The notes beneath the pieces are model-generated. The model was not told the origin of the DNA, ran no database searches, and saw only the letters and a list, made by a program, of their open reading frames with translations. A stretch of DNA of 64,000 nucleotides, taken from the IMG/VR virus record IMGVR_UViG_3300009430_000004, positions 1-64,000 of that record. One strand, written 5' to 3'. A program made the position numbers and the translations under genes. This document shows, piece by piece, positions 1-64,000 of this stretch; the stretch's first letter is position 1; every line of letters begins with the position of its first letter.

Positions 1-1
1 C

Positions 2-1708
2 CATATTGCTCTTATCGAGAATATGGAGAAGAAGTTTAAGATACTATCTAAAATAAAGAATCATATCGTACCTAAAACATTACAGTACGGTGTATATTAT
101 GCTTATACTATTCCATATTCTGAGCTTTTCAATAAGTATTATCAGAATAAGGTAAAGGATAAGAAAAGAGGAATTGCTCTGGAATCAACAGTTGATGATG
201 AATTCGTTAAGGATTTTAAGAAAGATGCCAATATGAATTCATTCTCAGGTGATATTAAGAAGTCCTTCAAAGAATATCTTGAGGGATATGAAGTATACAA
301 TGATGAGCCAGGAATTCCTATAGTTGAAGGAGTAGAGATGTCTACTCTAACAAGCATGATTACTGATGAAAAATTCAGGAAGCGTGTTGATGAAGAATTC
401 AAAAAGGCTGGGAACAAAAAGAAAGCGTCAGTATACTCTGATGGTACTGTTAGTATGGATGAGAAGGTTGATTTTAGCAATATCAAAGATTGTTATGTTA
501 AGCTTATCGACCCAAGAAAAATAATACCAGTAAAGATACTTGACCAAACCATAGGATATTATTATATCCATGAAATTCAAATGGAGACAACAAAATCTCC
601 GTTTACAACAACTATTAAGATGAGTCCAGCAAATAATAACATAAGGGAAGTTGAAAACGTATTCTTATCTAAAATAACTGATAAGATAGTTAAAGCTTTC
701 GATAAAAAGTTCTTGGAAGAGAATGCTAAATTTAAAGAATTAATCCTGAATGCATTGACATACAATGATTTGTATAAAAAGCAGTTGAAGTTCCAGTTTA
801 TTCCTATCGACTACATCACAGAATTCAAAGTTAACGAGGATGAAGAAGGTAATGGAACATCTACACTGCTACCTTCACTGTTCTATGCAAAACTATATCT
901 AGCATTGTTAATCTTCAAGATGATTTCAATAATATCATCTTCCAATGACACAAAAGTATACTATGTTAAACAATCTGGTATTGATGCTAATGTAGTTAAT
1001 AAAATTCAGGACGTTGCTCGTTCCATTAAGGAAAAGCAAGTAAACTTCATGGATTTATTAAACTACAACTCAATGATATCAAAGATTGGACAAGGTAAAT
1101 CAATATTTATGCCTATAGGTAGGTCAGGGGAAAGAGGTATAGATTTTGATGTTATAGCAGGTCAAGACATACAACTTAATAGTGAGTTGATGGATATGTT
1201 GAGAACTGGTTACATCAATGCTACTGGTGTTCCCTCAGTCCTAATGAACTATATAAATGAAGCAGATTATGCCAAAACATTAGTTATGGCAAATGCAAAG
1301 TTTGTTGGAAGAGTAGTTAATCAACAGCTAGACTTTAATGATGCCATTACGGACTTATATAAGAAGCTGATTAAGTATTCTACTGATATTCCATCAGACT
1401 TGGTTAATGAATTTGAATTCATATTAGCTGCACCTAAGTCATTAAACAACATGAATATGGCTGACCTGATTAATAACTCAGAGCAGACATTGACATTTAT
1501 GATTAAGGCTTATACAGGTGAAAATGCTGACCAAACCGACAATCTAAACAGATTGAAGGATATACTATACAGAAGATTCGCTAAGGAATTATTGCCAATG
1601 ATGCCATGGGCTACCGCAGATAAGATATTTGAGGAAGCACAGGTTGAATTACAACAACAGGCTCTTAAGGCAAAGGATGAATCTGAAAAAGGAAATGAAA
1701 CAGAATAA
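2..1708 (+). CDS. Portal protein (5'-partial), jumbo-phage type
   Basis: Frame is open from base 2. T4 gp20/phiKZ-like portal features (KLIDPRKIIP..IGYYYI; RSGERGIDFDVIAGQ; NATGVPS). Lies convergent with the tail genes. Confidence 0.7.
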   Translation, partial: HIALIENMEKKFKILSKIKNHIVPKTLQYGVYYAYTIPYSELFNKYYQNKVKDKKRGIALESTVDDEFVKDFKKDANMNSFSGDIKKSFKEYLEGYEVYNDEPGIPIVEGVEMSTLTSMITDEKFRKRVDEEFKKAGNKKKASVYSDGTVSMDEKVDFSNIKDCYVKLIDPRKIIPVKILDQTIGYYYIHEIQMETTKSPFTTTIKMSPANNNIREVENVFLSKITDKIVKAFDKKFLEENAKFKELILNALTYNDLYKKQLKFQFIPIDYITEFKVNEDEEGNGTSTLLPSLFYAKLYLALLIFKMISIISSSNDTKVYYVKQSGIDANVVNKIQDVARSIKEKQVNFMDLLNYNSMISKIGQGKSIFMPIGRSGERGIDFDVIAGQDIQLNSELMDMLRTGYINATGVPSVLMNYINEADYAKTLVMANAKFVGRVVNQQLDFNDAITDLYKKLIKYSTDIPSDLVNEFEFILAAPKSLNNMNMADLINNSEQTLTFMIKAYTGENADQTDNLNRLKDILYRRFAKELLPMMPWATADKIFEEAQVELQQQALKAKDESEKGNETE

Positions 1709-1710
1709 AA

Positions 1711-1756
1711 ATTATAATAGTCTATACTGAGTAATCTCAGTATAGACTATTATAAT
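1711..1756. terminator. Bidirectional intrinsic terminator
   Basis: Perfect 21-bp stem ATTATAATAGTCTATACTGAG-taat-CTCAGTATAGACTATTATAAT between convergent genes. Confidence 0.9.
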
Positions 1757-1758
1757 TT

Positions 1759-2610
1759 TTATTTTGCAGGAGCATCAGCGTTTTTAGTTTCTGTCCAGTC
1801 AGTGATAGCTAATGCAGCCATCTTATCAACCATTTCAGCAGTATATCCTGAATTGAAGTTGATATAATCTCTAAGAATCTTGTACTTGTCAAGGAGCTTC
1901 TTAGCAATTTCGTTGATCTGTGGAGATTCATACTTAACTGCTGTAAACTCGATATCAGTTTGTACAAGACCATGAGTACCAGCTTCATAATTGAAATGGT
2001 CTTTCTTAACAGTTTTTGGAATCATGTTTGCAAGTAAGCAAGCATACTCGATTCCTTCAGATCTACCTGTTGGGTCAGTCTGAATGTAGAATGCTTCAGC
2101 TATATGATTAGCTTGTGCATATTTGATAGTGGAGTCTATATCCATAGCTCCATGGTAGTGACCGATTCCAGTATATGGGTCGGATATACCACTTATCCAC
2201 ATATCAGTGTACTCTCTCACTGGTGAACCAGCGAATTCATAAAGTTTCATTGTGATGGAGTTTGTTTCATCCTTAGCTACAGTTGCAACATCGAACTGTT
2301 TTCCAGCGTATCCACCAGTAATTTGTTCGAAATCAAGTGTAGTATTCTGAATTCCATCAATACCGATAAAACCATACTCTAAAAGATGCTTAAAGTTCTT
2401 TGACTGAGTAGGCATTATTGTTTCCATGAATTTAGGCATTCTTGTGAAGAATATTCTTGCATAACCTGTCTTCAATGGATCGTACTGACCTATAGCAGAT
2501 GCAGTTACGTTAGTTCCGCCTAAGAACAATGAATACGTAGTCATGTCCTTGGTGTTACTCTTAATATTCGATTGCAGAGTTTTTATATCTTCAGCTTTTA
2601 ATGCAGCCAT
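1759..2610 (-). CDS. Tail tube protein
   Basis: 283 aa directly downstream of the sheath gene. Tube-like pattern (TMKLYEFAGSPVREYTDMWISGISDPYTG). Confidence 0.7.
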   Translation of the reverse strand: MAALKAEDIKTLQSNIKSNTKDMTTYSLFLGGTNVTASAIGQYDPLKTGYARIFFTRMPKFMETIMPTQSKNFKHLLEYGFIGIDGIQNTTLDFEQITGGYAGKQFDVATVAKDETNSITMKLYEFAGSPVREYTDMWISGISDPYTGIGHYHGAMDIDSTIKYAQANHIAEAFYIQTDPTGRSEGIEYACLLANMIPKTVKKDHFNYEAGTHGLVQTDIEFTAVKYESPQINEIAKKLLDKYKILRDYINFNSGYTAEMVDKMAALAITDWTETKNADAPAK

Positions 2611-2626
2611 TTATCTCCCCTCCTTC

Positions 2627-4477
2627 TTATACTCTCTTATTAATGTCTATTTCGATAATGCCTCTCTTTGAGAGAGTTCTGTAGGTTACAGCTAAGTAGC
2701 AGTGTAATATGCTTCTTTCTGTTTCCCATGGATTCATATCGAAGTAAACTGATGCAGTTCTAACTTTTGTTCCCTTGTAGTCACTGAACATTCTGTCTGC
2801 TGTTTCTGTGAATCTTTGTCTATCCTCAGGATCAGCGAAGTTGTAAGTCAATGAACCAACAAGTGTTTCAAGCTTTCTCTTCATTTCAAGGAGAACATGC
2901 ATGTTGTTTTCCTCTGAAAGGTCAGACCAGATAAGCTGTGATGTTCCCTGAGTACCTCTTACGTAAGTTCCTTCTGATACACACTCAAAGTAGTTAACTT
3001 TAAGCTCGTACAGTTTTTCCTTAACTTCAACGTCATCAGCGTCAATCATTGGCTTTAAGCTGTTCTTAACCATTCCAGTTAAGCTAGCAACTCTTTCTCC
3101 AACAAATGGTATATGGTTTCCAGACACTCTAAAGTGAACTGGTAACTGTAATGCATAATAGTATGTTGTTGTCATTGGAATATTTTTACCGCTGAATGGA
3201 TCTCTTATCATGTAGTGTTGGCAATCCTTTGAGAATGCTCTGTCGCCAAGTCCAGACATATTTTCAGCCCAAGCAATAGCGTCAGTAGTAGTATTAAGGA
3301 TACCACCGTCGATGAATCCATAAGCGTCATATCTCTTAAGAAGTAAACCTATTAAGGCTCTCTTAACAGTATCTTCATAGTTAGCATCAAGGATTAATTC
3401 AGCAGGAGTTCTTCTCTTACTAAGAATAGCTCTGTCAAATTCTCCATTAAATGCTTTTACATAAGCAGCGTTTATAGCAGTTTCTCTTGCTTCAGGAGTT
3501 GCAGTTCCTACTGCAAAAGATCCGTCAGTACCACCTGACAGAGGAACACCTTCAACTCTATCTAATGAAACAGCACCAGTCTCAGTGTTCTTGAATACTA
3601 TCTTAGGATTTGCTACTCCTAATTTATTCTTTCCAGTGATTGGGTCAAATGTTTCAATAGTAATAGTTGTTGTTGGGTCTACTGTCTTGTACATTTCGAA
3701 TATTTTTCCTAATGCTTCTTGGTTTACATACATTCCAAGCTTTGTGCTACCGCTGTCAACATCATTAACAAGATCTTCTAAGAAAAGAGTCTTGTTTGCT
3801 TCTACAGCATCTGCGAATAATGTTCCTGAGAACAATTCTTTTCTCTTGATTCCACCTTCACTTGTAAGAACTTCTAAGATGTAGTTCTTGTAGGCGTTAT
3901 CTTTGTCTTCTTGTGGAGCAGCACCCATTCTGATTCTAAATACATCACCATAAACTCCTCTTCCTAAGGAGTAAACTCCGAATAGAGGGAAGGTTACATA
4001 TCCGTCAACATCTGGATCTTCTTCTGTCATTAAGTCTGTTAATGCAGCAAACTCATCTTTGCTAAGAAGACCATTGTGGAATAAAGCTTTATGCTTAATA
4101 TTAAGCTTTTTGTTGGCAGCATCAGTTGAATCTACCTTTACTTGTGCAAGAACTACCACGTTGGAATAAGCAGCATCGTCTGGCATAACTCTCATACACC
4201 AGCATTTTGCCTGTCCAGATGATAAAGCCGCATAAGGCATATAACCAGGCTGACCGTAAAGCTTATAATTTGGATTGCCATACTCTTCTGTATAGCCAGT
4301 TGTTGTGTCAAATGGAAGTATAACACCGTCTCGTCCCTTACCAGAAGTAAATACGTTGATAAATCTCAACCCTTCGGCAGGAGCAGAAACAGCTTCCATA
4401 AACTCGGTATTATCATTTATATAGGTCTCCACATGTGGATGCAGATACCCAGGAATTATTTGTCCTGTTCTAGGCAT
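2627..4477 (-). CDS. Tail sheath protein
   Basis: 616 aa. N-terminal HPHVETYIND and LSGGTDG; sheath C-terminal signature (QGTSQLIWSDLSEENNMHVLLEMKR...FNFADPEDRQRF). Late promoter upstream. Confidence 0.85.
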   Translation of the reverse strand: MPRTGQIIPGYLHPHVETYINDNTEFMEAVSAPAEGLRFINVFTSGKGRDGVILPFDTTTGYTEEYGNPNYKLYGQPGYMPYAALSSGQAKCWCMRVMPDDAAYSNVVVLAQVKVDSTDAANKKLNIKHKALFHNGLLSKDEFAALTDLMTEEDPDVDGYVTFPLFGVYSLGRGVYGDVFRIRMGAAPQEDKDNAYKNYILEVLTSEGGIKRKELFSGTLFADAVEANKTLFLEDLVNDVDSGSTKLGMYVNQEALGKIFEMYKTVDPTTTITIETFDPITGKNKLGVANPKIVFKNTETGAVSLDRVEGVPLSGGTDGSFAVGTATPEARETAINAAYVKAFNGEFDRAILSKRRTPAELILDANYEDTVKRALIGLLLKRYDAYGFIDGGILNTTTDAIAWAENMSGLGDRAFSKDCQHYMIRDPFSGKNIPMTTTYYYALQLPVHFRVSGNHIPFVGERVASLTGMVKNSLKPMIDADDVEVKEKLYELKVNYFECVSEGTYVRGTQGTSQLIWSDLSEENNMHVLLEMKRKLETLVGSLTYNFADPEDRQRFTETADRMFSDYKGTKVRTASVYFDMNPWETERSILHCYLAVTYRTLSKRGIIEIDINKRV

Positions 4478-4506
4478 TTTACTCGACCTCCTCGATTAAT
4501 ATATTT

Positions 4507-4518
4507 TATTAAAATGTT
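4507..4518 (-). promoter_or_regulatory. Late promoter AACA-N6-TA (sheath/tube)
   Basis: Minus strand AACA TTTTAA TA upstream of the GAGGAGG RBS. Matches the AR9 nvRNAP consensus. Confidence 0.75.
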
Positions 4519-4531
4519 CTTCTAAAGACTC

Positions 4532-5269
4532 TTACATCTTTATTATTTTTTCAATAGGTGACTCAGTTTCTTGCTTGTTGTACTTATTTATGTTCAGAGC
4601 TGAGGTAATCATTGAATCCATGTCCTCAAAAGTGAGTGCTGCAAATGTCGAGTTTCTCGCACAAATCTCACGAATGTTGGCAGTTTTATAAGCATACTCT
4701 GATGTGCTTGGGTCTTTACCTATTACCTTTGCAAATGTTTGTTCAGGTTTCTTCTTATCACGGTATATTTCTGAGATAACTACCTCCAAGACGGTGGCGG
4801 TAACCCCTAGCTTAACACCATTAAGGCTAAGATTTTTTTGCCATATTTGTAACACCTGACCATATGGAATGGTTTTAGGAATCTTACCTCTACACAGTAT
4901 GTCTAAGAAAAGTTCAACATTACTTGCATCCTGTGGGATAATATTCTTCATTATTTTTGCTCCCTTATAGAACTTGGCTATATAGTAGGATTCTACCTCA
5001 CCGTTGTCACCCTCTACTAATTGTAACTCTTTCTTTTCAATTTCTGAAGGATAAATATAAACAAGTGTTGGAAGATTGAATGTTTCCAGTTTCATTGGAG
5101 CACCCTTGTCAGTATATACTCTAGTATTAAATAGTCCGAACACTCTTAGTGATGAACCGTAATTCTCAGCTAATTGACTTTCGAAATAAAAAGCTGGTAT
5201 ATACATTTCTAGATAATGCCCATTGAAAACTATATTCTCTCCATCATCCACCAGAAAATCCTTTAACAT
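4532..5269 (-). CDS. Conserved jumbo-phage hypothetical protein (structural module)
   Basis: 245-aa ORF with GGAAGGTGAG RBS between the terminase and sheath genes. Function not recognised. Confidence 0.55.
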   Translation of the reverse strand: MLKDFLVDDGENIVFNGHYLEMYIPAFYFESQLAENYGSSLRVFGLFNTRVYTDKGAPMKLETFNLPTLVYIYPSEIEKKELQLVEGDNGEVESYYIAKFYKGAKIMKNIIPQDASNVELFLDILCRGKIPKTIPYGQVLQIWQKNLSLNGVKLGVTATVLEVVISEIYRDKKKPEQTFAKVIGKDPSTSEYAYKTANIREICARNSTFAALTFEDMDSMITSALNINKYNKQETESPIEKIIKM

Positions 5270-5311
5270 TTATCTCACCTTCCTTTCTTCATTATTAAAA
5301 AAGGGCATAAA

Positions 5312-5347
5312 AATAGAGTAAAAGTAGAAAACTACTTTTACTCTATT
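5312..5347. terminator. Intrinsic terminator
   Basis: 16-bp perfect inverted repeat AATAGAGTAAAAGTAG-aaaa-CTACTTTTACTCTATT. Confidence 0.85.
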
Positions 5348-5358
5348 GTTTTTTATAT

Positions 5359-6348
5359 TTAATAATAAAGGTCCAAAACTCTTTGGATATTTTGTAAAAA
5401 CTCCTCTTTTTCTTCAGGAGTAGTGAATCTATCTGCAAACAATGTCTTCACGTACACCATAAATTGAGATAAGAATACTCCATCACTTACCCTGTCAGCA
5501 ACATCTTTCTTGTAAGCAAAGTATCTTATTACGATGAATAAGAATAGATTTGGATACTTATGATATTTCTCAGGTAAGAATTTGATTTCAAGGTCATTGA
5601 AAGCAGTAAGGTCACTCTTAAGACCTAATCGTGCAATAGCCTTCATGTAATTCTTGTAAAGAGCTACAGACCTATCGTTATCTTTATAGTCTCTAAGTAC
5701 ATTACCAGGTCTTGAAACCTTGTGGATCTCATATATCCTGGTTAAATTCCATGCATCGTCAAAGCTATCAAGCATTCTTTGAGCTCTTTTAGCTCTAACA
5801 GCATCTCCAGCATTTTCTAAATTGCTAAGAAGTTTAGCTCTGATGCATTTTGATAAGTCGCCGAATTGAGCAACTACATCCTTAAGTTCCTCATCATGAG
5901 CCTTTAAGTCTTCTTCTAATTTAAGAACAGCTTCATCAATTTGATTGACAGCTTGTTCACTTTCTTTTAAGTATACAAGGAAGTCTCTTTTGAACTCAAA
6001 TGCTTTGAAAGCATCTTCTATTTCAACGGCAACATCAACTTCCTTACCATTAATAGTAAAGAGTTCTTTAAGTCCTTCCTCAGTTATTGCCTTAAGGTCC
6101 TCAATACTAATGTCTACTAACTTAGCTTGAACTGCTTCAAGGTCAGCAACATCACCCAGAACCTTTAATTGTTCTTTAACAATATTACCTCTCATGTCCT
6201 TCATATCTTGTAATTGCCCCTGAAGGTTAAGCAGGCTTATGGCTTTATCCATTCCAATTTGCTCATCAGCAACTATATCAGTTTCAGGAGCAACAGTGGT
6301 TCCCACCTCTTCATCTTGATTAAGTCTAATTACTTTTGATTCTTCCAT
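5359..6348 (-). CDS. Coiled-coil hypothetical protein
   Basis: 329 aa with GGGGAGG RBS and a helical, heptad-rich N-terminal half. Confidence 0.55.
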   Translation of the reverse strand: MEESKVIRLNQDEEVGTTVAPETDIVADEQIGMDKAISLLNLQGQLQDMKDMRGNIVKEQLKVLGDVADLEAVQAKLVDISIEDLKAITEEGLKELFTINGKEVDVAVEIEDAFKAFEFKRDFLVYLKESEQAVNQIDEAVLKLEEDLKAHDEELKDVVAQFGDLSKCIRAKLLSNLENAGDAVRAKRAQRMLDSFDDAWNLTRIYEIHKVSRPGNVLRDYKDNDRSVALYKNYMKAIARLGLKSDLTAFNDLEIKFLPEKYHKYPNLFLFIVIRYFAYKKDVADRVSDGVFLSQFMVYVKTLFADRFTTPEEKEEFLQNIQRVLDLYY

Positions 6349-6406
6349 TATGGATTACCTCCCCATCTTATAATTAATTTAATGTAGTTAATATGGTAAT
6401 TTTTTA

Positions 6407-7156
6407 CTACATAATCTTTTTCATAAGCTTTAGACGAACGTCGGTTTGAATCTCATCTAATACGTCATTGTAACTATCTACAATTAATTCTAGGTACTTA
6501 GTAACAAAGTTACCAGTAAGATTACCCGTATTAATCATTTGACGTAAGAATGTAGCTTCATATAACTCATCGTCAGCAGCATACTTTAAAAAGTCAAGCG
6601 GTTCTATATAAAGGTTCATTATATATTTTATTGCACTAGGCATATTAGATAATAGCAGTATGTCATCCTTATTCTTGATCTGTTTCTTTAATGATATAGA
6701 TGTAACATCCTTCTTCTTTGCCAGCTTCTCGAACTGTTCAACAAGACCTTTTTTATTTTTAATAATAAATTTGTAGATAAATCTGCTGATATTCTTCTTA
6801 TATCGCAGAATCATGAAATTGTAAAGGGCTTCTCCCAATGATACAACCTCATCGACATCATCCTCATCATAATTAATAGATAAGTCAAATTTCTCATCTA
6901 TCTCAGTGATGATAAATATGAAGAATCTAAGAAGACTGTTATTTATCTCCTTAATAGCATCTTCGTCATCTTCGTACTCTTTTTTTAATAGGTCACATTT
7001 TTCTGTAACCGTGTTGATATAATTTATGTTAGTAGATAGTGGGTCGCTTATCTGTTCTCTGATGTTCTCCTTTATAAGCTCAAATGGTAAATCCGCCAGT
7101 AAGCTTTCCACTTCTAAGTTGTTACTTAATTCAAATGCTTCGTTATCAAAAACCAT
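6407..7156 (-). CDS. Hypothetical protein (late)
   Basis: 249 aa, GGAGGGTGA RBS, late promoter at 7195-7206. Confidence 0.55.
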   Translation of the reverse strand: MVFDNEAFELSNNLEVESLLADLPFELIKENIREQISDPLSTNINYINTVTEKCDLLKKEYEDDEDAIKEINNSLLRFFIFIITEIDEKFDLSINYDEDDVDEVVSLGEALYNFMILRYKKNISRFIYKFIIKNKKGLVEQFEKLAKKKDVTSISLKKQIKNKDDILLLSNMPSAIKYIMNLYIEPLDFLKYAADDELYEATFLRQMINTGNLTGNFVTKYLELIVDSYNDVLDEIQTDVRLKLMKKIM

Positions 7157-7221
7157 TTTTATCTCACCCTCCTAAGGTTTAATATTCATTCTTTTAAAAA
7201 GTTGTTAATAAGAAAATAAAA

Positions 7222-7254
7222 AAATATATAGGAGGACATCCCTCCTATATATTT
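7222..7254 (-). terminator. Terminator after terminase
   Basis: AAATATATAGGAGG/CCTCCTATATATTT inverted repeat. Confidence 0.8.
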
Positions 7255-7255
7255 G

Positions 7256-9319
7256 TTAACTATTAAGTTCGTCGAATAAGCCCAGAGGCATGTCTCCTTC
7301 GCCTCCGAAATCATCATAGTCCTCTGCTACGTTGACACTATTTAACATCCTGTCAACATGTTGCATCTCTTTTCGTGCCCTTTGAATTTCTTCAACTAAC
7401 TTCTGATTATAATCATCCATTCCTTTAACACTAAAATCAGCAAAAGCTTGTTGAACGTCTTCAGGCATTTCTTGCATAGTCTCCTCATATGTGAGACCTC
7501 TGTTTCGTTTATCTTCATCAGGTATTTCTCCTCTTACAAATCCAAACCTGTGTAAGTTATTACCATGATAGAATACATAAAGAGCAATCAAATATGACAT
7601 AATACAGTCATCATGGAATCCTGCACCAGCTTCTATTCTACCCCTCTTAGTTCTTACAAGACTCATTAGGTCACTAATTACATTAGCACCGATAAATCTA
7701 TCTTTAAAGTCCTTAACATGGGCATCAAGTAACTGGAACATAACCTCTCTTGATTTACCTTGTGTATAAACACCATATAATTTTCTTCTTGCAGCTTGAA
7801 TCTTTAAGAATCCCTGAGCATCAAGTTTGTCATCAATATTAGCTCCAACAAAGTCTTTTGAGTTGTCGAAGTATAATTGACCATGTATATCTGTTTCTCT
7901 AAGTGCATCAAGTATTGATTCACCGTTGGCATTTCTTTCTATACAGAGTATACCTCTTGGGATATGTTTTCTAATAAGGATATATAAGAACTTAGTGAAT
8001 GTTGTCACACCAATGTATGGAGACTTAAACTCTGCAACTGTCTTGAGAGTGTATGGGTCTATTACAGTAACAGCGGAATTATCTTGACCATATCCATTAG
8101 AAACGTCGACACCTATAATATATACTCTATCTTTTCTAATTTGCTCATAAATATCAAGCTTAAATAGCTTGTTAATAAATAATTCTTCCTTAACCACACC
8201 CTTCAATTCCTCAATAGCAGCTAATTCTTCTGGTTCAAATGGAGACTCTGAAGAACCTCTCATTCTCTTTAAGAAGATTTCTCTTTGAATCTTAGCTGGG
8301 TTGTTAAGTACAGATTGACATGTCTTCTTGAACCATTCTTCATCTTTTCCTAATTGTTGATACTGATATTCGATATAGATAATACCATTACCAGAGTTAT
8401 TGGAGATATATTCATCTATATCGTTAACGTCCCAATCATAGAATTGCTCAGTCCATTTACATGTCTTTTCAATAATAAGTAATGCATCCTGACCTGGTTG
8501 TGTATCCAAGTCACCAGGTGTTGATGTGAATATACGGCAATAAGCCGCATTATTTCTCTTTGCATTTGAAGAAGCAGTATTATAAGCAGGACCTGCCGCT
8601 TCAACGATTGTCTTAATATGAGGTGTAAACTCAACCTCATCAAAGTATTGAATAGGTTGTGTACAACCTCTACCTATATTTTCAGCAGATTCAACTGAAC
8701 GTGCTGATGGTTTTGCAACTATTTTATTTCCATTGTTGGCATTGGTTAATGATTTAACATTATCAGCACCTTCAACTATCTTACCTTCATCTGTGATAGC
8801 AATCTTAAATTGTAGATATTTTGGTAATAAATCTCTTTGATCTTTTAATCTTGCTAAGTTATTATCAGCATCTTCCTGCTTCTTATTAATAAACATGAAC
8901 TCTGAGTTCGTTGTGCCAAATAAGAAAGTCCAGTCAAGTATTGCTAATGTTGATTGTGTTTTACCTATCTGTCGTGGTATAACCAAGTAGTGGTCTAAAC
9001 CATGCAAATAACACCATGTAGCAGCCAAATTGGCTCTATTAAGTTGGTAGGGGATACCCGTACCACCTTGCTCAGGTATTCTTGCTATTTCCCTCAAGAA
9101 ATACCATGGATTTATTATACACTCATTTATTATTCTCATTATCTGCTCTTCGGTTAAAAAAGGGGAGTATGGATCTACTCCCCTTAATCCCGTATCATAA
9201 AGCTTTAAAAAGAACATGTGGTCCTTAACCCCAAGAGTTTTTAAATCCTTGGCTGTTTGAAGGAAAGATATATTCTTGGTTTGAACGTCATAAATAAACT
9301 TCCTTGCCAAAGAAATCAC
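7256..9319 (-). CDS. terL: Terminase large subunit
   Basis: Walker A IPRQIGKT, Walker B YFDEVEF, RNase H-like nuclease IGVDVSNGYGQDNS and HDDCIMS. Confidence 0.92.
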   Translation of the reverse strand: MISLARKFIYDVQTKNISFLQTAKDLKTLGVKDHMFFLKLYDTGLRGVDPYSPFLTEEQIMRIINECIINPWYFLREIARIPEQGGTGIPYQLNRANLAATWCYLHGLDHYLVIPRQIGKTQSTLAILDWTFLFGTTNSEFMFINKKQEDADNNLARLKDQRDLLPKYLQFKIAITDEGKIVEGADNVKSLTNANNGNKIVAKPSARSVESAENIGRGCTQPIQYFDEVEFTPHIKTIVEAAGPAYNTASSNAKRNNAAYCRIFTSTPGDLDTQPGQDALLIIEKTCKWTEQFYDWDVNDIDEYISNNSGNGIIYIEYQYQQLGKDEEWFKKTCQSVLNNPAKIQREIFLKRMRGSSESPFEPEELAAIEELKGVVKEELFINKLFKLDIYEQIRKDRVYIIGVDVSNGYGQDNSAVTVIDPYTLKTVAEFKSPYIGVTTFTKFLYILIRKHIPRGILCIERNANGESILDALRETDIHGQLYFDNSKDFVGANIDDKLDAQGFLKIQAARRKLYGVYTQGKSREVMFQLLDAHVKDFKDRFIGANVISDLMSLVRTKRGRIEAGAGFHDDCIMSYLIALYVFYHGNNLHRFGFVRGEIPDEDKRNRGLTYEETMQEMPEDVQQAFADFSVKGMDDYNQKLVEEIQRARKEMQHVDRMLNSVNVAEDYDDFGGEGDMPLGLFDELNS

Positions 9320-9339
9320 CCCTTCAACGGTTAAATTAA

Positions 9340-10593
9340 TTAACCTTCATATCCCTTAGGATACTTTATAAATACACCATACTGTTTGTCTTTAATCTCA
9401 ATATTGAGAACTTGTTGTCTCAACTTCTCAAGTTGTGTCTTGAGAGATGTCAATGTCTGTTTTGACTGGGCAACCTTTTCAGTCTTACCCTTTTCAATAT
9501 ATTCAAGAGCTGCATTGACAAGGTCTAATTTGTCATATATAAGGTCTAGAACATATATCTTGTCATCATTGTTTTCAATCTTCTCAACTTGTATTGAAAG
9601 GAAATCTATATCACTTTGAGGAACCTTCTTCATTTTTCCGATATTATCGAAGATATCCAGAATAGATTCTCTCATCACGGTTTGACAGCCCGAAATTAGG
9701 TACTGTTCCGCAACAGCAATCTTGTAATTATCTTCCTCAGCCCCGAAGAAAGCATTCTTTATATCAGTGAATATACTCCTGACAAATATACTAGGGTTCT
9801 TTAGTATTTCAGTCTGTATAGACTGTCTTAACTTCTTCTTTCTGAACTCAAGTTCAGTTATATTGTCAATTGACCAATTTACGATAGACTTAATATCTCC
9901 ATCTATTTCATGGTCTGCTCTTTCAACAAGTCTATTTCCTTGGGATGATACTAACTTGGTAATAAAGTTGTTAAGCTCATCACCATATCCCATTTTAACA
10001 ACGAACTTGTCAGCAACCACTTCAGTATTTACACTATTGATGCGGTGGAAGTTTTTGCTGGTGCAAGCTTCAATTACTGCAATACCAAATAGCTTCCTTA
10101 TTTTATCATATCTAATAAGGTGCTTAACTGTAAAGTCAAGATTCATAATTTGGTATCTCATTACCTTATTAACCCTATGAGGGATACTATTTGAATGTAC
10201 CACATGTCCTATCTCATGTAATAGAACAGCAGTTATTTCTGATGGGTTAGCATTAAGACGATTATCGTATAATAGAAGTGAATCTATTTCTAAATGCCAC
10301 TCTGTATTCTTCTGCCAGATTTCTGACAGTGTTTCTGTATTTGATTTCTTATTAAGTATAGCCTCAACTATAGCATCTATTGTGCTCTTTTGAGGATAGA
10401 TATTCATTCCAAAGAATTGATTTGTGTCATTATTGATGATGGTGATGTTAAAATTAACATCAAACATCCTCTTCAAAACTCTCTGGATAGCAGCTATAGA
10501 ATTATGGACATCTTGCCCTGTTTTGATATTTCTAAAGCAACTTTCAATCAGTAATAAGTCTTGGGACTTTTTATTTAATTCCATCTTCTTCAC
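9340..10593 (-). CDS. HExxH zinc-metallopeptidase-like protein, probably virion-associated
   Basis: AVLLHEIGHVVH motif and downstream EVVADKF. Adjacent to the capsid gene; VMRE|S processing-like site. Confidence 0.6.
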   Translation of the reverse strand: MKKMELNKKSQDLLLIESCFRNIKTGQDVHNSIAAIQRVLKRMFDVNFNITIINNDTNQFFGMNIYPQKSTIDAIVEAILNKKSNTETLSEIWQKNTEWHLEIDSLLLYDNRLNANPSEITAVLLHEIGHVVHSNSIPHRVNKVMRYQIMNLDFTVKHLIRYDKIRKLFGIAVIEACTSKNFHRINSVNTEVVADKFVVKMGYGDELNNFITKLVSSQGNRLVERADHEIDGDIKSIVNWSIDNITELEFRKKKLRQSIQTEILKNPSIFVRSIFTDIKNAFFGAEEDNYKIAVAEQYLISGCQTVMRESILDIFDNIGKMKKVPQSDIDFLSIQVEKIENNDDKIYVLDLIYDKLDLVNAALEYIEKGKTEKVAQSKQTLTSLKTQLEKLRQQVLNIEIKDKQYGVFIKYPKGYEG

Positions 10594-10611
10594 CCTTTCT
10601 AAAAAAATAAT

Positions 10612-10648
10612 AAAACGACAACTCTCATTAAATAAGAGTTGTCGTTTT
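10612..10648 (-). terminator. Terminator after major capsid gene
   Basis: AAAACGACAACTCT/AGAGTTGTCGTTTT inverted repeat. Confidence 0.8.
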
Positions 10649-10684
10649 CATTTTTAATTTACACCTTGCCGCCTTAAGCAGCTA

Positions 10685-12391
10685 TTATACAGTTTTTCTT
10701 CCGAAGTCGTTGTTCGTTAATTTGAACTCGCCTTGTACTGGAAGAACTTCTGTAGTCAAGTATCTTGAAGTACCCATTACGTTTGGTGTTAATGGTGTGA
10801 ATGGGTTTCTGTAGATATTTTCAATGTTCAAGCTGTACTTGTAGTGCTTGAATGTTATTACTTCTTTGCTTAATGGGTAAGCGATAACTCTTATTCCTTT
10901 TTCCTTTGGAACCTTTAATGAGCTAACTACGTGAACACGGTTCTTGTTAGTTGTCATAACACCGAACCTGTAGTCAAGCTGGATTCCACCGATCTTAGTA
11001 TCTTCGTCAATTACCCACTTAACATCATCCTGAATGAGAGTAATGTTATTTGGATGACCATAAGCTACGAACATAATGTCTGTAGTCTTAAGCTTGGTCT
11101 TTAACTCATCAATCATTCTGTTGAGGTAGTATTTCATTTCCTGCATCCATTGTGAAGTTGTTACAAACACATTTGCAGGTGGTGTGCAGCTAAATTCGAA
11201 TGTTTCAACGAATCCATCGCTGTATCCGAATGGAAGGTCTTTCTTTCCTTTCCATTTTGTTAAGCTGTCATCAAGGAAGCTCATGATTGAGCTGTCTTCG
11301 AACTGAGTTAATACTGTACTCATGTCAGAAATAACTTCAGTTGTGATGTCCAGATCAAATAATGCCTTGTAGTCCTTAATCTTTTCGATAGTTAAACCAG
11401 TGTTGATTCTCTGACCATCAGGAATCTTCCACTCCTTAACTTCTCTTTCTCTATCAAGTTCTACTGTTTCCAAGTTATTTTCATTGGACAGATGTCCTCC
11501 GAATCTTACTTTCTTTATTTTTCCACCAGTTGAAGCAACTGATACTGATCCAGTGTAGAAGTCTACCTGTCCAGTGATTATGTCCTCAACCTTTGCAGCT
11601 TCTGCTCCTTCAGTCTTAATTCTGTATGTGAAGGAATTGTTAGCTCCCATATCAGGCTGGATGTTAAGACCATCAATAGTCTTTAATTCAACTCCGCCGC
11701 CTGCTTTTGGTACTTCGATTTGAACTGCTTCTACGCAGAAATCATATGCTAAGCTGTCTCTTGTTTCAAGAGATCCGCCTGAAAGCTGAAGTATTGTAAG
11801 GTCTTGTATTGGAAGAGCTGTGCCGTCTCCAGTTGGATACCAGGCATTGCTTACTACCTTACCTTTTGTTTTGTCAACTACTTTCTTGTAGTCGTCATTG
11901 TAGAATATTTCTGGAATGTAGTATTTAGTTCCAGTTTTATCCTTTAAGAATTTTCTTTCAAAAGCCATTTTAACGATTGGCTTAGTTGGAACCTCAGTCA
12001 TTACTATGTCCTTTGAATGGCACTCAAGATAATTCTTCTTGAGGATTGGCAGAGACACACCTACTATTGGTGCAAGCTGAGCTACAGAAGATTCTCTAAC
12101 GATTTCTGTGGAAGAGTTTTCAAAAAGCTGCTCTAATTTGCTCGGTATCATTGCATAGTATGGATCATCAAAACTTTCAGTGAGTACGTCGCCTATAAGC
12201 CTCTCTTTATAATCTTCCTTCAGAGCATCAACCTTCAGAATCTTAACTATATCATCTACAGCGTCAACGGAGTATGCTCCTCTGAATCCTTCTAGAAGGC
12301 TTTTAATACCATTCTTGAAGTCGACATTTTTGTCTGTAACGAAAGAACCAACAACTCTAGTAGGTTGCTGTTCATCTAAGTATTCATACAT
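10685..12391 (-). CDS. Major capsid protein
   Basis: 568 aa with highly expressed codon usage, its own late promoter and terminator, and neighbouring protease. Probable propeptide with VLTE|S and IVRE|S sites. Confidence 0.78.
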   Translation of the reverse strand: MYEYLDEQQPTRVVGSFVTDKNVDFKNGIKSLLEGFRGAYSVDAVDDIVKILKVDALKEDYKERLIGDVLTESFDDPYYAMIPSKLEQLFENSSTEIVRESSVAQLAPIVGVSLPILKKNYLECHSKDIVMTEVPTKPIVKMAFERKFLKDKTGTKYYIPEIFYNDDYKKVVDKTKGKVVSNAWYPTGDGTALPIQDLTILQLSGGSLETRDSLAYDFCVEAVQIEVPKAGGGVELKTIDGLNIQPDMGANNSFTYRIKTEGAEAAKVEDIITGQVDFYTGSVSVASTGGKIKKVRFGGHLSNENNLETVELDREREVKEWKIPDGQRINTGLTIEKIKDYKALFDLDITTEVISDMSTVLTQFEDSSIMSFLDDSLTKWKGKKDLPFGYSDGFVETFEFSCTPPANVFVTTSQWMQEMKYYLNRMIDELKTKLKTTDIMFVAYGHPNNITLIQDDVKWVIDEDTKIGGIQLDYRFGVMTTNKNRVHVVSSLKVPKEKGIRVIAYPLSKEVITFKHYKYSLNIENIYRNPFTPLTPNVMGTSRYLTTEVLPVQGEFKLTNNDFGRKTV

Positions 12392-12421
12392 GATTATACA
12401 CTTCCCTTCAATTAGTTTTTT

Positions 12422-12433
12422 TATATATTTGTT
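12422..12433 (-). promoter_or_regulatory. Late promoter (major capsid)
   Basis: Minus strand AACA AATATA TA. Confidence 0.75.
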
Positions 12434-12436
12434 TTG

Positions 12437-13252
12437 TTAATTAGAGATGAAAACACTTATTTTTTTTAGCATTTCAACATTAATCTTGAACGCCTCCAAA
12501 AAATAATTATATTGGTAGAGATTATTCACGTACTTATTATTGGAAAAAGCACATGTAATGAACTCAAATAATTGTTTTTGGAGTGTTGACAAGTTTGAGA
12601 TAACTTGTGTTATTATCTTATTAACAAAAATGTCCGTTTTATCAATGTTTGTTAATTTTGATATAGAATTCTTCGTTAAATAGTATAATGATACGAAATC
12701 TTCCAAAATCAATCGGTTTTTATCAGTATCATTCGCATCTGATCCATCATCTGCATCAGTTTCAGTACCGTCACTGCCGTCAGCAGTATCATCGGAACCG
12801 TAATTAACACTATCATCAGTTTCGTCACCTGCACCGTCGGTGTAATCAGTTGATCCATCACCTTCGTCACCAGTGTCTTCACTGTCATTTGTTTCATCAC
12901 CCCCATCACCCTCTTCGTCAGTATAGTCAGTGGTTTCACCTTCACCTTCTTCAGGGTCGGTTTCGTCTTGGGTTGCCTGGTTGTCGTCTGAATTCTCAGT
13001 AGGTTCAACTTCTTCTTCTTCGGATGTGTAATCAGTTACTTCTTGGTCATCTAGGTTATCATTAGTTTCCTGGGTTTCACCCTCATTACCAGTATCTTGA
13101 TTTTCAACATCTTCATCTTCATCTCGTTGAGCTTCTACATCGTCAGTATAATCTTTTTTATCTACACCTGAATCAACCTTAATAACTTTTTTCCTTTTAG
13201 TAGGTTTTGACCCAGGGGTTTTAGCTTCAAGGAGGATATTCAAAAAGTCCAT
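12437..13252 (-). CDS. Acidic low-complexity head protein (scaffold/core candidate)
   Basis: Start refined to MDFLNILLE after a GGAGGTG RBS. About 140-aa D/E/T/G-rich linker with repeated DYT motifs. Confidence 0.55.
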   Translation of the reverse strand: MDFLNILLEAKTPGSKPTKRKKVIKVDSGVDKKDYTDDVEAQRDEDEDVENQDTGNEGETQETNDNLDDQEVTDYTSEEEEVEPTENSDDNQATQDETDPEEGEGETTDYTDEEGDGGDETNDSEDTGDEGDGSTDYTDGAGDETDDSVNYGSDDTADGSDGTETDADDGSDANDTDKNRLILEDFVSLYYLTKNSISKLTNIDKTDIFVNKIITQVISNLSTLQKQLFEFITCAFSNNKYVNNLYQYNYFLEAFKINVEMLKKISVFISN

Positions 13253-13265
13253 ATTATTACACCTC

Positions 13266-14891
13266 CTAATCCAATCTGTACTTAATTCTTGTAATGTCAT
13301 CCTCTAATCTGTTTTTGATTCTCATAAGCTCATATTTTTCTTTTCTCTTTTGGTCACCTTTAGCATCCTCAATCTTTTCACTAACGATTACCAATTCATT
13401 TTCAAGCTCATGAAGGATTTCTTTTCTTACTTTGTCATCTGCTTTTTTGTCCATAGCAACACTAACAAGGAATCCAATAGCAGCTAATGCAGGATGTACG
13501 GCAAATGCAGCACCAAGACCTATCGCATTTCTTATTATCTTAAATAACTTATAGCGATATTTCCCTTCGATTATTCTGCGTCTTCTTTCATCCTTATCAA
13601 CTTTCTTGATACTATCTATCGTGCTATTAACAAGATTATCTACATGTTCAGGTATCTTCTTAGCGACTGTTGTTACATGCTTAGCATCATCACCAGCCTT
13701 CTTAATACCATGTACAGTTTTTCTGGAGATTTCCTCTCCTTTTAAGGCAGCCTTTCGAGCAATCTTACCTACTATTCCTTCAGTAACTACTCTATCATAT
13801 TGATAAGCTATTCTTATCATGTTATTAAAGTTTTCCATCTGGGCTTCTGTCATCTCACTGTCATCTTCGAAATCATCAAGGAATGCTTCTAAAAATTCAA
13901 TTGAGAAGTTTAATGCAAGTTCATCCACTTCTGGATCTTCTTCGTCAATATCATCTTCGCAACAATCTACTTCACCCATTTCTTCGAGTTCCTGCCCAAG
14001 ATTTCCTTCTTTAACAGCCTTAGTAGTTTTCTTAGAAGGCTTATAACCATCTAATTGTGCCTTAGCTTCCTTGAGAGATTTAAGATATTCTTCAAGCATA
14101 CCCTTTTTATCACTCGGTGCTGAGGCTATTCCTTCTTCGACTCTTTTGATTTCTCTATCAATTGCAGCATTGTATGACTTAATATATTTCTTATTAATTC
14201 CATCACTTAATAGCTTTGAAACTAATAATAATGGTAAAGAAACTATAAGCGTAACAGCAACACCAGTTAATACCACAGTAATCCCTAATACAAGGGCTGT
14301 GTTCTTTACTAATGTCGGAACAAAGTTAATTGCTGCTGTTCCAGCTTTCCATGCTTTGATTTCATCAACCAATCTTTCATACTCATTGATTACTTCTGGT
14401 TGATGATTAATATTTTGGATAACTTTATCCAAGCTATTAGTTATGGTAGACTCCATAAGAGTGGATTTAGGTAAAAAGTTTATATGCATATTGTAAATAA
14501 GATTCTCTCTGACATATTTAAGATTATCTTTTTTACTAAGCTCTGCATTGATAAACTCGGCACACTCATTAAGCCTATCTAAATGAACAGGATTATTATA
14601 CCCGTTTGTACGACACTTACTTATATACTTATCTAAACCTTCTTTTTGTACCCTCAATTGGGCTGCTGACAAATCGTTAGTTCTCAACACAGCCATAATG
14701 AAGTCGGCACCAGAGCGAGGCTCGGAATAAATATATTGAGCATTTTCCAGTATTACATCACTGGACTGATGTCTTACGAAATCAAGATATCTAATGGAAT
14801 TCTCTAAGGTATAATTGTCTCTTAAAATCTCAAATTGTTTTTGAATGGGAGATTTTTTACCATCAAGAACCCTCTTTGTATTAATATTCAT
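13266..14891 (-). CDS. Internal head/virion protein
   Basis: Start refined to MNINTKRV (GGGAGTGA RBS, late promoter 14918-14929). Multiple hydrophobic-x-E|S/G sites. Confidence 0.6.
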   Translation of the reverse strand: MNINTKRVLDGKKSPIQKQFEILRDNYTLENSIRYLDFVRHQSSDVILENAQYIYSEPRSGADFIMAVLRTNDLSAAQLRVQKEGLDKYISKCRTNGYNNPVHLDRLNECAEFINAELSKKDNLKYVRENLIYNMHINFLPKSTLMESTITNSLDKVIQNINHQPEVINEYERLVDEIKAWKAGTAAINFVPTLVKNTALVLGITVVLTGVAVTLIVSLPLLLVSKLLSDGINKKYIKSYNAAIDREIKRVEEGIASAPSDKKGMLEEYLKSLKEAKAQLDGYKPSKKTTKAVKEGNLGQELEEMGEVDCCEDDIDEEDPEVDELALNFSIEFLEAFLDDFEDDSEMTEAQMENFNNMIRIAYQYDRVVTEGIVGKIARKAALKGEEISRKTVHGIKKAGDDAKHVTTVAKKIPEHVDNLVNSTIDSIKKVDKDERRRRIIEGKYRYKLFKIIRNAIGLGAAFAVHPALAAIGFLVSVAMDKKADDKVRKEILHELENELVIVSEKIEDAKGDQKRKEKYELMRIKNRLEDDITRIKYRLD

Positions 14892-14972
14892 CTTATCACT
14901 CCCTTTCCAAATAATATTAAATATTTGTTTAACTAGAAAAAAATAAAGACACTCTTTATAATTTCGTTTATC

Positions 14973-14984
14973 AACAATAAAATA
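14973..14984 (+). promoter_or_regulatory. Late promoter (prohead protease)
   Basis: AACA ATAAAA TA, divergent from a second late promoter at 14918-14929. Confidence 0.7.
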
Positions 14985-15012
14985 ATAATTTTGAGGCAAA
15001 GGAGTGAGAATC

Positions 15013-15846
15013 ATGATAAAGCAAGAAGTTGCTGCTTATCTTATTATGGAAGCTACTACGGAACCCATGAAGCCGCAGAATCTTCAAATATATGATAAGA
15101 ACGGCTTATTTTATTTAAGATTTTTAACAACTCTCCAAGAGTTTAATGTTAGAAATAGAAATGGAAGAATATATTCTGGCAATCCTATGATAGAGTCACT
15201 AAGAGCACCTCATGTTACCGAGCTTGTCACCAATAAGACATGGTTGGGTGAAGCAGGACATCCGATGACGGATGATGTTAAGAGAATTCTTACAATTGAT
15301 CCTAAGCTCACATCACATAGAATTAACTGGTGGAATGCCCAGGGTAACTTCTTAAAGGGTGAAGTTGAAACCCTTGATGACGGTGCTCATGGTACTCAAA
15401 TGACCAAAAATATTCTCCAAGGTATGGAACCAGCCTTCAGCTTAAGAGCATTAGCTCAATTAATTAAGCAAGGTGATGGTACTCAATTAATGAATTCAAG
15501 AGCACATATAGTAACTTACGACTGGGTAATTCTTCCTAGCCATAAGACTGCATACAGAGACCAGTCCAAGCCTATTGAAAAAGTTATTAGAAATATCGAG
15601 CTTGCTGGTAACTCAGTTCAGGAATGTGCATTAATGCCTGTACAAGAATCTCAGATTGTTGACTTCATTAAGATGGAGTCTAAGAATGTTAGACTTGTAT
15701 CCAATGTATGTGAGGTAGCAATGGAGTCTATGACATTGTCAAAGGATCTCAAGAATGTTATCCTCAGAGAAGGTGGATTAACCTATGTGGTTAAAGTCGA
15801 AGACAAGATAAAGAGAGATGTATCAAGATTTATGTCAAAGTTATAA
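15013..15846 (+). CDS. Prohead protease (T4 gp21/phiKZ gp175 family)
   Basis: NRNGRIY, WLGEAGHP (catalytic His) and AFSLRA (catalytic Ser). Confidence 0.85.
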   Translation: MIKQEVAAYLIMEATTEPMKPQNLQIYDKNGLFYLRFLTTLQEFNVRNRNGRIYSGNPMIESLRAPHVTELVTNKTWLGEAGHPMTDDVKRILTIDPKLTSHRINWWNAQGNFLKGEVETLDDGAHGTQMTKNILQGMEPAFSLRALAQLIKQGDGTQLMNSRAHIVTYDWVILPSHKTAYRDQSKPIEKVIRNIELAGNSVQECALMPVQESQIVDFIKMESKNVRLVSNVCEVAMESMTLSKDLKNVILREGGLTYVVKVEDKIKRDVSRFMSKL

Positions 15847-15856
15847 AGGGAAAAAA

Positions 15857-15889
15857 ATAAGGACTAGGGGTTATCCCCTAGTCCTTATT
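15857..15889. terminator. Bidirectional terminator
   Basis: AATAAGGACTAGGGG-ttat-CCCCTAGTCCTTATT. Confidence 0.9.
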
Positions 15890-16577
15890 ATTTAACTTCT
15901 AGCTTCTTTTCTTTCATAAGCTTCTTAACTACCTTTTTAAGTTTAGCTTTACTATTACTTATTTTAATCAGCTTTCTAACTGATTTATCAAATAATTTAA
16001 CACTCTCATTGAGGTGTAATTTACATTTACCTTCTCCTTTCTCTTTAAAGTCTTCTCTTAAAATATTGTGTATTTTATCTATCTCTTTCTTTACAATCTT
16101 CTTTTTATTAACACCCCAGTTACGCTCTATCATTCCAAGACCGTTTTGCTTTAAGTTACTATACTTATCAGCATCCGATAATATTTTACCTAATAGACTT
16201 TTCTCAGTTGTAACAGTTCTTGGGTGTTCATATATTGCAGTACATATTACCTTAATATCATCTTGACTTAAGTGTTTGCATATGCTCATAGTCTTCAGTT
16301 CTTTAGAAGCTATAACTGCTGAATGCCAGTTATGATTTGCAGCTTCAATCTCTCTACCAATATCATGGTATGCACAAGCAATGAATACTAATTCTATATT
16401 AGGATATTCACTCATTAGTGCTATATTACACCCTGCTTTTATGGTATCTTTTATATGTTTAAATCCGTGTTTATCACTGAATTTACTATATCTCTTGTAT
16501 AATACTTCATTTACATAATCCCAAACTTCTTTACTAATGTAATCTTTGAATCTTTTATACTTTTTCATTCTTGTCAT
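15888..16577 (-). CDS. HD-domain phosphohydrolase
   Basis: HGFKHI ... AYHDIG ... HNWHSA ... IYEH ... LSDADK. Start probably at MTRMKKY rather than at the ORF-track start. Confidence 0.8.
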   Translation of the reverse strand: MTRMKKYKRFKDYISKEVWDYVNEVLYKRYSKFSDKHGFKHIKDTIKAGCNIALMSEYPNIELVFIACAYHDIGREIEAANHNWHSAVIASKELKTMSICKHLSQDDIKVICTAIYEHPRTVTTEKSLLGKILSDADKYSNLKQNGLGMIERNWGVNKKKIVKKEIDKIHNILREDFKEKGEGKCKLHLNESVKLFDKSVRKLIKISNSKAKLKKVVKKLMKEKKLEVK

Positions 16578-16650
16578 CTTCTTTCTATATAAATTATTTT
16601 TGATTTCTTTACATATATATAATATGTAATTATAAAAAGGGGTGATTTTA

Positions 16651-17373
16651 ATGAATCCGAGCAAGTTATTAACAAAGATAAAGATGGACTTAGGAATATA
16701 TGGTATGGCTCTCCCTTTTAAAGATGGGGATAAATCCCTATATGATGTCTTTACTATAAAGAGCATTCCAACATTCAGTATCTACTGTCCTTATGTAATG
16801 AAATTAAATCTGAACTTGAACGAATTAACATGTTTAAAATCAGATTATAGTGAATCTATTTATGAACTACCAGATGTATTTGGCGATAAGGAAATTCTAT
16901 ATGTTAGAAAGGTATCACCACGAAATAGATTTGCTGGTAGTGGTAATGTGAGTAGTATATTTGACGACTCACTTGATGTGTATAATCAGCTTATGATGAC
17001 TCAGGCTAACGCTAATTTAGTATCTCTTGCAACTCCAGCATTGACATTTAAGTTTATGGAGCCAAGAAACTTGCATATATACAATATGTCATCTGTTTAT
17101 GGCGAGATAGACATAGAGTTAGCATTTGAGCACGCTGATAATATGCTTACAATTCCAAAGACTGCGGCTGAAAGTTTCTATGAATTGGCTATATTGGATA
17201 TAAAAATGTTCCTATATAACAACTTGAAACTTGTATCTGATATACAAACCGCATACGGAACTATATCATTAAAAATTGATGAATGGTCTAGTGCCGAAAA
17301 TGATAGAAGGGACCTTCTCGAAAGATGGAAGGACTTATACCATTTAGACACAGAGCAATTCTTTATCATCTAA
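16651..17373 (+). CDS. Putative neck/head-completion protein
   Basis: AAGGGGTGA RBS. Position and length resemble neck (T4 gp13-like) proteins; assignment is by resemblance only. Confidence 0.45.
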   Translation: MNPSKLLTKIKMDLGIYGMALPFKDGDKSLYDVFTIKSIPTFSIYCPYVMKLNLNLNELTCLKSDYSESIYELPDVFGDKEILYVRKVSPRNRFAGSGNVSSIFDDSLDVYNQLMMTQANANLVSLATPALTFKFMEPRNLHIYNMSSVYGEIDIELAFEHADNMLTIPKTAAESFYELAILDIKMFLYNNLKLVSDIQTAYGTISLKIDEWSSAENDRRDLLERWKDLYHLDTEQFFII

Positions 17374-17476
17374 CACAAAAAAATATTCCAGTAATACTAA
17401 ATGTATTACTGGATATTTTCTTTTTGTGTGGTGTGGGTTTCATTCAAAGAATTGTTACCCACTTAATAAAAAGTTA

Positions 17477-18940
17477 CTAATCATGATTTTCCTCTTGAGG
17501 AACATAGTCAAGTTCTAGTAACTTAACACATTTTTGCTTAAATATCTTCTGACGAGATTTATACATTTCATATACTCGTTTGAAACCCTTATCAACAAGT
17601 TCAATGTGGAATGTATATTCATCAGGACCATACTCCCTCAAACGACCTGCTGTTTGATTAGCAGTAATTGGGGAAGTATAAGGTTCTGTCATCACATTAA
17701 ATCTCAATCCAGGAATATCAATTCCTGTACCTAATGACTTAGGTGTTGATGATATAATATCACTCGTTAAAGATTTCATCTTTACTTCTTCTGATACAGT
17801 TGAGTTATATATACCAATTGTCTTATCAGTATAATTTTCACCCAAATATTTATAAATAACTTCAGTTGCTTCTATCTTTGAGAATAGAAGCAATGTTTTA
17901 CCGTCTTTTTTCTTGAAGTAATCTAATACAAATTTTATCACATCATAGAATATTGGTTGGTTTAATTCATAGTCTATATACTTATTTCTATCAAACCCAT
18001 GAGGTCCTTTAATACTAGCCTGTATTGCTAGACTTGGTTTAGAATTAAACATAACCGCCACATACACTATGTGTTTTCTTTTCTCTTGTCGAGTTTCAAG
18101 TCCGAACCTTGCTATATTCTTAAAGCAAAGATTAAATAACTTATTCTCTTTATAATTTGACCTTTCAAAGTTAGCTGTCAGATAGATTGTCTTCTTAGTG
18201 TTGGTGTGAAGGTCAACACTCAATGTATTTTCAAAATACTTGTGAGCTTCATCTATAACCTTAGCACCTATCTTTATCTTATTAAAGAATTCACCTAAAG
18301 CATCCCATCCGTGTTTCTTAGCATAACTCTGAAGTGTACCATGATTAACAAAGAACATCTTATACTTTAAATCTGAATCTTTTAACTTCATTATTCTTTC
18401 TATAGTTGAACTTCCGTCGACATTACATAGGAATTTTTCGTCCAAGTCTGTCATCTTTAATACAGATAACATCCACTGTTTCTTTAATTCATCTATATGT
18501 GTTATTATCAGTGACCTAACCTTCATAAAGGTTAACGCTGCAATAACACAATATGTTTTTCCATCACCAGTCTGTAATTCTAATGCTTGTTGAGAATACT
18601 TCTTAGTATATGAAAAATCCCCCTCACCTAGTAGGTAAGAGATTGCTTTCTTCTGCACATCATCTCTAGGCTCAACTTTTAGTCTAAATGATGCTACTTC
18701 ATAAGGGTCTGGTTTATAATCAACCTCGATGTTTCGTCTAAAAGCTCTTTCGAGGTAACTTAAATCCAAACCCCTCGGTACTAATAATTGTTTTTTATCT
18801 TCATCGTAATGAAATCCTATGGGGTCATAGCGATAACAAGTATCGTTCCATACGGATAACATTTTTTCTAGATGCTCGTTATCACCCAATGTATAATCAG
18901 GTATAACGATAGACGTATGTTTTACCTTTATTATACTCAC
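17477..18940 (-). CDS. SF2 (UvsW-like) DNA helicase
   Basis: Walker A LQTGDGKT, DEAH box VIDEAHK, motif III LTAN, GTGIDIP, and motif VI QTAGRLR. Confidence 0.88.
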   Translation of the reverse strand: MSIIKVKHTSIVIPDYTLGDNEHLEKMLSVWNDTCYRYDPIGFHYDEDKKQLLVPRGLDLSYLERAFRRNIEVDYKPDPYEVASFRLKVEPRDDVQKKAISYLLGEGDFSYTKKYSQQALELQTGDGKTYCVIAALTFMKVRSLIITHIDELKKQWMLSVLKMTDLDEKFLCNVDGSSTIERIMKLKDSDLKYKMFFVNHGTLQSYAKKHGWDALGEFFNKIKIGAKVIDEAHKYFENTLSVDLHTNTKKTIYLTANFERSNYKENKLFNLCFKNIARFGLETRQEKRKHIVYVAVMFNSKPSLAIQASIKGPHGFDRNKYIDYELNQPIFYDVIKFVLDYFKKKDGKTLLLFSKIEATEVIYKYLGENYTDKTIGIYNSTVSEEVKMKSLTSDIISSTPKSLGTGIDIPGLRFNVMTEPYTSPITANQTAGRLREYGPDEYTFHIELVDKGFKRVYEMYKSRQKIFKQKCVKLLELDYVPQEENHD

Positions 18941-19392
18941 TCTTGGTAATCCTCCAATCTTCCTTTTAAGTCTTTACTATAATAGGCTTCTACAGGTTTC
19001 CTCAGTAACTCAAGTAGGTTATGTCCTGATTCAGGGTCTTTAGCTTCAACCTTCATTAAAATCCTAGTTAATGCAGGATTTTCATGTTGGTAACAATCAA
19101 TTTTGGTTATATTGAATTTGACATCCCTCAATTGCATAACTAATTCAAACCCTAATCCAAATCCAAAAGCATTTGGTTGCATAAATACAGCCATGTTTTC
19201 TCCAGCCATCCTAATTGTACTAAGTTCTTCTAAATACTTTATATGGCTTTCATATCTCTCTGTCATTGCTCGAAGCCCTTCAGCGTGCTCATCTTTTAGT
19301 TTCTGAATATCTAATTCAGAATATTTAGGTCTACATAAATTATACTCCTCTGGAGTCATATTGCTCATATTTTCATTTTCCATGTTCTTCAC
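18937..19392 (-). CDS. Hypothetical early protein
   Basis: GGAGGTGA RBS with early promoter at 19403-19412. Confidence 0.6.
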   Translation of the reverse strand: MKNMENENMSNMTPEEYNLCRPKYSELDIQKLKDEHAEGLRAMTERYESHIKYLEELSTIRMAGENMAVFMQPNAFGFGLGFELVMQLRDVKFNITKIDCYQHENPALTRILMKVEAKDPESGHNLLELLRKPVEAYYSKDLKGRLEDYQE

Positions 19393-19402
19393 CTCCGTTA
19401 TT

Positions 19403-19412
19403 ATAATATATA
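19403..19412 (-). promoter_or_regulatory. Early promoter TATATATTAT
   Basis: Exact motif copy upstream of an RBS; 11 intergenic copies in the window. Confidence 0.7.
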
Positions 19413-19413
19413 T

Positions 19414-20130
19414 CTATATAATAAGTTTCTTGCATTTGCAAGTACCGTCTTTAAAACTCTCACAAGGTATAACGATACCATTTGACATTACAACAATCTT
19501 CTCAACACCAGCGGTACACTCATGTTGGAAAGGTAAACCAAATATTACATTGTCATATGATTTCAATTTCTTGTGTAGAGCAATCAATTGTTTATCAGTT
19601 GGTACAAGGTCTGTATGTTCCAAACATCTTCCTTGTTCAACTAACTTAAGAATCTTTATCTTTGGTAATTCCAGTACAGATGACAGATATGCCACCAAGT
19701 CTGGTATTTCAGCTATATTAGCTGTTGTTGCAACTATATGGATTGTTGGATCAATACAAATGCTTGTATATCTCCCCAATAAGTGCATAGGATAATATTT
19801 TGTTTGAGTAATATAGTGGTTAGCGGTATTGTCAAGACTATATATGCTAATACAAATTTCATCAATCTTTTGAAATCCTGTATAAAATTGTGTTGTATAT
19901 AACCTAACCTTAGCCCCATAACTTTTTATAATCTTAATGATATCATCTAAATCTTCTCTTAGGCAAGGTTCTCCCCCACTTATATTAACCCATTTAGGTT
20001 TATATGTTTCCATTATAAAAATGATTGTATCCATATCTAAATTGTGCTCTTCACCTTCATTTGCCCTAGTAGAACAATGAAGACATTTACGAACACATTG
20101 GTTAGTTAACTCTAGAACTACTTCTTCCAT
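19414..20130 (-). CDS. Radical SAM protein with short SPASM/twitch-like C-terminus
   Basis: CxxxCxxC (CVRKCLHC), ISGGEP, and CTAG..IVVMSNGIVIPC. Confidence 0.85.
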   Translation of the reverse strand: MEEVVLELTNQCVRKCLHCSTRANEGEEHNLDMDTIIFIMETYKPKWVNISGGEPCLREDLDDIIKIIKSYGAKVRLYTTQFYTGFQKIDEICISIYSLDNTANHYITQTKYYPMHLLGRYTSICIDPTIHIVATTANIAEIPDLVAYLSSVLELPKIKILKLVEQGRCLEHTDLVPTDKQLIALHKKLKSYDNVIFGLPFQHECTAGVEKIVVMSNGIVIPCESFKDGTCKCKKLII

Positions 20131-20245
20131 TATAATCCCATCTTCCCCTTATTCTTATATAAAAGTTTCTTATGTAATAAAAATATAAAAAAATAAAGAC
20201 TAGAAGACTAAGGGAGTCTTCTAGTCGCCGTTCATATAAGGATAA

Positions 20246-20536
20246 CTACAATTTTGTGTCACCATCACCCTTATTATCAACTTGTTCTTCTTGTATATTT
20301 TCATCAGTCTCAACAATAATATCATGACATAATTCTACACTTTCGTCACAAATATATACTCCTGGACCAGCTATTAACCTTTTAATAGCAGATTGACTCT
20401 TACCGCAAAAAGAGCAGTGAAGTTCTTTGTTCTTAAAAGGCATAGTCAATTTATCATATTTCTTCGCTTTCTCCATAATAAGATATAAAGCATCTACATT
20501 TGGATCTTTTTGTTGAGTATCTTTACCCCAAAGCAT
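20246..20536 (-). CDS. Stand-alone ClpX C4-type zinc-binding-domain protein
   Basis: [30 protein letters not shown] closely follows the ClpX N-domain. No AAA+ module. Confidence 0.8.
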
Positions 20537-20570
20537 TTATACCATCCCTTCCTTTTTAAAAAATCATAAA

Positions 20571-20600
20571 ATAATGGACTGGCGTTAACCAGTCCATTAT
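20571..20600 (-). terminator. Terminator after tad1
   Basis: ATAATGGACTGG-cgttaa-CCAGTCCATTAT. Confidence 0.85.
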
Positions 20601-20602
20601 TA

Positions 20603-20966
20603 TTATACAGTATGTGTACCTTCTACACCTCTAGCTTCTCTTTTCTGAGTTCTGCTTCTAAGAGCAGTAAGAGCAGCTACAATGTGGTCTAGTGCTTCTT
20701 GATTTTCAGCACATTTGTAAGGGCTGTTTTGGAACCCTTGTAATCTTGTGTAGACCATAACAAGTAAGTCCTCATTGGAAACACCGTTAACACCGCATTC
20801 CTTAATAGGTCCTTCTTGGAAATCTACCTTTGTAACAACTTCTCCTGTTTCCACCATTCTTTACTTCGAAGTGGTGTGGAGCGTTGAATTTAAAATCAGC
20901 TTCATATTCAACCTTTGTATACTTTTGTGTAAACAAAGGATCGTTTATAGTTACTCTGTTTTCCAT
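20603..20966 (-). pseudogene. tad1: Tad1 (Thoeris anti-defence 1) sponge protein with a +1 frameshift
   Basis: RBS GAGGTGA precedes ATG 20966 (MENRVTINDPLFTQKYTKVEYEADFKFNAPHHFEVKN). One extra G near 20855 shifts into VETGEVVTKVDFQEGPIKECGVNGVSNEDLL..RLQGFQ..C.EN..AL..R...R..RGVEGT, the Tad1 signature. Span is 364 nt (3n+1). Confidence 0.8.
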
Positions 20967-21033
20967 GTGAATCACCTCATAAATATTATTTAATATTAAG
21001 TTTATTTAGTGATTTTCTATATGGAAGATTTTG

Positions 21034-21186
21034 CTAATGTCTGATAATGAATGCTATCATTGATATAATCCATGTAACAAACACTATTTTTATAGCACGA
21101 GTTATCTTACCTATATGGTGATAATACACGCTAATAATTAATACGATGATACAAAATAGTGCAAATATGAAATCATCTTTTGGCAT
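21034..21186 (-). CDS. Small membrane protein (50 aa, not in ORF track)
   Basis: Hand translation MPKDDFIFALFCIIVLIISVYYHHIGKITRAIKIVFVTWIISMIAFIIRH; two hydrophobic segments within a co-oriented operon. Confidence 0.5.
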   Translation of the reverse strand: MPKDDFIFALFCIIVLIISVYYHHIGKITRAIKIVFVTWIISMIAFIIRH

Positions 21187-21199
21187 CTTCTTTCACTTC

Positions 21200-21475
21200 C
21201 TACTTCCCAAATTCTTTCTTGTATTGGTACTCTTTGTCTAATCTAACCTCGATTGAATATGGGTTGAGTTTTATTTTCTTTTCCTCAACCAATTTTCTAA
21301 AACATCTTGTAATAGTTTCAGGTGATGTTCCTTCTATAACTTCATCATTATCTAATGACTCTATTCCGTCAATCTCTCTCCAGTATGTTGCAACTAATGT
21401 ATTATAGTTGTCTTTAATCTCGGGATAGTCCTGAACTAATCTCAGTACATTGTCTTTTACAACAGAACTTTTCAC
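21200..21475 (-). CDS. Hypothetical protein
   Basis: 91 aa, GTG start after a GGGGATGG RBS. Confidence 0.6.
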   Translation of the reverse strand: MKSSVVKDNVLRLVQDYPEIKDNYNTLVATYWREIDGIESLDNDEVIEGTSPETITRCFRKLVEEKKIKLNPYSIEVRLDKEYQYKKEFGK

Positions 21476-21499
21476 CTATACCATCCCCCATGTATGTTA

Positions 21500-21676
21500 T
21501 TAAATTATCCTTTTAACTTCTTGTTTATCTTCTTTAGTTTCTTTCTTAGTCTCCTTGTGTATGACAATTTTGACTAATGTGAATTGAGATAAACATCCTG
21601 CCGCAACAGCTAATAGCATTAAAGCTCCTACAAATCTCCAGAATGAACCTAATACATACTGTAATACTTCTAACAT
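21500..21676 (-). CDS. Small membrane protein (58 aa, not in ORF track)
   Basis: MLEVLQYVLGSFWRFVGALMLLAVAAGCLSQFTLVKIVIHKETKK... after a GGGGGTGA RBS. Confidence 0.6.
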   Translation of the reverse strand: MLEVLQYVLGSFWRFVGALMLLAVAAGCLSQFTLVKIVIHKETKKETKEDKQEVKRII

Positions 21677-22454
21677 ACTTTTTCACCCCCATCTACAATA
21701 CTATCTTCTTTTTTTGTCTCATCACTTAATATATTTTTAAATTTGTCATTTTTTCTTTTACGAAATTCATCAATCAATTGACCAAACTCATCTGCATCAT
21801 TTAGATTTACAGTCATTGAGCTAACGACAGCAGCCTTATATGTTTGACAAGGATGACAATTACCACATAATTGCCCAACTTCACCAGGCATTTCACAGAA
21901 CCATATATATTGAAATAGTTCGTGTTGCTTCAGTTCCCCAACAATCTTTTCTTTCTCCATGTAGTATAAGTCGAATTGAAGAGTAACTGTTTTGCCCAAC
22001 ATCTTACAGAAACTGTTAACCATTGTTTTGAAATTATCATCTTGATACCAGAAGTGGTCACCATTAATATAACCGAAATGCAGAACTGAATCGTCCTCAA
22101 GTAGTGGTAAAAACTGTAGAACCCACAAGCCTGGTTGAGGCAATCCATGAGTTCCATATTTAAGTAAATTATTAGAGTCTTGAATCTCTGACTTTAATAA
22201 AATTTTATCAAAAGCTAATCCCTTAGCGATAAATTCTTCTTCAATTTTAACCCTAGCCTTTGCTTCCGATATTCTCTTTTTAGTATCGAAGTAGAAAGGT
22301 TCAGATATTAATGCAATAGGCTTCTTATATTTGTCATCTTTAGCTTGTTTTAGTTCATTGCATAGCTTATATAGAAGAAGAGTGCTATCCCCTCCCCCGA
22401 CCACGCAACATAATGTTTTTTAGTTAAATCAACTGTTAAATCATAATCTTTCAT
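21670..22454 (-). pseudogene. QueC-family (PP-loop ATPase) protein with a -1 frameshift in a G-run
   Basis: ATG 22454 gives MKDYDLTVDLTKKHYVAWSG. One base is missing in GGGGGAGGGG before DSTLLL (SGGxDS PP-loop). C-terminal C-x(9)-CGxCxxC zinc site. Span is 785 nt (3n+2). Confidence 0.72.
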
Positions 22455-22518
22455 GTGTACACATCCACTTATATTAATTTTTGTTATAAAAAGAAAAGAG
22501 CTGAATTTATCAGCTCTT

Positions 22519-24519
22519 TTATGGTCTTTCCTTGAAGAAAGGATCTATAAATGATGGTGCTTTCTTCTTGAATGTTAATGGATTACCTAATTGTCTACCT
22601 AAGTCCTGGAATGATAAGCTTACCAGTACTGAAGGATGTTTAATTAGTGCATTCTCTACAGTAAGTATTTGATAAGCGGCATCATCACTATACTTGGTGA
22701 AATTCGGTATATCAAGTACATCTTGTGAACTTCTTATAAGAGGTCGTATTAATACTTCCCCATGAACTGAGTTAGCCTTGATCTTAGATTCTATCATAAG
22801 GTCTAGCATCTTTTGACACATATCATCTATTGTAGTTGCACCGAAGTGGTCTGCTCTATCTAAGAGATACATGATGTTATACAGTGGTCGTGTTAACTCA
22901 TTATTCTCTATCTCAACAACAAAGATTCTAGTGTCATCTTCAATCTTTGATAAGTCTAATTCATAGACTTCCTTTTGCCTATCCAAATTAAGCATTTCAA
23001 CAATTTCTGGTGCTATATAGAGTTCTTTCATATCCTTTTCTTTCATCTCTATAATCTCACCAGTCTTCTTATTCTTAACATGGAATATTTCCACATAGCT
23101 ATTGAAGTCTGATATATCAAACTCATTAATAGTCTTGATGTTATCTCCTATCAATACTAAGCTGTATTCACTTGGCTCAAAATCCTCATTATTTGCATTA
23201 AGGATTATCTCATTAGCACTTATATCAAAGAACTTATAGAAGTCTTCATTAAACTCAATCTTCTCTGATGTTGTTGTTAGTAAGTGCTTTGATGATAAAA
23301 TGTTCTGTGAAACTGGTTCTGTTATCTTAGCCCCTGCATAACCTCCTATGGAGATATTCTTATTAGTGTAGTATAATTCCCCATAGCACTTATTACATAC
23401 ACCATTCTTTGATGCACATTTAGCAGGAGACCTAACCAGTATCTTCTTACCGATTAAATCTTTTTCTTTCCCTGTTAGAACTTTATACTCTCTTGAGTTA
23501 GGCAATCTATAATACCTGTCAATCAGTTTTTCAAGATGTCTTTTAGTCTTTATTTCAAACTCAACTGAATGAACGGTTCCGCAATCTTCTTCATGACTTA
23601 ATTTAATTCCTGATACAAGAAGCATAACCTTTCTTGCAAAGTGACCTGAACGACCCATAACAGTCTTGTTCATGATAACAGATTTACGTCCGCCTAGAGA
23701 GTCTATATAGTAGTTAGTTATGTTATTCAACCCACCTACTATAAAGTTACTATTGATTGGTGTAGGTATTGTATTACCATCAAGGTCTGGTTTTAGACCT
23801 CCATTAATTGCAAACTCTGATAGCTGTTTATGCTTTATTCCAGTACCAGACAGCAATATAGGTTTCAAGAAATTATCTTCTTGACACAAGATACTTATTT
23901 GCTCATTCATTAATCCATCGAGCATGTTCTCAATATCTTTCGGTTGCATACCATCAGGAATCTTTGTTCTAATAATCTCATTAAACCTAGGATTCTTATT
24001 AGCAACATCAATAAAGGTTTCCATATTAATAGATAACCCTAATAAGATATTGAAATCTGTTGAAATCCTGGATAAATTGAAAATTAAATCATGTAATGCT
24101 TTATTAAGCTTTACATTATTAACATGTCTTCTGAATGGTATAACTATTTTATCGTCTATATAAGACTTAATTAAATCCGAAGTTAACTGTGTTGGGTCTA
24201 TAATGTAAGAGCTGTCAATATGTTCGACTGCCTTTAACCTCATTATAGGCTCCCAGAATATTAAATTTGTTAAAAAGTGTCTTATTTGCAGAGTGTGAAT
24301 AATCTCACCATCTCTATCAAAGAACTTAAAATGTACAGGGCATTTTCTAAGAGCTTCATGCTCAAACCCCTGTTTTAAATAATCGTAAATCATTTCATGA
24401 GTACGATTAAAGGTATCCTTATTTTCAAGGATTTCTGATACTATAAATAATTTATTGCTCACTCCAAGGATTATTTCTTGGATATGACAAGGTAATTCTT
24501 CTTTTACTGATTCATACAT
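22519..24519 (-). CDS. Multisubunit RNA polymerase beta' C-terminal half, probably non-virion
   Basis: SGHFARK, EDCGT, VRSPAKC..VCNKCYG zinc site, and EPVSQNILSSKH trigger loop. Early promoter at 24561-24570. Confidence 0.88.
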   Translation of the reverse strand: MYESVKEELPCHIQEIILGVSNKLFIVSEILENKDTFNRTHEMIYDYLKQGFEHEALRKCPVHFKFFDRDGEIIHTLQIRHFLTNLIFWEPIMRLKAVEHIDSSYIIDPTQLTSDLIKSYIDDKIVIPFRRHVNNVKLNKALHDLIFNLSRISTDFNILLGLSINMETFIDVANKNPRFNEIIRTKIPDGMQPKDIENMLDGLMNEQISILCQEDNFLKPILLSGTGIKHKQLSEFAINGGLKPDLDGNTIPTPINSNFIVGGLNNITNYYIDSLGGRKSVIMNKTVMGRSGHFARKVMLLVSGIKLSHEEDCGTVHSVEFEIKTKRHLEKLIDRYYRLPNSREYKVLTGKEKDLIGKKILVRSPAKCASKNGVCNKCYGELYYTNKNISIGGYAGAKITEPVSQNILSSKHLLTTTSEKIEFNEDFYKFFDISANEIILNANNEDFEPSEYSLVLIGDNIKTINEFDISDFNSYVEIFHVKNKKTGEIIEMKEKDMKELYIAPEIVEMLNLDRQKEVYELDLSKIEDDTRIFVVEIENNELTRPLYNIMYLLDRADHFGATTIDDMCQKMLDLMIESKIKANSVHGEVLIRPLIRSSQDVLDIPNFTKYSDDAAYQILTVENALIKHPSVLVSLSFQDLGRQLGNPLTFKKKAPSFIDPFFKERP

Positions 24520-24560
24520 GCGTATCTACCTCCTTATATAATTTTGTTATTCACATAGTA

Positions 24561-24570
24561 ATAATATATA
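24561..24570 (-). promoter_or_regulatory. Early promoter
   Basis: Minus strand TATATATTAT. Confidence 0.7.
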
Positions 24571-24633
24571 TTTATAACGAAATTTAATAAAAAAAATAAC
24601 GCAGCATAAAACCTGCGTTATCTATCTTATTTA

Positions 24634-25029
24634 TTATAGCTTATTATCCATTTCATTTCTATATTGTTTTACATACAGGTCGAATATGTTATTACGATAG
24701 TTGTTAATAATGAATGAAATTAACTTAATTGCATTTAGAGGCATTCCGTCATTCTTAATTAAATAGATTGCGTTTGTTATAAGTCTATTTAGATTTATTT
24801 TTTCCGCATAATTTTCAATATCCGTGATGTCAATCTCAGGATGTAATAAAATAGTTTTGTAAATGGTATCATCGGTTCCACCTTCTCCCCTAGCCATTAT
24901 TTCCAATTGATTAATTACATCTTGCTTAGGTAATTGAGCTATTGCATCTAGTATATCCTTGGGTCCTTTTATTTTAGTTATTAAAGCCTTTTTCCTTTCC
25001 TCATCAGTTTGAGATTTTCTAATTGGCAT
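24634..25029 (-). CDS. Hypothetical early protein
   Basis: TGTGGGAGGA RBS with early promoter at 25083-25092. Confidence 0.6.
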   Translation of the reverse strand: MPIRKSQTDEERKKALITKIKGPKDILDAIAQLPKQDVINQLEIMARGEGGTDDTIYKTILLHPEIDITDIENYAEKINLNRLITNAIYLIKNDGMPLNAIKLISFIINNYRNNIFDLYVKQYRNEMDNKL

Positions 25030-25152
25030 GATTTAATCCTCCCACAAAATTATTAGACAGCTTATATTAACTATCTATTATTATAATATATAATCATAAA
25101 AATAATAAAATTCTATTGCTAGGAACATACAAATTAAGGGGGTGTATTATAA

Positions 25153-25389
25153 ATGGAACTTACATTTAAATATGTATTTTATGACCTATACACTATTGTC
25201 GAGGAGATAATAACTAAGGATAAGCTTCATTATGAAGTTGGTCAGGGGGTAAAGGTTAGGGAGGATTTCTATAGGATTGATGAAATCAAAGTTCTTAATA
25301 ACCTAGATTTAGACCAAGTAATTATAAGTTTGCGTCTAGTATCACAAACTATCGAAGATATTGGCTACCCATTCACCGAACTTTTCTAA
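25153..25389 (+). CDS. Hypothetical protein
   Basis: 78 aa, AAGGGGGTG RBS. Confidence 0.55.
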   Translation: MELTFKYVFYDLYTIVEEIITKDKLHYEVGQGVKVREDFYRIDEIKVLNNLDLDQVIISLRLVSQTIEDIGYPFTELF

Positions 25390-25428
25390 CTGAACATTTA
25401 ATTAAATTTAAGTTAGGAGGATGAAGTT

Positions 25429-25680
25429 ATGGGTGCATTACCTAGTATATCAGAACTAGACCGAAACTTTTCATCTATTGAGAATGTCGAGGAAGTATTA
25501 CTATTACATCCAGCAATCGACTATAAACTAACTAAAGACCATCTACATGAAATAGATGTAGAGAAACTACAAAATGTATACGAGACCTTAGCTAAGAAAG
25601 GTAAGTTGAAATCTTACAGCCATGAATTTATGGATATGCTAAGGAGAGTTCAAGAAGACAATAAAAATAATGCTAAGTAG
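25429..25680 (+). CDS. Hypothetical late protein
   Basis: AGGAGG RBS with late promoter AACA TTTAAT TA at 25393-25404. Confidence 0.55.
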   Translation: MGALPSISELDRNFSSIENVEEVLLLHPAIDYKLTKDHLHEIDVEKLQNVYETLAKKGKLKSYSHEFMDMLRRVQEDNKNNAK

Positions 25681-25710
25681 GAATTAACCTACTTAGCATT
25701 ATTTATTTTT

Positions 25711-26196
25711 TTATTTCTTTGGAGCTGCTGGCTTGTGACCAACACTATGCAACTGACTTTGAACGTTAGCCGCAACCTTTTTAACAAGGGCTGACTGTGA
25801 TTTGCCAGCATTCATCATAGTCTTCTTTGCTCTTCTAAGAGCCTCATTACCGTATTTCTTAAATAGATATTGCTCAAGGAATCTTTCCAGTCTCCAAACT
25901 GTTACCAGTTTCTTGAACTTAGGATCGTTCTTCTCCTTTGCAACTGTGAATACAGCAACCTTCTGTGCTCTTGAAAGCTTAGCTTTCTTATCCAATCTTA
26001 CGATTGTCTTCTCAAGCAATACCTGGTCTCTTAAAGCAGCATTAACTTCTGTATGATTTTCAAGGAATGCGTTTAATTCGCCTTCACTCAATACATCAAG
26101 CATAGCGGCTTCCATAATCAGGGCTTGAGCCTCTGTTGAAACTTCTTCATTGGTGTTATCCACCAAACCATTATTCTTGAATAACATGAATTTCAC
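25711..26196 (-). CDS. Small basic virion (internal head) protein
   Basis: Late promoter at 26217-26228, IME|A and LLE|K sites, Lys/Ala-rich C-terminus. Confidence 0.6.
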   Translation of the reverse strand: MKFMLFKNNGLVDNTNEEVSTEAQALIMEAAMLDVLSEGELNAFLENHTEVNAALRDQVLLEKTIVRLDKKAKLSRAQKVAVFTVAKEKNDPKFKKLVTVWRLERFLEQYLFKKYGNEALRRAKKTMMNAGKSQSALVKKVAANVQSQLHSVGHKPAAPKK

Positions 26197-26291
26197 AACC
26201 TTTCTACATAATTTTTTATTAAAATGTTCAATTATATAAAATTTGTACTTGTTTAAAAAATCAAAACCCCATCAACAAAAAGGTAATGATT

Positions 26292-26301
26292 TATATATTA
26301 T
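26292..26301 (+). promoter_or_regulatory. Early promoter (DNA polymerase operon)
   Basis: TATATATTAT. Confidence 0.7.
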
Positions 26302-26390
26302 CTTTATGTATAGGAGGTGAGATATAAATTTAGACCATATCGTAATATCGGGTTGTTAATCCGTTAAATATAATAAAGAGGTGGTATAAA

Positions 26391-28328
26391 ATGTCTGATA
26401 AAGAATATGGCTTTATTAAAGATTGGGCAAAACACTATACGGATATATTCACCACAATGTATCCAGACATTGATAAGAAGGACTTAAAAAAGTTCTTAAT
26501 CAATATTGCTAATGAAAGGGTAGAGAACCCTAAGGCAGAATTGCACAATAATTATGTGCATAGAACAATGGATGTTGACTTACTGACAGTATATGATTGG
26601 TTCAATCAAACGGAACCAATAGCAGGTGGATTTGGTGTATTCTTTAAGAACCAAAATCAAGTATTGAACCCTGCCGCTGTCATGCTTAACAACTTCCTAA
26701 CACTTAGAAAACAGTATAAAGGAAAACTGAAGGATTATAAAGAGACATCGTATGAGTATGCTGCTTATGACAGAATGCAGTTAACAGAAAAGATTAACGC
26801 TAACTCATATTATGGAGCATCTGGAGCACCGACTTCAAACTTCTTTAATCTTTATACAGCAACATCAGTAACAGCAACAGGTCAATCGTTAATTAGTACA
26901 ACAGAAACTGCATTTGAAGCATTCATGACTAACAATGTAGGATTTATAGACTTGGATGACTGTCTGAATTTTATGAGGAATGTTATCAAAGAAGATAAAA
27001 TTATTGATGATAAATTCCTGCCAATAGTTTCAGTTGAGTTACTCATGAAAAGAATGAAAGGTATGTTCTTTGATTATAAAGAAGAATATGATGACATACT
27101 TTTTACATTTGTAATGAACCTCGACCAGAAAATAATGAATAGAATATTCTTCAAGAATAATCTATATGCATTCTCTAATCTCCCTAAGATTAGAAATAAG
27201 CTTACAACTATAATGCTTAAAGTGAAGGAATTCAAAGACCCTAATAAGGTTCCTGAGAGTATTAAAACTAACATTGAAGATTTATGGGACTACTATAAGG
27301 AATTTGTATTCTATAATCATTTCGCATTCAATAGAATTCAGCGTCTTAAAAATGATAAGAGAAAATGTGTCGTTGTAGTTGACACTGACTCTAATATGTT
27401 AAACCTTAACCCATGGGTGCAATTTCTATTCAACTATGTAATCAAAGTTGACAGTAGATTGATGGATAGAGACCCTGACCAATTAAGGTTCGTTTGTGTA
27501 AACATCATGTGTTATGTTTTAACAAATATGATTACCGAGGTTCTCTGGAAATACACTAAGGGAGCTAACATACTTAAAGAGTATCGACCTAAAATAAATA
27601 TGAAGAATGAGTTCTTGTTCACAAGACTTATACTTTCAGGTAAGAAGAAGAGATATATAAGTAGCGTTAGACTTAGGGAAGGTAAAGAAATATATCCAGA
27701 GAAGATTGACATTAAAGGTATGGACTTTGTTAAGTCCTCAACTCGTGAGGAAACTAAAAAGTATTTTATTAACCTAGTTAAGGAAAAGCTTCTATATGCA
27801 AAAGATATCAATATATCTGAAATACTCAGAGAGCTTGAAGGATTTGAAGCTGTTATAAGAGCATCCTTACAGAGAGGTGAAAAAAGCTTCCTAATACCTA
27901 AATCAGTTAAGGAATTAGGAGCCTATAAGGACCCATTTAAAGAACAAGGGGTAAGGGGTATCATTGCATGGAATTATTTGTACCCTAATAAGGAAATAGA
28001 TTTACCTGAGAAGGTAGATATAGTTAAGGTTAAATTGACTAATGAAAAAGAAGTTGAAGAGGTAAAACATGTTGAGCCTCAAATGTATGAGATAATAGTT
28101 AAGAATATCCTTAATAGTAAGGAGAAAAAGATAGCAGAAAAAGGCGTTGCTATAATAGCAATACCTCGAAATGTTGAAAGAATACCTGAATGGCTAATGC
28201 CATTTATAGATTATGACACAATAGTTAATGATAACTTATCAAGATTTTATTCTGTATTAGAGTCAATGGGTATAGAAACTATTAAGACATCTAAGAAAGA
28301 ATATTTTAGTAATATTTTACGTGTCTAA
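26391..28328 (+). CDS. Family B DNA polymerase, polymerase module (phiKZ/AR9 type)
   Basis: Motif B KINANSYYG, motif C VDTDSN, KKKRY, and DIKGMDFVKS. No exonuclease domain or recognisable motif A in this ORF. Confidence 0.88.
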   Translation: MSDKEYGFIKDWAKHYTDIFTTMYPDIDKKDLKKFLINIANERVENPKAELHNNYVHRTMDVDLLTVYDWFNQTEPIAGGFGVFFKNQNQVLNPAAVMLNNFLTLRKQYKGKLKDYKETSYEYAAYDRMQLTEKINANSYYGASGAPTSNFFNLYTATSVTATGQSLISTTETAFEAFMTNNVGFIDLDDCLNFMRNVIKEDKIIDDKFLPIVSVELLMKRMKGMFFDYKEEYDDILFTFVMNLDQKIMNRIFFKNNLYAFSNLPKIRNKLTTIMLKVKEFKDPNKVPESIKTNIEDLWDYYKEFVFYNHFAFNRIQRLKNDKRKCVVVVDTDSNMLNLNPWVQFLFNYVIKVDSRLMDRDPDQLRFVCVNIMCYVLTNMITEVLWKYTKGANILKEYRPKINMKNEFLFTRLILSGKKKRYISSVRLREGKEIYPEKIDIKGMDFVKSSTREETKKYFINLVKEKLLYAKDINISEILRELEGFEAVIRASLQRGEKSFLIPKSVKELGAYKDPFKEQGVRGIIAWNYLYPNKEIDLPEKVDIVKVKLTNEKEVEEVKHVEPQMYEIIVKNILNSKEKKIAEKGVAIIAIPRNVERIPEWLMPFIDYDTIVNDNLSRFYSVLESMGIETIKTSKKEYFSNILRV

Positions 28329-28348
28329 TTTAAGAGGGGGTTTCTTAC

Positions 28349-28918
28349 ATGGGTGATAAAGAAATATCTTTAGGTAAATGCATAAAGTTATCTTTGACAA
28401 CTCAATACAAACAGTGGAAACAATGGATTTTAGGCTTCACTATAAATAGTGAAGAAACCATTTATTATGATAACACAAGGGGTAAAAAATATGAGATAAA
28501 CCTTTGGTTATTATTTATAGGAGGTGAAAAAATGAAGATTGTAAATAAAAGAGAATTCATGAAACTTAAAACTCCGATATTATATAGTCATTATAGACCA
28601 TGTGTAATTGAAGGTTTATTTGTTTGTGAGGATAACACTTCTTGTGGAATGAATGATTTCTGCGAAACGACACTATTGGATGAACCACAACCAATTGGTG
28701 TGACAGAAGATGATATGGTAGGATGGTCTGATGGTGACAGAGTTGACCTATTGGATAGAGCTGAGAAACAAGGTGAACAATTTGAGTTAGACTTAGATTG
28801 TGGATGTAGAGAAGGCTTATACGATGATACTAGATTATATGTCGTATATGAGCCACAGGATATGAAAAAATTGATAGATAGGTTGCAAGGGATTTATTCC
28901 GAAGCACGTCTAAAATAA
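28349..28918 (+). CDS. Hypothetical protein(s); internal RBS and ATG at 28532
   Basis: One ORF with two strong RBSs (AGAGGGGG before 28349, AGGAGGTGA before 28532). Confidence 0.5.
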   Translation: MGDKEISLGKCIKLSLTTQYKQWKQWILGFTINSEETIYYDNTRGKKYEINLWLLFIGGEKMKIVNKREFMKLKTPILYSHYRPCVIEGLFVCEDNTSCGMNDFCETTLLDEPQPIGVTEDDMVGWSDGDRVDLLDRAEKQGEQFELDLDCGCREGLYDDTRLYVVYEPQDMKKLIDRLQGIYSEARLK

Positions 28919-28930
28919 AATATAATATTT

Positions 28931-30289
28931 ATGGGAGGTACTCGTGTAATGAGTGGATTAATTGATAAGAATATGGAAGAATGTTTGGTAAAGTTAGTGA
29001 ATGGACATCTTCCAGATAGTAAGGTATATTTAGAAAGATATCAGAGGATTAATTTCTATATATTCGACCAAAATGTATTTAATGCTATTATGAAGGAATT
29101 TAAATTTAAGGACATCGGGAATGTATATGATTTCCCAGATGTATTACCACAACCTGAGTCTATCGGAACATTTGACATGATGGCAGGTTTCGATTTGTTT
29201 CAGAGAATTGCGATTTCAAAGAAAATAAATTCAGTGCTATTCTATAGCGTTGATACTTACTCAATCTGTAGCACATTCCTCATTGATGTTGACCATCTAA
29301 AGAAGTTTTTAAAGAAGACTAAGGATATAATCAGGCAAGACACTGGTGCTAACATATTCAGAGATGTAGACTTCCACTGTGATGGTAAGGAATACATTGA
29401 AATTATGGACGCTATAGAAGATAAAACTAAACCAGTCGATGTGCTAAAGAAGAAAGTACCTGATGAAAATCTAGTATTCGATGAGAAGTCAACAATCAAT
29501 GATGTTATGAATGATATTACAACCTTCTTTAAGGATGAAACTCATAAGCTATATGATAAACTAGAGTTACCTTATAAAAGGGGTATCATTCTCTTTGGTG
29601 ATCCAGGTAACGGAAAGAGTGCAATGATAAGACAGATAATTAGAGTTGTACCAAGTATCATAAAGGTTGTAATTAACCCTAATGTAATGAATGTTACAAG
29701 GATATTACAATCGTTAACGAAAGCCCTCGATAGTAAGCAAGCTATAATTGTAATTGAGGATATTGACTCATTAATTACTGAACGTAATAGATCTGAGTTC
29801 TTAAATATTCTTGATGGTGTTGATATTAGGTCAGGAATTTACTTCATAGGAACCACAAATTATCCAGATAAAATAGACCCTGCGTTTATGAATAGGTCTG
29901 GAAGATTTGACCGTACTTATAAAATTGATAATCCTGCTGAAAACACTAGAAAGATATTCTTTGAAAGTAGAAAGATTGGTAAACTGCTTGCTGAATATAA
30001 AGTGCATAGAGATATTAATATAGCTGATACAGATGACGGTGTTGTTGACTTATTTGTTAAGTATAGTGACAACTTACCGATGGCTAGTCTTAAGGAATTG
30101 ATTACAAGCACATCATATCTGCTTGCATCAGAACCTGACATGACAGTAGAAGAAGCTGTTGAAAAGTCATATAACTCACTTGTTAGTATCAGGACTGAAC
30201 ATGCTAATTCACATAATGCTTATAAGAAACAACAGCGTCTGAATTTCATGCCTACTGGATATAATAGTTATGATGAGGATGAAGATTAG
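28931..30289 (+). CDS. AAA+ ATPase
   Basis: GIILFGDPGNGKS, VIEDIDS, GTTNYPDKIDPAFMNRSGRFDR (second region of homology). Confidence 0.9.
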   Translation: MGGTRVMSGLIDKNMEECLVKLVNGHLPDSKVYLERYQRINFYIFDQNVFNAIMKEFKFKDIGNVYDFPDVLPQPESIGTFDMMAGFDLFQRIAISKKINSVLFYSVDTYSICSTFLIDVDHLKKFLKKTKDIIRQDTGANIFRDVDFHCDGKEYIEIMDAIEDKTKPVDVLKKKVPDENLVFDEKSTINDVMNDITTFFKDETHKLYDKLELPYKRGIILFGDPGNGKSAMIRQIIRVVPSIIKVVINPNVMNVTRILQSLTKALDSKQAIIVIEDIDSLITERNRSEFLNILDGVDIRSGIYFIGTTNYPDKIDPAFMNRSGRFDRTYKIDNPAENTRKIFFESRKIGKLLAEYKVHRDINIADTDDGVVDLFVKYSDNLPMASLKELITSTSYLLASEPDMTVEEAVEKSYNSLVSIRTEHANSHNAYKKQQRLNFMPTGYNSYDEDED

Positions 30290-30442
30290 AAATATATTAG
30301 GGGCATTTTCATTGCCCCTTATTTTTTATTATAATGGCAGCTTGTCTGGGAGAAAACTAAATGCCTTGCCTTTCAACAATATATTAATAACAGCCTTCCT
30401 TAATCTAGACTGTTATTAATCGTATAAGAAGGGAGAGGGGGT

Positions 30443-30655
30443 ATGTCAAGATATTGTATTGAAGAACACTCTATAAGCAAGTGCTTCTTATGTTTGACTA
30501 TAGAAGGTCGTGTATGCGGTATCGGAGAGTCAGTTTTAGAAGCAATTGAGCTTAAACAGATGGAAGAATGTGAAGAAGCAGACTTCAAATGCAGGAAATG
30601 TATAGCAAAAGAATCCTGCGATGAACTCAGGGACAGATTTACAAATGAATATTGA
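30443..30655 (+). CDS. Small Cys-rich protein
   Basis: Strong GGGAGAGGGGG RBS, 8 Cys with two CxxC pairs. Confidence 0.55.
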   Translation: MSRYCIEEHSISKCFLCLTIEGRVCGIGESVLEAIELKQMEECEEADFKCRKCIAKESCDELRDRFTNEY

Positions 30656-30706
30656 ATGGTTTTGGACAAATGAACTCAGGTGACGCACCTGAGTTCGTTT
30701 TTTACT

Positions 30707-30716
30707 TATATATTAT
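30707..30716 (+). promoter_or_regulatory. Early promoter
   Basis: TATATATTAT immediately after the terminator at 30671-30700. Confidence 0.7.
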
Positions 30717-30742
30717 AATCATATGTAAAGGAGGTAATAAAG

Positions 30743-31306
30743 ATGGAAAAAATAGTTATGAGTTCAATGTATGGGCAATTTGGAAAGCCTAACAGAAATA
30801 TGATGGTATTTGGACACGATGAAGCGTTTATGTGTGCACCTAAACATGAACCATATTTTGCTAGACATTTTGAGGAGTTAATTTCTCCTCAGGCTATATT
30901 TAAAACAAGGTTGGAAGATTCCAGCCTATTTGATTGCTCTAAATGTGTGGTTGCCACCAAGAAAAGTAGACCACCATTTACTAATAAACAAAACTTTTGT
31001 ATGTCCCGTAATTTATTCTGTACTGAAGCTAGAAGAAAGTGCCTAACAGAATATTTCAATGAATATATATTACCAGAAATGATAGCTACAAGTAGGTCTG
31101 GTAAAACACCATATTATTTATGGCAATTAATGGAGTTATTAATAGATAATAAACCTATACGACCTATCATGGGTCGTCAAGATTGGACGAGACTGATATA
31201 TGGTAATAGTATTTTTCAGTCAAATTCTCGTCAAGTAGGTAAGTCATCTTTTTATAAAAACAATATAGGGGGTAGAGATTATGACTATGACAGGTCCAAA
31301 TGGTAA
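30743..31306 (+). CDS. Hypothetical early protein
   Basis: AAGGAGGT RBS, 187 aa. Confidence 0.55.
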   Translation: MEKIVMSSMYGQFGKPNRNMMVFGHDEAFMCAPKHEPYFARHFEELISPQAIFKTRLEDSSLFDCSKCVVATKKSRPPFTNKQNFCMSRNLFCTEARRKCLTEYFNEYILPEMIATSRSGKTPYYLWQLMELLIDNKPIRPIMGRQDWTRLIYGNSIFQSNSRQVGKSSFYKNNIGGRDYDYDRSKW

Positions 31307-31805
31307 ACTAGAACTCCCTTTAATGGGAAAACCAATTAATATCAATATGGATGTATCAAAGGTATCACCTGAGGTACAAAAGTATATTGAGGTGATGAGA
31401 AGGAGTATAATTGAAAATAAGCCTTCATATACGATACCTAAATTATCGGATGGGCAGACTGAAGAGTTTAAAAGGTTAATTGACAATGCTATCCTGTTAA
31501 ATAATGGTGATAAGACATTGGCGTTCAGTCAGGTATTTAATCTTACAGAAGAACAGTCCAAGGAATTCATGGACAGGATGTATAAAGTAGTTGAATTAAT
31601 GAGAAATGTATTCGAAAAGGTCAAGCAAACATTTACAACATTTGCTGAGAGTCTTAAGGCTAACAAGAGCTTTCAAGCAATGATGTATGCTTCAAGTGAA
31701 CGTCTAGAAGGTAAAAAGAAATATTTAAAGAGAGTGCAAAATAAGCAGAGGATATATGAAAAGAGGTATGGTAAAAGAAAATATAGAAGAAAGGGTGGAA
31801 GATAA
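31281..31805 (+). CDS. Hypothetical protein, basic C-terminus
   Basis: 174 aa in the early operon. Confidence 0.55.
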   Translation: MTMTGPNGKLELPLMGKPININMDVSKVSPEVQKYIEVMRRSIIENKPSYTIPKLSDGQTEEFKRLIDNAILLNNGDKTLAFSQVFNLTEEQSKEFMDRMYKVVELMRNVFEKVKQTFTTFAESLKANKSFQAMMYASSERLEGKKKYLKRVQNKQRIYEKRYGKRKYRRKGGR

Positions 31806-32029
31806 TGGCCAGACATGTTGCTATAATCGGTCATGGTGGTGAAGGTTCAATTGCTAAGAAGTTGATTGGGTATAGTCCTGACCTTGTAGTCATAGATGAA
31901 TCGCCTATGGTAAATACAGACTCTATACCTGAGTTCAAAGATCAGAAAGGTTTCTCATTAGAGACTCCTAAAGGTCCTAACAGAGCTCAAAGGCGAGCAT
32001 CAATGAAGAAGAATAAAAAAAGAAAATAA
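31805..32029 (+). CDS. Small basic hypothetical protein
   Basis: 74 aa with overlapping stop/start; NRAQRR motif common in phage small proteins. Confidence 0.55.
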   Translation: MARHVAIIGHGGEGSIAKKLIGYSPDLVVIDESPMVNTDSIPEFKDQKGFSLETPKGPNRAQRRASMKKNKKRK

Positions 32030-32042
32030 AGGGGATATATGG

Positions 32043-32345
32043 ATGGGAAATAAAACCTCAGCATTAGTAAATGATATCAATAGCGAGCTGTATTATCTTG
32101 CAACATTCAACAATACTCATACAGTTCGAGGGTTTAAATCATCATGTGAGCATAAACTTAGTAGTATACAAAAAATTGACAAAATGAAAGATGAGGTTAT
32201 AATAGAATTACTGAAGAGCTTACACCAAGAGCATATGGACTCTGATATAAGCTTTGTTGAATGGCTTAAAGAAAATAAGCCTGTTATATATAACGAAATT
32301 AAATACCTATTCGATGATTATGAAGGATTTCATCGAAATAAATAG
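32043..32345 (+). CDS. Hypothetical protein
   Basis: 100 aa, AAGGGGA RBS. Confidence 0.5.
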   Translation: MGNKTSALVNDINSELYYLATFNNTHTVRGFKSSCEHKLSSIQKIDKMKDEVIIELLKSLHQEHMDSDISFVEWLKENKPVIYNEIKYLFDDYEGFHRNK

Positions 32346-32362
32346 TTGAGGGGGTTGTATTA

Positions 32363-32671
32363 ATGAAATTTGAAGAAATTAGAAATTTAGTTGATGACCA
32401 ATTAGAGAGATTTGACACGGATGCTACAGAAGCGGTAATCGGAGAATGTGATTTTGCCACAATAATATTTAACTATTCAACATTCGGATTACAGAATTTC
32501 CTATCAGTAATCGTATATCATATCAAAAATGGAGATGAACTTTGCGACCAATATTTCTTCAAGTGGATTGACACAGAAAGAATAATAGGCTTCCATGGAA
32601 GCGATATATTAACAGATGATGAATATAACAAGTTGATTGAGATTATAAGGTTGACCAATTATAATATTTAA
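32363..32671 (+). CDS. Hypothetical protein
   Basis: 102 aa, GAGGGGG RBS. Confidence 0.5.
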   Translation: MKFEEIRNLVDDQLERFDTDATEAVIGECDFATIIFNYSTFGLQNFLSVIVYHIKNGDELCDQYFFKWIDTERIIGFHGSDILTDDEYNKLIEIIRLTNYNI

Positions 32672-32717
32672 TAAATTGGTAAACTTAATAATAAATAAAT
32701 TATCGGGAGGTAATGAT

Positions 32718-33518
32718 ATGAATTTTGGAAATTTACAGAATAACGCTAAAGACCAAGTAAACGTTAATACTAGAGGTGTTCAATTTATGAACAAGGAAGG
32801 ATTTGATCCTTCAACTCTACTTGTAGGATATTGGAATGAAATGATTTCCTTAAAGATGCATCCTGCACTTGAAAAGAGTAAACAAACTGAATCAAAAGTA
32901 TTCGATTATGAAAAGGTTATATCGACTGCTATCACATTAGAGAAAGCAATTACTCTCTGTGATGGAATCGTTAAAAAGATATTCCCTGCTATTGAAAAGG
33001 GTGAGCAAGCGTCAGTTGGTGTTCCTGTTGGTAGTGATTCACTTATTGTAGTGAGCACAGGGGTTACCATGACTGGCTCAGTTAGACCTTATATTGCTAT
33101 ACACAAGGCTCTTGATGAAAAGACAAAGAAGCCAGAAGTTAGCATATATTATGAATTCGGTCAATCATATACAGTTGATAATTATGATGAAAAGACTGGA
33201 TCATTTGAAGTTACTAAAGGAATTAACAGCGAACTATACTTATTCTATGAAATCCTTGATGCTGCTAAGCTTGGAATGAGCAATGCTATAGCTCATTCAA
33301 TCAGAGTTGTAGATAAATATTACAGGGATAGAATGATGAATGATATTGGTGAAATTGCTGCTAAACTAGGTGTAAGCACAGGTAACACTAAAAATTCTTA
33401 TCGTGGAAAGAAGGACATCTTCGGTTCTGAAGGAACAAGTTTAACTAATGGTGGCGGTGATGCTGCTAGTGTTGAAAAGTTAAATAATATTTCAGAAATT
33501 GATGAGTTCTTAAATTAA
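32718..33518 (+). CDS. Conserved jumbo-phage protein (possible nucleic-acid binding)
   Basis: Start refined to MNFGNLQ after GGGAGG. High-expression codon usage, beta-rich N-terminus and acidic tail. Confidence 0.5.
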   Translation: MNFGNLQNNAKDQVNVNTRGVQFMNKEGFDPSTLLVGYWNEMISLKMHPALEKSKQTESKVFDYEKVISTAITLEKAITLCDGIVKKIFPAIEKGEQASVGVPVGSDSLIVVSTGVTMTGSVRPYIAIHKALDEKTKKPEVSIYYEFGQSYTVDNYDEKTGSFEVTKGINSELYLFYEILDAAKLGMSNAIAHSIRVVDKYYRDRMMNDIGEIAAKLGVSTGNTKNSYRGKKDIFGSEGTSLTNGGGDAASVEKLNNISEIDEFLN

Positions 33519-33587
33519 TGGATAAGGCTATAATATCATCATTATAGCCTTATTTTTTCCAGCCTAAAAACTATAGGGGGTGGTCCT

Positions 33588-34295
33588 ATGATGGATGAGT
33601 TTACTAAAAAGCCTGAGATTATATTCATCACATATGATGAAGTAATCAAAAGCCCTTATCCATTTATTCTAAAACAAATATCTACTAGATATAAGCAGTT
33701 TTATGAACCATATCTTGATTTATCAAGAATAGAAAAGATGGATGAAAATAATTTGGACAGATTATGTGTTCAAAGGACAGATAAAAACCTATTCAGATAT
33801 CTATCAAAAATACCATTTGACTTCGATAAGTCAATGAGCGATATACTGAATAAGTTCGATGACATGTATTTTAATTGCCCATTAATGAAGATGGGAACAG
33901 CTTTAACATTCTTATTATCTCAGAAATTTACACAGAAAGTGTACATTTACACTGAGAAATATGATAAGAGGGTTCACTTAGATATACAGACAACATATAG
34001 GGATATGGATAGAGTTAATTATATTACTGGTAACTTCGATGAGGTTATATGTTCATTGAATGGTGTAACCAGTTATATACTCAACGATATAAACTATCTT
34101 GTTCCTCTAATACATCATAAGAAGACAGAGTATACTAATATCCTAGTCGGTAATTTTGGTTATAATTATGCTTTAAATGACCAGAACCAAATGGTACTAA
34201 GGATAAATATAGATGAATGGGTGAAAGAATTTATTTTTAAATTTGCAACTTTCATGCCAATTGAGTTCACAGATGAACATTTTACCACACTTTGA
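33588..34295 (+). CDS. Hypothetical protein, possibly a degenerate HAD-like fold
   Basis: IIFITYDEVIK resembles HAD motif I without the first Asp. Confidence 0.35.
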   Translation: MMDEFTKKPEIIFITYDEVIKSPYPFILKQISTRYKQFYEPYLDLSRIEKMDENNLDRLCVQRTDKNLFRYLSKIPFDFDKSMSDILNKFDDMYFNCPLMKMGTALTFLLSQKFTQKVYIYTEKYDKRVHLDIQTTYRDMDRVNYITGNFDEVICSLNGVTSYILNDINYLVPLIHHKKTEYTNILVGNFGYNYALNDQNQMVLRINIDEWVKEFIFKFATFMPIEFTDEHFTTL

Positions 34296-34377
34296 AAATA
34301 GTGGTAGAATTAAAAAATACTTTTACTGTAACATTACTTTAGGTAGTAGGTCTTTTTAGAAAGGAGATGGAAAAATT

Positions 34378-34770
34378 ATGAAAAGAAATGAAAAAGGAGA
34401 GTTAATAATAACTCCGAATGATTATGACGTAGCGAAAAAATTAATGATGTACAGCTTCTCACTTGCTCAGGAGGCAATTCCTCATAAGAAGTTTGAGAAG
34501 AAAGAAGATGTTGAAAAATACATCCATGATAGGGCTTTGGAGTTAATCCTCATGTTCTATCCTAAAGAGCTGATAAGAGAATTCAGCGTTAAGTTTGATG
34601 ATAATTCACCAAATATTGTTATGAATTGTGATTTGTATGAGGGAGCTGTTATGGCTCGGGAAGCTACTAATAGAATTCCTATGGAATTTAGTGTGAACCT
34701 AGCTTTAAAACAACCTCAGACACCACAACCACCACAACAATCGAATTCAGAGCCTGAAACACAGGCTTAA
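34378..34770 (+). CDS. Hypothetical late protein
   Basis: Late promoter at 34330-34341, AAGGAG RBS. Confidence 0.55.
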   Translation: MKRNEKGELIITPNDYDVAKKLMMYSFSLAQEAIPHKKFEKKEDVEKYIHDRALELILMFYPKELIREFSVKFDDNSPNIVMNCDLYEGAVMAREATNRIPMEFSVNLALKQPQTPQPPQQSNSEPETQA

Positions 34771-34784
34771 TATATTATAGGAGG

Positions 34785-36500
34785 ATGGGGAAAATGAGCA
34801 ATACAATATTTACACCAAATTATGACTGGAATGTCATTGACGAGAAAAACTTCAAGGATAGAGTACACATGGTATTCAATCAAGTTGCTGGAGCACTTGT
34901 CAATACATTAGGACCATATGGGTCAACTACAATCATTGAAAAATATGGTGAAATGCATATCACTAAAGACGGATGGCAAGTATTAAAGAAGATCCACTTT
35001 GGTGACCCTGTAAACAATAATATCATGCACTTGCTTATTAATATAAGTGCACAGGTAGTTCTTAGAGTTGGTGATGGAAGTACATCTTCCATTATAGCAG
35101 CTAATACTATTCTCAATCGTTTAGAGAATAATCCAACATTGAAGAAGATGAGACCTAAAGAATTCTTAAAGGTTTTATCTGCGGCTGTTGAATTGATATC
35201 ACAAAGAATTCTGGACTTCTCTTCTAAAATCAATAAGGAGAATGACCCAGATTTCAATGAAATATATAAGTTAGCTATGATTTCTACAAATGGTGATGAT
35301 GATGTTTCAAAAGTTATTCAAACCATTTACAGAGAAACAGTTAACCCAAGTATTGAATTTGTTCAATCAAAGACTAACAAGACCACATATGAAATCATAG
35401 AAGGCTATAAATTAGCTAATATGACTTACATTGATGGTATATTTGCTAATGGTGATGACGGTACTTGTTCTATTACAAAACCAATAATCATCATGTTTGA
35501 CCATAAGATTGACAAAGAAACACACTTTGATAAGATACTTACAAATGCTATACAAGTGGCTTTAGCCCAAGAAAGAAGAATAGTTATAGTCGCTCCAAAC
35601 TATGATAAGTATTTGCTTAACATGCTCGGTACTGCTATACCTATGGAATATAAAGCTAGAGGTACAAGCACTTCTGTGTATGCTAGAGTATCACTAATCA
35701 ACAATATGTCACATGAGTTATATAATGATTTCGCTACTATGACTGGCGGAATGATTATCAGAGAAACTCATATTGACCAGCTTGTAGATGGTACATTGAA
35801 AGTAGATGAATTCCTCGGTGAAGTTGACAACATCGTCATCGGAGATACATCAACTCTAATCAAAGGATTCTACAAGAGAAATGAGGACATGTACAATGTA
35901 TGTGTTAACGATGCTACAGCTAAGTACAAGAAAGTTGAAGCTACACATAGAGAGCTTGGAATAGTAAACTCTGAGTTATATGAGCTAAAACAAAGACTGG
36001 CTAAGCTTAGAGGTAAAATGGGAGTTATCTATGTAGGTGGAAACTCCTCACTTGAAAAAGTAAGTAACTATGACCTTGTAGAAGATGCTGTTAAAGCATG
36101 TGAATCAGCTTACAACTATGGGTACAATATAGGTGGTAACTTGATTCTTCCGATAGCTATAAGGCATATTAAAGAGAATACAGAAAATCTTTCAGACAAC
36201 ACAAAACTTATACTTGACTTATTAAATGATGCTTTCAGGGATGTATTTGTTAAGGTGCTTGGTAACAAGTTCACTGAGGAAAGAGATACAGGCTCTGATA
36301 AGTTATATGACATAGTAGATAAGTGTGTTGATTCTTGGAAGTGTTATGATTTAATCACTGATGAATACAGTGATAATGTAATTAATTCGTGCTTCACTGA
36401 TATTGAAATATTAAAGGCTGCAACATCAATAGTTTCACTGTTGATATCAAGTAACCAATATGTATCAATTATGGTGAGCAACTCTGAAGTACAACAATAA
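34785..36500 (+). CDS. Phage chaperonin (GroEL-like, AR9 gp228 type)
   Basis: TLGPYG, ITKDGW, VGDGSTSS, EDAVKA..A..YG..IGG motifs. No adjacent GroES gene. Likely start is ATG 34794. Confidence 0.9.
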   Translation: MGKMSNTIFTPNYDWNVIDEKNFKDRVHMVFNQVAGALVNTLGPYGSTTIIEKYGEMHITKDGWQVLKKIHFGDPVNNNIMHLLINISAQVVLRVGDGSTSSIIAANTILNRLENNPTLKKMRPKEFLKVLSAAVELISQRILDFSSKINKENDPDFNEIYKLAMISTNGDDDVSKVIQTIYRETVNPSIEFVQSKTNKTTYEIIEGYKLANMTYIDGIFANGDDGTCSITKPIIIMFDHKIDKETHFDKILTNAIQVALAQERRIVIVAPNYDKYLLNMLGTAIPMEYKARGTSTSVYARVSLINNMSHELYNDFATMTGGMIIRETHIDQLVDGTLKVDEFLGEVDNIVIGDTSTLIKGFYKRNEDMYNVCVNDATAKYKKVEATHRELGIVNSELYELKQRLAKLRGKMGVIYVGGNSSLEKVSNYDLVEDAVKACESAYNYGYNIGGNLILPIAIRHIKENTENLSDNTKLILDLLNDAFRDVFVKVLGNKFTEERDTGSDKLYDIVDKCVDSWKCYDLITDEYSDNVINSCFTDIEILKAATSIVSLLISSNQYVSIMVSNSEVQQ

Positions 36501-36508
36501 GTTTCTGA

Positions 36509-36530
36509 GGGGTAGGCTGATGCCTACCCC
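36509..36530 (+). terminator. Terminator after chaperonin
   Basis: GGGGTAGGC-tgat-GCCTACCCC. Confidence 0.75.
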
Positions 36531-36570
36531 TGGAAATACAACTAAATATGATTTTGTGGGGTGAGGAGTT

Positions 36571-37374
36571 TTGTTCATATTACAAACCTTGAAAGAATTC
36601 ATGGATAACCCTATGGGTAAGGGTAGCATGGCTATACCTAACAGGCAACTAATCAAGGACGATCTTGATAAAAGATATGACAAACTTGTAAAAGAAAAGA
36701 AGATTAAACTAAATGTTTTTAGGGACTCAGATGAATACTACTTTCATTTTGAGATGCCTAGTGAAAGTGAAAGAGAGAATACATATGATGTAGTGCTCCA
36801 TTTTACAATGGGCGACGAGAATTTCAAGTATGATAATTTCTTGGATAGATACTATGTCAAGTTTTTCTCTAACTGTCCAAGTTTTACGTACACATTTGCA
36901 TATGCATTTAATTTGTACGGACTATTAATAGACTCATTAGGAGATAAGTATGAGTCAGAAGTATTAAATAATGACCCAGTAACTCGAAATCCTGGGGAAA
37001 TAATAAGCTATGAGAAATCTATATATTTTGCATGTAGATATCTCTCACTAAATAAAACATTCTTAAATAAGATGTATCTTAACGGGATTGCTAAGCCTTT
37101 TAATGTGAGAAGTTTTAATAATAGAATTAGAAACTCACATCAGATAAAGCTACAGATTGACAGAGAACGAGTTAGGGTACAGGCTAAGAAAAAGGAAGAA
37201 GAAGAAAAACAGAAGAAAGCTTCTTCTAAAATAGTAGATAAAGTTGCAAAAGCTGTAACTGGCAAGAATGAGAAAAACAAGATCTCAGGGGGTAAAACAA
37301 GCGTCAATTATGTAAAACCTAAGCCGAAAATTCAAGCACGCAAATCTTCTATTACTAAATCAAAACCAAAATAA
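36571..37374 (+). CDS. Conserved hypothetical protein
   Basis: 267 aa with basic C-terminus, between the chaperonin and sigma-like genes. Confidence 0.55.
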   Translation: MFILQTLKEFMDNPMGKGSMAIPNRQLIKDDLDKRYDKLVKEKKIKLNVFRDSDEYYFHFEMPSESERENTYDVVLHFTMGDENFKYDNFLDRYYVKFFSNCPSFTYTFAYAFNLYGLLIDSLGDKYESEVLNNDPVTRNPGEIISYEKSIYFACRYLSLNKTFLNKMYLNGIAKPFNVRSFNNRIRNSHQIKLQIDRERVRVQAKKKEEEEKQKKASSKIVDKVAKAVTGKNEKNKISGGKTSVNYVKPKPKIQARKSSITKSKPK

Positions 37375-37375
37375 A

Positions 37376-37385
37376 TATATATTAT
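37376..37385 (+). promoter_or_regulatory. Early promoter (sigma-like gene)
   Basis: TATATATTAT. Confidence 0.7.
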
Positions 37386-37426
37386 ATAATCAGATATAAA
37401 TAATACGTTTAGGGTGGTGTTCGGGA

Positions 37427-38911
37427 ATGCAGGAAGCTAATGGTTTTGTGAGGGTTGATGAATGGGAACCAAGAGATACAGATATAAAAATAGGGTATGA
37501 TGGAAAGCTTATGTTAATCCCTTTTGACATTATATTCAATAGGGATAGTGCAAAGACATTAAATACATTTGTAATAAAGAAAGAATCCTATGTAAGAAAA
37601 CTAAGTGAGATAACTCATTATATAAATTACTTCATCAGGTTTTATGACACAAATAATGAGTTACTATTATCTTATCTAAAGCTAAAGTATCTGATAGATG
37701 ATAAAAAGCGTAAGATAAATACAAACGCTTTTACTATGATGCTTTACACTATCCTGTTTACTAAGACTATGCAGGATAAAATTAGTAGAATGGTTGAGGA
37801 CAATTGCTATATTGACTTAGCCTCAAAAGATGGAAAGAAGTACACGGAGTCATTAGAGTTTAACAAAGACCATGCAAAGATAATGATGAAAATATCAATG
37901 AGCATGAAGATAATGATTCCAGTTCTGTTTCACTATATTAATTCAAATAATCTGAGTAAAGAAACAGATTTATTTAAATATTATGAGCAACTATTCGACA
38001 TGTATAGTGATGACATAGATATCTATAATAAGCTTTGGTTGTATACCTTAGCTAAGATTAATAAAAATTATTCGCACAATAAACAAATATGGACACAAAG
38101 AGAAGTGTTCGGAGCTGACCCACTGATATACCTGGATGTGCTTCTTAAAGAAAAGATAATCTCAGAAGCAATGTTTAAGTATACCTTCAATAAGAATATT
38201 ATCAGCTTTAACTCAGTTGTGTTGGATAAACAATTACAGTTCTATATGATGGAGCAATATGCTCACACTCCTGTAGAGTTAACAAATGTCAAAGATGCTG
38301 ATGGACTTAGTGGTCTTGATAAATTAGAGATGAATTCAAATAAGATAGATGAGTCTCTGATTATATTATCCAATATCAATATTAAGAAGACTATTAAGCG
38401 TTTAAAGAAGCAGATGGCTATTGATATACCTAAGGAGGAAATCGAGTATTATAAGAAGTATCATCATGTCAATAAGTTTCAAGTTCAGTTAGTATTCTAT
38501 TTCTATGCGAAATACTTCGGTGGTTATAGAGACTTAAACCTGCTAACTAGAAAACAATATCTGACATTATTGATACTACTAAAAAGGAAATTACAAATTC
38601 AAGGTGCAAAATACTTACCTCAGATATTAACAGGTAACATCGAGAGTAAGTTATGCACAAGAACAATTCAAAATAGTAAATTTCTGGCTAAGATTGAGAA
38701 TTCAACTGTGTACCAGTCATTGGTAAGTGATAAGTTCTCAACACTAAGTGAGTTGAAGAAATCAAATCTGATTATCAACATACTATCAACAATCCTTAAT
38801 ACTAATTTCTCATTTGTCGATTATGACCATGAGGAAAAGTTAGGTGATAAGATAGAGGTTAATGCTGATATAGTATCAGATGAGTTCCTAAACTTCTTAA
38901 ATCAGTTATAA
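37427..38911 (+). CDS. Probable non-virion RNAP promoter-specificity (sigma-like) subunit, AR9 gp226-like
   Basis: All-helical 494 aa with an early promoter, two genes from the chaperonin as gp226 is from gp228 in AR9. Basis is synteny and size; no alignment was run. Confidence 0.55.
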   Translation: MQEANGFVRVDEWEPRDTDIKIGYDGKLMLIPFDIIFNRDSAKTLNTFVIKKESYVRKLSEITHYINYFIRFYDTNNELLLSYLKLKYLIDDKKRKINTNAFTMMLYTILFTKTMQDKISRMVEDNCYIDLASKDGKKYTESLEFNKDHAKIMMKISMSMKIMIPVLFHYINSNNLSKETDLFKYYEQLFDMYSDDIDIYNKLWLYTLAKINKNYSHNKQIWTQREVFGADPLIYLDVLLKEKIISEAMFKYTFNKNIISFNSVVLDKQLQFYMMEQYAHTPVELTNVKDADGLSGLDKLEMNSNKIDESLIILSNINIKKTIKRLKKQMAIDIPKEEIEYYKKYHHVNKFQVQLVFYFYAKYFGGYRDLNLLTRKQYLTLLILLKRKLQIQGAKYLPQILTGNIESKLCTRTIQNSKFLAKIENSTVYQSLVSDKFSTLSELKKSNLIINILSTILNTNFSFVDYDHEEKLGDKIEVNADIVSDEFLNFLNQL

Positions 38912-38991
38912 AATAATGGTGTGACTAACAATCACACCATTAATTATTTTTTGAGAAAATATAACCTCAGTATAAGAGAGGTGAGGAAATA

Positions 38992-40020
38992 TTGGATAAA
39001 CGAGAGCTTAAGACTAAAATACGAACTGCACTACTAAGAGTGCAATCGGCTAGACAAACTTCAGGAGAACAAATTACATTGAGGTGTCCATTCTGTGGGG
39101 ATAGTATGAAGGATATAACTCATGCACACTTTAATGTGAAGATTAATTTATATGATGATGAACCTATAATATTCCACTGTTTTAGATGTGATATAGGGGG
39201 AATACTTACCCCATCACTACTAAGAACATTTAAGATTAGTGACCTACAAATGAATAGTGGGTTAATATCTTATAATAAAGAAACTATGGGTAAAGTAAAT
39301 AAGTCATTAGGAATTATCAATAATGACTTCAATTTTAGAGTACCTATGCCATCAGATTCTGAGAAAACCTATAAGAAGAAAGTTTACATTGAAAAAAGAA
39401 TGGGTAGACCATTTACGATAGAGGAATTAGTCGGTCATAAAGTTGTATTCAATCTTGGGGACTTTCTTAGAGAGAATGGGATAGATACTTTGACTGTAAA
39501 AAAGGAACAAGCAAAGCTTCTTCATGAAGATTATGTTGGGTTCCTAACGGCAAAGAATGAATTTATAAACTTCAGAGATATAACGGGGAATAATAAAAGA
39601 TACTACAAGTATAGTATCTTTAAGACTCTTGACAATACAAGAAAACAATATGTTATGCCTAATCAAATAGACCTGTTGTCTAATAATGAAATAGTTATAA
39701 ATATAGCTGAAGGTGTATTTGATATATTTGGTATATACTATCATCTTTTCGATCAAGAAAAGAAAAATATGATTTATACCGCAGTATGTGGTTCAGGTTA
39801 CATATCCGTATTGAAATACTTTATTCAAATGGGTGTAATCGGAAACGTAATAGTTAATATCTTCTCAGACTCAGATAGAACACCTAAGTTTTATAAAGAC
39901 CTTGAACTTGAAGACCAGATTAAGGATTGGGTAAAAACAATCAATCTGTTTTACAATGAAAAAGGTAAGGACTATGGTGTCACTAAGGATGAGATAAAGT
40001 TAATAAAGAAAAAATTATAA
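38992..40020 (+). CDS. DNA primase (DnaG-like)
   Basis: Zinc finger RCPFCGDS..H..FHCFRC and TOPRIM IAEGVFD..IFSDSD, KDYG. Confidence 0.8.
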   Translation: MDKRELKTKIRTALLRVQSARQTSGEQITLRCPFCGDSMKDITHAHFNVKINLYDDEPIIFHCFRCDIGGILTPSLLRTFKISDLQMNSGLISYNKETMGKVNKSLGIINNDFNFRVPMPSDSEKTYKKKVYIEKRMGRPFTIEELVGHKVVFNLGDFLRENGIDTLTVKKEQAKLLHEDYVGFLTAKNEFINFRDITGNNKRYYKYSIFKTLDNTRKQYVMPNQIDLLSNNEIVINIAEGVFDIFGIYYHLFDQEKKNMIYTAVCGSGYISVLKYFIQMGVIGNVIVNIFSDSDRTPKFYKDLELEDQIKDWVKTINLFYNEKGKDYGVTKDEIKLIKKKL

Positions 40021-40151
40021 CCGAAGGTAATAATCCTTCAGTTATAATTTTTTTTGGCGGGTAATTGTCATCTTCTCTAGGATAGGAAACAATGTTTTTG
40101 ACACAAAAAATACATTTATCTTTATAGGGTAACAAATTGTATTTGTATCTT
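40010..40151 (-). ncRNA. Candidate small RNA 2 (late promoter to terminator, about 140 nt)
   Basis: AACA TTTATT TA promoter at 40151-40162, terminator hairpin at 40011-40051, paralogous to sRNA 1. Confidence 0.45.
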
Positions 40152-40169
40152 AAATAAATGTTGAATTGA

Positions 40170-40262
40170 TAAAAAATTACAACTGAAGAATAACTTCAGT
40201 TGTAATCTTTCATTGTAATCAATACATTATATTATAGGAGATAAAATTTGTACTTTTATCTT
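40170..40262 (-). ncRNA. Candidate small RNA 1 (late promoter to terminator, about 90 nt)
   Basis: AACA TTAAAG TA promoter at 40262-40273, 5' hairpin AGAUAAAA/UUUUAUCU, and terminator at 40176-40206 followed by U6. Confidence 0.45.
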
Positions 40263-40345
40263 ACTTTAATGTTAGCAATAGAATATTATATTTTTCTTTT
40301 TTTAACAATTAATTAAAAATAAATAAAGATAGGTGGTGAACTTAA

Positions 40346-41536
40346 ATGGGATTTCTTGTAAACGAGAAGCAGTTTATTAATGATAATATATTCAAATACG
40401 AAGAGCGTATGAATTCCCAATATTCTCAGTTTCTGGATAAAGCACCAACATACGTATCATATTATCATATAAGTAATATTGAAAGTATAACGGACACTGG
40501 ATTGCTTAATGTGGAACAAATATTGGGTCCAAATTCCCCATTGAAGTATAAGCAGATAAATGACTTCCCTATATATGGTGTTGAACAAGTTCTTCTTGAC
40601 TTGAACGATGAGGAAGAAGGATTGAATACCAGTTTTGAAGGTGAGGCTATAATCCTGCCTAATACTGTCAAACCGTTACCGAACGATTTCTTCACAATAA
40701 GTTACATGGATAGCAACTATCTCTTTATGGTAACACAGATTAGTTATGATACCATCAAGAGTAATAACTATTATAAGATAAATTTTACAATTAAGTCCTT
40801 GGATGGTGATGGGGTAAGTAAGCTTGCATCACAGACTACTGAAAAGTTTACTTGCATTGTGGAGAATATAGGTACACAGGAGAAGTGTATCATAAGAAAT
40901 GATGACTTGAGCTTAATACTCAAGCTTAATACTATCTATAAGAATATAGTGAATAGATACAAAATGTTATTCTTCAATAAAAAATATAACAATTTTATAT
41001 TCGTTACTGAAGATATTAAAATTTATGACAAATATTTATCTCACTTCATGAATACTAACAAAATTCTGAATGAGAAATATGATTATGAAACAGTCTTCCT
41101 AACTAATGAAGACCCAACTAACACATTCCTATATGAGTATGAGACTTCATTGTTTAGGAACATAGAAACTCTGAATAAAAGCAAGCTAAAACATGTTGAT
41201 TATAGTCAAAGACTTATATCCAATCCTCAGTCTTGCTTTAGGTTCTATAGGGACAATGCAGTAAGGAGTGTGTCCTTTTTAAATGGAACAATACCGTATA
41301 TATCCCATGAATTAATTGATAGGATAAAATCGAAGGAGGTATTACAGACAGATGGTATAGTGAACAAAATCCTAATAGACTATTTCAATAAGTCAACGAC
41401 ATCTATTGCTAGTTTAGATCTCACAGCATTAGAGGACTACGACTACATTGATTATAGTTTCGAGAGCTTTGTTCTAATACCTGTAATTCTGTATATCCTG
41501 AGATATTATTACAGTATTTTCATGGCTATTAAATAA
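40346..41536 (+). CDS. Virion structural protein (neck/head-closure-like candidate)
   Basis: Late promoter at 40304-40315; beta-barrel-like N-terminal half (ILPNTVKPLPNDFF). Confidence 0.5.
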   Translation: MGFLVNEKQFINDNIFKYEERMNSQYSQFLDKAPTYVSYYHISNIESITDTGLLNVEQILGPNSPLKYKQINDFPIYGVEQVLLDLNDEEEGLNTSFEGEAIILPNTVKPLPNDFFTISYMDSNYLFMVTQISYDTIKSNNYYKINFTIKSLDGDGVSKLASQTTEKFTCIVENIGTQEKCIIRNDDLSLILKLNTIYKNIVNRYKMLFFNKKYNNFIFVTEDIKIYDKYLSHFMNTNKILNEKYDYETVFLTNEDPTNTFLYEYETSLFRNIETLNKSKLKHVDYSQRLISNPQSCFRFYRDNAVRSVSFLNGTIPYISHELIDRIKSKEVLQTDGIVNKILIDYFNKSTTSIASLDLTALEDYDYIDYSFESFVLIPVILYILRYYYSIFMAIK

Positions 41537-41588
41537 ATTTTTAAAAACAATAAAGTAAATAAAAATTGTTGAAAGGATGTGACCTTTT

Positions 41589-41849
41589 ATGCTTGAAGGG
41601 CTTAAGAAAGACATCGCAAGAGAAAAGAATAGCACATTTGTTTTTGAGGCTATGACTGAAAGTATGTCTGATGATGATATCAAAGATGCTTTTCTGGATG
41701 ATGAAGAGGTACTTGTATTGGGGGCTGAAAATGACCCTGAGATAGCCGAGTTGGCTGATGCTATTCCTGAATATGATGAAGATAATCAGGATATAGATGC
41801 TGAATTGGAGAATCTCCAAGAAAATTTCATTCCAGAATCAAAAATTTAA
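41589..41849 (+). CDS. Small acidic late protein
   Basis: Late promoter at 41546-41557, very D/E-rich, VFE|A and MTE|S sites. Confidence 0.55.
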   Translation: MLEGLKKDIAREKNSTFVFEAMTESMSDDDIKDAFLDDEEVLVLGAENDPEIAELADAIPEYDEDNQDIDAELENLQENFIPESKI

Positions 41850-41867
41850 GGAAGGGAGAATAAGAAC

Positions 41868-42311
41868 ATGAATGCTAAATTAATAAAGATCAAATCAAAT
41901 GGACCAATTTATGCTAAAGGAGGAGTTTACGGACCAATCGAAACTCCTTATGCTGAAGATTTAGGAACAGTCTTCAGAATGTTATCCGCTGGTGTTAAAA
42001 TTGTTGAAGTTTTAGAAGATGGAACTGAAGTGGTTCTTACAGTATCAAACTTCGATAAGAACAACGCACCTAAGAAAGAAGAGAAGGCTCAAGAGCCTGC
42101 AAAGGATCAAACACCTCCTCCTGCTAAACCACCTGCTCAGCAGCAACAGCAACAGCAGCAACAGGTTAAAAATCAGCAGGGGAATCAGAATAATCATGGA
42201 AATAACCACAATCAACAGCAGGGAAAAAATAAAGTTGAAACTACTACAAAAGTAGAAGTTCATACTGAAAAGACTGCTGCACCTGAAGTGGATTCAGTTG
42301 AAACAAAGTAA
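41868..42311 (+). CDS. Protein with small globular N-domain and polyQ/QN-rich tail
   Basis: AQQQQQQQQQVKNQQGNQNNHGNNHNQQQ encoded by mixed CAG/CAA codons. Confidence 0.65.
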   Translation: MNAKLIKIKSNGPIYAKGGVYGPIETPYAEDLGTVFRMLSAGVKIVEVLEDGTEVVLTVSNFDKNNAPKKEEKAQEPAKDQTPPPAKPPAQQQQQQQQQVKNQQGNQNNHGNNHNQQQGKNKVETTTKVEVHTEKTAAPEVDSVETK

Positions 42312-42324
42312 AAAAAAATAAGTT

Positions 42325-42359
42325 CAAGCCTCATAAGTGTTAATCACTTATGAGGCTTG
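42325..42359. terminator. Bidirectional terminator
   Basis: CAAGCCTCATAAGTG-ttaat-CACTTATGAGGCTTG. Confidence 0.9.
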
Positions 42360-43530
42360 TATTTATTTCATACAATAATCATTTGTGGAACTTCTATATA
42401 TTTAATCTACATGTTTTATTTTTTCCCACATTTTATTTATAGGCGTTCTAACAGTGTCGCCTTTATATTTTAGTTTCATAAATTCTCAAAAACCTTATTT
42501 CATCGTAATGATACTTTATTTTTTCTAATCCTTAGTTTAAATTCACATTTAATAGACATCTATATATAACTAATAGATACCTTCATCTAACTTAACTCAC
42601 TTTATAATCTTCAGTAAGTAATTATCTTTGCTCACTTCTGTGAATTAAACCTTCGTAATATTTATGTTTTTACCCATGTTTGTTTTTCACATTGTTTAAT
42701 ATAACAATAGTGCTCTGAAATAATAATTAATAATCTTTCTACAACGAAACTACGAATAATATAAAACAATTAATACTTAACTATTAACAGTTAAACCTTG
42801 TTTAGTAACAACTTTTTGGTGTTTAAAAATTATGTCAATGAACATACGAACGTACGGTATCTAAATAGATTTATTCGTTATCATTGTCATCATCCTCAAC
42901 TCCAATAGTGTCTCCGTCTAATATGATATCATCTCTATCGTCCATAATACTTACTACATACATTCACGTATATAGTAGTCTGCCGATCATAATAAACACT
43001 ATTCTTGTTTACGACTGATTTACATTGTAATAGGTTTAATTATAAACATTCCCACATGTTTTTAATAAAAACTTCTATCGAGGCTCTTGCCTTCTATATT
43101 TTGCGGTTGAGTATATCTCAACTATTTTTTACCCTTTTTTTCAACAAATTTGCGTTTTACGCCCCACGTGACTACGACGACCGCCACGCTTCCAGACACG
43201 ACGTGCAAATATAGAATAGTACATTGCAACATAGAACCTATAATCTACATTACGGAACATAGATTATATTGAACGACCGATTAATACTTCGTATAAACTT
43301 TATGTGGGTGGAAACTACAATATACTACAAGAATATACGTAGCCTACCCTCCTTTCTTTCTAAAATTTGTAGTATTTACCGCTAGTAATGAAAGAAAACA
43401 TATTCGTTTATACATCACCCCCTACACATTTTTTAAACTCCCACAGTCGGTCAAATCTGTGGAATCATGTACAAGGGGATCGCTCACCATCATAAAATGC
43501 CATAAAAATCACCCTCCCTTCAATATATTA

Positions 43531-43540
43531 GTAATATATA
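43531..43540 (-). promoter_or_regulatory. Early promoter TATATATTAC
   Basis: Contains the phiKZ early core TATATTAC, followed by the AAGGGAGGGTGA SD. Confidence 0.65.
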
Positions 43541-43715
43541 AATTAACTAACTACATTAAACAGGGTGGACGTTAACCAGGACATTCCATTTTTATCGCCT
43601 CCTTTGGCTCATTATTAATTGAGGTCGTATGTTCCAACTCCTCAACATTCCTTGATATACCCAATTGGGTTCCAACATCTCGCTCATTACAGTACCAATC
43701 AGGTATATCATAATA

Positions 43716-43725
43716 ATAATATATA
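43716..43725 (-). promoter_or_regulatory. Early promoter TATATATTAT
   Basis: Exact motif, followed by a 15-bp stem-loop. Confidence 0.65.
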
Positions 43726-43756
43726 ATTTAATGGTTTAAAAATACGGAAAAATAAA

Positions 43757-43791
43757 ATATGGTTATATGGAATCAATCCATATAACCATAT
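43757..43791 (-). terminator. Terminator after beta' N gene
   Basis: ATATGGTTATATGGA-atcaa-TCCATATAACCATAT. Confidence 0.88.
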
Positions 43792-43794
43792 CTT

Positions 43795-45381
43795 TTAACT
43801 TGCTTCAAACTTTGTTAGCATATATAAGGTATGAATACCCTCATTTGTTGTTTTTCTCATGTTTTGACCATATATATTAAGTATGTGAGATTTCGCTCTC
43901 ATTATCTTCTCAGCCTCTTGGTTTGCTTGTTGAGAGAATACTGATTTAACAGTAACTTGGTCACCATCATAGTCTCCACCCAATCCAGTTAGGTACAGGT
44001 TTGACATAGTTACAGTGTCAGCGAATGAAACTGATATTTGCTCTTTAGTTGCTTTCAAGTCTACCTTAGGGTAGTTCTTATAAACCCTTCCCCCTACATA
44101 CATTGGAACTGTATCATGTGTACTGAGTACAGTTATTTTGTTAGGGAATGTTCCGAAATAATCGAGCAGAGGATAACGTGTAACGTATACCATTTTATCA
44201 GATGTCACTTCTACTGCCGCCTGATATAATATATCACACCATGTTGCAGCTCTTTGAACTAATGGAGATTCCGTTTCAGGTGCTCCAGGTCTATATTCTT
44301 TACCAATAAAGCTTAGATTTATTTTACCCTCATATTCAGGATCTTCAACAGGAAGCTTGATTTTCTCAAATCTATCAGAATAACTGTAGATGAATCTATC
44401 AACTTGCTTCTTGATATAATCCTCATTAAAGTATAGTCCTGGGTCTTTAAGTTTAACGTACTTAATTTCCCCTTCTTTTGTTCTAATAGGGTATTTATTA
44501 CCCGTTTTTTCTAACTCACGCTGGAAAAATCTCTTAACCCATGAAATAATGAATGGGGTAAACAATGAGCAGCATTGAGCTAATGGAATTCCACAATGGT
44601 AGAAGTCAATATCCATTTCTTCAGGTCTATTAGATTTGAATACTGGTGCTGATATAACAGAACGAGCACCATAGTCAACAGATTTACCCAATAGGGATTT
44701 TCTTATAAGACCTTGTTTCTTTTCAATTTTACCTTTCAACTCATCATATATTTCCACTAATGTCTCTTGGATTTTTGCTCTTGTTGTATTAAGAACGAAA
44801 TCAAAGTTGTTATCGTTCCTTAGAATCGAAGCTAATCTTATCAACTTCGAGTATTTATCATTTATAACATGGTGAGATAATATTCCTTTAGATGCGTTTT
44901 GTAAATTAACGTCTCTATAGAATGCAGGTATTACAATCCATTGTTGACAAAAGATTGTATCCTTATCAAATGCGTCGAGAACGTCTATTCTTTCACTACG
45001 AATCATACTGTTATTCCTCATAAAATTTAGCTTATCCCAATTCTTATATAGGAATTCAAGACCAGTATCACCGTTTTCTTCATCTTCGATTAATTGTCCC
45101 TCTTTGTTAATTACAAATTTTTTCGAGCCATACACTATACTTTCAAAATTACGATTCATTCTCTTTAAAAGCTTGTATACAAATGGTGTTATAAAATGAC
45201 CGTTTAAGCCCATATAAGCGTATGTTTCTCGTCTCTCGTTTACAGACACTCCAAAGATATCCGTTGATAAAAGACCATTAGAGGTAGGAATGTTACCCTT
45301 CTCGAAAATTATTGACTCAGTAACTTCCTTAAGCTTATTTTCCTCTATAAACTTTTTAACAGGAATTAAATCTATCTTCAT
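43795..45381 (-). CDS. Multisubunit RNA polymerase beta' N-terminal half (catalytic), probably virion RNAP
   Basis: GLLSTDIFG, GLIRKSLLGKSVDYGARSVI, VTRYP, and catalytic GGDYDGD. Last gene of a late baseplate operon. Confidence 0.9.
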   Translation of the reverse strand: MKIDLIPVKKFIEENKLKEVTESIIFEKGNIPTSNGLLSTDIFGVSVNERRETYAYMGLNGHFITPFVYKLLKRMNRNFESIVYGSKKFVINKEGQLIEDEENGDTGLEFLYKNWDKLNFMRNNSMIRSERIDVLDAFDKDTIFCQQWIVIPAFYRDVNLQNASKGILSHHVINDKYSKLIRLASILRNDNNFDFVLNTTRAKIQETLVEIYDELKGKIEKKQGLIRKSLLGKSVDYGARSVISAPVFKSNRPEEMDIDFYHCGIPLAQCCSLFTPFIISWVKRFFQRELEKTGNKYPIRTKEGEIKYVKLKDPGLYFNEDYIKKQVDRFIYSYSDRFEKIKLPVEDPEYEGKINLSFIGKEYRPGAPETESPLVQRAATWCDILYQAAVEVTSDKMVYVTRYPLLDYFGTFPNKITVLSTHDTVPMYVGGRVYKNYPKVDLKATKEQISVSFADTVTMSNLYLTGLGGDYDGDQVTVKSVFSQQANQEAEKIMRAKSHILNIYGQNMRKTTNEGIHTLYMLTKFEAS

Positions 45382-45778
45382 AAATGTCCTCCTCTCTACA
45401 GATTTTTTTATTCTCTATAGAGATGTTCAGTTTATTGCTTTCCTTTTCAATTTTGACAGAAAAGTATTTGGAATAGTAGACACTATTTTTATTTTTTGTA
45501 TATTTATCCATAACCTTTCTAAAACTGTCTCTATCCTTATTGTCATCAAATTTTATTATGACAATTAACTGCTTTGTATTCTCAGTGCATTCAATTTTCT
45601 GCACGTCGCCCAAGCATATATCTTCAATAATCAAATAGAAATATTTAAATTTTTCATAATGTAAATTCAGTATATCCTCAAATAAATCACAATCAGCTAA
45701 CTCATTTTCGGTTAGCTGATTGAAAACTGAAATCATATCATTCAACCTCAAAACCCCCTTTTCTACATTTTTTAGCAA
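45356..45778 (-). CDS. Hypothetical protein
   Basis: Operonic; probable start is ATG 45736. Confidence 0.5.
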   Translation of the reverse strand: MLKNVEKGVLRLNDMISVFNQLTENELADCDLFEDILNLHYEKFKYFYLIIEDICLGDVQKIECTENTKQLIVIIKFDDNKDRDSFRKVMDKYTKNKNSVYYSKYFSVKIEKESNKLNISIENKKICREEDIYEDRFNSC

Positions 45779-45794
45779 CAGGATTGGGGTTCCA

Positions 45795-45989
45795 CTACTT
45801 CTTTAAAATCGAGTGTCTAGCTTGATCTCGCTTATGCTTATCAGCTTCTAGCTTCCTTTCCCGTTCTAGCTCTTCTCTCTCTTTATTGAGCCTCTCGACT
45901 CTTGCATCCCTCAATAAGAGGGCTTCCTTATAGCTGAGATTGTGTTTTAGCTCATCTAAAGGAATCTGCCCCTTAAAGAGTTCTAGCAT
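45795..45989 (-). CDS. Small ORF, likely the -1 frameshift extension of the upstream chaperone (T4 gp51 C-terminal-like)
   Basis: No good RBS. Its frame is open upstream to the T6 run at about 46053-46058. Confidence 0.45.
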   Translation of the reverse strand: MLELFKGQIPLDELKHNLSYKEALLLRDARVERLNKEREELERERKLEADKHKRDQARHSILKK

Positions 45990-46015
45990 CTCATCATAGA
46001 ACGAGTATAGCTGTT

Positions 46016-47593
46016 TTACTCGATTGTTGTAGTCATCGCCTGTTGATACTTGTAAAAAAGTATGGATTCGATATCCATAGGTAATGAAACCGTATGTTTT
46101 TTACAGTGTGGGCAAGTTACATTCATAAGACCGAACTCAAAGCTCAGGTCATTTAATAATAAGTCACCCTGTTTAGTAATTACAAGAATATCTGTGTCCT
46201 TTAATGTGTAGATAACCTTAGCAATATCAAGTGCATCGGAAATTTCTACATAAGTTCCTGGTTCATCTGGATCTGGTACATAAATCGTCTTAACAACGGA
46301 TGAAAGTACAGATGCCTGATTATATTTAGGGTCTTTATTTTCAGAAAGACCTTTAATTGATCTGTATATAAAGTCATATGCTGATTGCACATAGCATTCC
46401 GCTAAGTAGCCACTCATTGGAAGTTTAACAGTCTTAACGACATTTACAGCAGAATTTGAGTGTTTCTGTTTTGCTAAATCGTCTGAATGAGAAGCATCAA
46501 TTATTGACACAATCAGATCCTGAAGCTTTTCAGACATCTTTTCAGCTCTGATAAGTGATTTTACTGTATATTCATGGTCGAACTGTTTCTTACAGTCCTT
46601 GTTTTCACACTTTAATGGAATCTTGTCAACATCAGGATATGTTGCACAAAGAATACCATATATGAATACATTATAGTCGACAGCAGCAGTATGTTGAAGG
46701 AAAGTATTGAAATCCATTGTTCCTATACTTGTTGTATCAACCTTGCTGTGTACAAGTGACCATTTAGTTTCTGTATCAAGTAATACATTCTGAGTATCTG
46801 TCATCAATCCCATTAACTCATATGTTGAGCAGCCTCTCATGATAGCTGTGTATCCTGAAGCAGGAAGCACTATAGGAGTTGTATGAATTGATGGCTGTCT
46901 CTTAAGAATCTTATCAAGACTACCCTTCTTAGCTTTCTTTGTCTTGAAAGTTTTAACTTCTATAGTTTCAACTTCTTCGAGTTTTATTTTCTTTACTCTC
47001 TCAAGTTTTTCTCTCTCTTCATCTGTGAAGTTGATGATAGTACCCATTCCTGTTTTGTCGATGATAACTACTGCTTCATCGTACTTCTTTTGGAATTCTT
47101 CTGGGTCATCTCCTTCTTCATCTTCTTCGTCTTCATCTGAATTATTTTGTTGCTGTGCCTTCTTTTCTTCAGCAACTTCCTTAGCTTTTTCTATTTCCTT
47201 ATCCATTTCATTTAGATAAGCATCCACTCCACTTAAAGCATCAGGTGTTAGACCGACAGTTGCCTTTGGAGCTTGTTGTGGTGCAGGGATATCATTCTTG
47301 TTTATTACTACCCCTGGTCCCTCATAGTCCGCTGCACTAGACGCAATATTATTACCATCATTAGGTAAAACTGGTCCTGTTACAGTAGTATCATTTTGAT
47401 GTTGGGTATTAGCATCAGCCGCTGTTACAGCAGCATCACTGTTGCCAGTTATATTAGCTTTTTCCCACCAATTTCCTCCAACAGTTGGAGTTGTCTCTTC
47501 ATCTGATTGATTGTTTGAATTTTGTCCAGTGAGCTCTTTAGCTCCAGCTTGTAAATCTTTCAAGCTCATGTTTTCGTCTCTGTTGATTTCCAT
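46016..47593 (-). CDS. Baseplate-hub/tail assembly chaperone (T4 gp26/gp51-like) with disordered N-terminus
   Basis: C-terminal CENKDC and CPHC motifs; about 150-aa low-complexity N-terminus; follows a gp25-like gene. Confidence 0.5.
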   Translation of the reverse strand: MEINRDENMSLKDLQAGAKELTGQNSNNQSDEETTPTVGGNWWEKANITGNSDAAVTAADANTQHQNDTTVTGPVLPNDGNNIASSAADYEGPGVVINKNDIPAPQQAPKATVGLTPDALSGVDAYLNEMDKEIEKAKEVAEEKKAQQQNNSDEDEEDEEGDDPEEFQKKYDEAVVIIDKTGMGTIINFTDEEREKLERVKKIKLEEVETIEVKTFKTKKAKKGSLDKILKRQPSIHTTPIVLPASGYTAIMRGCSTYELMGLMTDTQNVLLDTETKWSLVHSKVDTTSIGTMDFNTFLQHTAAVDYNVFIYGILCATYPDVDKIPLKCENKDCKKQFDHEYTVKSLIRAEKMSEKLQDLIVSIIDASHSDDLAKQKHSNSAVNVVKTVKLPMSGYLAECYVQSAYDFIYRSIKGLSENKDPKYNQASVLSSVVKTIYVPDPDEPGTYVEISDALDIAKVIYTLKDTDILVITKQGDLLLNDLSFEFGLMNVTCPHCKKHTVSLPMDIESILFYKYQQAMTTTIE

Positions 47594-47604
47594 AATAATA
47601 CCTC

Positions 47605-48033
47605 CTAAATTTTATTGATAATTTCATTCTCAAACTCTACATTGAAGATCATATCTCCCGATTGATCTTTGCTGAATCCATAAATGATTGATTCATTTTT
47701 TCCTTCATCGAGTATAGGTATATTTATTATTAATACACCTTGTCCCTTGTAGTTAGCGACGAATACTTTTACCTCTCCCAACACCAGATATGGGATTAAT
47801 TCAGAACACTGATTGTAGATCTTCTCCTTCAATTCTTCAGGATTTATGTCATTCTCCAATCGGTACATGTATTCCTTTATATTAACCCCTATGTGAGGTA
47901 AGCTGGGCATATTCCCTGGTCGCATCATTAATAGGTTTAATAGAACTTTGGCTACAGATTGTTTACCAGACAATACCTTTTGTTGTTGGAAATTATCTAA
48001 GCCAAAATCGAGTTCTCTTTTAAACTCTTCCAT
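47605..48033 (-). CDS. Baseplate gp25-like protein
   Basis: LLMMRPGNMPSLPHIGVNI resembles the gp25/GPW motif. Start refined to MEEFKRE; TACA-N6-TA promoter near 48064-48075. Confidence 0.6.
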   Translation of the reverse strand: MEEFKRELDFGLDNFQQQKVLSGKQSVAKVLLNLLMMRPGNMPSLPHIGVNIKEYMYRLENDINPEELKEKIYNQCSELIPYLVLGEVKVFVANYKGQGVLIINIPILDEGKNESIIYGFSKDQSGDMIFNVEFENEIINKI

Positions 48034-48143
48034 TACATCACCCCTTTGCATAAGCAAAAATATTATATTTATGTAGCTGGTATATAATAATATTTGAAAT
48101 AAAGCTTTCATGATACAAAAAAAATAAGGATGAATAATCATCC

Positions 48144-48851
48144 CTAATTTTTAGCTGGTTCGGGTATCAATGTATTATTGTATACATCTTTATTATCCAG
48201 CTCAGGTATCTTTGTTGTGTAATACTCTGTAAGTTGCGACCTGGTTAAATTGATATATCTACTCATTTCGATATTATCAGTGATTGACACAACATTGTTG
48301 CATATAACACATACCTACAATGGTAACATTGATATACTGAAAACCATCAGAAGGGCTGTTGAAGCAGCCATTCCCATCATGCTTGAAGTTGTTGTAAATG
48401 TTTTCATTCTGGAACTTAGAAATTCTATGTCTTCGAATGTATCGGCATCCATTATGATTTTCTCAACCCTGGATTCTATGTCATTTATACCCGATATAAC
48501 TGGACCTAAAGCTATATACGCAAATAATATTAAAAATATATATTTTAAACCAGTTGCCAATAATATACCAACCTCTATTGTATATGCTATTACCAGTAAG
48601 GTTTTAATAGTATTATAGTGTGGTAATATAAATTGTTGAAATCTAAGTCGTCTGGTTCTATTTTTGGTCATTATATAATTCCATGATAAGTGTACTAAGT
48701 CTGCTGATAAATGATATACCTGAAATAATATTAGACCTGCAAACACACTATCAAATATTTGTTTTGACCAAGACATGCCTACAAAGGCTACCATAAAGGC
48801 TTGTAGACAACTAAATGTCATTCTTGTTATAAAGTATTTCTTCTTATTCAT
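48144..48851 (-). pseudogene. Multi-pass membrane protein with an internal amber codon at 48315-48317
   Basis: Frame stays open 56 codons past TAG (MLPL*VCVICNNVVSITDNIEMSRY...PEPAKN*), ending at a terminator hairpin at 48125-48146. Early promoter at 48913-48922. Confidence 0.6.
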
Positions 48852-48985
48852 GATTTAATTCCTCCCACAGAATTATTAATATTCGGGTTATCTATATATA
48901 CACCCTACATTTATAATATATAAATACTAATTGTAAATAAACGATACAATTAAATAAGATAAGATAAAAGATAGGAGGCGTTAAT

Positions 48986-51118
48986 ATGCATAAGTGTCTT
49001 ATATGTGGTGAAAAGTTTACTGAGTTAGAAGATTTGTATTCTCATATAGAAGAAGAACATCCTGACCTCATACCTAAAGATTTCACCGCAGCACAATACC
49101 ATTATTTCCTTAAGACAGGAAAGGACCACGGTTCTTGTATTATAAACAAGAAGCCAACTAAATGGAATCCAGTTACTAATAAATATAACAGATTCTGTGA
49201 AGATCCCAAATGCAAGCAGATATATAGAGATGAATTTAAAAAGAGGATGATAGGTAAGCATGGAAAGATTCACTTGTTAAGTGACCCTGAACAACAGAAA
49301 AAGATGTTGGCTAATAGGTCTATATCAGGTGAATATAGTTGGTCAACAGACCCTCGATTAAAGTTTACCTATACTGGCTCATATGAGTTAGATTTTATCA
49401 GGATCCTTGATTTATTCTTTGATTGGGACCCTGAAGACTTAATGATGCCTTCACCTCATACTTACTATTATCAATATGAAGGTGAAAAGAAATTCTATAT
49501 ACCTGATGCATTTATACCCTCCCTTAACCTTGAGATTGAGATAAAAGATGGTGGAGATAATCCTAATAATCATCATAAGATTCAAGATGTTGATAAGGTT
49601 AAGGAGAAGCTTAAAGATGGTGTACTAATGAGTCAAAAATCATTTAGTTACATCAAGCTGACTAACAAAAACTATGAGCCATTATTTGACTTTCTAATGA
49701 GGGCTAAGCAAGTTTATGCTGAGAAGGGAGATATTGATAATATGGCTCCCATATTTATCGTAAATGAATCAGTTGTTGAAGTCGAAGTATTTGACGAAGC
49801 TGTTATGGAAGGAGTGATGTATAAGATTGCTAATAAGCTTATAAATCATTCGCTAAATCGCCCAGGAAATGTATTACTCGGTTCAATTTCAACTGTTAAT
49901 TATTTAAGGAAGGTTGCTAGAACGGCTAAGACTAAAAAAGAAATAGAAAAGGCTCTCGAAATAGTCGATAGGCATTTAGGTTTAATGAAAAGAAATAAGA
50001 ATTACAAACTTAACCATGGAAATGTAATTCCTGTAGTTGATAAGAAACTCAAAGAACCTATGTTAGATAAGACTATTGAGGATATTGAGGACATAAAACA
50101 TGATCTTGAACAGAGAAAGAAAACTGTTACTGAGATGATGGAAGTTGTTGAAGAAAATGCTTTTATCACAAAGAACATCGGTGCTATTATCAATTTAAGA
50201 GTAAAGATGCTTGAGTCTGCAAGTTCATTTAATAGTCTTAAAGCTGACCTGATGTCCTTAGTCGATAAGGCTAAGACAACGGATGACATTAAATACTTAA
50301 AAAAAGAACTTTCATCGGCAAAGAAGTATGTAAATGAGCTAGCTAAGAAAGAAACAAGGTATAAAGATGCTGCCAATAGTTTCGTTAAATGGTTAGATGA
50401 AGACTTTGCAGCAGCTTTAGATAAAAAAATGAAGACTCTATCTAAGGTTGAAAAATCTTCTGTTAAAGAAGGGTTGGAATCTAAGACCTTACAGAATGAC
50501 AATGGTATTTATCTAAATAATATTCTAGAATCAGCTACAACGTCAGAGGGATTATATCCTGTGTATATTTTACTAACTTATACTGCTACTAATATGGCTA
50601 AGTTGATAAGGTTCCAAACGGGTGACCCCTACAGTCATGCAAGTATTACATTTGATAGTAGCCTACATGATATATACAGCTTTGGTAGAAAATATAAAGA
50701 TTCTACAATGAGCTTTGTTAATGAAGATATAAATGACGGGCTTCTGAAAGATGTAAAAGACAATGCTGATTATTCATTGTATGTTGTATTTGTTGCCGAC
50801 AATCAATTGAAGGCTATGTATGAAAAGCTCAACTATTTTAAGAAGAAAAAAGATGAGCTAAAGTACAGTTTCCTAGGTCTATTTAATATAGCTATAGGAA
50901 AAGAGACACATGCCGAGAATCAATATTTCTGTAGTCAGTTCGTCGCTGAAGTTCTTAGAGCTGGTAATGAAAAGTGGTTAACTAAAGACCCGAGCCTGTA
51001 TACACCTTACCAGTTAGCTAGAATAAAGCCAGCGATGTTCGTTGAGAGAGGAAAACTCAAAAACTATTCCAAGGAGAAAGTTGATAGAAAAGTTGCTGAA
51101 CTCATGAAAAAGCTATAA
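48986..51118 (+). CDS. Multidomain protein: C2H2 zinc finger, TnsA-like PD-(D/E)xK nuclease, helical domain, permuted papain-like (YiiX/NlpC-P60) domain
   Basis: CLICGEKF..LYSHIEEEH; FYIPDAFIPSLNLEIEIK; YSHASITFD..YSFG..YFCSQFVAEVL. Confidence 0.7.
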   Translation: MHKCLICGEKFTELEDLYSHIEEEHPDLIPKDFTAAQYHYFLKTGKDHGSCIINKKPTKWNPVTNKYNRFCEDPKCKQIYRDEFKKRMIGKHGKIHLLSDPEQQKKMLANRSISGEYSWSTDPRLKFTYTGSYELDFIRILDLFFDWDPEDLMMPSPHTYYYQYEGEKKFYIPDAFIPSLNLEIEIKDGGDNPNNHHKIQDVDKVKEKLKDGVLMSQKSFSYIKLTNKNYEPLFDFLMRAKQVYAEKGDIDNMAPIFIVNESVVEVEVFDEAVMEGVMYKIANKLINHSLNRPGNVLLGSISTVNYLRKVARTAKTKKEIEKALEIVDRHLGLMKRNKNYKLNHGNVIPVVDKKLKEPMLDKTIEDIEDIKHDLEQRKKTVTEMMEVVEENAFITKNIGAIINLRVKMLESASSFNSLKADLMSLVDKAKTTDDIKYLKKELSSAKKYVNELAKKETRYKDAANSFVKWLDEDFAAALDKKMKTLSKVEKSSVKEGLESKTLQNDNGIYLNNILESATTSEGLYPVYILLTYTATNMAKLIRFQTGDPYSHASITFDSSLHDIYSFGRKYKDSTMSFVNEDINDGLLKDVKDNADYSLYVVFVADNQLKAMYEKLNYFKKKKDELKYSFLGLFNIAIGKETHAENQYFCSQFVAEVLRAGNEKWLTKDPSLYTPYQLARIKPAMFVERGKLKNYSKEKVDRKVAELMKKL

Positions 51119-51139
51119 AACAAATATGTAAGAAAGGAG

Positions 51140-51634
51140 ATGATATCAGTGGGTATCTTTACAAAAAATAAACAGATTGTTGATCCTAATAAGCCTGTAA
51201 TGGCTCTAACTCTTGGAGGTGTACTAAATAAGCAATTGGCTGATATTAAGGATAATATCCCTAAGGGTTACACTCTCGTAATGAACGATACACATGACCT
51301 CAGTACAATAAAATCATATGTCGAAAGATTAAGGCGACAATACGCTGGTTTTGGAAGTGGTAAGAGTATAATGCTTGTTAATGACTGGATGCGTAACTTC
51401 GGTAAGGATAAAAGGGTTCTTGCCATGGTTGTTCAAAATGTCGAGGGTGAAAGCAAATTGAGCATAACTAGCAATTCCAATGGAGTTGGTTTAGGTACAA
51501 CGTATGATATGCCTTTAGATGATTATGAATCAGTATTTGTATTCCTTTTAAAAGGAGATAAAATGCATGTATACTGTGTTTATGATAAGGATAAAGAAGA
51601 TTTAAACAAAATTGTTGATTCGTTCAACGTATAA
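51140..51634 (+). CDS. Hypothetical late protein
   Basis: Late promoter at 51119-51130. Confidence 0.5.
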   Translation: MISVGIFTKNKQIVDPNKPVMALTLGGVLNKQLADIKDNIPKGYTLVMNDTHDLSTIKSYVERLRRQYAGFGSGKSIMLVNDWMRNFGKDKRVLAMVVQNVEGESKLSITSNSNGVGLGTTYDMPLDDYESVFVFLLKGDKMHVYCVYDKDKEDLNKIVDSFNV

Positions 51635-51668
51635 AAAAATGAGGATGGGACTGCACCATCCTCATTTT

Positions 51669-52216
51669 TTATTGTCTATCGAAAATCTCACCATAAACTG
51701 TGAGATTAACGATATCAATCATTTTATTATCTTGAGATAACATAATTTTATTAACATCGAATTGTAGATTTGGATTTTTTCCATACTCATTATTCAATGC
51801 TTGTTCTTTGATAACCTTACCAATCTTCTCAAGATAAGGGGAAAAGTTTGAACATCCATAACCCTTGGGTTTGTCGATATTCTTATTTTTATATTCATCT
51901 GGTAATTCAGAGAAGAACATTGATTTTATTAACATCCATCGTCAAGGTTATTTATATTCCCAGCAGACATTTCAGTTATCTTTTGTACATACTTAGAAAT
52001 CTTTCCTTGCTCAAGATGTGATATCCACCAAACACCCATTATAGGATACCATTCTCCTTTAATCTTACCAGCATTTCTACCTGAAGATTTAAAGAATGGC
52101 ATTGTAAACTCAAGTTTATGTGCACCGTCATCAACTCTAACGTCTATAGTAGCTATCTCTCTACTACCACCAAAAGGTCCTATTACTAATGAATTATGGT
52201 TTACTTGTACTTTCAT
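51669..52216 (-). pseudogene. Hypothetical early protein split by a single-base deletion
   Basis: ORFs 51929-52234 and 51669-51935 join as ...NLDDG(W)LIKSMFF if one G is restored (GGA TG TTA). Span is 548 nt (3n+2). Early promoter at 52300-52309. Confidence 0.6.
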
Positions 52217-52336
52217 GTCTAATTCCTCCCACATAATTTGAAATTTATCCCATATATATTGTCGACATGATTAAGGGATATATCATCATATCTATATTAA
52301 TAATATATAAATTTAGTTATTAATTATACCAATACT

Positions 52337-52348
52337 AACAAAATATTA
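52337..52348 (+). promoter_or_regulatory. Late promoter (chemoreceptor gene)
   Basis: AACA AAATAT TA. Confidence 0.65.
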
Positions 52349-52381
52349 AATACCGATAAATAATAAGATGGAGGGGATTTT

Positions 52382-54358
52382 ATGTTTAAAAAAATGTATA
52401 AGCTCAAAATACGAGCAAAATTAGTATTAACAACTTTGATAATTTTAACAGTAGCATTAGTATCAGTTTCATCGGTGAGTTACTTTGTATTTAAGGATAG
52501 GTTGCAAGATAAAATAATGCAATCTCTTGGTACAATCACTGTAGATAGAGCCGAATTTGTGAAGAGTTGGCTAAGTAAATTGGAATATATAAGTGTGGTC
52601 AATTTTGTGACAAATAACGATAACGATAGTGTTGATATTGCGGATTTACACCTGAGTAAAATAGATTCCACGATATTAACATCCTTTATATTCTTTAATG
52701 ATGGTAATTTAATTGATGCAAATGGGTGGAAACCTGACCCTGGTACTGATTTAAAACAAATGAATTGGTATAAAGTTGGTATATCGTCCAATAAACCAAC
52801 TTATTTATTAGATAGGGATTTAAAAACAAATAATGTTTCAGTATTCTGTGTAAGGCAGTTTACCGATAAAAACGGAAATGTAAAAGGGGTAATTGCTCAG
52901 ATATATGATTCTAATGTATTTAACACTATGGTCGCTTCATTAAGAGCCGAAGGTGACGGATATGGATACATAGTGGGAAAAGGACATATATTAGCACATC
53001 CTGATAAATCACTTGTTGGTAAAACAGTTGAGGATGCTGGCGTTGCAATAGCTAATGAATTAGTTGCTAATTTAGGTACTCCTATTCACTATGAATTCAG
53101 AAATGTTAAGAAATATGGTGTTGCTGTAAAAATACCTGATATGCAGGATGCGTATCTTATAATGGCTGTACCAGATGAAACTGTTTTAAAACCATTAGAT
53201 AACGTGGACCTATATATGATTGGAATATCATTATTATTTTTACTATTGGCATCAATAACATTTTCGATAATGTCAACTAGGATATCAAACCCTCTAGTTA
53301 AGAGTAGTGAATTGTTGGGGCATATAGCTTTGGGAGACTTTACTAGAGATACTGATTCTGCCGATTTAAATATTCCTGATGAAATAGGAGATATAAATAG
53401 GTCTGTTGATAAAGTTAAGAAATCGCTTATAGGAATTATAAAAGAACTTAAAAGTAGCAGTAATATATTATCTCATGATGCTCAGTCACTGAGTGCAACT
53501 GCTACACAGAGAACTTCTGGTTTACAACAAATAAGTGTTAGTTGTAACGAAATGGCTGCTGGTATACAAGTATTGGCTGATAATAATCAAGAGAGTGTTG
53601 CATCATTGACAGATCTCAGCTCTCTATTAGATAAGGCTAATGAAATATCTAGTGGCATGGTTGACAGGGTAGTTATTGCCCAGCAAAAAAGTAATATCGG
53701 GTTATCAGTAATGAAAGAATTGATGGATGACAATTTAGTAGTAAACGCTGCTGTTGGAAATATGAATACAACGGTTGCTGATATTTACGAAAAATCAAAT
53801 AAGATAAAAGATATACTGGAAATTATTAATAATATTTCTGGTCAAACAAACCTCTTGGCTTTGAATGCTTTAATAGAGGATGCTAAGATAAAAGAAAACA
53901 ATGGTTTCTCAGTTATTGCTAATGAGATAAAGAAACTTTCGGATCATACAAAATTAGAAAGTGCTAATATTTCATCAAAACTTAGTGAGATAACTGTTGG
54001 TATTGAGAAATTAGTTGAGTATTCATCTAAATTTGATAGTACTATGAAGGAGCAGACTGGTACAATAAACTTGTCTAATGAATCATTTAAGAATATTTCT
54101 GACTCAATTGATGAAGTTATTCAGTTAACAAATAAACTTAAAGATATTGTAATCAATATTGATGCAAATAAAGTAACCGTATTAAGTATGGTTGAAAATA
54201 ATGCTAGTTTAACAGAAGAGTTTTCTGCCAATATACAAGAAATAACAGCTTCTGTTGAACAGAATCTTGCTGGAAGCGAAGAAAATCTTAATACTATTAA
54301 AAAGCTTGATAAACTAAGTAATGGATTACTTGCTATTGTAGAAAAATTCAAAATATAA
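52382..54358 (+). CDS. Methyl-accepting chemotaxis protein (TM-dCache-TM-HAMP-MA)
   Basis: KIRAKLVL TM1; GYGYIV..GHILAHPDKSLVG (Cache); TM2; HAMP (GDFT..DEIGDI); QTNLLALNA..GFSVIANEIKKLS. Confidence 0.92.
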   Translation: MFKKMYKLKIRAKLVLTTLIILTVALVSVSSVSYFVFKDRLQDKIMQSLGTITVDRAEFVKSWLSKLEYISVVNFVTNNDNDSVDIADLHLSKIDSTILTSFIFFNDGNLIDANGWKPDPGTDLKQMNWYKVGISSNKPTYLLDRDLKTNNVSVFCVRQFTDKNGNVKGVIAQIYDSNVFNTMVASLRAEGDGYGYIVGKGHILAHPDKSLVGKTVEDAGVAIANELVANLGTPIHYEFRNVKKYGVAVKIPDMQDAYLIMAVPDETVLKPLDNVDLYMIGISLLFLLLASITFSIMSTRISNPLVKSSELLGHIALGDFTRDTDSADLNIPDEIGDINRSVDKVKKSLIGIIKELKSSSNILSHDAQSLSATATQRTSGLQQISVSCNEMAAGIQVLADNNQESVASLTDLSSLLDKANEISSGMVDRVVIAQQKSNIGLSVMKELMDDNLVVNAAVGNMNTTVADIYEKSNKIKDILEIINNISGQTNLLALNALIEDAKIKENNGFSVIANEIKKLSDHTKLESANISSKLSEITVGIEKLVEYSSKFDSTMKEQTGTINLSNESFKNISDSIDEVIQLTNKLKDIVINIDANKVTVLSMVENNASLTEEFSANIQEITASVEQNLAGSEENLNTIKKLDKLSNGLLAIVEKFKI

Positions 54359-54439
54359 CGTATTTTAGTAGGGGTAGAATTATCTACCCCTACATTTTAT
54401 TATTTTAAAAACATCTATGTAAGTATAATATAAAGAAAG

Positions 54440-56371
54440 GTGATGATAAAGATGGGAATAGTTCATGAGAGTAAATTAACATCTCAAGAGAGAAAAGAAC
54501 TGCCTGATGGGACTTTTGGACTTCCTGAGGATAGGGCTTACCCCCTTCATGATGAAGAACATGTAAGGAAAGCCATTCAGTTCTTCAAATATTGTAAACC
54601 CGTCAAAAAGAATGCACTAGCTAATAACATAAATAAACGTGCTAAAGAATTAGGACTTAAACTTCGAATCAGCAAAGAAAATCCTTTCTATAAATACGCT
54701 GATAAGAATATAGTACAGGAAGTGTCATTAGCTCAAGACGGATTTGCATTGGTAAATGAATCAGTAGAGATACCATCTCCTGATTGTATCGGAAAACCCA
54801 ATTACTCCATATTTGAGAATCTATTAAGTTCAGACCCTCAAACTATGGAAGAAATGATTAATATCGAAAAATGTCTTTCTAGGGAAATAATCCCTAAGCT
54901 CAGAGCATCTTTCGGTGAAGAAGTTAGTAAAGGGCATCATCTAATCAATCCAATAGCGTTGATAAATAAAATAATGAGTAAAGTTTATCATAAGTTTTTA
55001 TACTTTCATGATTACATGAGTATATCAACTGAACTTTCTAAGATAATCAATCTCACTACTGGTATTTTAGATGATATAACATATGCTATAGATAATTATA
55101 TTTATAGGCAGAATGTTCCAGCGGCTAACATTAAGATTAAACTACTAGAGGACATATGCAACAACTTCAATTGCAATATATATTTAGTAGAAAGATTACT
55201 TGAGCAGTTGATATTTGCATGTCATACAACAATAACAGAGTTGAAAAACATAGCAAAGACCTCTGAAGCAAATCAGGATGAGAAGATAGAAAAGGTAAAT
55301 AAGATCATGGGCTCATTAAGAGATCTTTCAATAAGATTATTAAAGGATGAACCTAATGTAGATACTATTATACCTATTCCAAGACTTGCTATTGGTATAG
55401 CTCTTAAATCAGATAATCTCAATTTCATTAATACTGAAAATTTCCTCAATACTACGAAAAATGAAATGAAAAATGAAATAAATATTATACTAATGAGTAA
55501 CATGATGGGTTGTTCATTATCCTTCTTTGGAGATGATAAACCGTTCTTCTTGAATGAAGTTTCTAGAGGGAATAGAGAGATTTATGATATAATAGATTTC
55601 TTAACAGGTTCATTATGCCGTGACAATATACGTCGTTATAACACTGACTTCACATTAACTTTAGATGCCAAAGATATAATGGTATTTTCAGAATTAAAAG
55701 AATATATAACTTCTATTTATCCTTCAACGGATAGAAATGGAGAAAGATTCTATTATGGCGTTAATGAGAATCAGTTGTTCTTACTAGGAAAGAATGTAGG
55801 GGTGACTAATCAATACATCCTAGTGAAACTCTATGATGGTGAGTGTATGAATGCGGAATTAAATTTCTTAAGAAATCCGCAGAAGATGACTCCTGTCAAG
55901 ATTATTACGATTAATCTATGTTCCGAGAGAAGAACTCCAAGCGTTCTCACAGAGGGAATTACCATTGATAAAGATGGTAATATGAAATTTGAGTTTAAAC
56001 CGAGGAAAACCTATATGGATGAGTATTCGGAAAATCATAAGCTGTTATTAGCTAATAGTAAAGCTAAAAACTATGAAGGGATGAAGAAGAATCTCGCATT
56101 CCTATTTGCTATGATAACAACTATAGAAAGGGATGTTATTTATAAGAAAGATGCCAAAATAAAACCAGAAAAGAAAAAGGATGCTGAAAAAGCAAGAACC
56201 TTCGCTATCAATGACTTTAAAACATATCTAAAGGAAGTTCAGAAGGCAGAGCCTGGATTTGACTTTGCTAAATACTATGATGAAAGTGGATATGGTAAAC
56301 TGACAATAAATGTTACTAGAGATAGCATAGAAGGTATCAAAAAGATATTAAGAACTATAATGATTTCATAA
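54440..56371 (+). CDS. Large late protein with N-terminal DUF6582-like domain
   Basis: LTSQERKELPDGTFGLPEDRAYPLHDEEHVRKAIQFF; late promoter at 54410-54421; VHE|S, VNE|S and LTE|G sites. Confidence 0.65.
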   Translation: MMIKMGIVHESKLTSQERKELPDGTFGLPEDRAYPLHDEEHVRKAIQFFKYCKPVKKNALANNINKRAKELGLKLRISKENPFYKYADKNIVQEVSLAQDGFALVNESVEIPSPDCIGKPNYSIFENLLSSDPQTMEEMINIEKCLSREIIPKLRASFGEEVSKGHHLINPIALINKIMSKVYHKFLYFHDYMSISTELSKIINLTTGILDDITYAIDNYIYRQNVPAANIKIKLLEDICNNFNCNIYLVERLLEQLIFACHTTITELKNIAKTSEANQDEKIEKVNKIMGSLRDLSIRLLKDEPNVDTIIPIPRLAIGIALKSDNLNFINTENFLNTTKNEMKNEINIILMSNMMGCSLSFFGDDKPFFLNEVSRGNREIYDIIDFLTGSLCRDNIRRYNTDFTLTLDAKDIMVFSELKEYITSIYPSTDRNGERFYYGVNENQLFLLGKNVGVTNQYILVKLYDGECMNAELNFLRNPQKMTPVKIITINLCSERRTPSVLTEGITIDKDGNMKFEFKPRKTYMDEYSENHKLLLANSKAKNYEGMKKNLAFLFAMITTIERDVIYKKDAKIKPEKKKDAEKARTFAINDFKTYLKEVQKAEPGFDFAKYYDESGYGKLTINVTRDSIEGIKKILRTIMIS

Positions 56372-56452
56372 AAAGATGGGCTTTCATATGAAAGCCCAAA
56401 TTTTAACCTTTTACTAGGGTTAGAACATAATAGTAAAATCTTTAATTTAGGA

Positions 56453-57397
56453 GTGATTTTTATGAATAGGATAACCTCACTGAAGGAGAGGATAATGCCA
56501 TTATTAGGTGGCGTAGTATTAGGAGTTTTATTATCATTGACAACATTATCAAATGTTAATATGGAAAATAGCAGTAAATTAATACCTGCTATAAATTTAA
56601 ACGTTGAAGAAGTAAAAGTTGAGGAGAGTGCTCCTCTTAAAATTGAAGAACAAAAAATTGTTGAGGTTGCACCTTCACCTGTAGTAGTTGAAGATCCTCA
56701 GCCTGAACCAGTAAAGCCTATAATAAATGGCTTATATAAGGTTACAGCAAGTGCATTGAATGTTAGGAAAGAAGCTTCCATGAATGGGACTATACTTGGA
56801 GTTTATCATCAGAATAATATAGTTGAAGTAATTGGGCAGGAAGGTGAATGGTATAAAAATGCTGATGGTTTCATTCACTCTGATTATATTACTAAACATA
56901 CTGGTGAAAAACCCTCTAGACTGTCAAAAGTGTCAGTATCAAGAGGTGGAACCATGGGTTCTTATTTTACCCTTAATGTATCTTCCAAATCAGGTTTATC
57001 ATTAGATGATATATATCGGATAACTGAAGGGACTGCATTAAAAGGTATAGAGGAAGCTGTATTAGAAGTTGAGGAAAAATATGGAGTTAACGCTCTATTT
57101 ACTATAGCAGTAGCAAGACTTGAAAGTGGTAATGGTACAACTAGGATAGCCCAAGATAAAAATAATTTATTTGGGTTAAATGCTCTAGACAGCAATCCAT
57201 ATAAGCACGCTTTCAGCTATGATACGAAGTCCGAATCTGTTTATGCGTTTGGGAGGATAATTAAAGATAATTACATAAACAGAGGATTAGATACTCCTGG
57301 AAAAATTAATTCTGTTTATTGTCCAGCTAGTGATAGTTGGTCTGATAAAATAATAGTGTTAATGAGGGAGGTACATTACAAAGGTAATAAAAGGTAA
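56453..57397 (+). CDS. Membrane-anchored peptidoglycan hydrolase (SH3b plus GH73 glucosaminidase)
   Basis: N-terminal TM; VTASALNVRKEAS..ILG..GFIHSDY (SH3b); ARLESGNG..KNNLFGLNA (GH73). Late promoter at 56424-56435. Confidence 0.85.
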   Translation: MIFMNRITSLKERIMPLLGGVVLGVLLSLTTLSNVNMENSSKLIPAINLNVEEVKVEESAPLKIEEQKIVEVAPSPVVVEDPQPEPVKPIINGLYKVTASALNVRKEASMNGTILGVYHQNNIVEVIGQEGEWYKNADGFIHSDYITKHTGEKPSRLSKVSVSRGGTMGSYFTLNVSSKSGLSLDDIYRITEGTALKGIEEAVLEVEEKYGVNALFTIAVARLESGNGTTRIAQDKNNLFGLNALDSNPYKHAFSYDTKSESVYAFGRIIKDNYINRGLDTPGKINSVYCPASDSWSDKIIVLMREVHYKGNKR

Positions 57398-57410
57398 CTC
57401 GATTTTCAAT

Positions 57411-57420
57411 TATATATTAT
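57411..57420 (+). promoter_or_regulatory. Early promoter (a late promoter also lies at 57455-57466)
   Basis: TATATATTAT, then AACA AAAAAA TA. Confidence 0.65.
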
Positions 57421-57490
57421 AATCGGGTAATGAATATAAAATTATATTTCAGGTAACAAAAAAATAATTATATTATTAGGAGGTAATATC

Positions 57491-58084
57491 ATGAGTCAAA
57501 ATCAAAATCAAAATCAAGGAAAGAAGTTTGGTCTATTAGACCGTAATGCAGACATTGAACCAATTGGTGTAGTTTACAATGTGACAGGTGCAGCTATTGA
57601 AGAATTCGTATACAATTACCTTACAAGACTAAAGGAAATTGATGGAGTTGCCGCTGTAAGAGCACATGTAATCAGAGATGGAAGCCAAAGACCAGAAGTT
57701 ACACTTTATGTGTTCCTTCAATCAAACAGCAAGGACGTTGCATCCAATATGGGTAATATCCCAGACCACATCAAAAAGAAGATGGATGAAGGTTCCTACA
57801 GAGCTTCCGAAAAGCTCAAGAAAGCAATGTATCCACTTTGCAAAGAATTGAAGATTGGCGTACATCCTGAAAGACTGTTATACGTTAAATGCGACGTATT
57901 CAAGACTTTAGGTATCATGTTCGCTGCTGATCCAAAGGTTCACTCAATTACTATTCCTGAAGTTGTTAAGCTGAAGAAGAAGAACAGCATCATTACCGTT
58001 GTTAAGACTAACAAGTTCATCGACAAGGAAGATGCTTCAAGCTTCGATAAGTTCAGCCAGATAATCGAAAGAATGGAAGAGTAA
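57491..58084 (+). CDS. Highly expressed hypothetical protein
   Basis: AGGAGGT RBS, tandem early and late promoters, optimal codon usage. Confidence 0.6.
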   Translation: MSQNQNQNQGKKFGLLDRNADIEPIGVVYNVTGAAIEEFVYNYLTRLKEIDGVAAVRAHVIRDGSQRPEVTLYVFLQSNSKDVASNMGNIPDHIKKKMDEGSYRASEKLKKAMYPLCKELKIGVHPERLLYVKCDVFKTLGIMFAADPKVHSITIPEVVKLKKKNSIITVVKTNKFIDKEDASSFDKFSQIIERMEE

Positions 58085-58158
58085 TCTGAATAAAAAAAGA
58101 TAAGGGGATATGGAGACATATCCTACCTTATTTTTTTATAGCAAGGAGGTGTTATACG

Positions 58159-58512
58159 ATGCCTAGAGTTAAACCAGAAGAGTTAACTTATGAAATAGAA
58201 TCTTTCGTAGGCACTCTTAAAGAAAGTGATAAACATGATTGGTGTAAAGCTGTTGCTAAGATTTCATGGAATAATAATCCTGCAACACTGGATATAAGGA
58301 ATCTTAACTTATCAGCTAAGAGAATAGGTAAAGGAATAAGTCTAACGGATGAAGAATCTGATAGACTTGTAGATATATTACTTGAGGAAGATTATGGTAC
58401 TATGGAAGCTCTAGAAAAAGCAGTTTCCAGAAGAAAGAATCGCTTTACTATTACAAGTAAAGCGGCTAATAATTGTTTTGATGAAAAATATATTATAGAG
58501 ATAAATCTCTAG
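58159..58512 (+). CDS. YdbC/PC4-like ssDNA-binding protein
   Basis: VGTLKESDKHDWCKAVAKISWNNNPATLDIR...GKGISLTDEE. Confidence 0.75.
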   Translation: MPRVKPEELTYEIESFVGTLKESDKHDWCKAVAKISWNNNPATLDIRNLNLSAKRIGKGISLTDEESDRLVDILLEEDYGTMEALEKAVSRRKNRFTITSKAANNCFDEKYIIEINL

Positions 58513-58523
58513 GGGGTATTAAA

Positions 58524-58805
58524 ATGATAGGTAATAATGAAAATCAAGAAACTTGTAATGTTTTAGAAGTTACACCTGCTCAACATAATTTTGCAAATAG
58601 AATTGAGAGCAATGAAGGATGGGAAAAATCAACCCTTCAGTTTCAGATGGCACCAGTTAAAATATTTAAAATAGATTGGTCAAAAGTACAGAGTCTGGAA
58701 GATATTAAACTTATACTTGATAAGCTTGATATAGCATTTTTTGGTGAAGATATAATTACAGGAATGGAGCATTTTGTATATCAAGTAGAATCACCACAGG
58801 TATAA
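58524..58805 (+). CDS. Hypothetical protein
   Basis: 93 aa, AGGGGG RBS. Confidence 0.5.
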   Translation: MIGNNENQETCNVLEVTPAQHNFANRIESNEGWEKSTLQFQMAPVKIFKIDWSKVQSLEDIKLILDKLDIAFFGEDIITGMEHFVYQVESPQV

Positions 58806-58809
58806 ATAT

Positions 58810-59901
58810 ATGGATGCTATATTTAACCTATTCAAGGTAAAATTTACGAAACTTGACCAGTTAATAAGCGAGCACTGTAAAGATATAACAAAAGATTCCA
58901 AAGTTAATATATTTATAAACTTTGAATCTGTATTAAAGAAATTAGCTTCCTCTAATATAGAGGAATACCTGAGGGTTAAAACTGAAGATAGGTCTTTTGA
59001 GATGATAAGTAATATAGTGAATCTTGCGGCTCATTATAGATGGTTCTTTACAAAGAATAAGATATATTCCAAGGTCTATATTTACTTTTCATTCCCATTT
59101 AAAAGTTATTATAAAAATAGGTTAGTTAACCCTGACTATAGGACATATTACGAACATAAATATTCTAAGAATCCAAATCATTTTGTGTTAGGTAGCGTTT
59201 TAGATAACGCTATTCCTTTCACAAAGATAATATTAGAGTACATAGAGGGGGTTTACCTGATTCAAGGAGAACATTTAGAATCCTCTCTTGTACCTCGCAT
59301 TATAACGAATGATGTAGAAGACAACATCGTTAATTTCATTGTTTCTACAGATAAATATGATTACCAATATGCGAATAAAGGTCATTATATTATTAGACCA
59401 AAACAGGATAATAGTTATATGGTCAGTAAAGAGAATCTTATCTCTACTATTAAGAAAGAAGAAAAGGTTGATAGTGATACAGATATTAATAGTGAATATT
59501 ATCCATTCATACTTTCGCTTATGGGTGATAAATATAGAAACATTGATAAGATAAAGAGAGTTGGTTTAACTAATATCATTAAGATGATTAACAAAGCTAA
59601 GAAAGAAAATGTTATTGGTGAAGATGTGTATAATATCAATATTCTTTCAAATATTATAAAGGAAGAGTTTAAACCATTAGTATTAAACAATTTCTATTGT
59701 GTTGATATTGACACACAGTATCAGCTTTGCAACATCAAAGATTTATATACAATAACTTCTCAATTAGTTGATAAGTTCGACAATGCTTCATTAAAGAAGA
59801 TAAATGATGAGTTCTTCACAAATTATCCACTCTATATTTTGGAGCTTGCCGATGCGAACAAATTAATTAAGAAGAAAGAAAAGAAAAATATATTTATTTA
59901 G
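58810..59901 (+). CDS. 5'-3' exonuclease/flap endonuclease (T4 RNase H-like), divergent
   Basis: PIN-like IFINFESV, FIVSTDKYDYQ, and H3TH LMGDKYRNIDKIKRVG. Confidence 0.6.
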   Translation: MDAIFNLFKVKFTKLDQLISEHCKDITKDSKVNIFINFESVLKKLASSNIEEYLRVKTEDRSFEMISNIVNLAAHYRWFFTKNKIYSKVYIYFSFPFKSYYKNRLVNPDYRTYYEHKYSKNPNHFVLGSVLDNAIPFTKIILEYIEGVYLIQGEHLESSLVPRIITNDVEDNIVNFIVSTDKYDYQYANKGHYIIRPKQDNSYMVSKENLISTIKKEEKVDSDTDINSEYYPFILSLMGDKYRNIDKIKRVGLTNIIKMINKAKKENVIGEDVYNINILSNIIKEEFKPLVLNNFYCVDIDTQYQLCNIKDLYTITSQLVDKFDNASLKKINDEFFTNYPLYILELADANKLIKKKEKKNIFI

Positions 59902-59913
59902 GAGGGTTCTAGC

Positions 59914-60513
59914 ATGGAAGAAAAAATTATAACAGGAGAAAACATTGAGGAAAATGTTACTCCTGGGGAAGTAATAGACTCCACTGTTGAAGTGGAGACA
60001 CCCCAACCCCCTCAAACTTCATTCACTGTAGTTCTATATGATTGCGGTGTAGAAGGTGCAATATCTAAATCAGCTTTGGAGAGAGGACTTGAAAATCCTA
60101 GAATCAAGGAATTACTAACATTGGATTGTTGGTATGGATGTAGCAGTAGAGGGGATCAAGAATATGCCTTATATGTAGACCCTATGAAGGTGTCACATAA
60201 TATAAAAGGATTCTGGTGGGATGACCAAAAACTTATGGGACAGATAATCGTACTTCAAACCCCTATGGGTAAAATACTTCAGGATGCTTTAATAGGAGAT
60301 TCTGAACAGGTATTATTTATGCCAACTGGTTATAGAGAAACCGACCCAGAAGGAAATGTTAATATACATCTAGTCACCTTTGATTTTGGGATAAAGGAAA
60401 CATTAGCTACAGAATATATTCCTTCAGATTATATTAATGAGTCTCAGGATACTGATGTTGATAATACTGAAACCCAACAAGGTGAAGAAGTAGAAGAGGT
60501 TATAGAAGAGTAA
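59914..60513 (+). CDS. Catalytically degenerate prohead-protease paralog
   Basis: VSHNIKGFWWDDQKLMGQIIVLQTPMGKIL matches the gp21 core, but the His and Ser positions are replaced. Confidence 0.6.
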   Translation: MEEKIITGENIEENVTPGEVIDSTVEVETPQPPQTSFTVVLYDCGVEGAISKSALERGLENPRIKELLTLDCWYGCSSRGDQEYALYVDPMKVSHNIKGFWWDDQKLMGQIIVLQTPMGKILQDALIGDSEQVLFMPTGYRETDPEGNVNIHLVTFDFGIKETLATEYIPSDYINESQDTDVDNTETQQGEEVEEVIEE

Positions 60514-60585
60514 AGCCGCTTGGCTTTATTTTTTTATTTGCATACATTTATATAAATGAATAACTAATAAGAGAGGTGAATAAAA

Positions 60586-61830
60586 ATGGCAGAAGGTACA
60601 CCTAATGTAATGCAATTTTATAGATATAATGTGGATTCATTTGATATTATCTTTCCTAATGACCCTAATCCTGTAAATATGGACCCTAAGCAAATTACAG
60701 TAATATCATTAGAGAGAGATTTTGATAATGATTATTTCCCTATATTAAGGGTTAACATGACAATGGACCCAAATTTATATTTTAAAATTTTAAGTAATAA
60801 ACTTGGCGTTAAAATAAGAATGAGAATGCAGAAATCTATATTTGATGCTAAGAAAGCTTTTAGATTTAAGCGAGATGTATTTAATGATGTTTTCAGTGTA
60901 TTTATAGACGATAATACTCCGAATATAGATAAGAATCAACAAAAGACCTCTAAGGAAACTGAGAAATCTCAGAAGACCCCAAGAGACCTTAATAATGAAG
61001 TTAGTTTCTATTTATTCAAGGAGAGTGATTTACTGAACTCTAAAAAAATAATCAATGCTGTATTATCTAGTGCTAGTCTTGTTGATGCTGTAACATACTG
61101 CTTATCAACATCTGGTTTTAATAGAGTATTAATGTCACCATTTGATAATAGAGGTTCAGTTAAAGAGTTAGTATTGCCCCCTTTGACTGTATTGGGAGAA
61201 TTATTGTATCTTGAGCAACAGTATGGTTTCTATAATAAAGGCTCGTTGATTTTTTTTGATGTTGATGCATCTTATATAATTGATAGAAATCCTACATGTA
61301 CTGCATACCGTAGAGATGAGTTTAGACAAACTATCTTTACAATTAAAGACCCTACAAATGCACATTCATTCAATCCTGGTAGTTTAATAAATGAAAAAGA
61401 AAAAAGATTCTTTATCAATGTGACACCAGGTTCAATCAATATGTATAATGATTCTATAATCAATGACCAAATAGACGGCAATAACCTTATTACCATAAAC
61501 CCTTATAGTGGTACAGTGAAGACTATAAATAGTAATGCTATTCAAAGAGGCGGTGGATCATACAAAATATTGGTTAATAGATATAATAACAATTTTATCA
61601 ATGAAGCTGAGGCTCATAGGCGTAGAGAGAATGGTAATGTGGTACATGTCAGTCTTAATGATTTTGACATAGAATCACTTAGTCCTAATAAGGAATTTAT
61701 ATTCTTATTTCAAGATACTGAGATAAATAAGTCTCATAGTGGTAATTACAGAATAAGCAAATCAGTGGTCACATTTGGCAAATCTGGAGAAGAATTTATA
61801 ATAACTGGGTTTGCAGAGTTTAAAAAATGA
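60586..61830 (+). CDS. Putative baseplate/tail hub structural protein
   Basis: TACA-N6-TA promoter variant, beta-rich, LERDFDNDYFPIL and GNYRISK..TF C-terminus. Confidence 0.45.
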   Translation: MAEGTPNVMQFYRYNVDSFDIIFPNDPNPVNMDPKQITVISLERDFDNDYFPILRVNMTMDPNLYFKILSNKLGVKIRMRMQKSIFDAKKAFRFKRDVFNDVFSVFIDDNTPNIDKNQQKTSKETEKSQKTPRDLNNEVSFYLFKESDLLNSKKIINAVLSSASLVDAVTYCLSTSGFNRVLMSPFDNRGSVKELVLPPLTVLGELLYLEQQYGFYNKGSLIFFDVDASYIIDRNPTCTAYRRDEFRQTIFTIKDPTNAHSFNPGSLINEKEKRFFINVTPGSINMYNDSIINDQIDGNNLITINPYSGTVKTINSNAIQRGGGSYKILVNRYNNNFINEAEAHRRRENGNVVHVSLNDFDIESLSPNKEFIFLFQDTEINKSHSGNYRISKSVVTFGKSGEEFIITGFAEFKK

Positions 61831-61862
61831 TATGGATAGAGTTAATCTCTATCCATATCATC

Positions 61863-63047
61863 TTATTTTTTTACCTTATCTTTAACTTTATTTACTACTG
61901 TTTCAGCAGCTCCAGCTACTCCAGTTTTCTTTTCCCCTTCTACTTTAGGGGTAGCTCCTGGGTCATTACTGATTCCTTTTCCAGCTTCATTTACAATACC
62001 CTTAAGAGCATTGAGATATGCTGAAAACTTTTCTTCCAATACTGTCATTAATGCTGATATACTTAATTGATATATCTGCATTGCATTCTTAGCAAATGAT
62101 AGTTGGTCAGAATTCAATTTACTATATGTCTGTTTTATATCATCTGTTTCCTTTTGGTTAGCATCACCCTTATTAACAACTTCAACTTTGGTTGGTTGTT
62201 TGGAAGCATCTAGAACCTTAGGTTCTTCCTTTTTAGGCTCTTCCTTGGCAGGTGCTTCAGCTTCTAATACTATAAAGTTATCACAGTATTTAAGCTCAGT
62301 TTCAGAATATAATGAATTCTCAACCAAGCAGAAACTTTCTTTTGCTGCGATATTCTTTATCATACCTTCAATTGTTTTAATTTCTTTTTCAGCCTTATTC
62401 ATTAATCCCTGAATGAACGGCTCTATGTCCTTACCATAATTATAGCAATAGTTTTTGAATTCTTTTACTAGTCTCTCTAAATTAGGACCCTCGAGAGCAA
62501 CAGGCTTAATAGGTCCTTTAGGTTGACCACATCTATAGGTATTTTTTAATCCTATAGTAAGATCTCCGTTCTCATCCAGATAATTAGACAATAATTCAGA
62601 TTTTAACTTGTTCATATCTGAATAAGTTTCTTTAGACTTAGGATTAGTTGCAGCAGACCTGATTTTGGTCTCAACGGCAGATGCAACATCTCTCATTTTC
62701 TCCATAGGCATTTCCCAATAAGGTAATGCACTTATCTTAAGGTCTGCATAGTTTATCTTATCAAGCTTATTAAAGTTATTATCCATCCATTCCTTGTTGG
62801 ATTCAAAAAGGCTCTTAGCCTTTCCTTTAAACACATTAATTAGTCTTTGAAAGAATGATTTGATTCGTTCCCATAAACTTTCAGTTTTAGCATTAGTTTG
62901 AGTACCAACTTCTTCAAGAAGAATGTGATGGTCTTCCAAACATGCTATCATGAATTCCGACTCGGCTTCCATTCTTTCAAACAGGATTTCATTGAATTCC
63001 TTGTTGAAGAGTATATGTTTAGCGGTTACTTCCATACAGTAATCCAT
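61863..63047 (-). CDS. Internal head protein (paralog family)
   Basis: LLE|E...ESLWERIKSFFQRLINVFK N-terminal signature. Confidence 0.6.
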   Translation of the reverse strand: MDYCMEVTAKHILFNKEFNEILFERMEAESEFMIACLEDHHILLEEVGTQTNAKTESLWERIKSFFQRLINVFKGKAKSLFESNKEWMDNNFNKLDKINYADLKISALPYWEMPMEKMRDVASAVETKIRSAATNPKSKETYSDMNKLKSELLSNYLDENGDLTIGLKNTYRCGQPKGPIKPVALEGPNLERLVKEFKNYCYNYGKDIEPFIQGLMNKAEKEIKTIEGMIKNIAAKESFCLVENSLYSETELKYCDNFIVLEAEAPAKEEPKKEEPKVLDASKQPTKVEVVNKGDANQKETDDIKQTYSKLNSDQLSFAKNAMQIYQLSISALMTVLEEKFSAYLNALKGIVNEAGKGISNDPGATPKVEGEKKTGVAGAAETVVNKVKDKVKK

Positions 63048-63064
63048 TTATATTCACTCCTTTC

Positions 63065-64000
63065 TTAATTTTCTTTCTTCTCTTCTTCTTTTTTATGAGT
63101 CATTGACTTTCTAACTATCACTCTATATAGCTTTAATGCTTCTTTAAGAGCATTAACTTTCTCAACCATTGCTGTTACACAGATATTACCAAGCTCTTTA
63201 GCTTGAGTAAACTTAAAGTTATAGAAAGTATTTATCTTCTCAAGGTCACTAAATGCATAATTCTTCTCAACTTTATTACCAGTATTTTTAATACCATAAC
63301 CACTTTCTTTCTTTTCAATCTTATTCATACCTATGGTCTTATTATTACCCTTGTAATATACACTGGCACTCTTTTCGAAGAATAACTTCATACTGTCTAT
63401 AAGAGCCATTACTTTGTCTCTTTCTTTAACAGCATCATTATATAATTTCTTCGTGTGAGGATAATCGTTGATTATCTTAGTAAGGTATGATTTCTTAACT
63501 TCAATATCTGTTTCCTCATCCTCACCTTTTCTATATAGCTTTCTAGCAGTCTTAACAAATTCGTCTTCTTCTATCTCACCTGACATACCAAGCACATATG
63601 CTCTTAATTTATTCATTTGAGTTGAAGCAACGTATTTATCCTTTTCTTTAATTATGTCACCTTTCTTCTTTCCGTCTAACTGCTCAAGTTCACTGTTGTA
63701 GTCACTAATTATGGCATCTATCTTATCAAGCCTAGGAATACTATCTTGGAATACATAATCATACCCCTTGATAGTGAAGTCTGGATCTAACTTCTGAAGA
63801 TGGTCCTTATATTTAGTTAGGAACGCATCAAAGTCACCGAGATAAGCGTTGATAATCATAAATACTTTCTTCATGAATTCAGTGAACCTTTTCATGAGGT
63901 TTTTGAAGAATCTTATTACAGAATCAATAAAGTCGCCGAATCCTTCTGTAAGTATTTCAAGGCTCTGTTCTTTCATTGATAAATGAGTAACTTGAATATG
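63065..64000 (-). CDS. Internal head protein (paralog family; probably 5'-partial)
   Basis: ILTE|GFGDFIDSVIRFFKNLMKRF signature; frame is open to the window edge. Confidence 0.6.
   Translation of the reverse strand, partial: HIQVTHLSMKEQSLEILTEGFGDFIDSVIRFFKNLMKRFTEFMKKVFMIINAYLGDFDAFLTKYKDHLQKLDPDFTIKGYDYVFQDSIPRLDKIDAIISDYNSELEQLDGKKKGDIIKEKDKYVASTQMNKLRAYVLGMSGEIEEDEFVKTARKLYRKGEDEETDIEVKKSYLTKIINDYPHTKKLYNDAVKERDKVMALIDSMKLFFEKSASVYYKGNNKTIGMNKIEKKESGYGIKNTGNKVEKNYAFSDLEKINTFYNFKFTQAKELGNICVTAMVEKVNALKEALKLYRVIVRKSMTHKKEEEKKEN

What the first reader, a model, noticed from the sequence alone, without database searches (positions are those of the whole stretch)
40010..40275. Two tandem paralogous small late RNAs with a covarying 5' hairpin and anti-Shine-Dalgarno core
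Seen: the primase-structural gene gap holds two minus-strand units, each consisting of a late promoter AACA-N6-TA (+1 at 40262 and 40151), a homologous ~50-nt body and a homologous hairpin terminator (..AACTGAAG/CTTC(A/G)GTT..). Unit 1 begins AGAUAAAA-GUACAAA-UUUUAUCU (8-bp stem). Unit 2 begins AGAUACAAAU-ACA-AUUUGU, where an A-U pair of unit 1 is C-G, a compensatory change. The stem is followed by CUCCUAUAAUAUA (unit 1) or ACCCUAUAAAG (unit 2). The unit 1 segment is a perfect 13-nt complement of the chaperonin RBS region TATATTATAGGAG (34771-34783), with shorter matches to other TATAGGAG RBSs (26.3 kb, 28.5 kb). Unit 2 matches TATAGGG-type RBSs (33572, 31263). Inference: a pair of late anti-SD sRNAs that shut down earlier phage or host translation. 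Alternative reading: the plus strand has AGGAG + TTG at 40248-40316 encoding a 22-aa hydrophobic peptide (MYFYLTLMLAIEYYIFLFLTIN), which would make this a type I toxin/antitoxin-like layout. AT-rich DNA yields such peptides by chance.
Basis: partly seen in the sequence, partly recalled or inferred. Interest (0 to 1): 0.75.

Follow-up and report, generated by a model that had tools for sequence, protein, structure and literature searches.

The report
Two late small RNAs, jumbo phage

Summary
The window is the start of a 218-kb AR9/PBS1-like jumbo phage genome from a groundwater metagenome. Two minus-strand AACA-N6-TAA sites (+1 at 40262 and 40151) score like this phage's true late promoters. 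They are the only such sites in the genome with no gene behind them. Each is followed by a strong hairpin plus U-run. The two units are clear paralogues. Predicted RNAs are about 92 and 143 nt, with no credible ORF.

A unit with the same layout lies upstream of the head-tail gene in 11 of 17 lineages examined. It starts 43-76 bp back-to-back with that gene's late promoter, usually has a 5'-terminal stem-loop, carries an accessible C-rich (CUCC/CCC) stretch, and ends in a terminator. The UCUCCUAUAAUA stretch of unit 1 is identical in a relative whose flanking protein is only 55% identical.

Not supported:
- the chaperonin target, since 10% of control windows reach a 13-nt match and there is no co-variation across lineages;
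- an anti-SD core in unit 2;
- the type I toxin-antitoxin reading.

The hairpin covariation rests on a single pair. No RNA data could be found. Best reading: a new family of late phage small RNAs, probably acting by base pairing at Shine-Dalgarno regions. The target is unknown.

The parts
40262..40273 (-). Late (AR9 nvRNAP-type) promoter of unit 1: AACA (40273-40270), N6, TA, with +1 at 40262
   Evidence: Weight-matrix score 18.9, rank 17 of 214 AACA-N6-TA sites. No site inside a gene reaches 14.
40171..40262 (-). Predicted unit 1 RNA, about 92 nt
   Evidence: Runs from the promoter to the end of the U-run. MFE -29.9 kcal/mol, z -7.3 against shuffles. No ORF with an RBS.
40239..40261 (-). Unit 1 5'-terminal hairpin AGAUAAAA-GUACAAA-UUUUAUCU (RNA positions 2-24)
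   Evidence: -5.0 kcal/mol. None of the other late leaders has a hairpin this stable starting before +5.
40226..40241 (-). Unit 1 C-rich, anti-SD-like stretch UCUCCUAUAAUAUAAU
   Evidence: SD complementarity beyond composition, p 0.006. UCUCCUAUAAUA is identical in relative L043 unit B. It is half buried in the 5' stem (P unpaired 0.51).
40170..40211 (-). Unit 1 terminator: hairpin with stem 40176-40206, then U6 on the minus strand
   Evidence: More stable as minus-strand RNA than as plus-strand RNA (-20.7 against -15.9 kcal/mol).
40151..40162 (-). Late promoter of unit 2: AACA (40162-40159), N6, TA, with +1 at 40151
   Evidence: Score 16.3, rank 36 of 214.
40009..40151 (-). Predicted unit 2 RNA, about 143 nt. 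It is a paralogue of unit 1 with an extra stretch of about 45-50 nt in the body.
   Evidence: MFE -35.1 kcal/mol, z -5.8.
40100..40149 (-). Unit 2 predicted 5' stem-loop (RNA positions 3-52) with ACCCUAUAAA in the apical loop
   Evidence: The CCCU is unpaired with P 0.99. This is a prediction from a single sequence only.
40009..40053 (.). Bidirectional terminator hairpin. It ends unit 2 on the minus strand and the early RNAP-subunit/primase operon on the plus strand (T8 follows it).
   Evidence: It pairs fully as minus-strand RNA, including one G-U pair that is a C-A mismatch on the plus strand.
40304..40315 (+). Late promoter of the head-tail joining gene, +1 at 40315, 53 bp back-to-back with the unit 1 start
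   Evidence: score 22.4, rank 3 of 214.
40248..40316 (+). 22-codon TTG ORF (MYFYLTLMLAIEYYIFLFLTIN), judged not to be a gene
   Evidence: It lies upstream of the plus-strand late start site and has no plus-strand promoter (early matrix score -10 at 40228). The mirror ORFs in relatives are not conserved.
38992..40020 (+). Primase-like gene, the last gene of an early operon that starts at the early promoter at 37378
   Evidence: PHROG 19847 DNA primase, E 5.7e-57. Early promoter score 24.7.
40346..41536 (+). Head-tail joining / virion structural gene, a late gene
   Evidence: PF24214, E 2.9e-13. 30% identical to a protein annotated 'virion structural protein' in the AR9 record.

Best explanation
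The gap holds two tandem, recently duplicated late transcription units read from the minus strand by the phage's non-virion RNA polymerase. Each starts at an AACA-N6-TAA promoter and stops at an intrinsic terminator. The products are small non-coding RNAs of about 92 nt (unit 1) and about 143 nt (unit 2).

They belong to a fast-evolving family found upstream of the head-tail joining gene in many AR9-like metagenomic jumbo phages, back-to-back with that gene's late promoter.

Shown from sequence: promoter quality, terminators, paralogy, absence of credible coding, and recurrence of the layout in relatives.

Inferred: the 5'-terminal stem-loop and the 3' terminator make a stable RNA. Its accessible C-rich stretch (UCUCCUAUAAUA in unit 1) pairs with Shine-Dalgarno regions of mRNAs late in infection and lowers their translation. 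The preferred targets would be mRNAs with UAUAGGAG-type sites, which here belong to early-class genes. The actual target or targets are unknown, and unit 2 has no clear anti-SD stretch.
For: (1) AACA-N6-TAA is this phage's late promoter. It is enriched 18-40 nt before start codons and matches the published AR9 late consensus (PMC5312081).
(2) The two sites are the only orphans among high-scoring sites in 218 kb, and no site inside a gene scores as high.
(3) Hairpin plus U-run follows on the minus strand. AR9 transcription was reported to stop at predicted terminators of this kind (PMC5312081).
(4) Thirteen units in 11 lineages share the layout. The flanking proteins are 46-61% identical to the window's, and the gap sequences cannot be aligned. 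One relative, L043, also has two units. A further unit lies at a second locus in relative G002.
(5) In five relatives' loci, the minus-strand site is among the top three core-scoring promoter sites, next to two gene promoters.
(6) A stem-loop begins within the first three bases in eight of the 13 units, but in no ordinary late leader at comparable stability.
(7) The C-rich stretches are mostly unpaired in predicted folds. They are more SD-complementary than composition predicts (Fisher p about 5e-4).
(8) UCUCCUAUAAUA is identical between unit 1 and L043 unit B, while the 5' hairpin and terminator differ.
(9) Early-class initiation regions pair slightly better with the unit 1 stretch than late-class ones (Mann-Whitney p 0.005). 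Late genes use a distinct GAAAGGnGTGA type of site.
Against: - No transcript evidence of any kind.
- No Rfam family matches.
- No individual target stands out.
- Unit 2 shows no anti-SD signal.
- The L011-lineage promoter scores poorly with its own genome's matrix.
- Six of the 17 lineages lack the unit: L042, L045, L047, L048, L016 and L029. In a seventh, L049, the promoter abuts the terminator with no body.
- Every C-rich stretch is also, on the plus strand, an SD followed in most lineages by a start codon. The constraint could therefore lie on the other strand.
- The family-level tests were defined after looking at the data.
Confidence: 0.5

Rival explanations
1. The divergent promoter works at the DNA or transcription level, and the RNA itself has no function. 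The minus-strand late promoter exists to help or insulate the neighbouring plus-strand late promoter, for example through transcription-driven supercoiling or polymerase recruitment. Alternatively it is the kept remnant of an ancestral divergent late gene pair. The terminator only stops antisense transcription from running into the early primase operon.
For: - The unit always starts 43-76 bp back-to-back with the head-tail gene's late promoter.
- In AR9, BpSp and L045 the same position holds a divergently transcribed gene, so a divergent late promoter is probably ancestral.
- In L049 the promoter abuts the terminator with no body.
- No trans target was found.
Against: - The AACA-N6-TA motif is not symmetric, so it must be kept by selection.
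- The units have been duplicated with intact promoter and terminator in two lineages.
- There is a conserved 12-nt stretch inside the body.
- 5' stem-loops and accessible C-rich stretches recur.
- A similar unit in G002 sits next to an early promoter, not a late one.
Confidence: 0.2
2. The units act as cis-antisense regulators. The late RNAs act only on plus-strand read-through transcripts of the same gap. They pair with the SD-plus-start-codon element found there in most lineages and so block or process early read-through RNA late in infection.
For: - In 9-10 of 14 units, the C-rich stretch is followed at 2-13 nt by the complement of a start codon. It therefore mirrors a complete initiation region. 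My rough estimate for ATG alone is p about 0.002, made after looking at the data.
- In four relatives the upstream hairpin has no plus-strand U-run, so read-through is plausible.
Against: - In the window the early operon ends at a hairpin followed by T8.
- No plus-strand promoter lies in the gap.
- The micro-ORFs are 4-30 codons and unrelated in sequence. L007 has none.
Confidence: 0.12
3. A type I toxin-antitoxin-like pair: the plus-strand 22-codon hydrophobic ORF (40248-40316) is a small toxin, and the unit 1 RNA is its antisense antitoxin.
For: - AGGAG lies 7 nt before the TTG start, and the peptide is hydrophobic.
- The unit 1 RNA would cover the RBS and the first five codons.
- L043 unit B has a 13-codon hydrophobic mirror ORF.
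Against: - There is no early or late promoter for the ORF. The TATATTAT at 40228 scores -10 on this phage's early-promoter matrix.
- The ORF runs across the plus-strand late promoter and its T-rich upstream tract, which by itself yields Phe/Leu/Ile codons.
- The mirror ORFs in relatives are 4, 7, 8, 11, 13, 20 and 30 codons, are not similar, and are absent in L007.
- The homologous ORF in unit 2 is 6 codons.
Confidence: 0.04
4. Chance or transcriptional noise: the promoter-like sites and hairpins carry no selected function beyond terminating the early operon.
For: AT-rich DNA produces AACA-N6-TW often (576 sites in the genome). Hairpin 1 is needed anyway as the early operon's terminator.
Against: High-scoring sites are otherwise found only in front of genes. 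The same layout recurs in 11 lineages whose gap sequences cannot be aligned. The chance of an AACA-N6-TAA on the right strand of a 200-bp gap is about 0.05 per lineage (my estimate from base composition).
Confidence: 0.1

Closest known systems
AR9 late (non-virion RNA polymerase) transcription units, including the late antisense RNAs reported by dRNA-seq (Lavysh et al. 2017, PMC5312081)
   Same: Same promoter consensus, AACA-N6-TA with the last base as the start site. Termination at hairpin plus U-run. AR9 also has late promoters that drive non-mRNA (antisense) transcripts.
   Different: The AR9 cases reported are antisense to genes, not short self-contained intergenic units. At the orthologous AR9 locus, the divergent late promoter drives a virion protein gene. 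The phage here is only about 30% identical to AR9 in the neighbouring protein.
C-rich-motif base-pairing small RNAs of Firmicutes (RsaE/RoxS and the UCCC-loop Rsa RNAs of Staphylococcus), which pair with Shine-Dalgarno sequences (from my own knowledge)
   Same: Small size, a terminator at the 3' end, and unpaired C-rich stretches in loops or linkers that are complementary to GGAG/GGGA.
   Different: No sequence or Rfam relationship. These are phage-encoded, driven by a phage polymerase promoter, and highly variable between lineages. No target has been identified.
Phage antisense RNAs that mask ribosome-binding sites (P1/P7 c4, P4 CI RNA, lambda OOP) (from my own knowledge)
   Same: A small phage-encoded RNA whose proposed action is pairing at or near an RBS.
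   Different: Those act in temperate-phage immunity or lysogeny circuits, on defined targets encoded nearby. Here the phage is a lytic-type jumbo phage, the timing is late, and no defined target exists.
T4 RegB endoribonuclease (from my own knowledge)
   Same: Functional analogy only: shutting off earlier mRNAs by attacking the GGAG of their Shine-Dalgarno sequences.
   Different: RegB is a protein enzyme, not an RNA, and it acts early rather than late.
Type I toxin-antitoxin loci (Ibs/Sib, BsrG/SR4 and others)
   Same: A small hydrophobic ORF faces an antisense small RNA that covers its RBS (unit 1 only).
   Different: There is no promoter for the ORF, and it is not conserved in presence, length or sequence. 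See the membership test.

Membership tests
AR9-type late transcription unit (non-virion RNA polymerase) | AACA-N6-T(A/G) promoter, with the last base as the start site | tested here: met
   Both units carry it. The consensus is from PMC5312081.
AR9-type late transcription unit (non-virion RNA polymerase) | Sequence context like the genome's own proven-by-position late promoters (A at +2, W-rich N6, T-rich upstream) | tested here: met
   Scores 18.9 and 16.3 on a matrix not trained on them. No site inside a gene reaches 14.
AR9-type late transcription unit (non-virion RNA polymerase) | A transcript appears late in infection | not testable with these tools
   Only one DNA metagenome run holds the sequence, and no RNA run was listed.
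AR9-type late transcription unit (non-virion RNA polymerase) | The phage encodes the split multisubunit RNA polymerases | tested here: met
   PHROG 2986 and 25005 RNA polymerase subunits lie in the window. The closest cultured relatives are AR9 and PBS1.
Trans-acting base-pairing small RNA with an anti-SD seed | No coding capacity | tested here: met
   No minus-strand ORF with an RBS.
Trans-acting base-pairing small RNA with an anti-SD seed | An accessible seed complementary to SD sequences, beyond what composition gives | tested here: inconclusive
   Unit 1 p 0.006. Unit 2 p 0.65. Family Fisher p about 5e-4. Accessibility is 0.51 for unit 1 and 0.67 or more in 10 of 13 units.
Trans-acting base-pairing small RNA with an anti-SD seed | The seed is more conserved than the rest of the RNA | tested here: met
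   UCUCCUAUAAUA is identical in L043 unit B, while the hairpins differ. This rests on one informative pair, with looser matches in L015 and L040.
Trans-acting base-pairing small RNA with an anti-SD seed | An identifiable target whose site co-varies with the seed | tested here: not met
   Targets are no better than for shuffles or control windows. GroEL TIR co-variation has permutation p 0.21. No TIR twin was found.
Any described RNA family (Rfam 15) | A covariance-model match at the gathering score | tested here: not met
   No hit in the window. Only sub-threshold hairpin matches appear at E up to 10.
Type I toxin-antitoxin | A small toxin ORF conserved in presence and kind among relatives | tested here: not met
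   The mirror ORFs are 4-30 codons and dissimilar, and L007 has none.
Type I toxin-antitoxin | A promoter for the toxin mRNA | tested here: not met
   There is no early or late promoter on the plus strand of the gap: the early matrix gives -10 at 40228 and the only plus-strand late site is downstream, at 40315. No plus-strand sigma-70-like site lies just upstream of the ORF (40100-40247); the nearest one ends at 40093.
Type I toxin-antitoxin | An antisense RNA overlapping the toxin mRNA | tested here: met
   The unit 1 RNA (40171-40262) would overlap the RBS and codons 1-5 of the 40248 ORF.

The most novel reading that the evidence does not exclude
The units are general clamps on translation initiation regions. 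Each RNA carries an anti-SD stretch (CUCC/CCUCC) and, at natural RBS spacing, the complement of a start codon (CAU, the same triplet as the initiator tRNA anticodon). A highly expressed late RNA could then bind SD and AUG of many non-late mRNAs at once and shut off host and early-phage translation. Late mRNAs would escape through their distinct GAAAGGnGUGA sites. This would be an RNA counterpart of T4 RegB, and a new way for jumbo phages to time translation.
Probability: 0.1. Interest if true: 0.8.

Novelty: new member of a known kind. Interest (0 to 1): 0.55.

Why it matters
To my knowledge, and in the two paper searches I ran, no small RNA with an assigned function turned up for AR9-like uracil-DNA jumbo phages, which run their own two RNA polymerases. 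If these units are expressed, they would be the first conserved small-RNA family tied to the late polymerase of this group. That would give a handle on how these phages switch translation from early to late programmes.

The promoter, short body and terminator also form a compact cassette for testing start and stop signals of the non-virion polymerase. The work shows as well that the appealing 13-nt chaperonin match should not guide experiments.

Tried and rejected
- Rfam at gathering score on the whole window and at E up to 10 on the gap: nothing real.
- tRNA/tmRNA scan: none.
- Near-identity search of phage records: no match.
- Metagenome-contig scan with the head-tail protein alignment: no relatives.
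- Sequencing runs: only one groundwater DNA run, and no RNA run was listed.
- Early promoter on the plus strand at 40228: rejected, matrix score -10 against 14 or more for about 48 intergenic early promoters.
- Chaperonin RBS as the target: the 13-mer is within chance, duplex energies are no better than for shuffles that keep CUCCU, and there is no lineage-specific match between small RNA and GroEL TIR.
- Specific TIR mimicry: the mirror TIRs are no closer to any real TIR than real TIRs are to each other.
- Micro-diversity for covariation: repeat contigs of the same lineage are identical across the gap, so they give no information.
- Covariance model or R-scape: not attempted. The units of different lineages cannot be aligned outside the promoter and one seed block.
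- Strand test by G-U pairs: the 5' stems and the window's terminators are more stable as minus-strand RNA. The segments were chosen from the minus-strand fold, so this is biased and counts only as weak support.
- Replicate orphan-promoter test in the full relative genome G002: less clean. There were several orphans; one drives tRNAs, some precede genes beyond my 120-nt cut-off and the rest were not resolved, and the orthologous site scores under 11 with that genome's matrix. It did reveal a second unit of the same layout.
- AR9, BpSp and LPJP1 orthologous loci: no unit. AR9 and BpSp have a divergent gene there, and LPJP1 has a same-strand upstream gene.
Full report
**Context**

The window is bases 1-64000 of a 218,088-bp IMG/VR virus record with direct terminal repeats. 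The only run holding it is a groundwater DNA metagenome. The window encodes split multisubunit RNA polymerase subunits and a GroEL-like chaperonin. Its head-tail joining protein is about 30% identical to those of Bacillus phages AR9, PBS1 and related jumbo phages.

The gap 40021-40345 lies between a primase-like gene (38992-40020, +) and the head-tail joining gene (40346-41536, +). Both flanking genes are on the plus strand.

**This phage's promoters**

AACA-N6-TA sites cluster 18-40 nt before start codons. The 53 gene-proximal sites add an A at +2 (92%), a W-rich N6 and a T-rich upstream tract. This matches the published AR9 late consensus AACA-N6-TA/G, in which the last base is the start site (PMC5312081).

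The early promoter is ttAatTATATATTAT-N5-TGTA, with about 48 intergenic sites. It resembles the AR9 early consensus. An early promoter at 37378 precedes the RNAP-subunit and primase genes, so the primase is an early gene. The head-tail gene has a top-ranking late promoter with +1 at 40315.

**The observation**

- Both minus-strand sites exist, with +1 at 40262 and 40151.
- On a matrix that was not trained on them, they score 18.9 and 16.3.
- At a score of 16 or more there are 35 gene-proximal sites, no site inside a gene, and three orphans.
- Two of the orphans are these sites. The third, 217511+, has an RBS behind it.
- Each site is followed by a long hairpin with a U-run on the minus strand. 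The hairpin sequence occurs only here in the genome.
- Hairpin 40009-40053 also has T8 on the plus strand, so it ends the early operon as well.
- The units are paralogous in the promoter plus 5' end (79%) and in both terminator arms (80-88%). Unit 2 carries an extra 45-50 nt.
- Neither RNA has an ORF preceded by an RBS.
- Unit 1 has an 8-bp stem at +2..+24. Among the 53 late leaders, no other has a comparably stable hairpin starting before +5.

Weaker parts of the observation:

- The short 5' hairpin of unit 2 is marginal (-1.3 kcal/mol).
- One inner pair changes from A-U to C-G, but three of the four outer pairs are lost.
- The MFE fold of unit 2 has a different, longer 5' stem-loop.

**Relatives**

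I anchored searches on the head-tail protein and on the primase. This gave loci from IMG/VR and from the large protein collection.

A unit with the same layout lies in the gap upstream of the head-tail gene in 11 lineages: the window (two units), L040, L041, L043 (two units), L005, L011-14, L015/17, L027, L006/7, L044 and L046. Each unit consists of:

- a minus-strand AACA-N6-TA(A) promoter, 43-76 bp back-to-back with the plus-strand late promoter;
- a body of 30-133 nt;
- a long hairpin with a minus-strand U-run next to the upstream gene's stop.

The gap sequences cannot be aligned between lineages. The flanking proteins are 46-61% identical to the window's.

The unit follows the head-tail gene rather than the primase. 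In the L006/7 lineage the primase lies elsewhere (L019), yet the unit stays with the head-tail gene.

Six of the 17 lineages examined lack it: L042, L045, L047, L048, L016 and L029. In L049 the promoter abuts the terminator with no body, so I do not count it as a unit. In AR9, BpSp and L045 a divergent gene sits in that place.

In five relatives' 7-kb loci, the minus-strand site is among the top three core-scoring sites, beside two gene promoters. A stem-loop begins within the first three bases in eight of the 13 units.

A full relative genome (G002, 264 kb) gave a noisier picture of orphan promoters. Its orthologous site scores low on its own matrix. It also contains a second unit of the same layout at another locus, 158318-.

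**The anti-SD idea**

All 13 bodies have more C than G and carry CUCC, CCUCC or CCC stretches. These are mostly unpaired in predicted ensembles.

Complementarity to an ideal SD exceeds composition-matched shuffles for:

- unit 1, p 0.006;
- L007, p 0.02;
- L046, p 0.03;
- the family as a whole, Fisher p about 5e-4.

It does not for unit 2 (p 0.65).

UCUCCUAUAAUA is identical between unit 1 and L043 unit B, although their 5' regions and terminators differ. This is what a seed would look like.

Early-class initiation regions pair slightly better with this stretch than late-class ones (p 0.005). Late genes use a distinct GAAAGGnGTGA type of site.

**Targets**

- The 13-nt match to the chaperonin RBS is real.
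- However, 10% of random 51-nt intergenic windows have an exact complement at least as long to some initiation region.
- Duplex energies are no better than for shuffles that keep CUCCU.
- TATATTAT is also the core of the early promoter, with 100 copies in the genome.
- Across six lineages, each small RNA does not pair better with its own GroEL initiation region than with the others' (p 0.21).
- The best match for unit 2 is 10 nt, which 65% of controls reach.

No specific target can be named.

**The other strand**

Each C-rich stretch reads on the plus strand as an SD. In 9-10 of 14 units a start codon follows at 2-13 nt, which is more than I would expect by chance. The resulting ORFs are 4-30 codons and unrelated in sequence, and L007 has none.

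In the window no early or late promoter feeds the plus strand of the gap. The 22-codon ORF runs through the T-rich tract and the late promoter of the head-tail gene. The mirror initiation regions resemble no real gene start more than real starts resemble each other.

I therefore reject the toxin-antitoxin reading. The start-codon complement remains unexplained. It could reflect cis-antisense action or pairing to both SD and AUG.

**Verdict**

The structure is real and is very likely a pair of late small-RNA genes belonging to a conserved but fast-evolving family. Action at Shine-Dalgarno regions is the best-supported mechanism but is inferred, not shown. The named targets and the covariation claim do not hold up. 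Expression could not be tested.

Noticed in passing
window 42360-43750: About 1.4 kb with no credible ORF, bounded by two bidirectional terminator hairpins (42325-42359 and 43754-43794). An early-promoter-like site lies on the minus strand at 43723 (score 15.4). Relatives L040, L043 and L046 also have a gene-free stretch of about 0.8-1.1 kb at the same place. No Rfam match. It could be a long early non-coding RNA or another non-coding element.
   Followed up: partly
window 57466-57490; also genome 174202, 188946 and 199414 (outside the window): Four unrelated genes share a near-identical leader, AATAATTATATTATTAGGAGGTAA. Two of the leaders sit behind an AACAAAAAAATA late promoter. They are among the best pairing partners of the unit 1 stretch, with a 1-nt bulge.
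   Followed up: partly
window 34771-34796: The chaperonin gene has TATATTATAGGAGG directly before two in-frame ATGs (34785 and 34794). The TATATTAT here is not a good early promoter (score 3.7).
   Followed up: partly
whole genome (G000): Early-class and late-class genes use different ribosome-binding contexts. GAAAGG occurs in 21 of 84 late against 4 of 95 early genes. GGnGTGA occurs in 17 of 84 against 4 of 95. ATAGG(A/G)G occurs in 0 of 84 late against 6 of 95 early genes.
   Followed up: partly
G002 (L011-lineage genome) 158130-158318, minus strand: A second orphan late promoter, followed by a body of about 180 nt with CCUCC and then a terminator, lies between two plus-strand genes and next to an early promoter. 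It mirrors a 16-codon plus-strand ORF that has a GGAGG RBS.
   Followed up: partly
G002 76677 (+): A late promoter directly precedes what look like two tRNA genes in the relative's genome, judged by eye from the sequence without a tRNA scan. The window itself has no tRNA gene.
   Followed up: no
L005 2800-2835, L011 2800-2845, L015 2828-2865 (plus strand): The hairpin after the primase stop has unrelated stems in these three lineages but a conserved loop, (A)TGAGCA(G/A).
   Followed up: no
window 77577 region (genome coordinate, outside the window): A weaker late-promoter-like site (score 13.0) is followed at once by AGAUAAGA-N7-UCUUAUCU, a 5' hairpin shaped like that of unit 1. It lies 48 nt before a gene.
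   Followed up: no

Follow-up and report, generated by a model that had tools for sequence, protein, structure and literature searches.

A clade of AR9-like jumbo phages keeps strong Shine-Dalgarno sequences (SDs) that are ORF-less at one locus, and in the window studied here (the whole 64-kb stretch of phage DNA, from a groundwater metagenome contig) four to five of them lie within 280 nt on the minus strand. This clustering of strong SDs is far from chance. We tentatively propose, as a possible rather than a probable reading, that these orphan SDs would serve an early micro-gene transcript as docking modules for 30S subunits that do not initiate, similar to the STAB-SD and the SP82 stabilizer.

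A cluster of strong orphan SDs in an ORF-free gap

We scored SDs on both strands of the window by hybridisation to a Firmicutes-type 16S tail, GAUCACCUCCUUUCU. This tail, as well as the RNase J of the systems compared below, is assumed and may not be that of the host, the sole support for the tail being that the phage's real ribosome binding sites (RBSs) share an extended consensus, GGTGAT. Quantification with the assumed tail revealed 24 sites at or below -14 kcal/mol on the two strands: 18 precede ORFs of at least 58 aa and six are ORF-less, and four of these six (SD1, SD2, SD4, and SD5; Table 1) fall within the 280-nt cluster. A cruder motif count gave six SD-like sites in 300 nt, a density that is equalled but not exceeded elsewhere in the window. 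In hybridisation energy the orphan SDs of the cluster equal or exceed most real RBSs, and their predicted accessibility resembles that of real RBSs. A similar orphan SD is present elsewhere in the window, at 26310.

Reading the minus strand confirmed the five SDs and the mini-ORFs that a preliminary description had placed here. SD1, SD2, and SD3 share the architecture of real early gene starts (SD, 8 nt, ATG, with stop/start overlaps), and the stop codon of MCRG* overlaps the following ATG as UGAUG. The ATG of the 23-codon ORF overlaps SD4 itself and the spacing is therefore not usable, such that a usable start codon is absent from both SD4 and SD5.

The cluster sits in an ORF-free gap between the gene for the N-terminal part of the virion RNA polymerase beta' subunit and a convergent late gene. 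This gap (42312-43794; 1.48 kb) is the only long ORF-free stretch of the window, and a periodic Markov coding score found no coding signal in 43340-43600. We rejected a pseudogene, given this negative coding score and the lack of similarity in tblastx and in tblastn against the proteins that relatives encode in the slot; stop-codon recoding is unlikely because different stop codons are mixed in all-frame (six-frame) translation. Megablast and blastn against 50,697 phage records returned no nucleotide homologs. Rfam covariance models gave no gathering-score match anywhere in the window, nor did any match in 40000-47000 have an E-value as good as 0.5, and ARAGORN found nothing in the window; an intron or a known non-coding RNA (group I/II introns, GOLLD, ROOL, tmRNA, and others) was rejected on these results. 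Also rejected were an internal duplication of ~630 nt suggested by three short repeats, whose alignment score was not above that of shuffles (z ~2.4), and an origin, for which we looked for iterons and tandem repeats and found none.

The beta' gene is only 38-41% identical (tblastn) to those of the AR9/PBS1-like phages BpSp, Goe21, and AR9. Its AR9 ortholog, g145, is annotated as the virion RNA polymerase beta' N-terminus and has 3 exons, and the beta' genes of relatives carry Rfam group I introns. The early promoter of AR9, which is used by the virion RNA polymerase, has been experimentally defined as AAATATATATTAT-(6N)-G (PMC5312081). Directly upstream of the cluster we found P1, which matches this consensus including the G at +1 and has exactly the same 13-mer as the mapped promoter of AR9 g001; the motif also precedes many real genes in the window. 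This match upholds the earlier suggestion of an early RNA, as a predicted transcript. Such a transcript would begin with the strongest 5' hairpin among those of the window's early-promoter transcripts. A second promoter-like motif, inside the cluster, is doubtful because a C replaces the T that is invariant in 41 of 41 mapped AR9 early promoters and because its +1 would be an A. No other minus-strand terminator was predicted between 43750 and 42360, and none between the SDs and the micro-ORF described below in the window, L005, L018, or L020 (L numbers denote related lineages). The predicted +1 is 105-360 nt away from SD1 to SD5, and the micro-ORF 395-640 nt.

Most SDs of the cluster are predicted to pair with C-rich anti-SDs on the same strand; in the predicted fold of 43413..43480, SD3 is carried by an inner hairpin, CCACAG/CUGUGG. 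The SD5 module, which is of the type conserved across lineages, folds with -15.9 kcal/mol in sense and -11.9 kcal/mol in antisense orientation. The fold z-scores of the region are unremarkable (-2.15, -1.19, and -0.82), and on that ground a large structured RNA was rejected. The hairpin GCC-AAAGGA-GGC (43608-43597), which the preliminary description had placed around SD1 with GGA in the loop, is present in one minimum-free-energy fold but missing from another; its stem is only 3 bp and the unpaired probability of its GGA is ~0.5.

Table 1. Features of the slot and its borders in the window, in upstream-to-downstream order on the minus strand; promoters, folds, and terminators are predictions.
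Feature	Position	Strand	Details
Virion RNA polymerase beta' N-terminal subunit, 528 aa	43795..45381	minus	DYDGDQ motif; intron-free here
Bidirectional intrinsic terminator	43754..43794	both	18-bp stem and T run on each strand; closes beta' gene; upstream slot border
Early promoter P1	43731-43709	minus	AAATTATATATTAT-tattat-G; AR9 early consensus match; predicted +1 G43709
5'-terminal stem-loop of predicted P1 transcript	43654..43709	minus	15-bp stem from nt 1; -19.5 kcal/mol
Hairpin pairing SD-like GAGGAG with ACCUC	43620..43648	minus	In two folds; anti-SD-like site at 43625
SD1	43605-43595	minus	AAAGGAGGCGA; -14.3 kcal/mol; 8-nt spacer; ATG 43589; MECPG* (5 codons; unit 43605-43572)
Stem-loop around SD2	43465..43571	minus	Predicted fold; anti-SD CCACCCU (43570-43564) pairs SD2; includes 12-codon mini-ORF
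Second promoter-like motif	43546-43524	minus	AATTTATATATTAC-taatat-A; doubtful
SD2	43521-43510	minus	AAGGGAGGGTGA; -15.8 kcal/mol; ATG 43503; 12-codon MAFYDGERSPCT* (43503-43465)
Nested stem-loop around SD4	43413..43480	minus	Predicted fold; anti-SD AUCCCCU (43480-43474) pairs SD4
SD3	43445-43438	minus	TGTGGGAG; ATG 43429; 4-codon MCRG* (43429-43415)
SD4	43423-43413	minus	AGGGGGTGATG (also written GGGGGUGAUG); -16.7 kcal/mol; 23-codon ORF 43415-43344
SD5	43358-43347	minus	AAGAAAGGAGGG; -16.8 kcal/mol; no start codon
SD5 module	43306..43358	minus	SD5, 1 nt, 14-bp hairpin 43345-43312 (4 G-U pairs), anti-SD CCACCC 43311-43306
Acidic micro-ORF, conserved part	42945-42871	minus	MDDRDDIILDGDTIGVEDDDNDNE; in-frame upstream ATG 42963 (42963-42871)
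Bidirectional terminator	42325..42359	both	Shared with convergent 147-aa gene; downstream slot border

Recurrence at the same slot in related phages

Strong ORF-less SDs are present at the same spot in five related lineages, in intergenic DNA that cannot be aligned between them; a MAFFT alignment across lineages was not meaningful and was set aside. There are two or three orphan SDs in four of these lineages and one in L063, compared to the four to five of the window. Those of L005, L014, L018, L025, and L020 (two or three each) reach -13.1 to -21 kcal/mol and lie on the same strand, the strongest being AGAAAGGAGGTGATC of L005, which is complementary to the 16S 3' tail over up to 15 nt (-21 kcal/mol). 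Across six loci (the window's contig and these five relatives) we counted 14 orphan SDs in the 6.2 kb of slot vs. 6 in the 153 kb outside it, and none on the opposite strand of the six slots. In the L014/L018/L025 clade, ~110 nt around the orphan SD are 100% identical, with flanks at 81-84%. A metagenome scan added no closer relatives, a second DNA run contained only identical low-coverage fragments, and the sequence was present in no RNA run.

A hairpin of ~9-14 bp (-8.2 to -13.8 kcal/mol over 45 nt) begins within 1-2 nt of the SD closest to the micro-ORF in five independent lineages, and its sequence differs between them; such an SD-adjacent hairpin is reached by only 3 of 57 genuine RBSs and by 4.7% of random windows. 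A C-rich anti-SD comes after the hairpin in four of the five (not in L063), and at five of the six loci folding is more stable in sense than in antisense orientation. Base-pair covariation was seen neither in the L014 clade, the members of which are too similar to show any, nor among the other lineages, which are unalignable.

All orphan SDs of the relatives at this slot lie upstream of an acidic micro-ORF of 14-24 codons, which is the only part of the gap with similarity across lineages; blastn and nhmmer against the loci of relatives found nothing beyond it. Its coding score is positive, its orthologs (L005, L020, L014/18/25, L055, L057, and L063) show synonymous third-position changes, and its predicted product is an acidic micro-protein, conserved and newly recognised, whose core motif reads (D/E)G(D/E)T(I/V)G. 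The copy in the window lacks an SD of its own. The micro-ORF is SD-less in five lineages, all five of which hold upstream orphan SDs; in L057 and L055 it has its own SD, and orphan SDs are absent there. Orphan SDs of the relatives lie 140-380 nt from the micro-ORF (141-147 nt upstream of it in the L014 clade), and only ~90 nt in L063. We rejected TATGTAG as a promoter before the micro-ORF, the motif being too common to judge.

The slot is also a hot spot: L055 carries four extra genes in it, L018/L025/L032 a gene of 107-110 aa, and L007 a gene of 76 aa. L014 still has this 107-110-aa gene's promoter, SD, and ATG, but the body of the gene is replaced and an 8-codon ORF is left.

The preliminary description had suggested the cluster as a candidate sponge of ribosomes or CsrA, or else a set of micro-effectors. 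Normal-length ORFs behind these SDs in relatives had been named there as a refutation; this did not materialise, as in no related lineage do the counted SDs start such an ORF. What recurs in the comparison between phages is the 16S-complementary SDs; the GGA motifs and mini-ORF peptides are not conserved. Judged from the extended complementarity to the 16S 3' tail that recurs ORF-less in relatives, binding of the ribosome (30S) would be the common denominator.

Possible roles of the orphan SDs

In the docking reading, the cluster would form the 5' part of an early transcription unit that occupies the variable slot between the beta' gene and the convergent late gene, and whose only conserved coding element would be the acidic micro-ORF. 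Its long leader would carry four to five very strong SDs that start nothing useful and are mostly closed by C-rich anti-SDs. A 30S subunit may pair with these orphan SDs through the 16S 3' tail without initiating, and once docked the ribosome would be an obstacle to decay in the 5'-to-3' direction, as for the STAB-SD, the SP82 stabilizer, and the aprE leader; possibly it would also stand by for the SD-less micro-ORF. The reading draws on the rarity and strength of the orphan SDs, their recurrence in unalignable DNA, the identical block of the L014 clade, the adjacent hairpins, the absence of orphan SDs where the micro-ORF has its own SD, the promoter match with its 5'-terminal hairpin, and the precedents described below. 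If ribosomes really dock, the slot offers a natural and compact means of stabilising RNA or parking ribosomes in low-GC hosts, as well as a handle on how jumbo phages manage early transcripts.

Several observations count against this proposal. The distances of the SDs from the predicted +1 and from the micro-ORF exceed those of classical stabilizers, and pairing of most SDs with anti-SDs could block 30S binding. The fold z-scores are unremarkable, and the similar orphan SD at 26310 is not kept in relatives. Stabilisation also leaves unexplained why there are five copies here vs. one to three in relatives.

The orphan SDs could instead be functionless, either the leftover 5' ends of deleted accessory early genes or micro-ORF RBSs displaced by insertions, which we regard as unlikely. 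Favoring such neutral relics, the slot gains extra genes, L014 shows the process directly, SD1 to SD3 have exactly the architecture of real early gene starts, and the orphan SD at 26310 is lineage-specific (it is not kept in relatives, and for this we also rejected it as a conserved STAB-SD). However, 43340-43600 retains neither a coding signal nor similarity to the slot proteins of relatives, so any decay would be old, yet the SDs are among the strongest of the window. Furthermore, orphan SDs recur, always on one strand, wherever the micro-ORF of a lineage is SD-less, the L014 clade shows perfect conservation of its SD block, and relics do not predict an SD-adjacent hairpin that five lineages have in differing sequence.

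Control of the micro-ORF in cis, through an SD:anti-SD switch or a standby platform that feeds its SD-less, occluded start, has analogies in standby sites and in the split RBS of T4 gene 38. That lineages have either orphan SDs or an SD at the micro-ORF itself is consistent with it, as are the micro-ORF start codons of the L014 clade, predicted to lie inside a CCCCAU/AUGGGG stem, and the proximity of the L063 SD to the micro-ORF. We nevertheless consider it quite unlikely: 395-640 nt (window) and 140-380 nt (others) are long for standby or shunting, and conserved long-range pairing could not be shown.

We attach similarly little probability to a decoy, i.e., an abundant early RNA that ties up host 30S subunits by their anti-SD, or keeps ribosomes cycling through ORFs of 4-5 codons, and thereby damps or re-programs early translation. 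One predicted early transcript would carry four to five sites, with energies between -14 and -17 kcal/mol, whose complementarity reaches into the GGUGAUC part of the 16S tail, three mini-ORFs are ideally spaced, and the strong 5' hairpin suggests a long-lived RNA. But the phage's own genes rely on equally strong SDs, and a decoy would therefore hurt the phage too; moreover, the number of sites in relatives is only one to three, same-strand anti-SDs are predicted to mask most of them, and a literature search found no precedent. There is a slender chance that the early RNA is a regulator directed at the ribosome, an anti-SD-gated array of 16S-tail-binding sites that would park or sequester 30S subunits and re-program translation at the onset of infection rather than just stabilise the RNA itself; if true, such a "ribosome sponge" would be a class not described for phages.

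Minigenes or micro-peptides, in which ORFs of 4-12 codons would act by sequestering tRNA through peptidyl-tRNA drop-off, as at lambda bar, or as effector peptides, are very improbable here. MECPG* and MCRG* are SD-driven with ideal spacing, L063 has MYEP*, and minigene toxicity is established (PMC2490762). The micro-effectors of the preliminary description nonetheless lose their footing, since the peptides are not conserved, most orphan SDs of relatives have, like SD4 and SD5, no start codon at a usable distance, and the AUG of L063 is buried in a 10-bp stem.

A CsrA (RsmA) sponge, with GGA motifs that titrate host CsrA and de-repress flagellin, retains a negligible probability: there are nine GGA in 380 nt, SD1's GGA lies in a predicted hexaloop in one fold, and CsrA sites overlap SDs in known targets, but this GGA count is reached by 5% of windows, hairpin loops are predicted for only two of the nine and stems for most, and GGA is not conserved. 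It is absent from AAGGTGGTGA, present twice in L020, and from GGGGGTGAT and (A)TGGGG(G)TGAT of the L014 clade; the relatives' motifs GGTGGTGA and GGGGGTGAT keep 16S complementarity without GGA. To our knowledge, the known CsrA antagonist in Firmicutes is a protein, FliW, and not an RNA. A CsrA or motility story is not needed for explaining the pattern.

Comparison with known systems

The CsrB/RsmY/RsmZ sponges resemble the cluster as non-coding RNAs with repeated GGA-containing purine motifs; their GGAs, however, are loop-exposed and conserved, whereas the conserved feature of the cluster is complementarity to the 16S tail. The lambda bar minigenes resemble the mini-ORFs in placing an SD and an AUG before a few codons and a stop, within a non-coding region of a phage, but here the minigene format (up to ~6 codons) is found in two ORFs of the window and one of L063 and is absent from the other lineages.

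The aprE, ermC, and gsiB leaders of B. subtilis act through a 5' stem-loop and/or ribosome binding without translation, and the predicted P1 RNA would share with aprE-type leaders a 5'-terminal stem-loop and a strong RBS. For the stability of such leaders the start codon is dispensable given a strong SD (PMC7509114), and transcripts lacking a start codon gain stability from strong SDs (PMC7509114; PMC11805744). These leaders differ in having one RBS and a normal gene downstream.

Mutation of the RBS shortens the half-life of an mRNA of phage SP82 (Hue et al., 1995, as cited in PMC7509114 and PMC11805744). The SP82 polypurine 5' stabilizer is, like the cluster, an RBS-like purine tract in the early RNA of a phage of a low-GC Gram-positive host (the host being assumed in our case). 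It differs as a single element of an unrelated phage. The SP82 stabilizer reportedly adjoins a stem-loop cleaved by RNase III, which would resemble the modules of SD plus stem-loop found here.

The STAB-SD binds the 30S subunit, starts no translation, and blocks RNase J1 (PMC4113751). That of Bacillus thuringiensis cry3A (Agaisse and Lereclus, 1996, as reviewed in PMC4113751) is an SD-like GAAAGGAGG in the 5' UTR which pairs with the 16S 3' end without initiation, as we propose for the cluster. The purine tracts of the cluster are likewise complementary to the 16S 3' end (-14.3 to -16.8 kcal/mol with the assumed tail), and neither SD1 to SD5 nor the ORF-less copies of relatives direct translation of a gene. 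The cry3A element lies >100 nt upstream of the ORF it serves (~-125), compared to 141-147 nt in the L014 clade. Unlike the STAB-SD, the orphan SDs come in two to five tandem copies with adjacent hairpins and same-strand anti-SDs, and they belong to a predicted phage early transcript with an ORF of only 14-24 codons, for which stabilisation is a proposal. ORF-less SDs already have precedents as 5' stabilizers that occur singly, in Bacillus mRNAs and in one phage of Bacillus.

Shine-Dalgarno cluster and its surroundings

Reading the minus strand at 43340-43650, we found all five strong Shine-Dalgarno (SD) sequences and the mini-ORFs of the preliminary description to be present at the positions given there. 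When 16S hybridization was scored on both strands with an assumed Firmicutes-type tail, 24 sites in the window reached -14 kcal/mol or lower; 18 precede ORFs of at least 58 aa and 6 are orphans, i.e., strong 16S-complementary sites without an ORF. Four of these six orphans lie in the cluster (-14.3, -15.8, -16.7, and -16.8 kcal/mol). Predicted accessibility of these four SDs (0.20-0.42) is inside the range of real ribosome-binding sites (RBSs; 0.12-0.65). The cluster lies in a 1,483-nt gap between convergent genes (42312-43794), which bears a bidirectional terminator at each end and is the sole long ORF-free stretch of the window, small genes filling the other apparent gaps. Using a periodic Markov score trained on the genes of the window, we detected no coding signal in the SD cluster and a weak signal at just two places in the gap: a micro-ORF (Table) and a 39-codon ORF (43592-43711) that lacks an SD and whose start codon lies upstream of the transcription start predicted below. 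No match came from Rfam, ARAGORN, or the repeat finders, nor from searching phage records at the nucleotide level. On its plus strand, the gap also contains a terminator-like hairpin and T run (43105-43123), adjoined by a GC-rich patch (43150-43250; ~60% GC vs. 30-35% for the genome); no plus-strand promoter motif was seen for this region.

The 218-kb viral contig to which the window belongs comes from a groundwater metagenome, and a 99.9% identical copy in a second sample differs at 2 positions within the gap and at none within the SD cluster. Judged by its matches, the 528-aa ORF bordering the gap is the N-terminal β′ of a jumbo-phage multisubunit RNA polymerase (RNAP); the homologues are from Bacillus phages BpSp, Goe21, and AR9/PBS1 and from Staphylococcus and Listeria jumbo phages, and its AR9 ortholog, g145, is annotated as virion RNAP β′ N-terminus. 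This β′ gene is intron-free in the window; in seven relatives (L006, L007, L012, L014, L018, L020, and L025) it is split by group I introns (RF00028) after residues 242 and ~470-474, the second insertion falling at the catalytic DYDGD motif, and a GIY-YIG homing endonuclease is encoded within one L020 intron. Across the gap, on the side of the convergent late and structural genes, the phage encodes a chaperonin of the Cpn60/TCP-1 type and a head-tail joining protein.

Features of the window and related phage loci (L numbers); orphan SD, strong 16S-complementary site without ORF; anti-SD, C-rich same-strand partner
Locus	Feature	Coordinates	Strand	Sequence or remark
Window	β′ N-terminal subunit, 528 aa	43795-45381	minus	38-41% identity to jumbo-phage homologues
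Window	chaperonin	34785-36500	plus	
Window	head-tail joining protein	40346-41536	plus	
Window	early promoter match	43731-43709	minus	AAATTATATATTAT-tattat-G; directly after β′ terminator
Window	micro-ORF	42871-42963	minus	MDDRDDIILDGDTIGVEDDDNDNE
L020	micro-ORF	9838-9894		MDEGEDIILEGDTIGGFE
L005	micro-ORF	8097-8147		MGEDIIIFEGDTIATIE
L014/L018/L025	micro-ORF	8856-8900 (L014)		MMDGDTIGLEYDEE
L057	micro-ORF	~8725-8799		...YEGETVGRPA
L063	micro-ORF	~8797-8868		...LDGETVGVWR
L055	micro-ORF	~10978-11052		...WEGETIGIEV
Window	four orphan SDs	43358-43605		
L005	orphan SDs	7801, 7869		both -21 kcal/mol; AGAAAGGAGGTGATC
L014	orphan SDs	8590, 8710		
L018	orphan SDs	9250, 9369		
L025	orphan SDs	8933, 9049		
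L020	orphan SDs	9347, 9458, 9526		
L063	orphan SD	8713		
Window	anti-SD after hairpin			CCACCC
L005	anti-SD after hairpin			ACCU...UCAC
L020, L014 clade	anti-SD after hairpin			UAACCUCUA

Micro-ORF and orphan SDs in related phages

Two viral-contig scans and one metagenome-contig scan yielded relatives from several lineages that share this gene order and have 60-75% β′ identity. Their intergenic DNA could not be aligned with the window, and one element is common to these slots (from the β′ gene to the convergent late gene): a short acidic ORF that is in every case the last gene before the convergent one. Its product, 14-24 aa long, has (D/E)G(D/E)T(I/V)G as core motif. Most differences among the core codons are synonymous and fall in the third position (GGA/GGC/GGG, GAC/GAT, ATT/ATC); this codon pattern indicates that the micro-ORF is a real micro-gene, one probably overlooked by automatic gene callers. 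At the same position, the more distant L007 (~8150-8290) and L012 (~9010-9160) have a 40-47-aa ORF (…GHYEAY..EFICSGDT.NEC…) that may be a longer homolog.

The space between β′ and the micro-ORF is a hot spot. Four extra same-strand genes occupy it in L055 (8851-10916), three of which (159, 207, and 171 aa) are paralogs of ~30% identity; a 107-110-aa gene is found in L018, L025, and L032, and a 76-aa gene in L007. In L014, the body of the 107-110-aa gene is deleted, and its promoter, SD, ATG, and eight codons remain.

Lineages in which the micro-ORF has no SD carry very strong orphan SDs upstream on the same strand, and no orphan SD was found in L057 and L055, where the micro-ORF has its own SD (in L057, behind a 37-nt leader that follows an early promoter). 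At a cut-off of -13.5 kcal/mol or lower, the slots of six loci (the window's contig, L005, L014, L018, L020, and L025) hold 14 orphan SDs in 6.2 kb, all 14 on the β′-sense strand, compared with 6 in 153 kb of strand elsewhere. Among L014, L018, and L025, ~110 nt around the orphan SD are identical, against 81-84% identity in the flanks.

Predicted early transcript and its structure

The motif TATATATTAT repeats 5′ of many real window genes and corresponds to the early (virion RNAP) promoter of AR9, experimentally mapped as AAATATATATTAT-(6N)-G (PMC5312081). The match that follows the β′ gene shares its entire 13-mer with the mapped promoter of AR9 g001. RNA starting at G43709 is predicted to form a 15-bp stem from nucleotide 1 (-19.5 kcal/mol), the strongest 5′-terminal hairpin among the predicted early-promoter transcripts of the window. 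A second promoter-like motif (43546-43524) is doubtful because it departs at a position invariant in 41 of 41 mapped AR9 promoters. Given the promoter match, and with no minus-strand intrinsic terminator predicted before 42359, the SD cluster would most simply be the leader of an early transcript continuing over the micro-ORF.

Thermodynamic prediction, on which all RNA structures here are based, placed a hairpin of ~9-14 bp 1-2 nt past the orphan SD nearest the micro-ORF in five independent lineages. Its sequence is unrelated from lineage to lineage, and its energy (-8.2 to -13.8 kcal/mol over the next 45 nt) is reached by just 4.7% of random windows and, among 57 genuine RBSs, by 3. With flanks folded, pairing is predicted between the SD core and a C-rich anti-SD right after the hairpin, a partner that was not found in L063. 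In five of six loci, folding was more favorable on the sense than on the antisense strand; region-wide fold z-scores were unremarkable. SD5 of the window, which has no start codon, is exactly such a predicted SD-hairpin-anti-SD module (43358-43306). The remaining SDs also have same-strand partners. In all, four anti-SD-like sites lie on the minus strand, at 43625, 43568, 43479, and 43311 (a density reached by just 1.3% of 300-nt windows), so that the predicted fold contains four SD:anti-SD stem-loops. Elsewhere in the window, a bidirectional terminator (7225-7256; TATATAGGAGG(G/A)...CCTCCTATATA) doubles as an SD:anti-SD hairpin, one resembling the conserved L014-clade element. At 26294-26390 on the plus strand, another very strong ORF-less SD (TAGGAGGTGA, -16.1 kcal/mol) lies ~4 nt past the +1 predicted for an early promoter, within the 80-nt leader of a 645-aa gene that has its own RBS; relatives do not conserve this SD.

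Possible roles of the SD cluster

Conserved across lineages are the adjoining stem-loop and, with no ORF behind it, an extended stretch complementary to the 16S 3′ tail. We tentatively favor a ribosome-binding leader, in which the orphan SDs would bind 30S and serve the micro-ORF transcript by stabilization or, less well supported, by ribosome delivery; such a role fits the complementary distribution, in which lineages have either orphan SDs or an SD belonging to the micro-ORF itself. A serious alternative, although an unlikely one, is that the SDs are neutral relics of lost early genes. L014 shows one arising in the very same slot, and SD1-SD3 are exactly like ordinary early gene starts; however, relics do not predict the recurrence across lineages, the strand bias, the perfect L014-clade conservation, or the SD-adjacent hairpin. 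From the earlier proposal of a ribosome or CsrA sponge, 30S binding can be kept as a putative common denominator. A true ribosome decoy appears improbable, as does a cis-acting switch or standby platform serving the micro-ORF. The micro-effectors also proposed find no support because their peptides are not conserved and the start codon is missing from most relatives' copies, and minigenes are very improbable. The CsrA sponge is the least credible, since GGA is not conserved (L020, GGTGGTGA; L014 clade, GGGGGTGAT), its count in the cluster is equalled by 5% of windows, and only 2 of 9 GGA are in predicted loops.

For the ribosome-binding leader, which presupposes an assumed host, 16S tail, and RNase J, the closest established mechanism would be a ribosome-binding 5′ stabilizer. 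STAB-SD of cry3A, ~125 nt upstream of the ORF, binds 30S without starting translation and blocks RNase J1 (PMC4113751). An RBS-like element in early RNA of Bacillus phage SP82 reportedly stabilizes the RNA downstream, and strong SDs still stabilize transcripts that lack a start codon (PMC7509114, PMC11805744).

What the first reader, a model, noticed from the sequence alone, without database searches (positions are those of the whole stretch)
42360..43756. 1.4-kb terminator-bounded early transcription unit with no real protein genes
Seen: the interval is enclosed by two perfect terminators (42325-42359, 43757-43791) and has two early promoters firing on the minus strand (43716-43725, 43531-43540). 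It has the G-rich sense-strand skew of transcribed DNA, yet the longest minus-strand ORFs I found are 39 aa (43141-43260, Arg-rich MFRNVDYRFY..RRVWKRGGRRSHVGRK) and 30 aa (42871-42963, acidic MYVVSIMDDRDDIILDGDTIGVEDDDNDNE). This is the only large non-coding stretch in an otherwise densely coded genome. A locally GC-rich core at 43150-43205 forms stems (GCGUGGC/GUCACGU, GCGU-AAA-ACGC), flanked by GUUGAG/CUCAAC and UGCAA/UUGCA. Inference: a long structured early ncRNA, a mini-peptide array, or a graveyard of decayed early genes. The 42400-42680 part reads as protein-like fragments broken by stops.
Basis: partly seen in the sequence, partly recalled or inferred. Interest (0 to 1): 0.72.

Follow-up and report, generated by a model that had tools for sequence, protein, structure and literature searches.

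The report
Hidden micropeptide gene with split ribosome site
The 1.4-kb "gene-free" stretch of this jumbo phage is most likely an early mRNA for a conserved 24-residue acidic peptide, whose ribosome-binding sequence lies about 400 bases upstream of the start codon and appears to be brought next to it by a long RNA helix.

Summary
Window 42312-43794 is the longest ORF-free stretch of the whole 218-kb genome. It lies between two convergent terminators and starts with an AR9-type early promoter (TSS about 43709, minus strand).

It is not free of genes. The dismissed 30-aa ORF contains a 24-codon micro-gene (42945-42871). This gene is conserved at the same place in 17 other lineages, varies mostly at third codon positions, and carries the motif [DE]G[DE][TI]IG.

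In 7 lineages a normal GGAGG (GGGGG in L066) sits 6-10 nt before its ATG. In 11 lineages, this phage included, no such site is there. Instead, a strong SD (AGAAAGGAGG, 43357-43348) lies 114-409 nt upstream. The 30 nt after that SD pair with the 30 nt before the ATG (24-33 bp, -25 to -34 kcal/mol). Across the helix, SD and ATG are 6-12 nt apart.

This is a split ribosome-binding site of the T4 gene 38/25 kind, with a loop about ten times longer. A competing three-way junction with covariation, and an array of 3-4 SD-like sites, precede it.

The rest of the region is not conserved and has no Rfam match, no unusual folding and no relic of a protein gene. Everything here is computed; no RNA data exist.

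The parts
43754..43794 (-). Intrinsic terminator of the beta' (virion RNA polymerase) gene; it insulates the unit from upstream late transcription.
   Evidence: 18-bp stem followed by a T-run. Fold z = -4.4.
43709..43746 (-). Early promoter P1: CGTA box at 43746-43743, core TATATATTAT at 43725-43716, N6, predicted start G at 43709.
   Evidence: The core motif occurs 14 times in the window against 4.5 expected. Genome-wide it mostly precedes an SD plus ATG. It matches the AR9 early consensus in PMC5312081. The same terminator-CGTA-core cassette sits about 45-90 nt after the beta' stop in most relatives.
43572..43605 (-). First SD-like site (AAAGGAGG) followed by a 5-codon mini-ORF (MECPG).
   Evidence: Sequence read directly. 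Arrays of 3-4 such sites, 50-125 nt apart, recur in the long-gap relatives.
43531..43540 (-). Second promoter-like site, P2 (TATATATTAC); a weaker candidate.
   Evidence: It deviates at the last core base and at +1, and has no CGTA box. The AR9 virion polymerase is reported to be sensitive to single deviations.
43465..43518 (-). Second SD-like site (GGGAGGGTGA) followed by a 12-codon mini-ORF.
   Evidence: Not conserved as a peptide.
43283..43420 (-). Three-way-junction module. It holds a third SD-like site (GGGGGTGA, 43422-43415), helix P0 (43413-43406 with 43298-43291), helix P1 (pyrimidine tract 43398-43390 with purine tract 43360-43353) and local hairpin A.
   Evidence: The MFE folds have the same architecture in 8 lineages. 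The covariance model finds it only at this slot: L025, L026, L032, L038, L039, L002. 91.8% of cells are paired, 17 of 22 pairs change on both sides, and 0 of 500 shuffles reach this.
43348..43357 (-). Distal Shine-Dalgarno AGAAAGGAGG (core GGAGG at 43352-43348), 402 nt upstream of the micro-ORF start.
   Evidence: It is the only one of the four genome sites with 10 nt of anti-SD complementarity that has no ORF behind it. The homologous site in relatives reaches 12-13 nt of complementarity.
43310..43343 (-). Strand A of the long-range helix. It starts 4 nt after the distal SD and can alternatively form local hairpin A.
42985..43309 (-). Looped-out domain of about 325 nt, specific to this lineage.
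   Evidence: Not conserved. Ordinary fold z-scores. The equivalent domain in relatives is about 50-340 nt (SD-to-ATG distance 114-409 nt).
42953..42984 (-). Strand B of the long-range helix. It ends 7 nt before the micro-ORF ATG.
   Evidence: An unbiased scan of the whole upstream gap picks strand A as its best partner at -32.1 kcal/mol and 28 bp. Shuffled sequences give -11 +/- 3. Only 0.7% of random genome sites reach -32.
42871..42945 (-). Micro-gene of 24 codons plus stop (MDDRDDIILDGDTIGVEDDDNDNE): 12 acidic residues and 1 basic.
   Evidence: An ORF is conserved at the same place in 17 other lineages, 14-29 aa long, with the core [DE]G[DE][TI]IG. Variation over the six core codons is 3, 4 and 15 at codon positions 1, 2 and 3. 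A canonical SD precedes it in 7 lineages.
42360..42870 (-). Long AT-rich 3' untranslated stretch of about 510 nt. No feature was found in it.
   Evidence: No ORF, no similarity, and fold z between -1.7 and +1.6. In relatives this part is 53-265 nt, terminator included.
42325..42359 (.). Bidirectional terminator shared with the convergent plus-strand gene (41868-42311).
   Evidence: 15-bp stem, with T-runs on both strands. Fold z about -6.

Best explanation
Proposed mechanism:
1. The region is one early transcription unit on the minus strand. The injected virion RNA polymerase starts at P1 (about 43709) and stops at the shared terminator (42359-42325), giving an RNA of about 1.35 kb.
2. Its one conserved product is a 24-residue, very acidic micropeptide (42945-42874).
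3. The start codon has no Shine-Dalgarno next to it.
4. The functional SD is the strong purine tract AGAAAGGAGG, 402 nt upstream. The about 30 nt that follow it (strand A) pair with the about 30 nt that precede the ATG (strand B).
5. This loops out a non-conserved domain of about 325 nt and leaves 4 + 7 unpaired bases between GGAGG and AUG, a normal SD-to-start distance.
6. Strand A can also fold locally, inside a conserved three-way junction that partly masks the SD. The RNA probably has two states, with the ribosome site assembled only in the long-range one.
7. The leader's other SD-like sites and its mini-ORFs may load ribosomes or protect the RNA. The remaining sequence is lineage-specific spacer.

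Shown by computation: the anatomy, conservation, covariation, energies and spacing. Inferred: transcription, translation, the switch, and what the peptide does.
For: The micro-gene:
- It is present in 18 lineages in all.
- Variation over the six core codons is 3, 4 and 15 at codon positions 1, 2 and 3.
- Its core is the only nucleotide block besides the terminator-promoter cassette and the SD-junction module core that is conserved between otherwise unalignable gaps.

The two kinds of ribosome site:
- 7 of 7 lineages with a GGAGG-type site 6-10 nt before the ATG (GGGGG in L066) have no strong upstream partner for the pre-ATG sequence (-13 to -23 kcal/mol).
- 11 of 11 lineages without a proximal SD have a helix of 24-33 bp at -24.7 to -34.0 kcal/mol. 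Its 5' strand starts 2-6 nt after a distal SD, and its 3' strand ends 4-7 nt before the ATG, so x+y is 6-12.
- L065 was fetched after the rule was formulated and obeyed it.

Controls for the helix:
- Shuffled sequences give -8 to -11 kcal/mol, and 0 of 200 reach the observed value.
- For random genome sites the best partner averages -18.5 +/- 3.9, and 0.7% reach -32.
- The duplex beats the sum of the two local hairpins by 7-19 kcal/mol.
- Each lineage's own A-B pairing is the strongest or near-strongest in 7 of 8 rows of the cross-lineage matrix. The exception is L025's A strand, which pairs slightly better with WIN's B strand (-32.6 against -29.9).
- The sense-strand duplex beats the antisense one in 9 of 11 lineages, by up to 11.7 kcal/mol. 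This points to RNA-level selection.

Whole-leader folding:
- Folded without the upstream leader, the global MFE contains the helix in L032, L038, L011 and L022.
- With 100 nt of upstream leader included, it is the MFE in L002 and L038 and lies 2-9 kcal/mol above it elsewhere.

The three-way junction: covariation is significant, with 0 of 500 shuffles reaching the observed score and slid controls 4-12 times lower.

Precedent: split ribosome sites in T4 genes 38 and 25, where a hairpin shortens 22 nt to 5 and 27 nt to 11 (PMC3014915).
Against: - There is no RNA-seq, ribosome profiling or peptide evidence. The phage is known only from groundwater metagenomes.
- In the window itself the long-range state is 7.1 kcal/mol above the predicted MFE and has about zero ensemble probability.
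- A ribosome site split by 100-400 nt has no experimental precedent.
- A 25-33 bp duplex at the site could hinder 30S binding or be cut by RNase III.
- Lineages are related and the tree backbone is unresolved, so 11 against 7 is not 18 independent trials.
- The covariation counts for the junction come from an alignment fitted to the model.
- Host 16S is unknown; the anti-SD sequence was assumed from memory to be Bacillus-like.
Confidence: 0.6

Rival explanations
1. The long helix is a processing or silencing element, not an activator. Either RNase III cuts the 25-33 bp duplex and excises the loop, or the helix simply occludes the start region. The purine tracts would then be STAB-SD-type 5' stabilisers that block 5'-3' decay, as in cryIIIA and phage SP82 early RNA. 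The micropeptide would be translated poorly, or from a processed RNA.
For: - Helix length and near-perfect pairing fit an RNase III substrate.
- The SD-like tracts have up to 13 nt of anti-SD complementarity and mostly lack conserved ORFs, like STAB-SD elements (PMC4113751 and PMC5737220, listed; SP82 is from my own knowledge).
- The array holds 3-4 such sites, not one.
Against: - It does not explain why strand A always begins 2-6 nt after the strongest SD and strand B always ends 4-7 nt before the ATG, with a summed spacing typical of a ribosome site.
- It does not explain why a proximal SD is missing exactly where the helix exists.
Confidence: 0.2
2. The leader acts as an RNA in its own right. 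It would be an early decoy that ties up 30S subunits, or an array of minigenes like lambda bar that provokes peptidyl-tRNA drop-off, helping to shut off host translation. The micro-ORF would be a secondary passenger.
For: - 3-4 strong SD-like sites spaced 50-125 nt apart occur in every long-gap lineage.
- Several are followed by ORFs of 3-12 codons, for example MECPG here and two 7-8 codon ORFs in L025.
- The unit has an early promoter and is insulated by terminators.
Against: - The mini-ORF peptides and their positions are not conserved.
- Seven lineages have no array at all yet keep the micro-ORF.
- The most conserved SD is tied structurally to the micro-ORF start.
- One RNA species is unlikely to titrate ribosomes.
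Confidence: 0.1
3. The region is a graveyard of decayed accessory early genes. The slot once held ordinary small genes, as it still does in some relatives. Only the micro-ORF is functional, and the helix arms are leftovers such as the inverted ends of an insertion.
For: - The same slot holds five intact genes in L029, a 107-110 aa gene in L015 and L022, and two genes in L067, one with a ClpX zinc finger.
- Gap length varies from 256 to about 2,600 bp.
- The 5' leader, the loop and the 510-nt tail of the window are unconserved.
Against: - There is no residual protein similarity in any frame.
- Stop codons are at fully random density, while the promoter, SD, helix and junction are intact and covary.
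- The sense-strand bias of the helix argues for selection on the RNA.
- No second copy of any putative insertion exists in the genome.
Confidence: 0.1
4. It is a DNA-level element: an invertible segment flanked by inverted repeats, a replication origin or a packaging site.
For: - 25-33 bp inverted repeats flank a 70-370 bp segment.
- The region is AT-rich and ORF-free.
- The cumulative GC skew turns here.
Against: - The skew turn coincides with the switch in gene strand.
- No iterons or tandem repeats are present.
- G-U pairs make the sense RNA duplex far stronger than the antisense one.
- Assembled contigs show one orientation only (weak evidence).
Confidence: 0.03

Closest known systems
Split (discontinuous) ribosome-binding sites of phage T4 genes 38 and 25 (Nivinskas, Malys; reviewed in PMC3014915)
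   Same: The SD and the start codon lie too far apart in the linear sequence. An intervening RNA structure brings them to a working distance. The arrangement is found in some relatives and is absent in others that have a normal site.
   Different: - T4 loops out 10-20 nt with a small hairpin (22 nt to 5, 27 nt to 11). Here 114-409 nt are looped out by a 24-33 bp long-range helix.
- Here the 5' strand also takes part in a competing three-way junction.
- The gene served encodes a 14-29 aa peptide.
- Nothing here has been tested experimentally.
STAB-SD and polypurine 5' mRNA stabilisers of Gram-positive bacteria (cryIIIA; hbs; phage SP82 early RNA)
   Same: They are extended purine tracts complementary to the 16S 3' end. 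No start codon follows at the proper distance, and they sit in leaders of AT-rich Firmicute-type transcripts.
   Different: - Here they form an array of 3-4 sites.
- The strongest site is embedded in conserved helices and is geometrically coupled to a distant start codon.
- A stabilising function was not tested.
Long-range fold-back control of translation (hok mRNA fbi/tac elements; IS10 transposase; MS2 long-distance interactions), from my own knowledge
   Same: Mutually exclusive local and long-range pairings in one mRNA decide whether a small ORF can be initiated.
   Different: In those systems the long-range pairing represses translation by sequestering the site. Here it is proposed to build the site.
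AR9/PBS1 early transcription units (PMC5312081)
   Same: The early promoter core is the same (TATATATTAT-N6-G). The flanking gene is the virion RNA polymerase beta' N-terminal subunit, the homologue of AR9 g145.
   Different: - AR9 has only about 235 bp here, no micro-ORF and no module.
- AR9 5' UTRs are reported up to 491 nt; here the start codon lies about 765 nt from the predicted transcript start.

Membership tests
Split ribosome-binding site (T4 gene 38/25 type) | The SD and the start codon are separated by a non-functional linear distance, with no proximal SD. | tested here: met
   402 nt in the window and 114-409 nt across 11 lineages. No match of 5 nt or more to the anti-SD complement lies within 20 nt of the ATG.
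Split ribosome-binding site (T4 gene 38/25 type) | The intervening sequence forms a stable structure that restores a functional SD-to-start spacing. | tested here: met
   Computed only. Helices of 24-33 bp at -24.7 to -34 kcal/mol; x+y = 6-12 nt, against 6-10 nt in the canonical lineages. The long-range state is the MFE in 2 of 8 lineages tested in full context.
Split ribosome-binding site (T4 gene 38/25 type) | Disrupting the structure lowers translation, and compensatory changes restore it. | not testable with these tools
   Natural covariation stands in for this: lineage-specific helices and pair-preserving changes between close relatives.
STAB-SD 5' stabiliser | An SD-like tract with extended 16S complementarity that does not serve an adjacent ORF. 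| tested here: met
   AGAAAGGAGG in the window and up to AGAAAGGAGGTGA in relatives, with no conserved ORF behind it. The 16S tail was assumed, not known.
STAB-SD 5' stabiliser | It confers stability on the downstream RNA through 30S binding. | not testable with these tools
   No RNA data.
Known structured RNA families (Rfam 15: ROOL, GOLLD, OLE, tmRNA, RNase P, riboswitches, T-box, group I/II introns) | A covariance-model match at or near the gathering score. | tested here: not met
   In the window the best hits have E >= 0.22 and fall on the terminator hairpins. In 8 relatives' loci the only hits are group I introns inside the beta' gene of L012.
AR9-type early (virion RNA polymerase) promoter | Consensus AAATATATATTAT-N6-G(+1). 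| tested here: met
   P1 has one mismatch and G at +1. P2 has a C at the last core base and A at +1. Activity was not tested.
Pseudogene remnants of early genes | Residual similarity to intact homologues, or retained codon structure. | tested here: not met
   tblastx against the genome itself and about 60 relatives' loci, plus Pfam and PHROGs, found nothing beyond the micro-ORF. Stop density is random.
Protein-coding micro-gene | The ORF is maintained across lineages, substitutions concentrate at synonymous positions, and it has a ribosome-binding site. | tested here: met
   18 lineages in all. Codon-position variability is 3, 4 and 15. A canonical SD is present in 7 lineages. The peptide was not detected experimentally.
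RNA switch (two conserved, mutually exclusive folds) | Both conformers are supported by covariation, and a trigger is known. | tested here: inconclusive
   Both folds covary and lie within 0-9 kcal/mol of each other. No trigger was identified.

The most novel reading that the evidence does not exclude
The leader is a bistable RNA device. During transcription the SD is first locked into a three-way junction. Only when strand B has been made, 100-400 nt later, and the RNA refolds is a ribosome site assembled across a 25-33 bp helix. The refolding may be helped by 30S subunits landing on the upstream SD array. This would time or dose an acidic host-takeover micropeptide in a large, uncultured clade of jumbo phages that inject their own RNA polymerase. 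It would be the longest split ribosome-binding site known and a new class of translational riboregulator.
Probability: 0.3. Interest if true: 0.8.

Novelty: new variant of a known kind. Interest (0 to 1): 0.62.

Why it matters
- If right, the distance over which RNA folding can assemble a bacterial ribosome-binding site grows about tenfold, from about 20 nt in T4 to 100-400 nt. The natural on/off comparison (11 split against 7 canonical lineages) makes this directly testable with reporters.
- It uncovers a conserved early micropeptide family that gene callers miss. The peptide is encoded in at least 18 lineages of an environmental jumbo-phage clade related to AR9/PBS1, and is a candidate host-takeover factor.
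- The largest "non-coding" gap of a dense phage genome can be the oversized control region of a 75-nt gene.

Tried and rejected
- **Rfam** on the window (E up to 10) and on 8 relatives found nothing relevant. No tRNA or tmRNA is present in the window.
- **DNA similarity** to 50,697 phage records: none. An exact 38-mer from the GC-rich core is absent from IMG/VR.
- **Sliding-window folding** on both strands shows only the terminators standing out.
- **Repeats and iterons**: only the two promoter copies are repeated.
- **Paralogues or multicopy insertions** in the genome: none.
- **RNAalifold** on a plain MAFFT alignment of the module gave no structure, because the alignment was not structure-aware. 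It was replaced by a covariance model.
- **Sequencing runs**: only two groundwater DNA runs hold the sequence, and no RNA run does. Laying contigs added no variants.
- **Late-promoter motif** (AAAACA-N6-TAA, derived) is absent from the region on both strands.
- **Micro-ORF in distant relatives**: a search of AR9, BpSp and the 37-63% identity clades found none.
- **Pfam and PHROGs** on the micropeptides and on every longer stop-free fragment gave nothing at or below E = 0.05.
- **Thermonuclease or Excalibur resemblance** of the peptide motif was recalled from memory and dropped, because length and spacing do not fit.
- **No complex or structure prediction** was run, because no partner is known and the peptide is too short.
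Full report
**Context**

The window is the first 64 kb of a 218,088-bp, 33% GC phage contig from a groundwater metagenome. The gene at 43795-45381 (minus strand) is the N-terminal beta' subunit of a multisubunit RNA polymerase. It is 38-41% identical to that of Bacillus phages BpSp, AR9 and PBS1, where it is the virion enzyme subunit g145. The phage is therefore a distant, uncultured relative of the AR9 group. A protein search found 762 beta' homologues at E <= 1e-50, down to 81% identity for the nearest relative. The clade is large.

**Checking the observation**

The interval 42312-43794 lies between two convergent genes, each ended by a strong hairpin and T-run terminator. One is at 42325-42359 and works on both strands. 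The other is at 43754-43794 on the minus strand.

It is the longest stretch without an ORF of 80 aa or more in the whole genome. Stop codons occur at the density expected for random 30% GC sequence in all three minus-strand frames.

The plus-strand GC skew is -0.19 to -0.40, like minus-strand coding DNA next door.

The motif TATATATTA is over-represented: 14 copies in the window against 4.5 expected. Genome-wide it usually precedes an SD and a start codon. It matches the experimentally defined AR9 early promoter AAATATATATTAT-N6-G (PMC5312081).
- The copy at 43725-43716 fits with one mismatch and has G at the predicted start, 43709.
- The copy at 43540-43531 deviates twice and is doubtful.

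The region is present at 99.9% identity in a separately catalogued IMG/VR contig, and as fragments in a second groundwater sample. It is not an assembly artefact.

The "protein-like fragments" have no detectable homologue.

**Comparative anatomy of the slot**

I fetched the orthologous locus from IMG/VR, a metagenome collection and public assemblies. Synteny is kept across relatives with 66-81% beta' identity: the beta' gene, then a gap, then the convergent homologue of the 147-aa gene.

The gap ranges from 256 bp to about 2.6 kb.
- Most gaps begin with the same cassette: terminator, a CGTA box, and the TATATATTAT core 45-90 nt after the beta' stop. Some short-gap lineages have a degenerate core or none.
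- Some lineages carry ordinary genes behind this promoter: five in L029, a 107-110 aa gene in L015 and L022, and two in L067.
- Others, like the window, carry 0.5-1.5 kb without called genes (L025: 1,077 bp; L026: 1,137 bp).
- AR9 itself has only about 235 bp here and none of the features below.

**A conserved micro-gene**

Only a few short blocks of the window's gap align with any relative: the terminator-promoter cassette, the core of the SD-junction module described below, and a block inside the 30-aa acidic ORF.

In 17 other lineages an ORF of 14-29 codons sits at this place, just before the shared terminator. Its core is [DE]-G-[DE]-[TI]-I-[GC], usually after two hydrophobic residues and usually followed by an acidic tail.

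Across 13 distinct sequences, the six core codons vary 3, 4 and 15 times at codon positions 1, 2 and 3. This is the signature of selection on a protein.

In the window the gene most likely starts at the second ATG (42945), judged by alignment with the relatives. It encodes 24 residues, 12 of them acidic. Pfam and PHROGs do not know the peptide, and its function is unknown.

**The split ribosome-binding site**

Seven lineages have a standard GGAGG-type site 6-10 nt before the micro-ORF ATG (GGGGG in L066): L027, L028, L029, L031, L040/L053, L066 and L067. Eleven have nothing resembling an SD there: the window, L025, L026, L002, L012, L032, L038, L011, L015, L022 and L065.

In those eleven, I scanned the whole upstream gap for the best duplex partner of the 40 nt before the ATG. 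The scan always picked the segment that begins 2-6 nt after a strong upstream SD-like tract. That tract is AGAAAGGAGG in the window and up to AGAAAGGAGGTGA elsewhere.

| Property of the helix | Value |
|---|---|
| Length | 24-33 bp |
| Stability | -24.7 to -34.0 kcal/mol |
| Shuffled controls | -8 to -11 kcal/mol; 0 of 200 reach the observed value |
| Best partners of random genome sites | mean -18.5, sd 3.9; 0.7% reach -32 |
| Advantage over the two local hairpins combined | 7-19 kcal/mol |
| Canonical lineages, best partner | -13 to -23 kcal/mol |

The helix sequences differ between lineages. In a cross-lineage matrix each lineage's own A-B pair is the strongest or near-strongest in 7 of 8 rows. 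The exception is L025's A strand, which pairs slightly better with the window's B strand (-32.6 against -29.9). Changes between close relatives preserve pairing.

The duplex is stronger on the sense RNA than on the antisense strand in 9 of 11 lineages, by up to 11.7 kcal/mol. The selection therefore acts on RNA, not on a DNA inverted repeat.

The linear SD-to-ATG distance is 114-409 nt, and 402 nt in the window. Across the helix, 6-12 unpaired bases remain. In the window these are 4 after GGAGG and 7 before AUG. This equals the spacing in the canonical lineages.

L065 was retrieved after the rule had been formulated, and it conformed.

A tree of the beta' N-terminus interleaves split and canonical lineages on a poorly resolved backbone. 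This would fit repeated gain or loss, but the tree does not settle it. Deleting helix plus loop would regenerate a canonical site in one step.

The closest precedent is the split site of T4 genes 38 and 25, where a small hairpin reduces 22 nt to 5 and 27 nt to 11 (PMC3014915).

**A competing fold and an SD array**

Strand A can also form a local hairpin inside a three-way junction.
- Closing helix P0 is GUAUAAAC with GUUUAUAC in the window, and GCAUAAAC with GUUUAUGC in L025 and L026.
- In hairpin P1 a pyrimidine tract pairs with the purines just 5' of the SD. Its sequence covaries: UUUCUUC/GAAGAAA, UUUCUUUC/GAAAGAAA and CUUUCUCU/AGAGAAAG.

A covariance model built from three lineages finds the module only at this slot in other lineages. 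On the resulting alignment:
- 91.8% of cells pair, against 71% in shuffles;
- 17 of 22 pairs change on both sides;
- no shuffle or slid control comes close.

That alignment is fitted to the model and includes two spurious rows.

With the upstream leader included, the long-range state is the MFE in L002 and L038. It lies 2-9 kcal/mol above the junction state elsewhere, and 7.1 above it in the window. Two alternative states are plausible, but their balance cannot be settled by computation.

Upstream, the long-gap lineages examined in detail carry 2-4 strong SD-like sites spaced 50-125 nt apart. Some are followed by ORFs of 3-12 codons that are not conserved as peptides. They may be ribosome landing sites, stabilisers of the STAB-SD kind, or minigenes. 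I could not discriminate between these.

**What the rest is**

Three parts share nothing with any relative, the genome itself, Rfam, Pfam or PHROGs, and they fold like shuffled sequence:
- the about 290 nt between the transcript start and the module;
- the about 510-nt tail.

The phage's late-promoter motif (AAAACA-N6-TAA) is absent from the region. I read these parts as lineage-specific spacer in a slot that gains and loses accessory DNA. A past coding role cannot be excluded, but it has left no trace.

**Verdict**

But it is not a gene-free ncRNA locus. It is best explained as an early mRNA for a conserved micropeptide whose ribosome-binding site is split by hundreds of nucleotides and reassembled by RNA folding.

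Confidence by claim:
- About 0.8 that the micro-gene is real.
- About 0.6 for the whole explanation, including the split-site mechanism.
- Lower for the switch.

All claims about transcription, translation and function are inferences that need the experiments listed.

Noticed in passing
window 43743-43746 with 43716-43725; also genome positions such as 90639, 131849, 184348, 187257, 194666 and 212601; relatives L002, L012, L015, L025, L038: A subset of the early promoters is bipartite. A conserved (T)CGTA box lies about 17-20 nt upstream of the TATATATTAT core (23-26 nt start to start), often directly after a terminator T-run. The published AR9 consensus quoted does not include such a box.
   Followed up: partly
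L011, L012/L017, L015, L016, L022 (beta' gene); Rfam hits at L012:1692-1961 and 3805-4021: Relatives carry insertions in the virion RNA polymerase beta' gene after residues 242 and about 470-474; in L012 both are Rfam group I introns. AR9 has two with homing endonucleases. The window's gene is uninterrupted.
   Followed up: partly
window 43080-43093 and 43105-43123, plus strand: Two terminator-like hairpins with T-runs lie on the strand antisense to the early RNA, inside the looped-out domain. They could stop plus-strand read-through from the late genes before it reaches the leader module.
   Followed up: no
whole genome; window 41545-41558 (+), upstream of the 86-aa ORF at 41589: Upstream regions of genes without the early motif give the consensus AAAACA-N6-TAA. 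This is the same type as the AR9 late promoter AACA-N6-TA/G and suggests a conserved non-virion polymerase specificity.
   Followed up: partly
L029:5594-7916; L067:5174-5955; L015:10114-10446; L027:7647-7937: The slot between the beta' gene and the micro-ORF is a hotspot for accessory genes in relatives: five genes of 58-207 aa, a ClpX-type zinc-finger protein, a 107-110 aa protein, and a 96-aa gene on the opposite strand. None has a known family apart from the ClpX zinc-finger hit (PF06689).
   Followed up: partly
genome C1:90206-90747, 121498-122026, 187153-187783, 217031-218088 (outside the window): These are the other ORF-poor gaps of the genome. Two of them hold pairs of divergent early promoters. 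The last one is at the contig end.
   Followed up: no
window 41868-42311 (+): The convergent 147-aa neighbour has a conserved N-terminal half and a glutamine-rich, low-complexity C-terminal half. It has no match in the phage record collection. One contig differs by 1 nt in the A-run at 42310, next to its stop codon.
   Followed up: no
window 45339-45443 (-); L025:5941-6037; L026:5938-6037: The covariance model gives weak hits (E 0.2-4) at the start region of the beta' gene in three lineages. A pyrimidine/purine hairpin precedes AGAGAGGAGG there. A similar SD-masking hairpin may exist at that gene.
   Followed up: no
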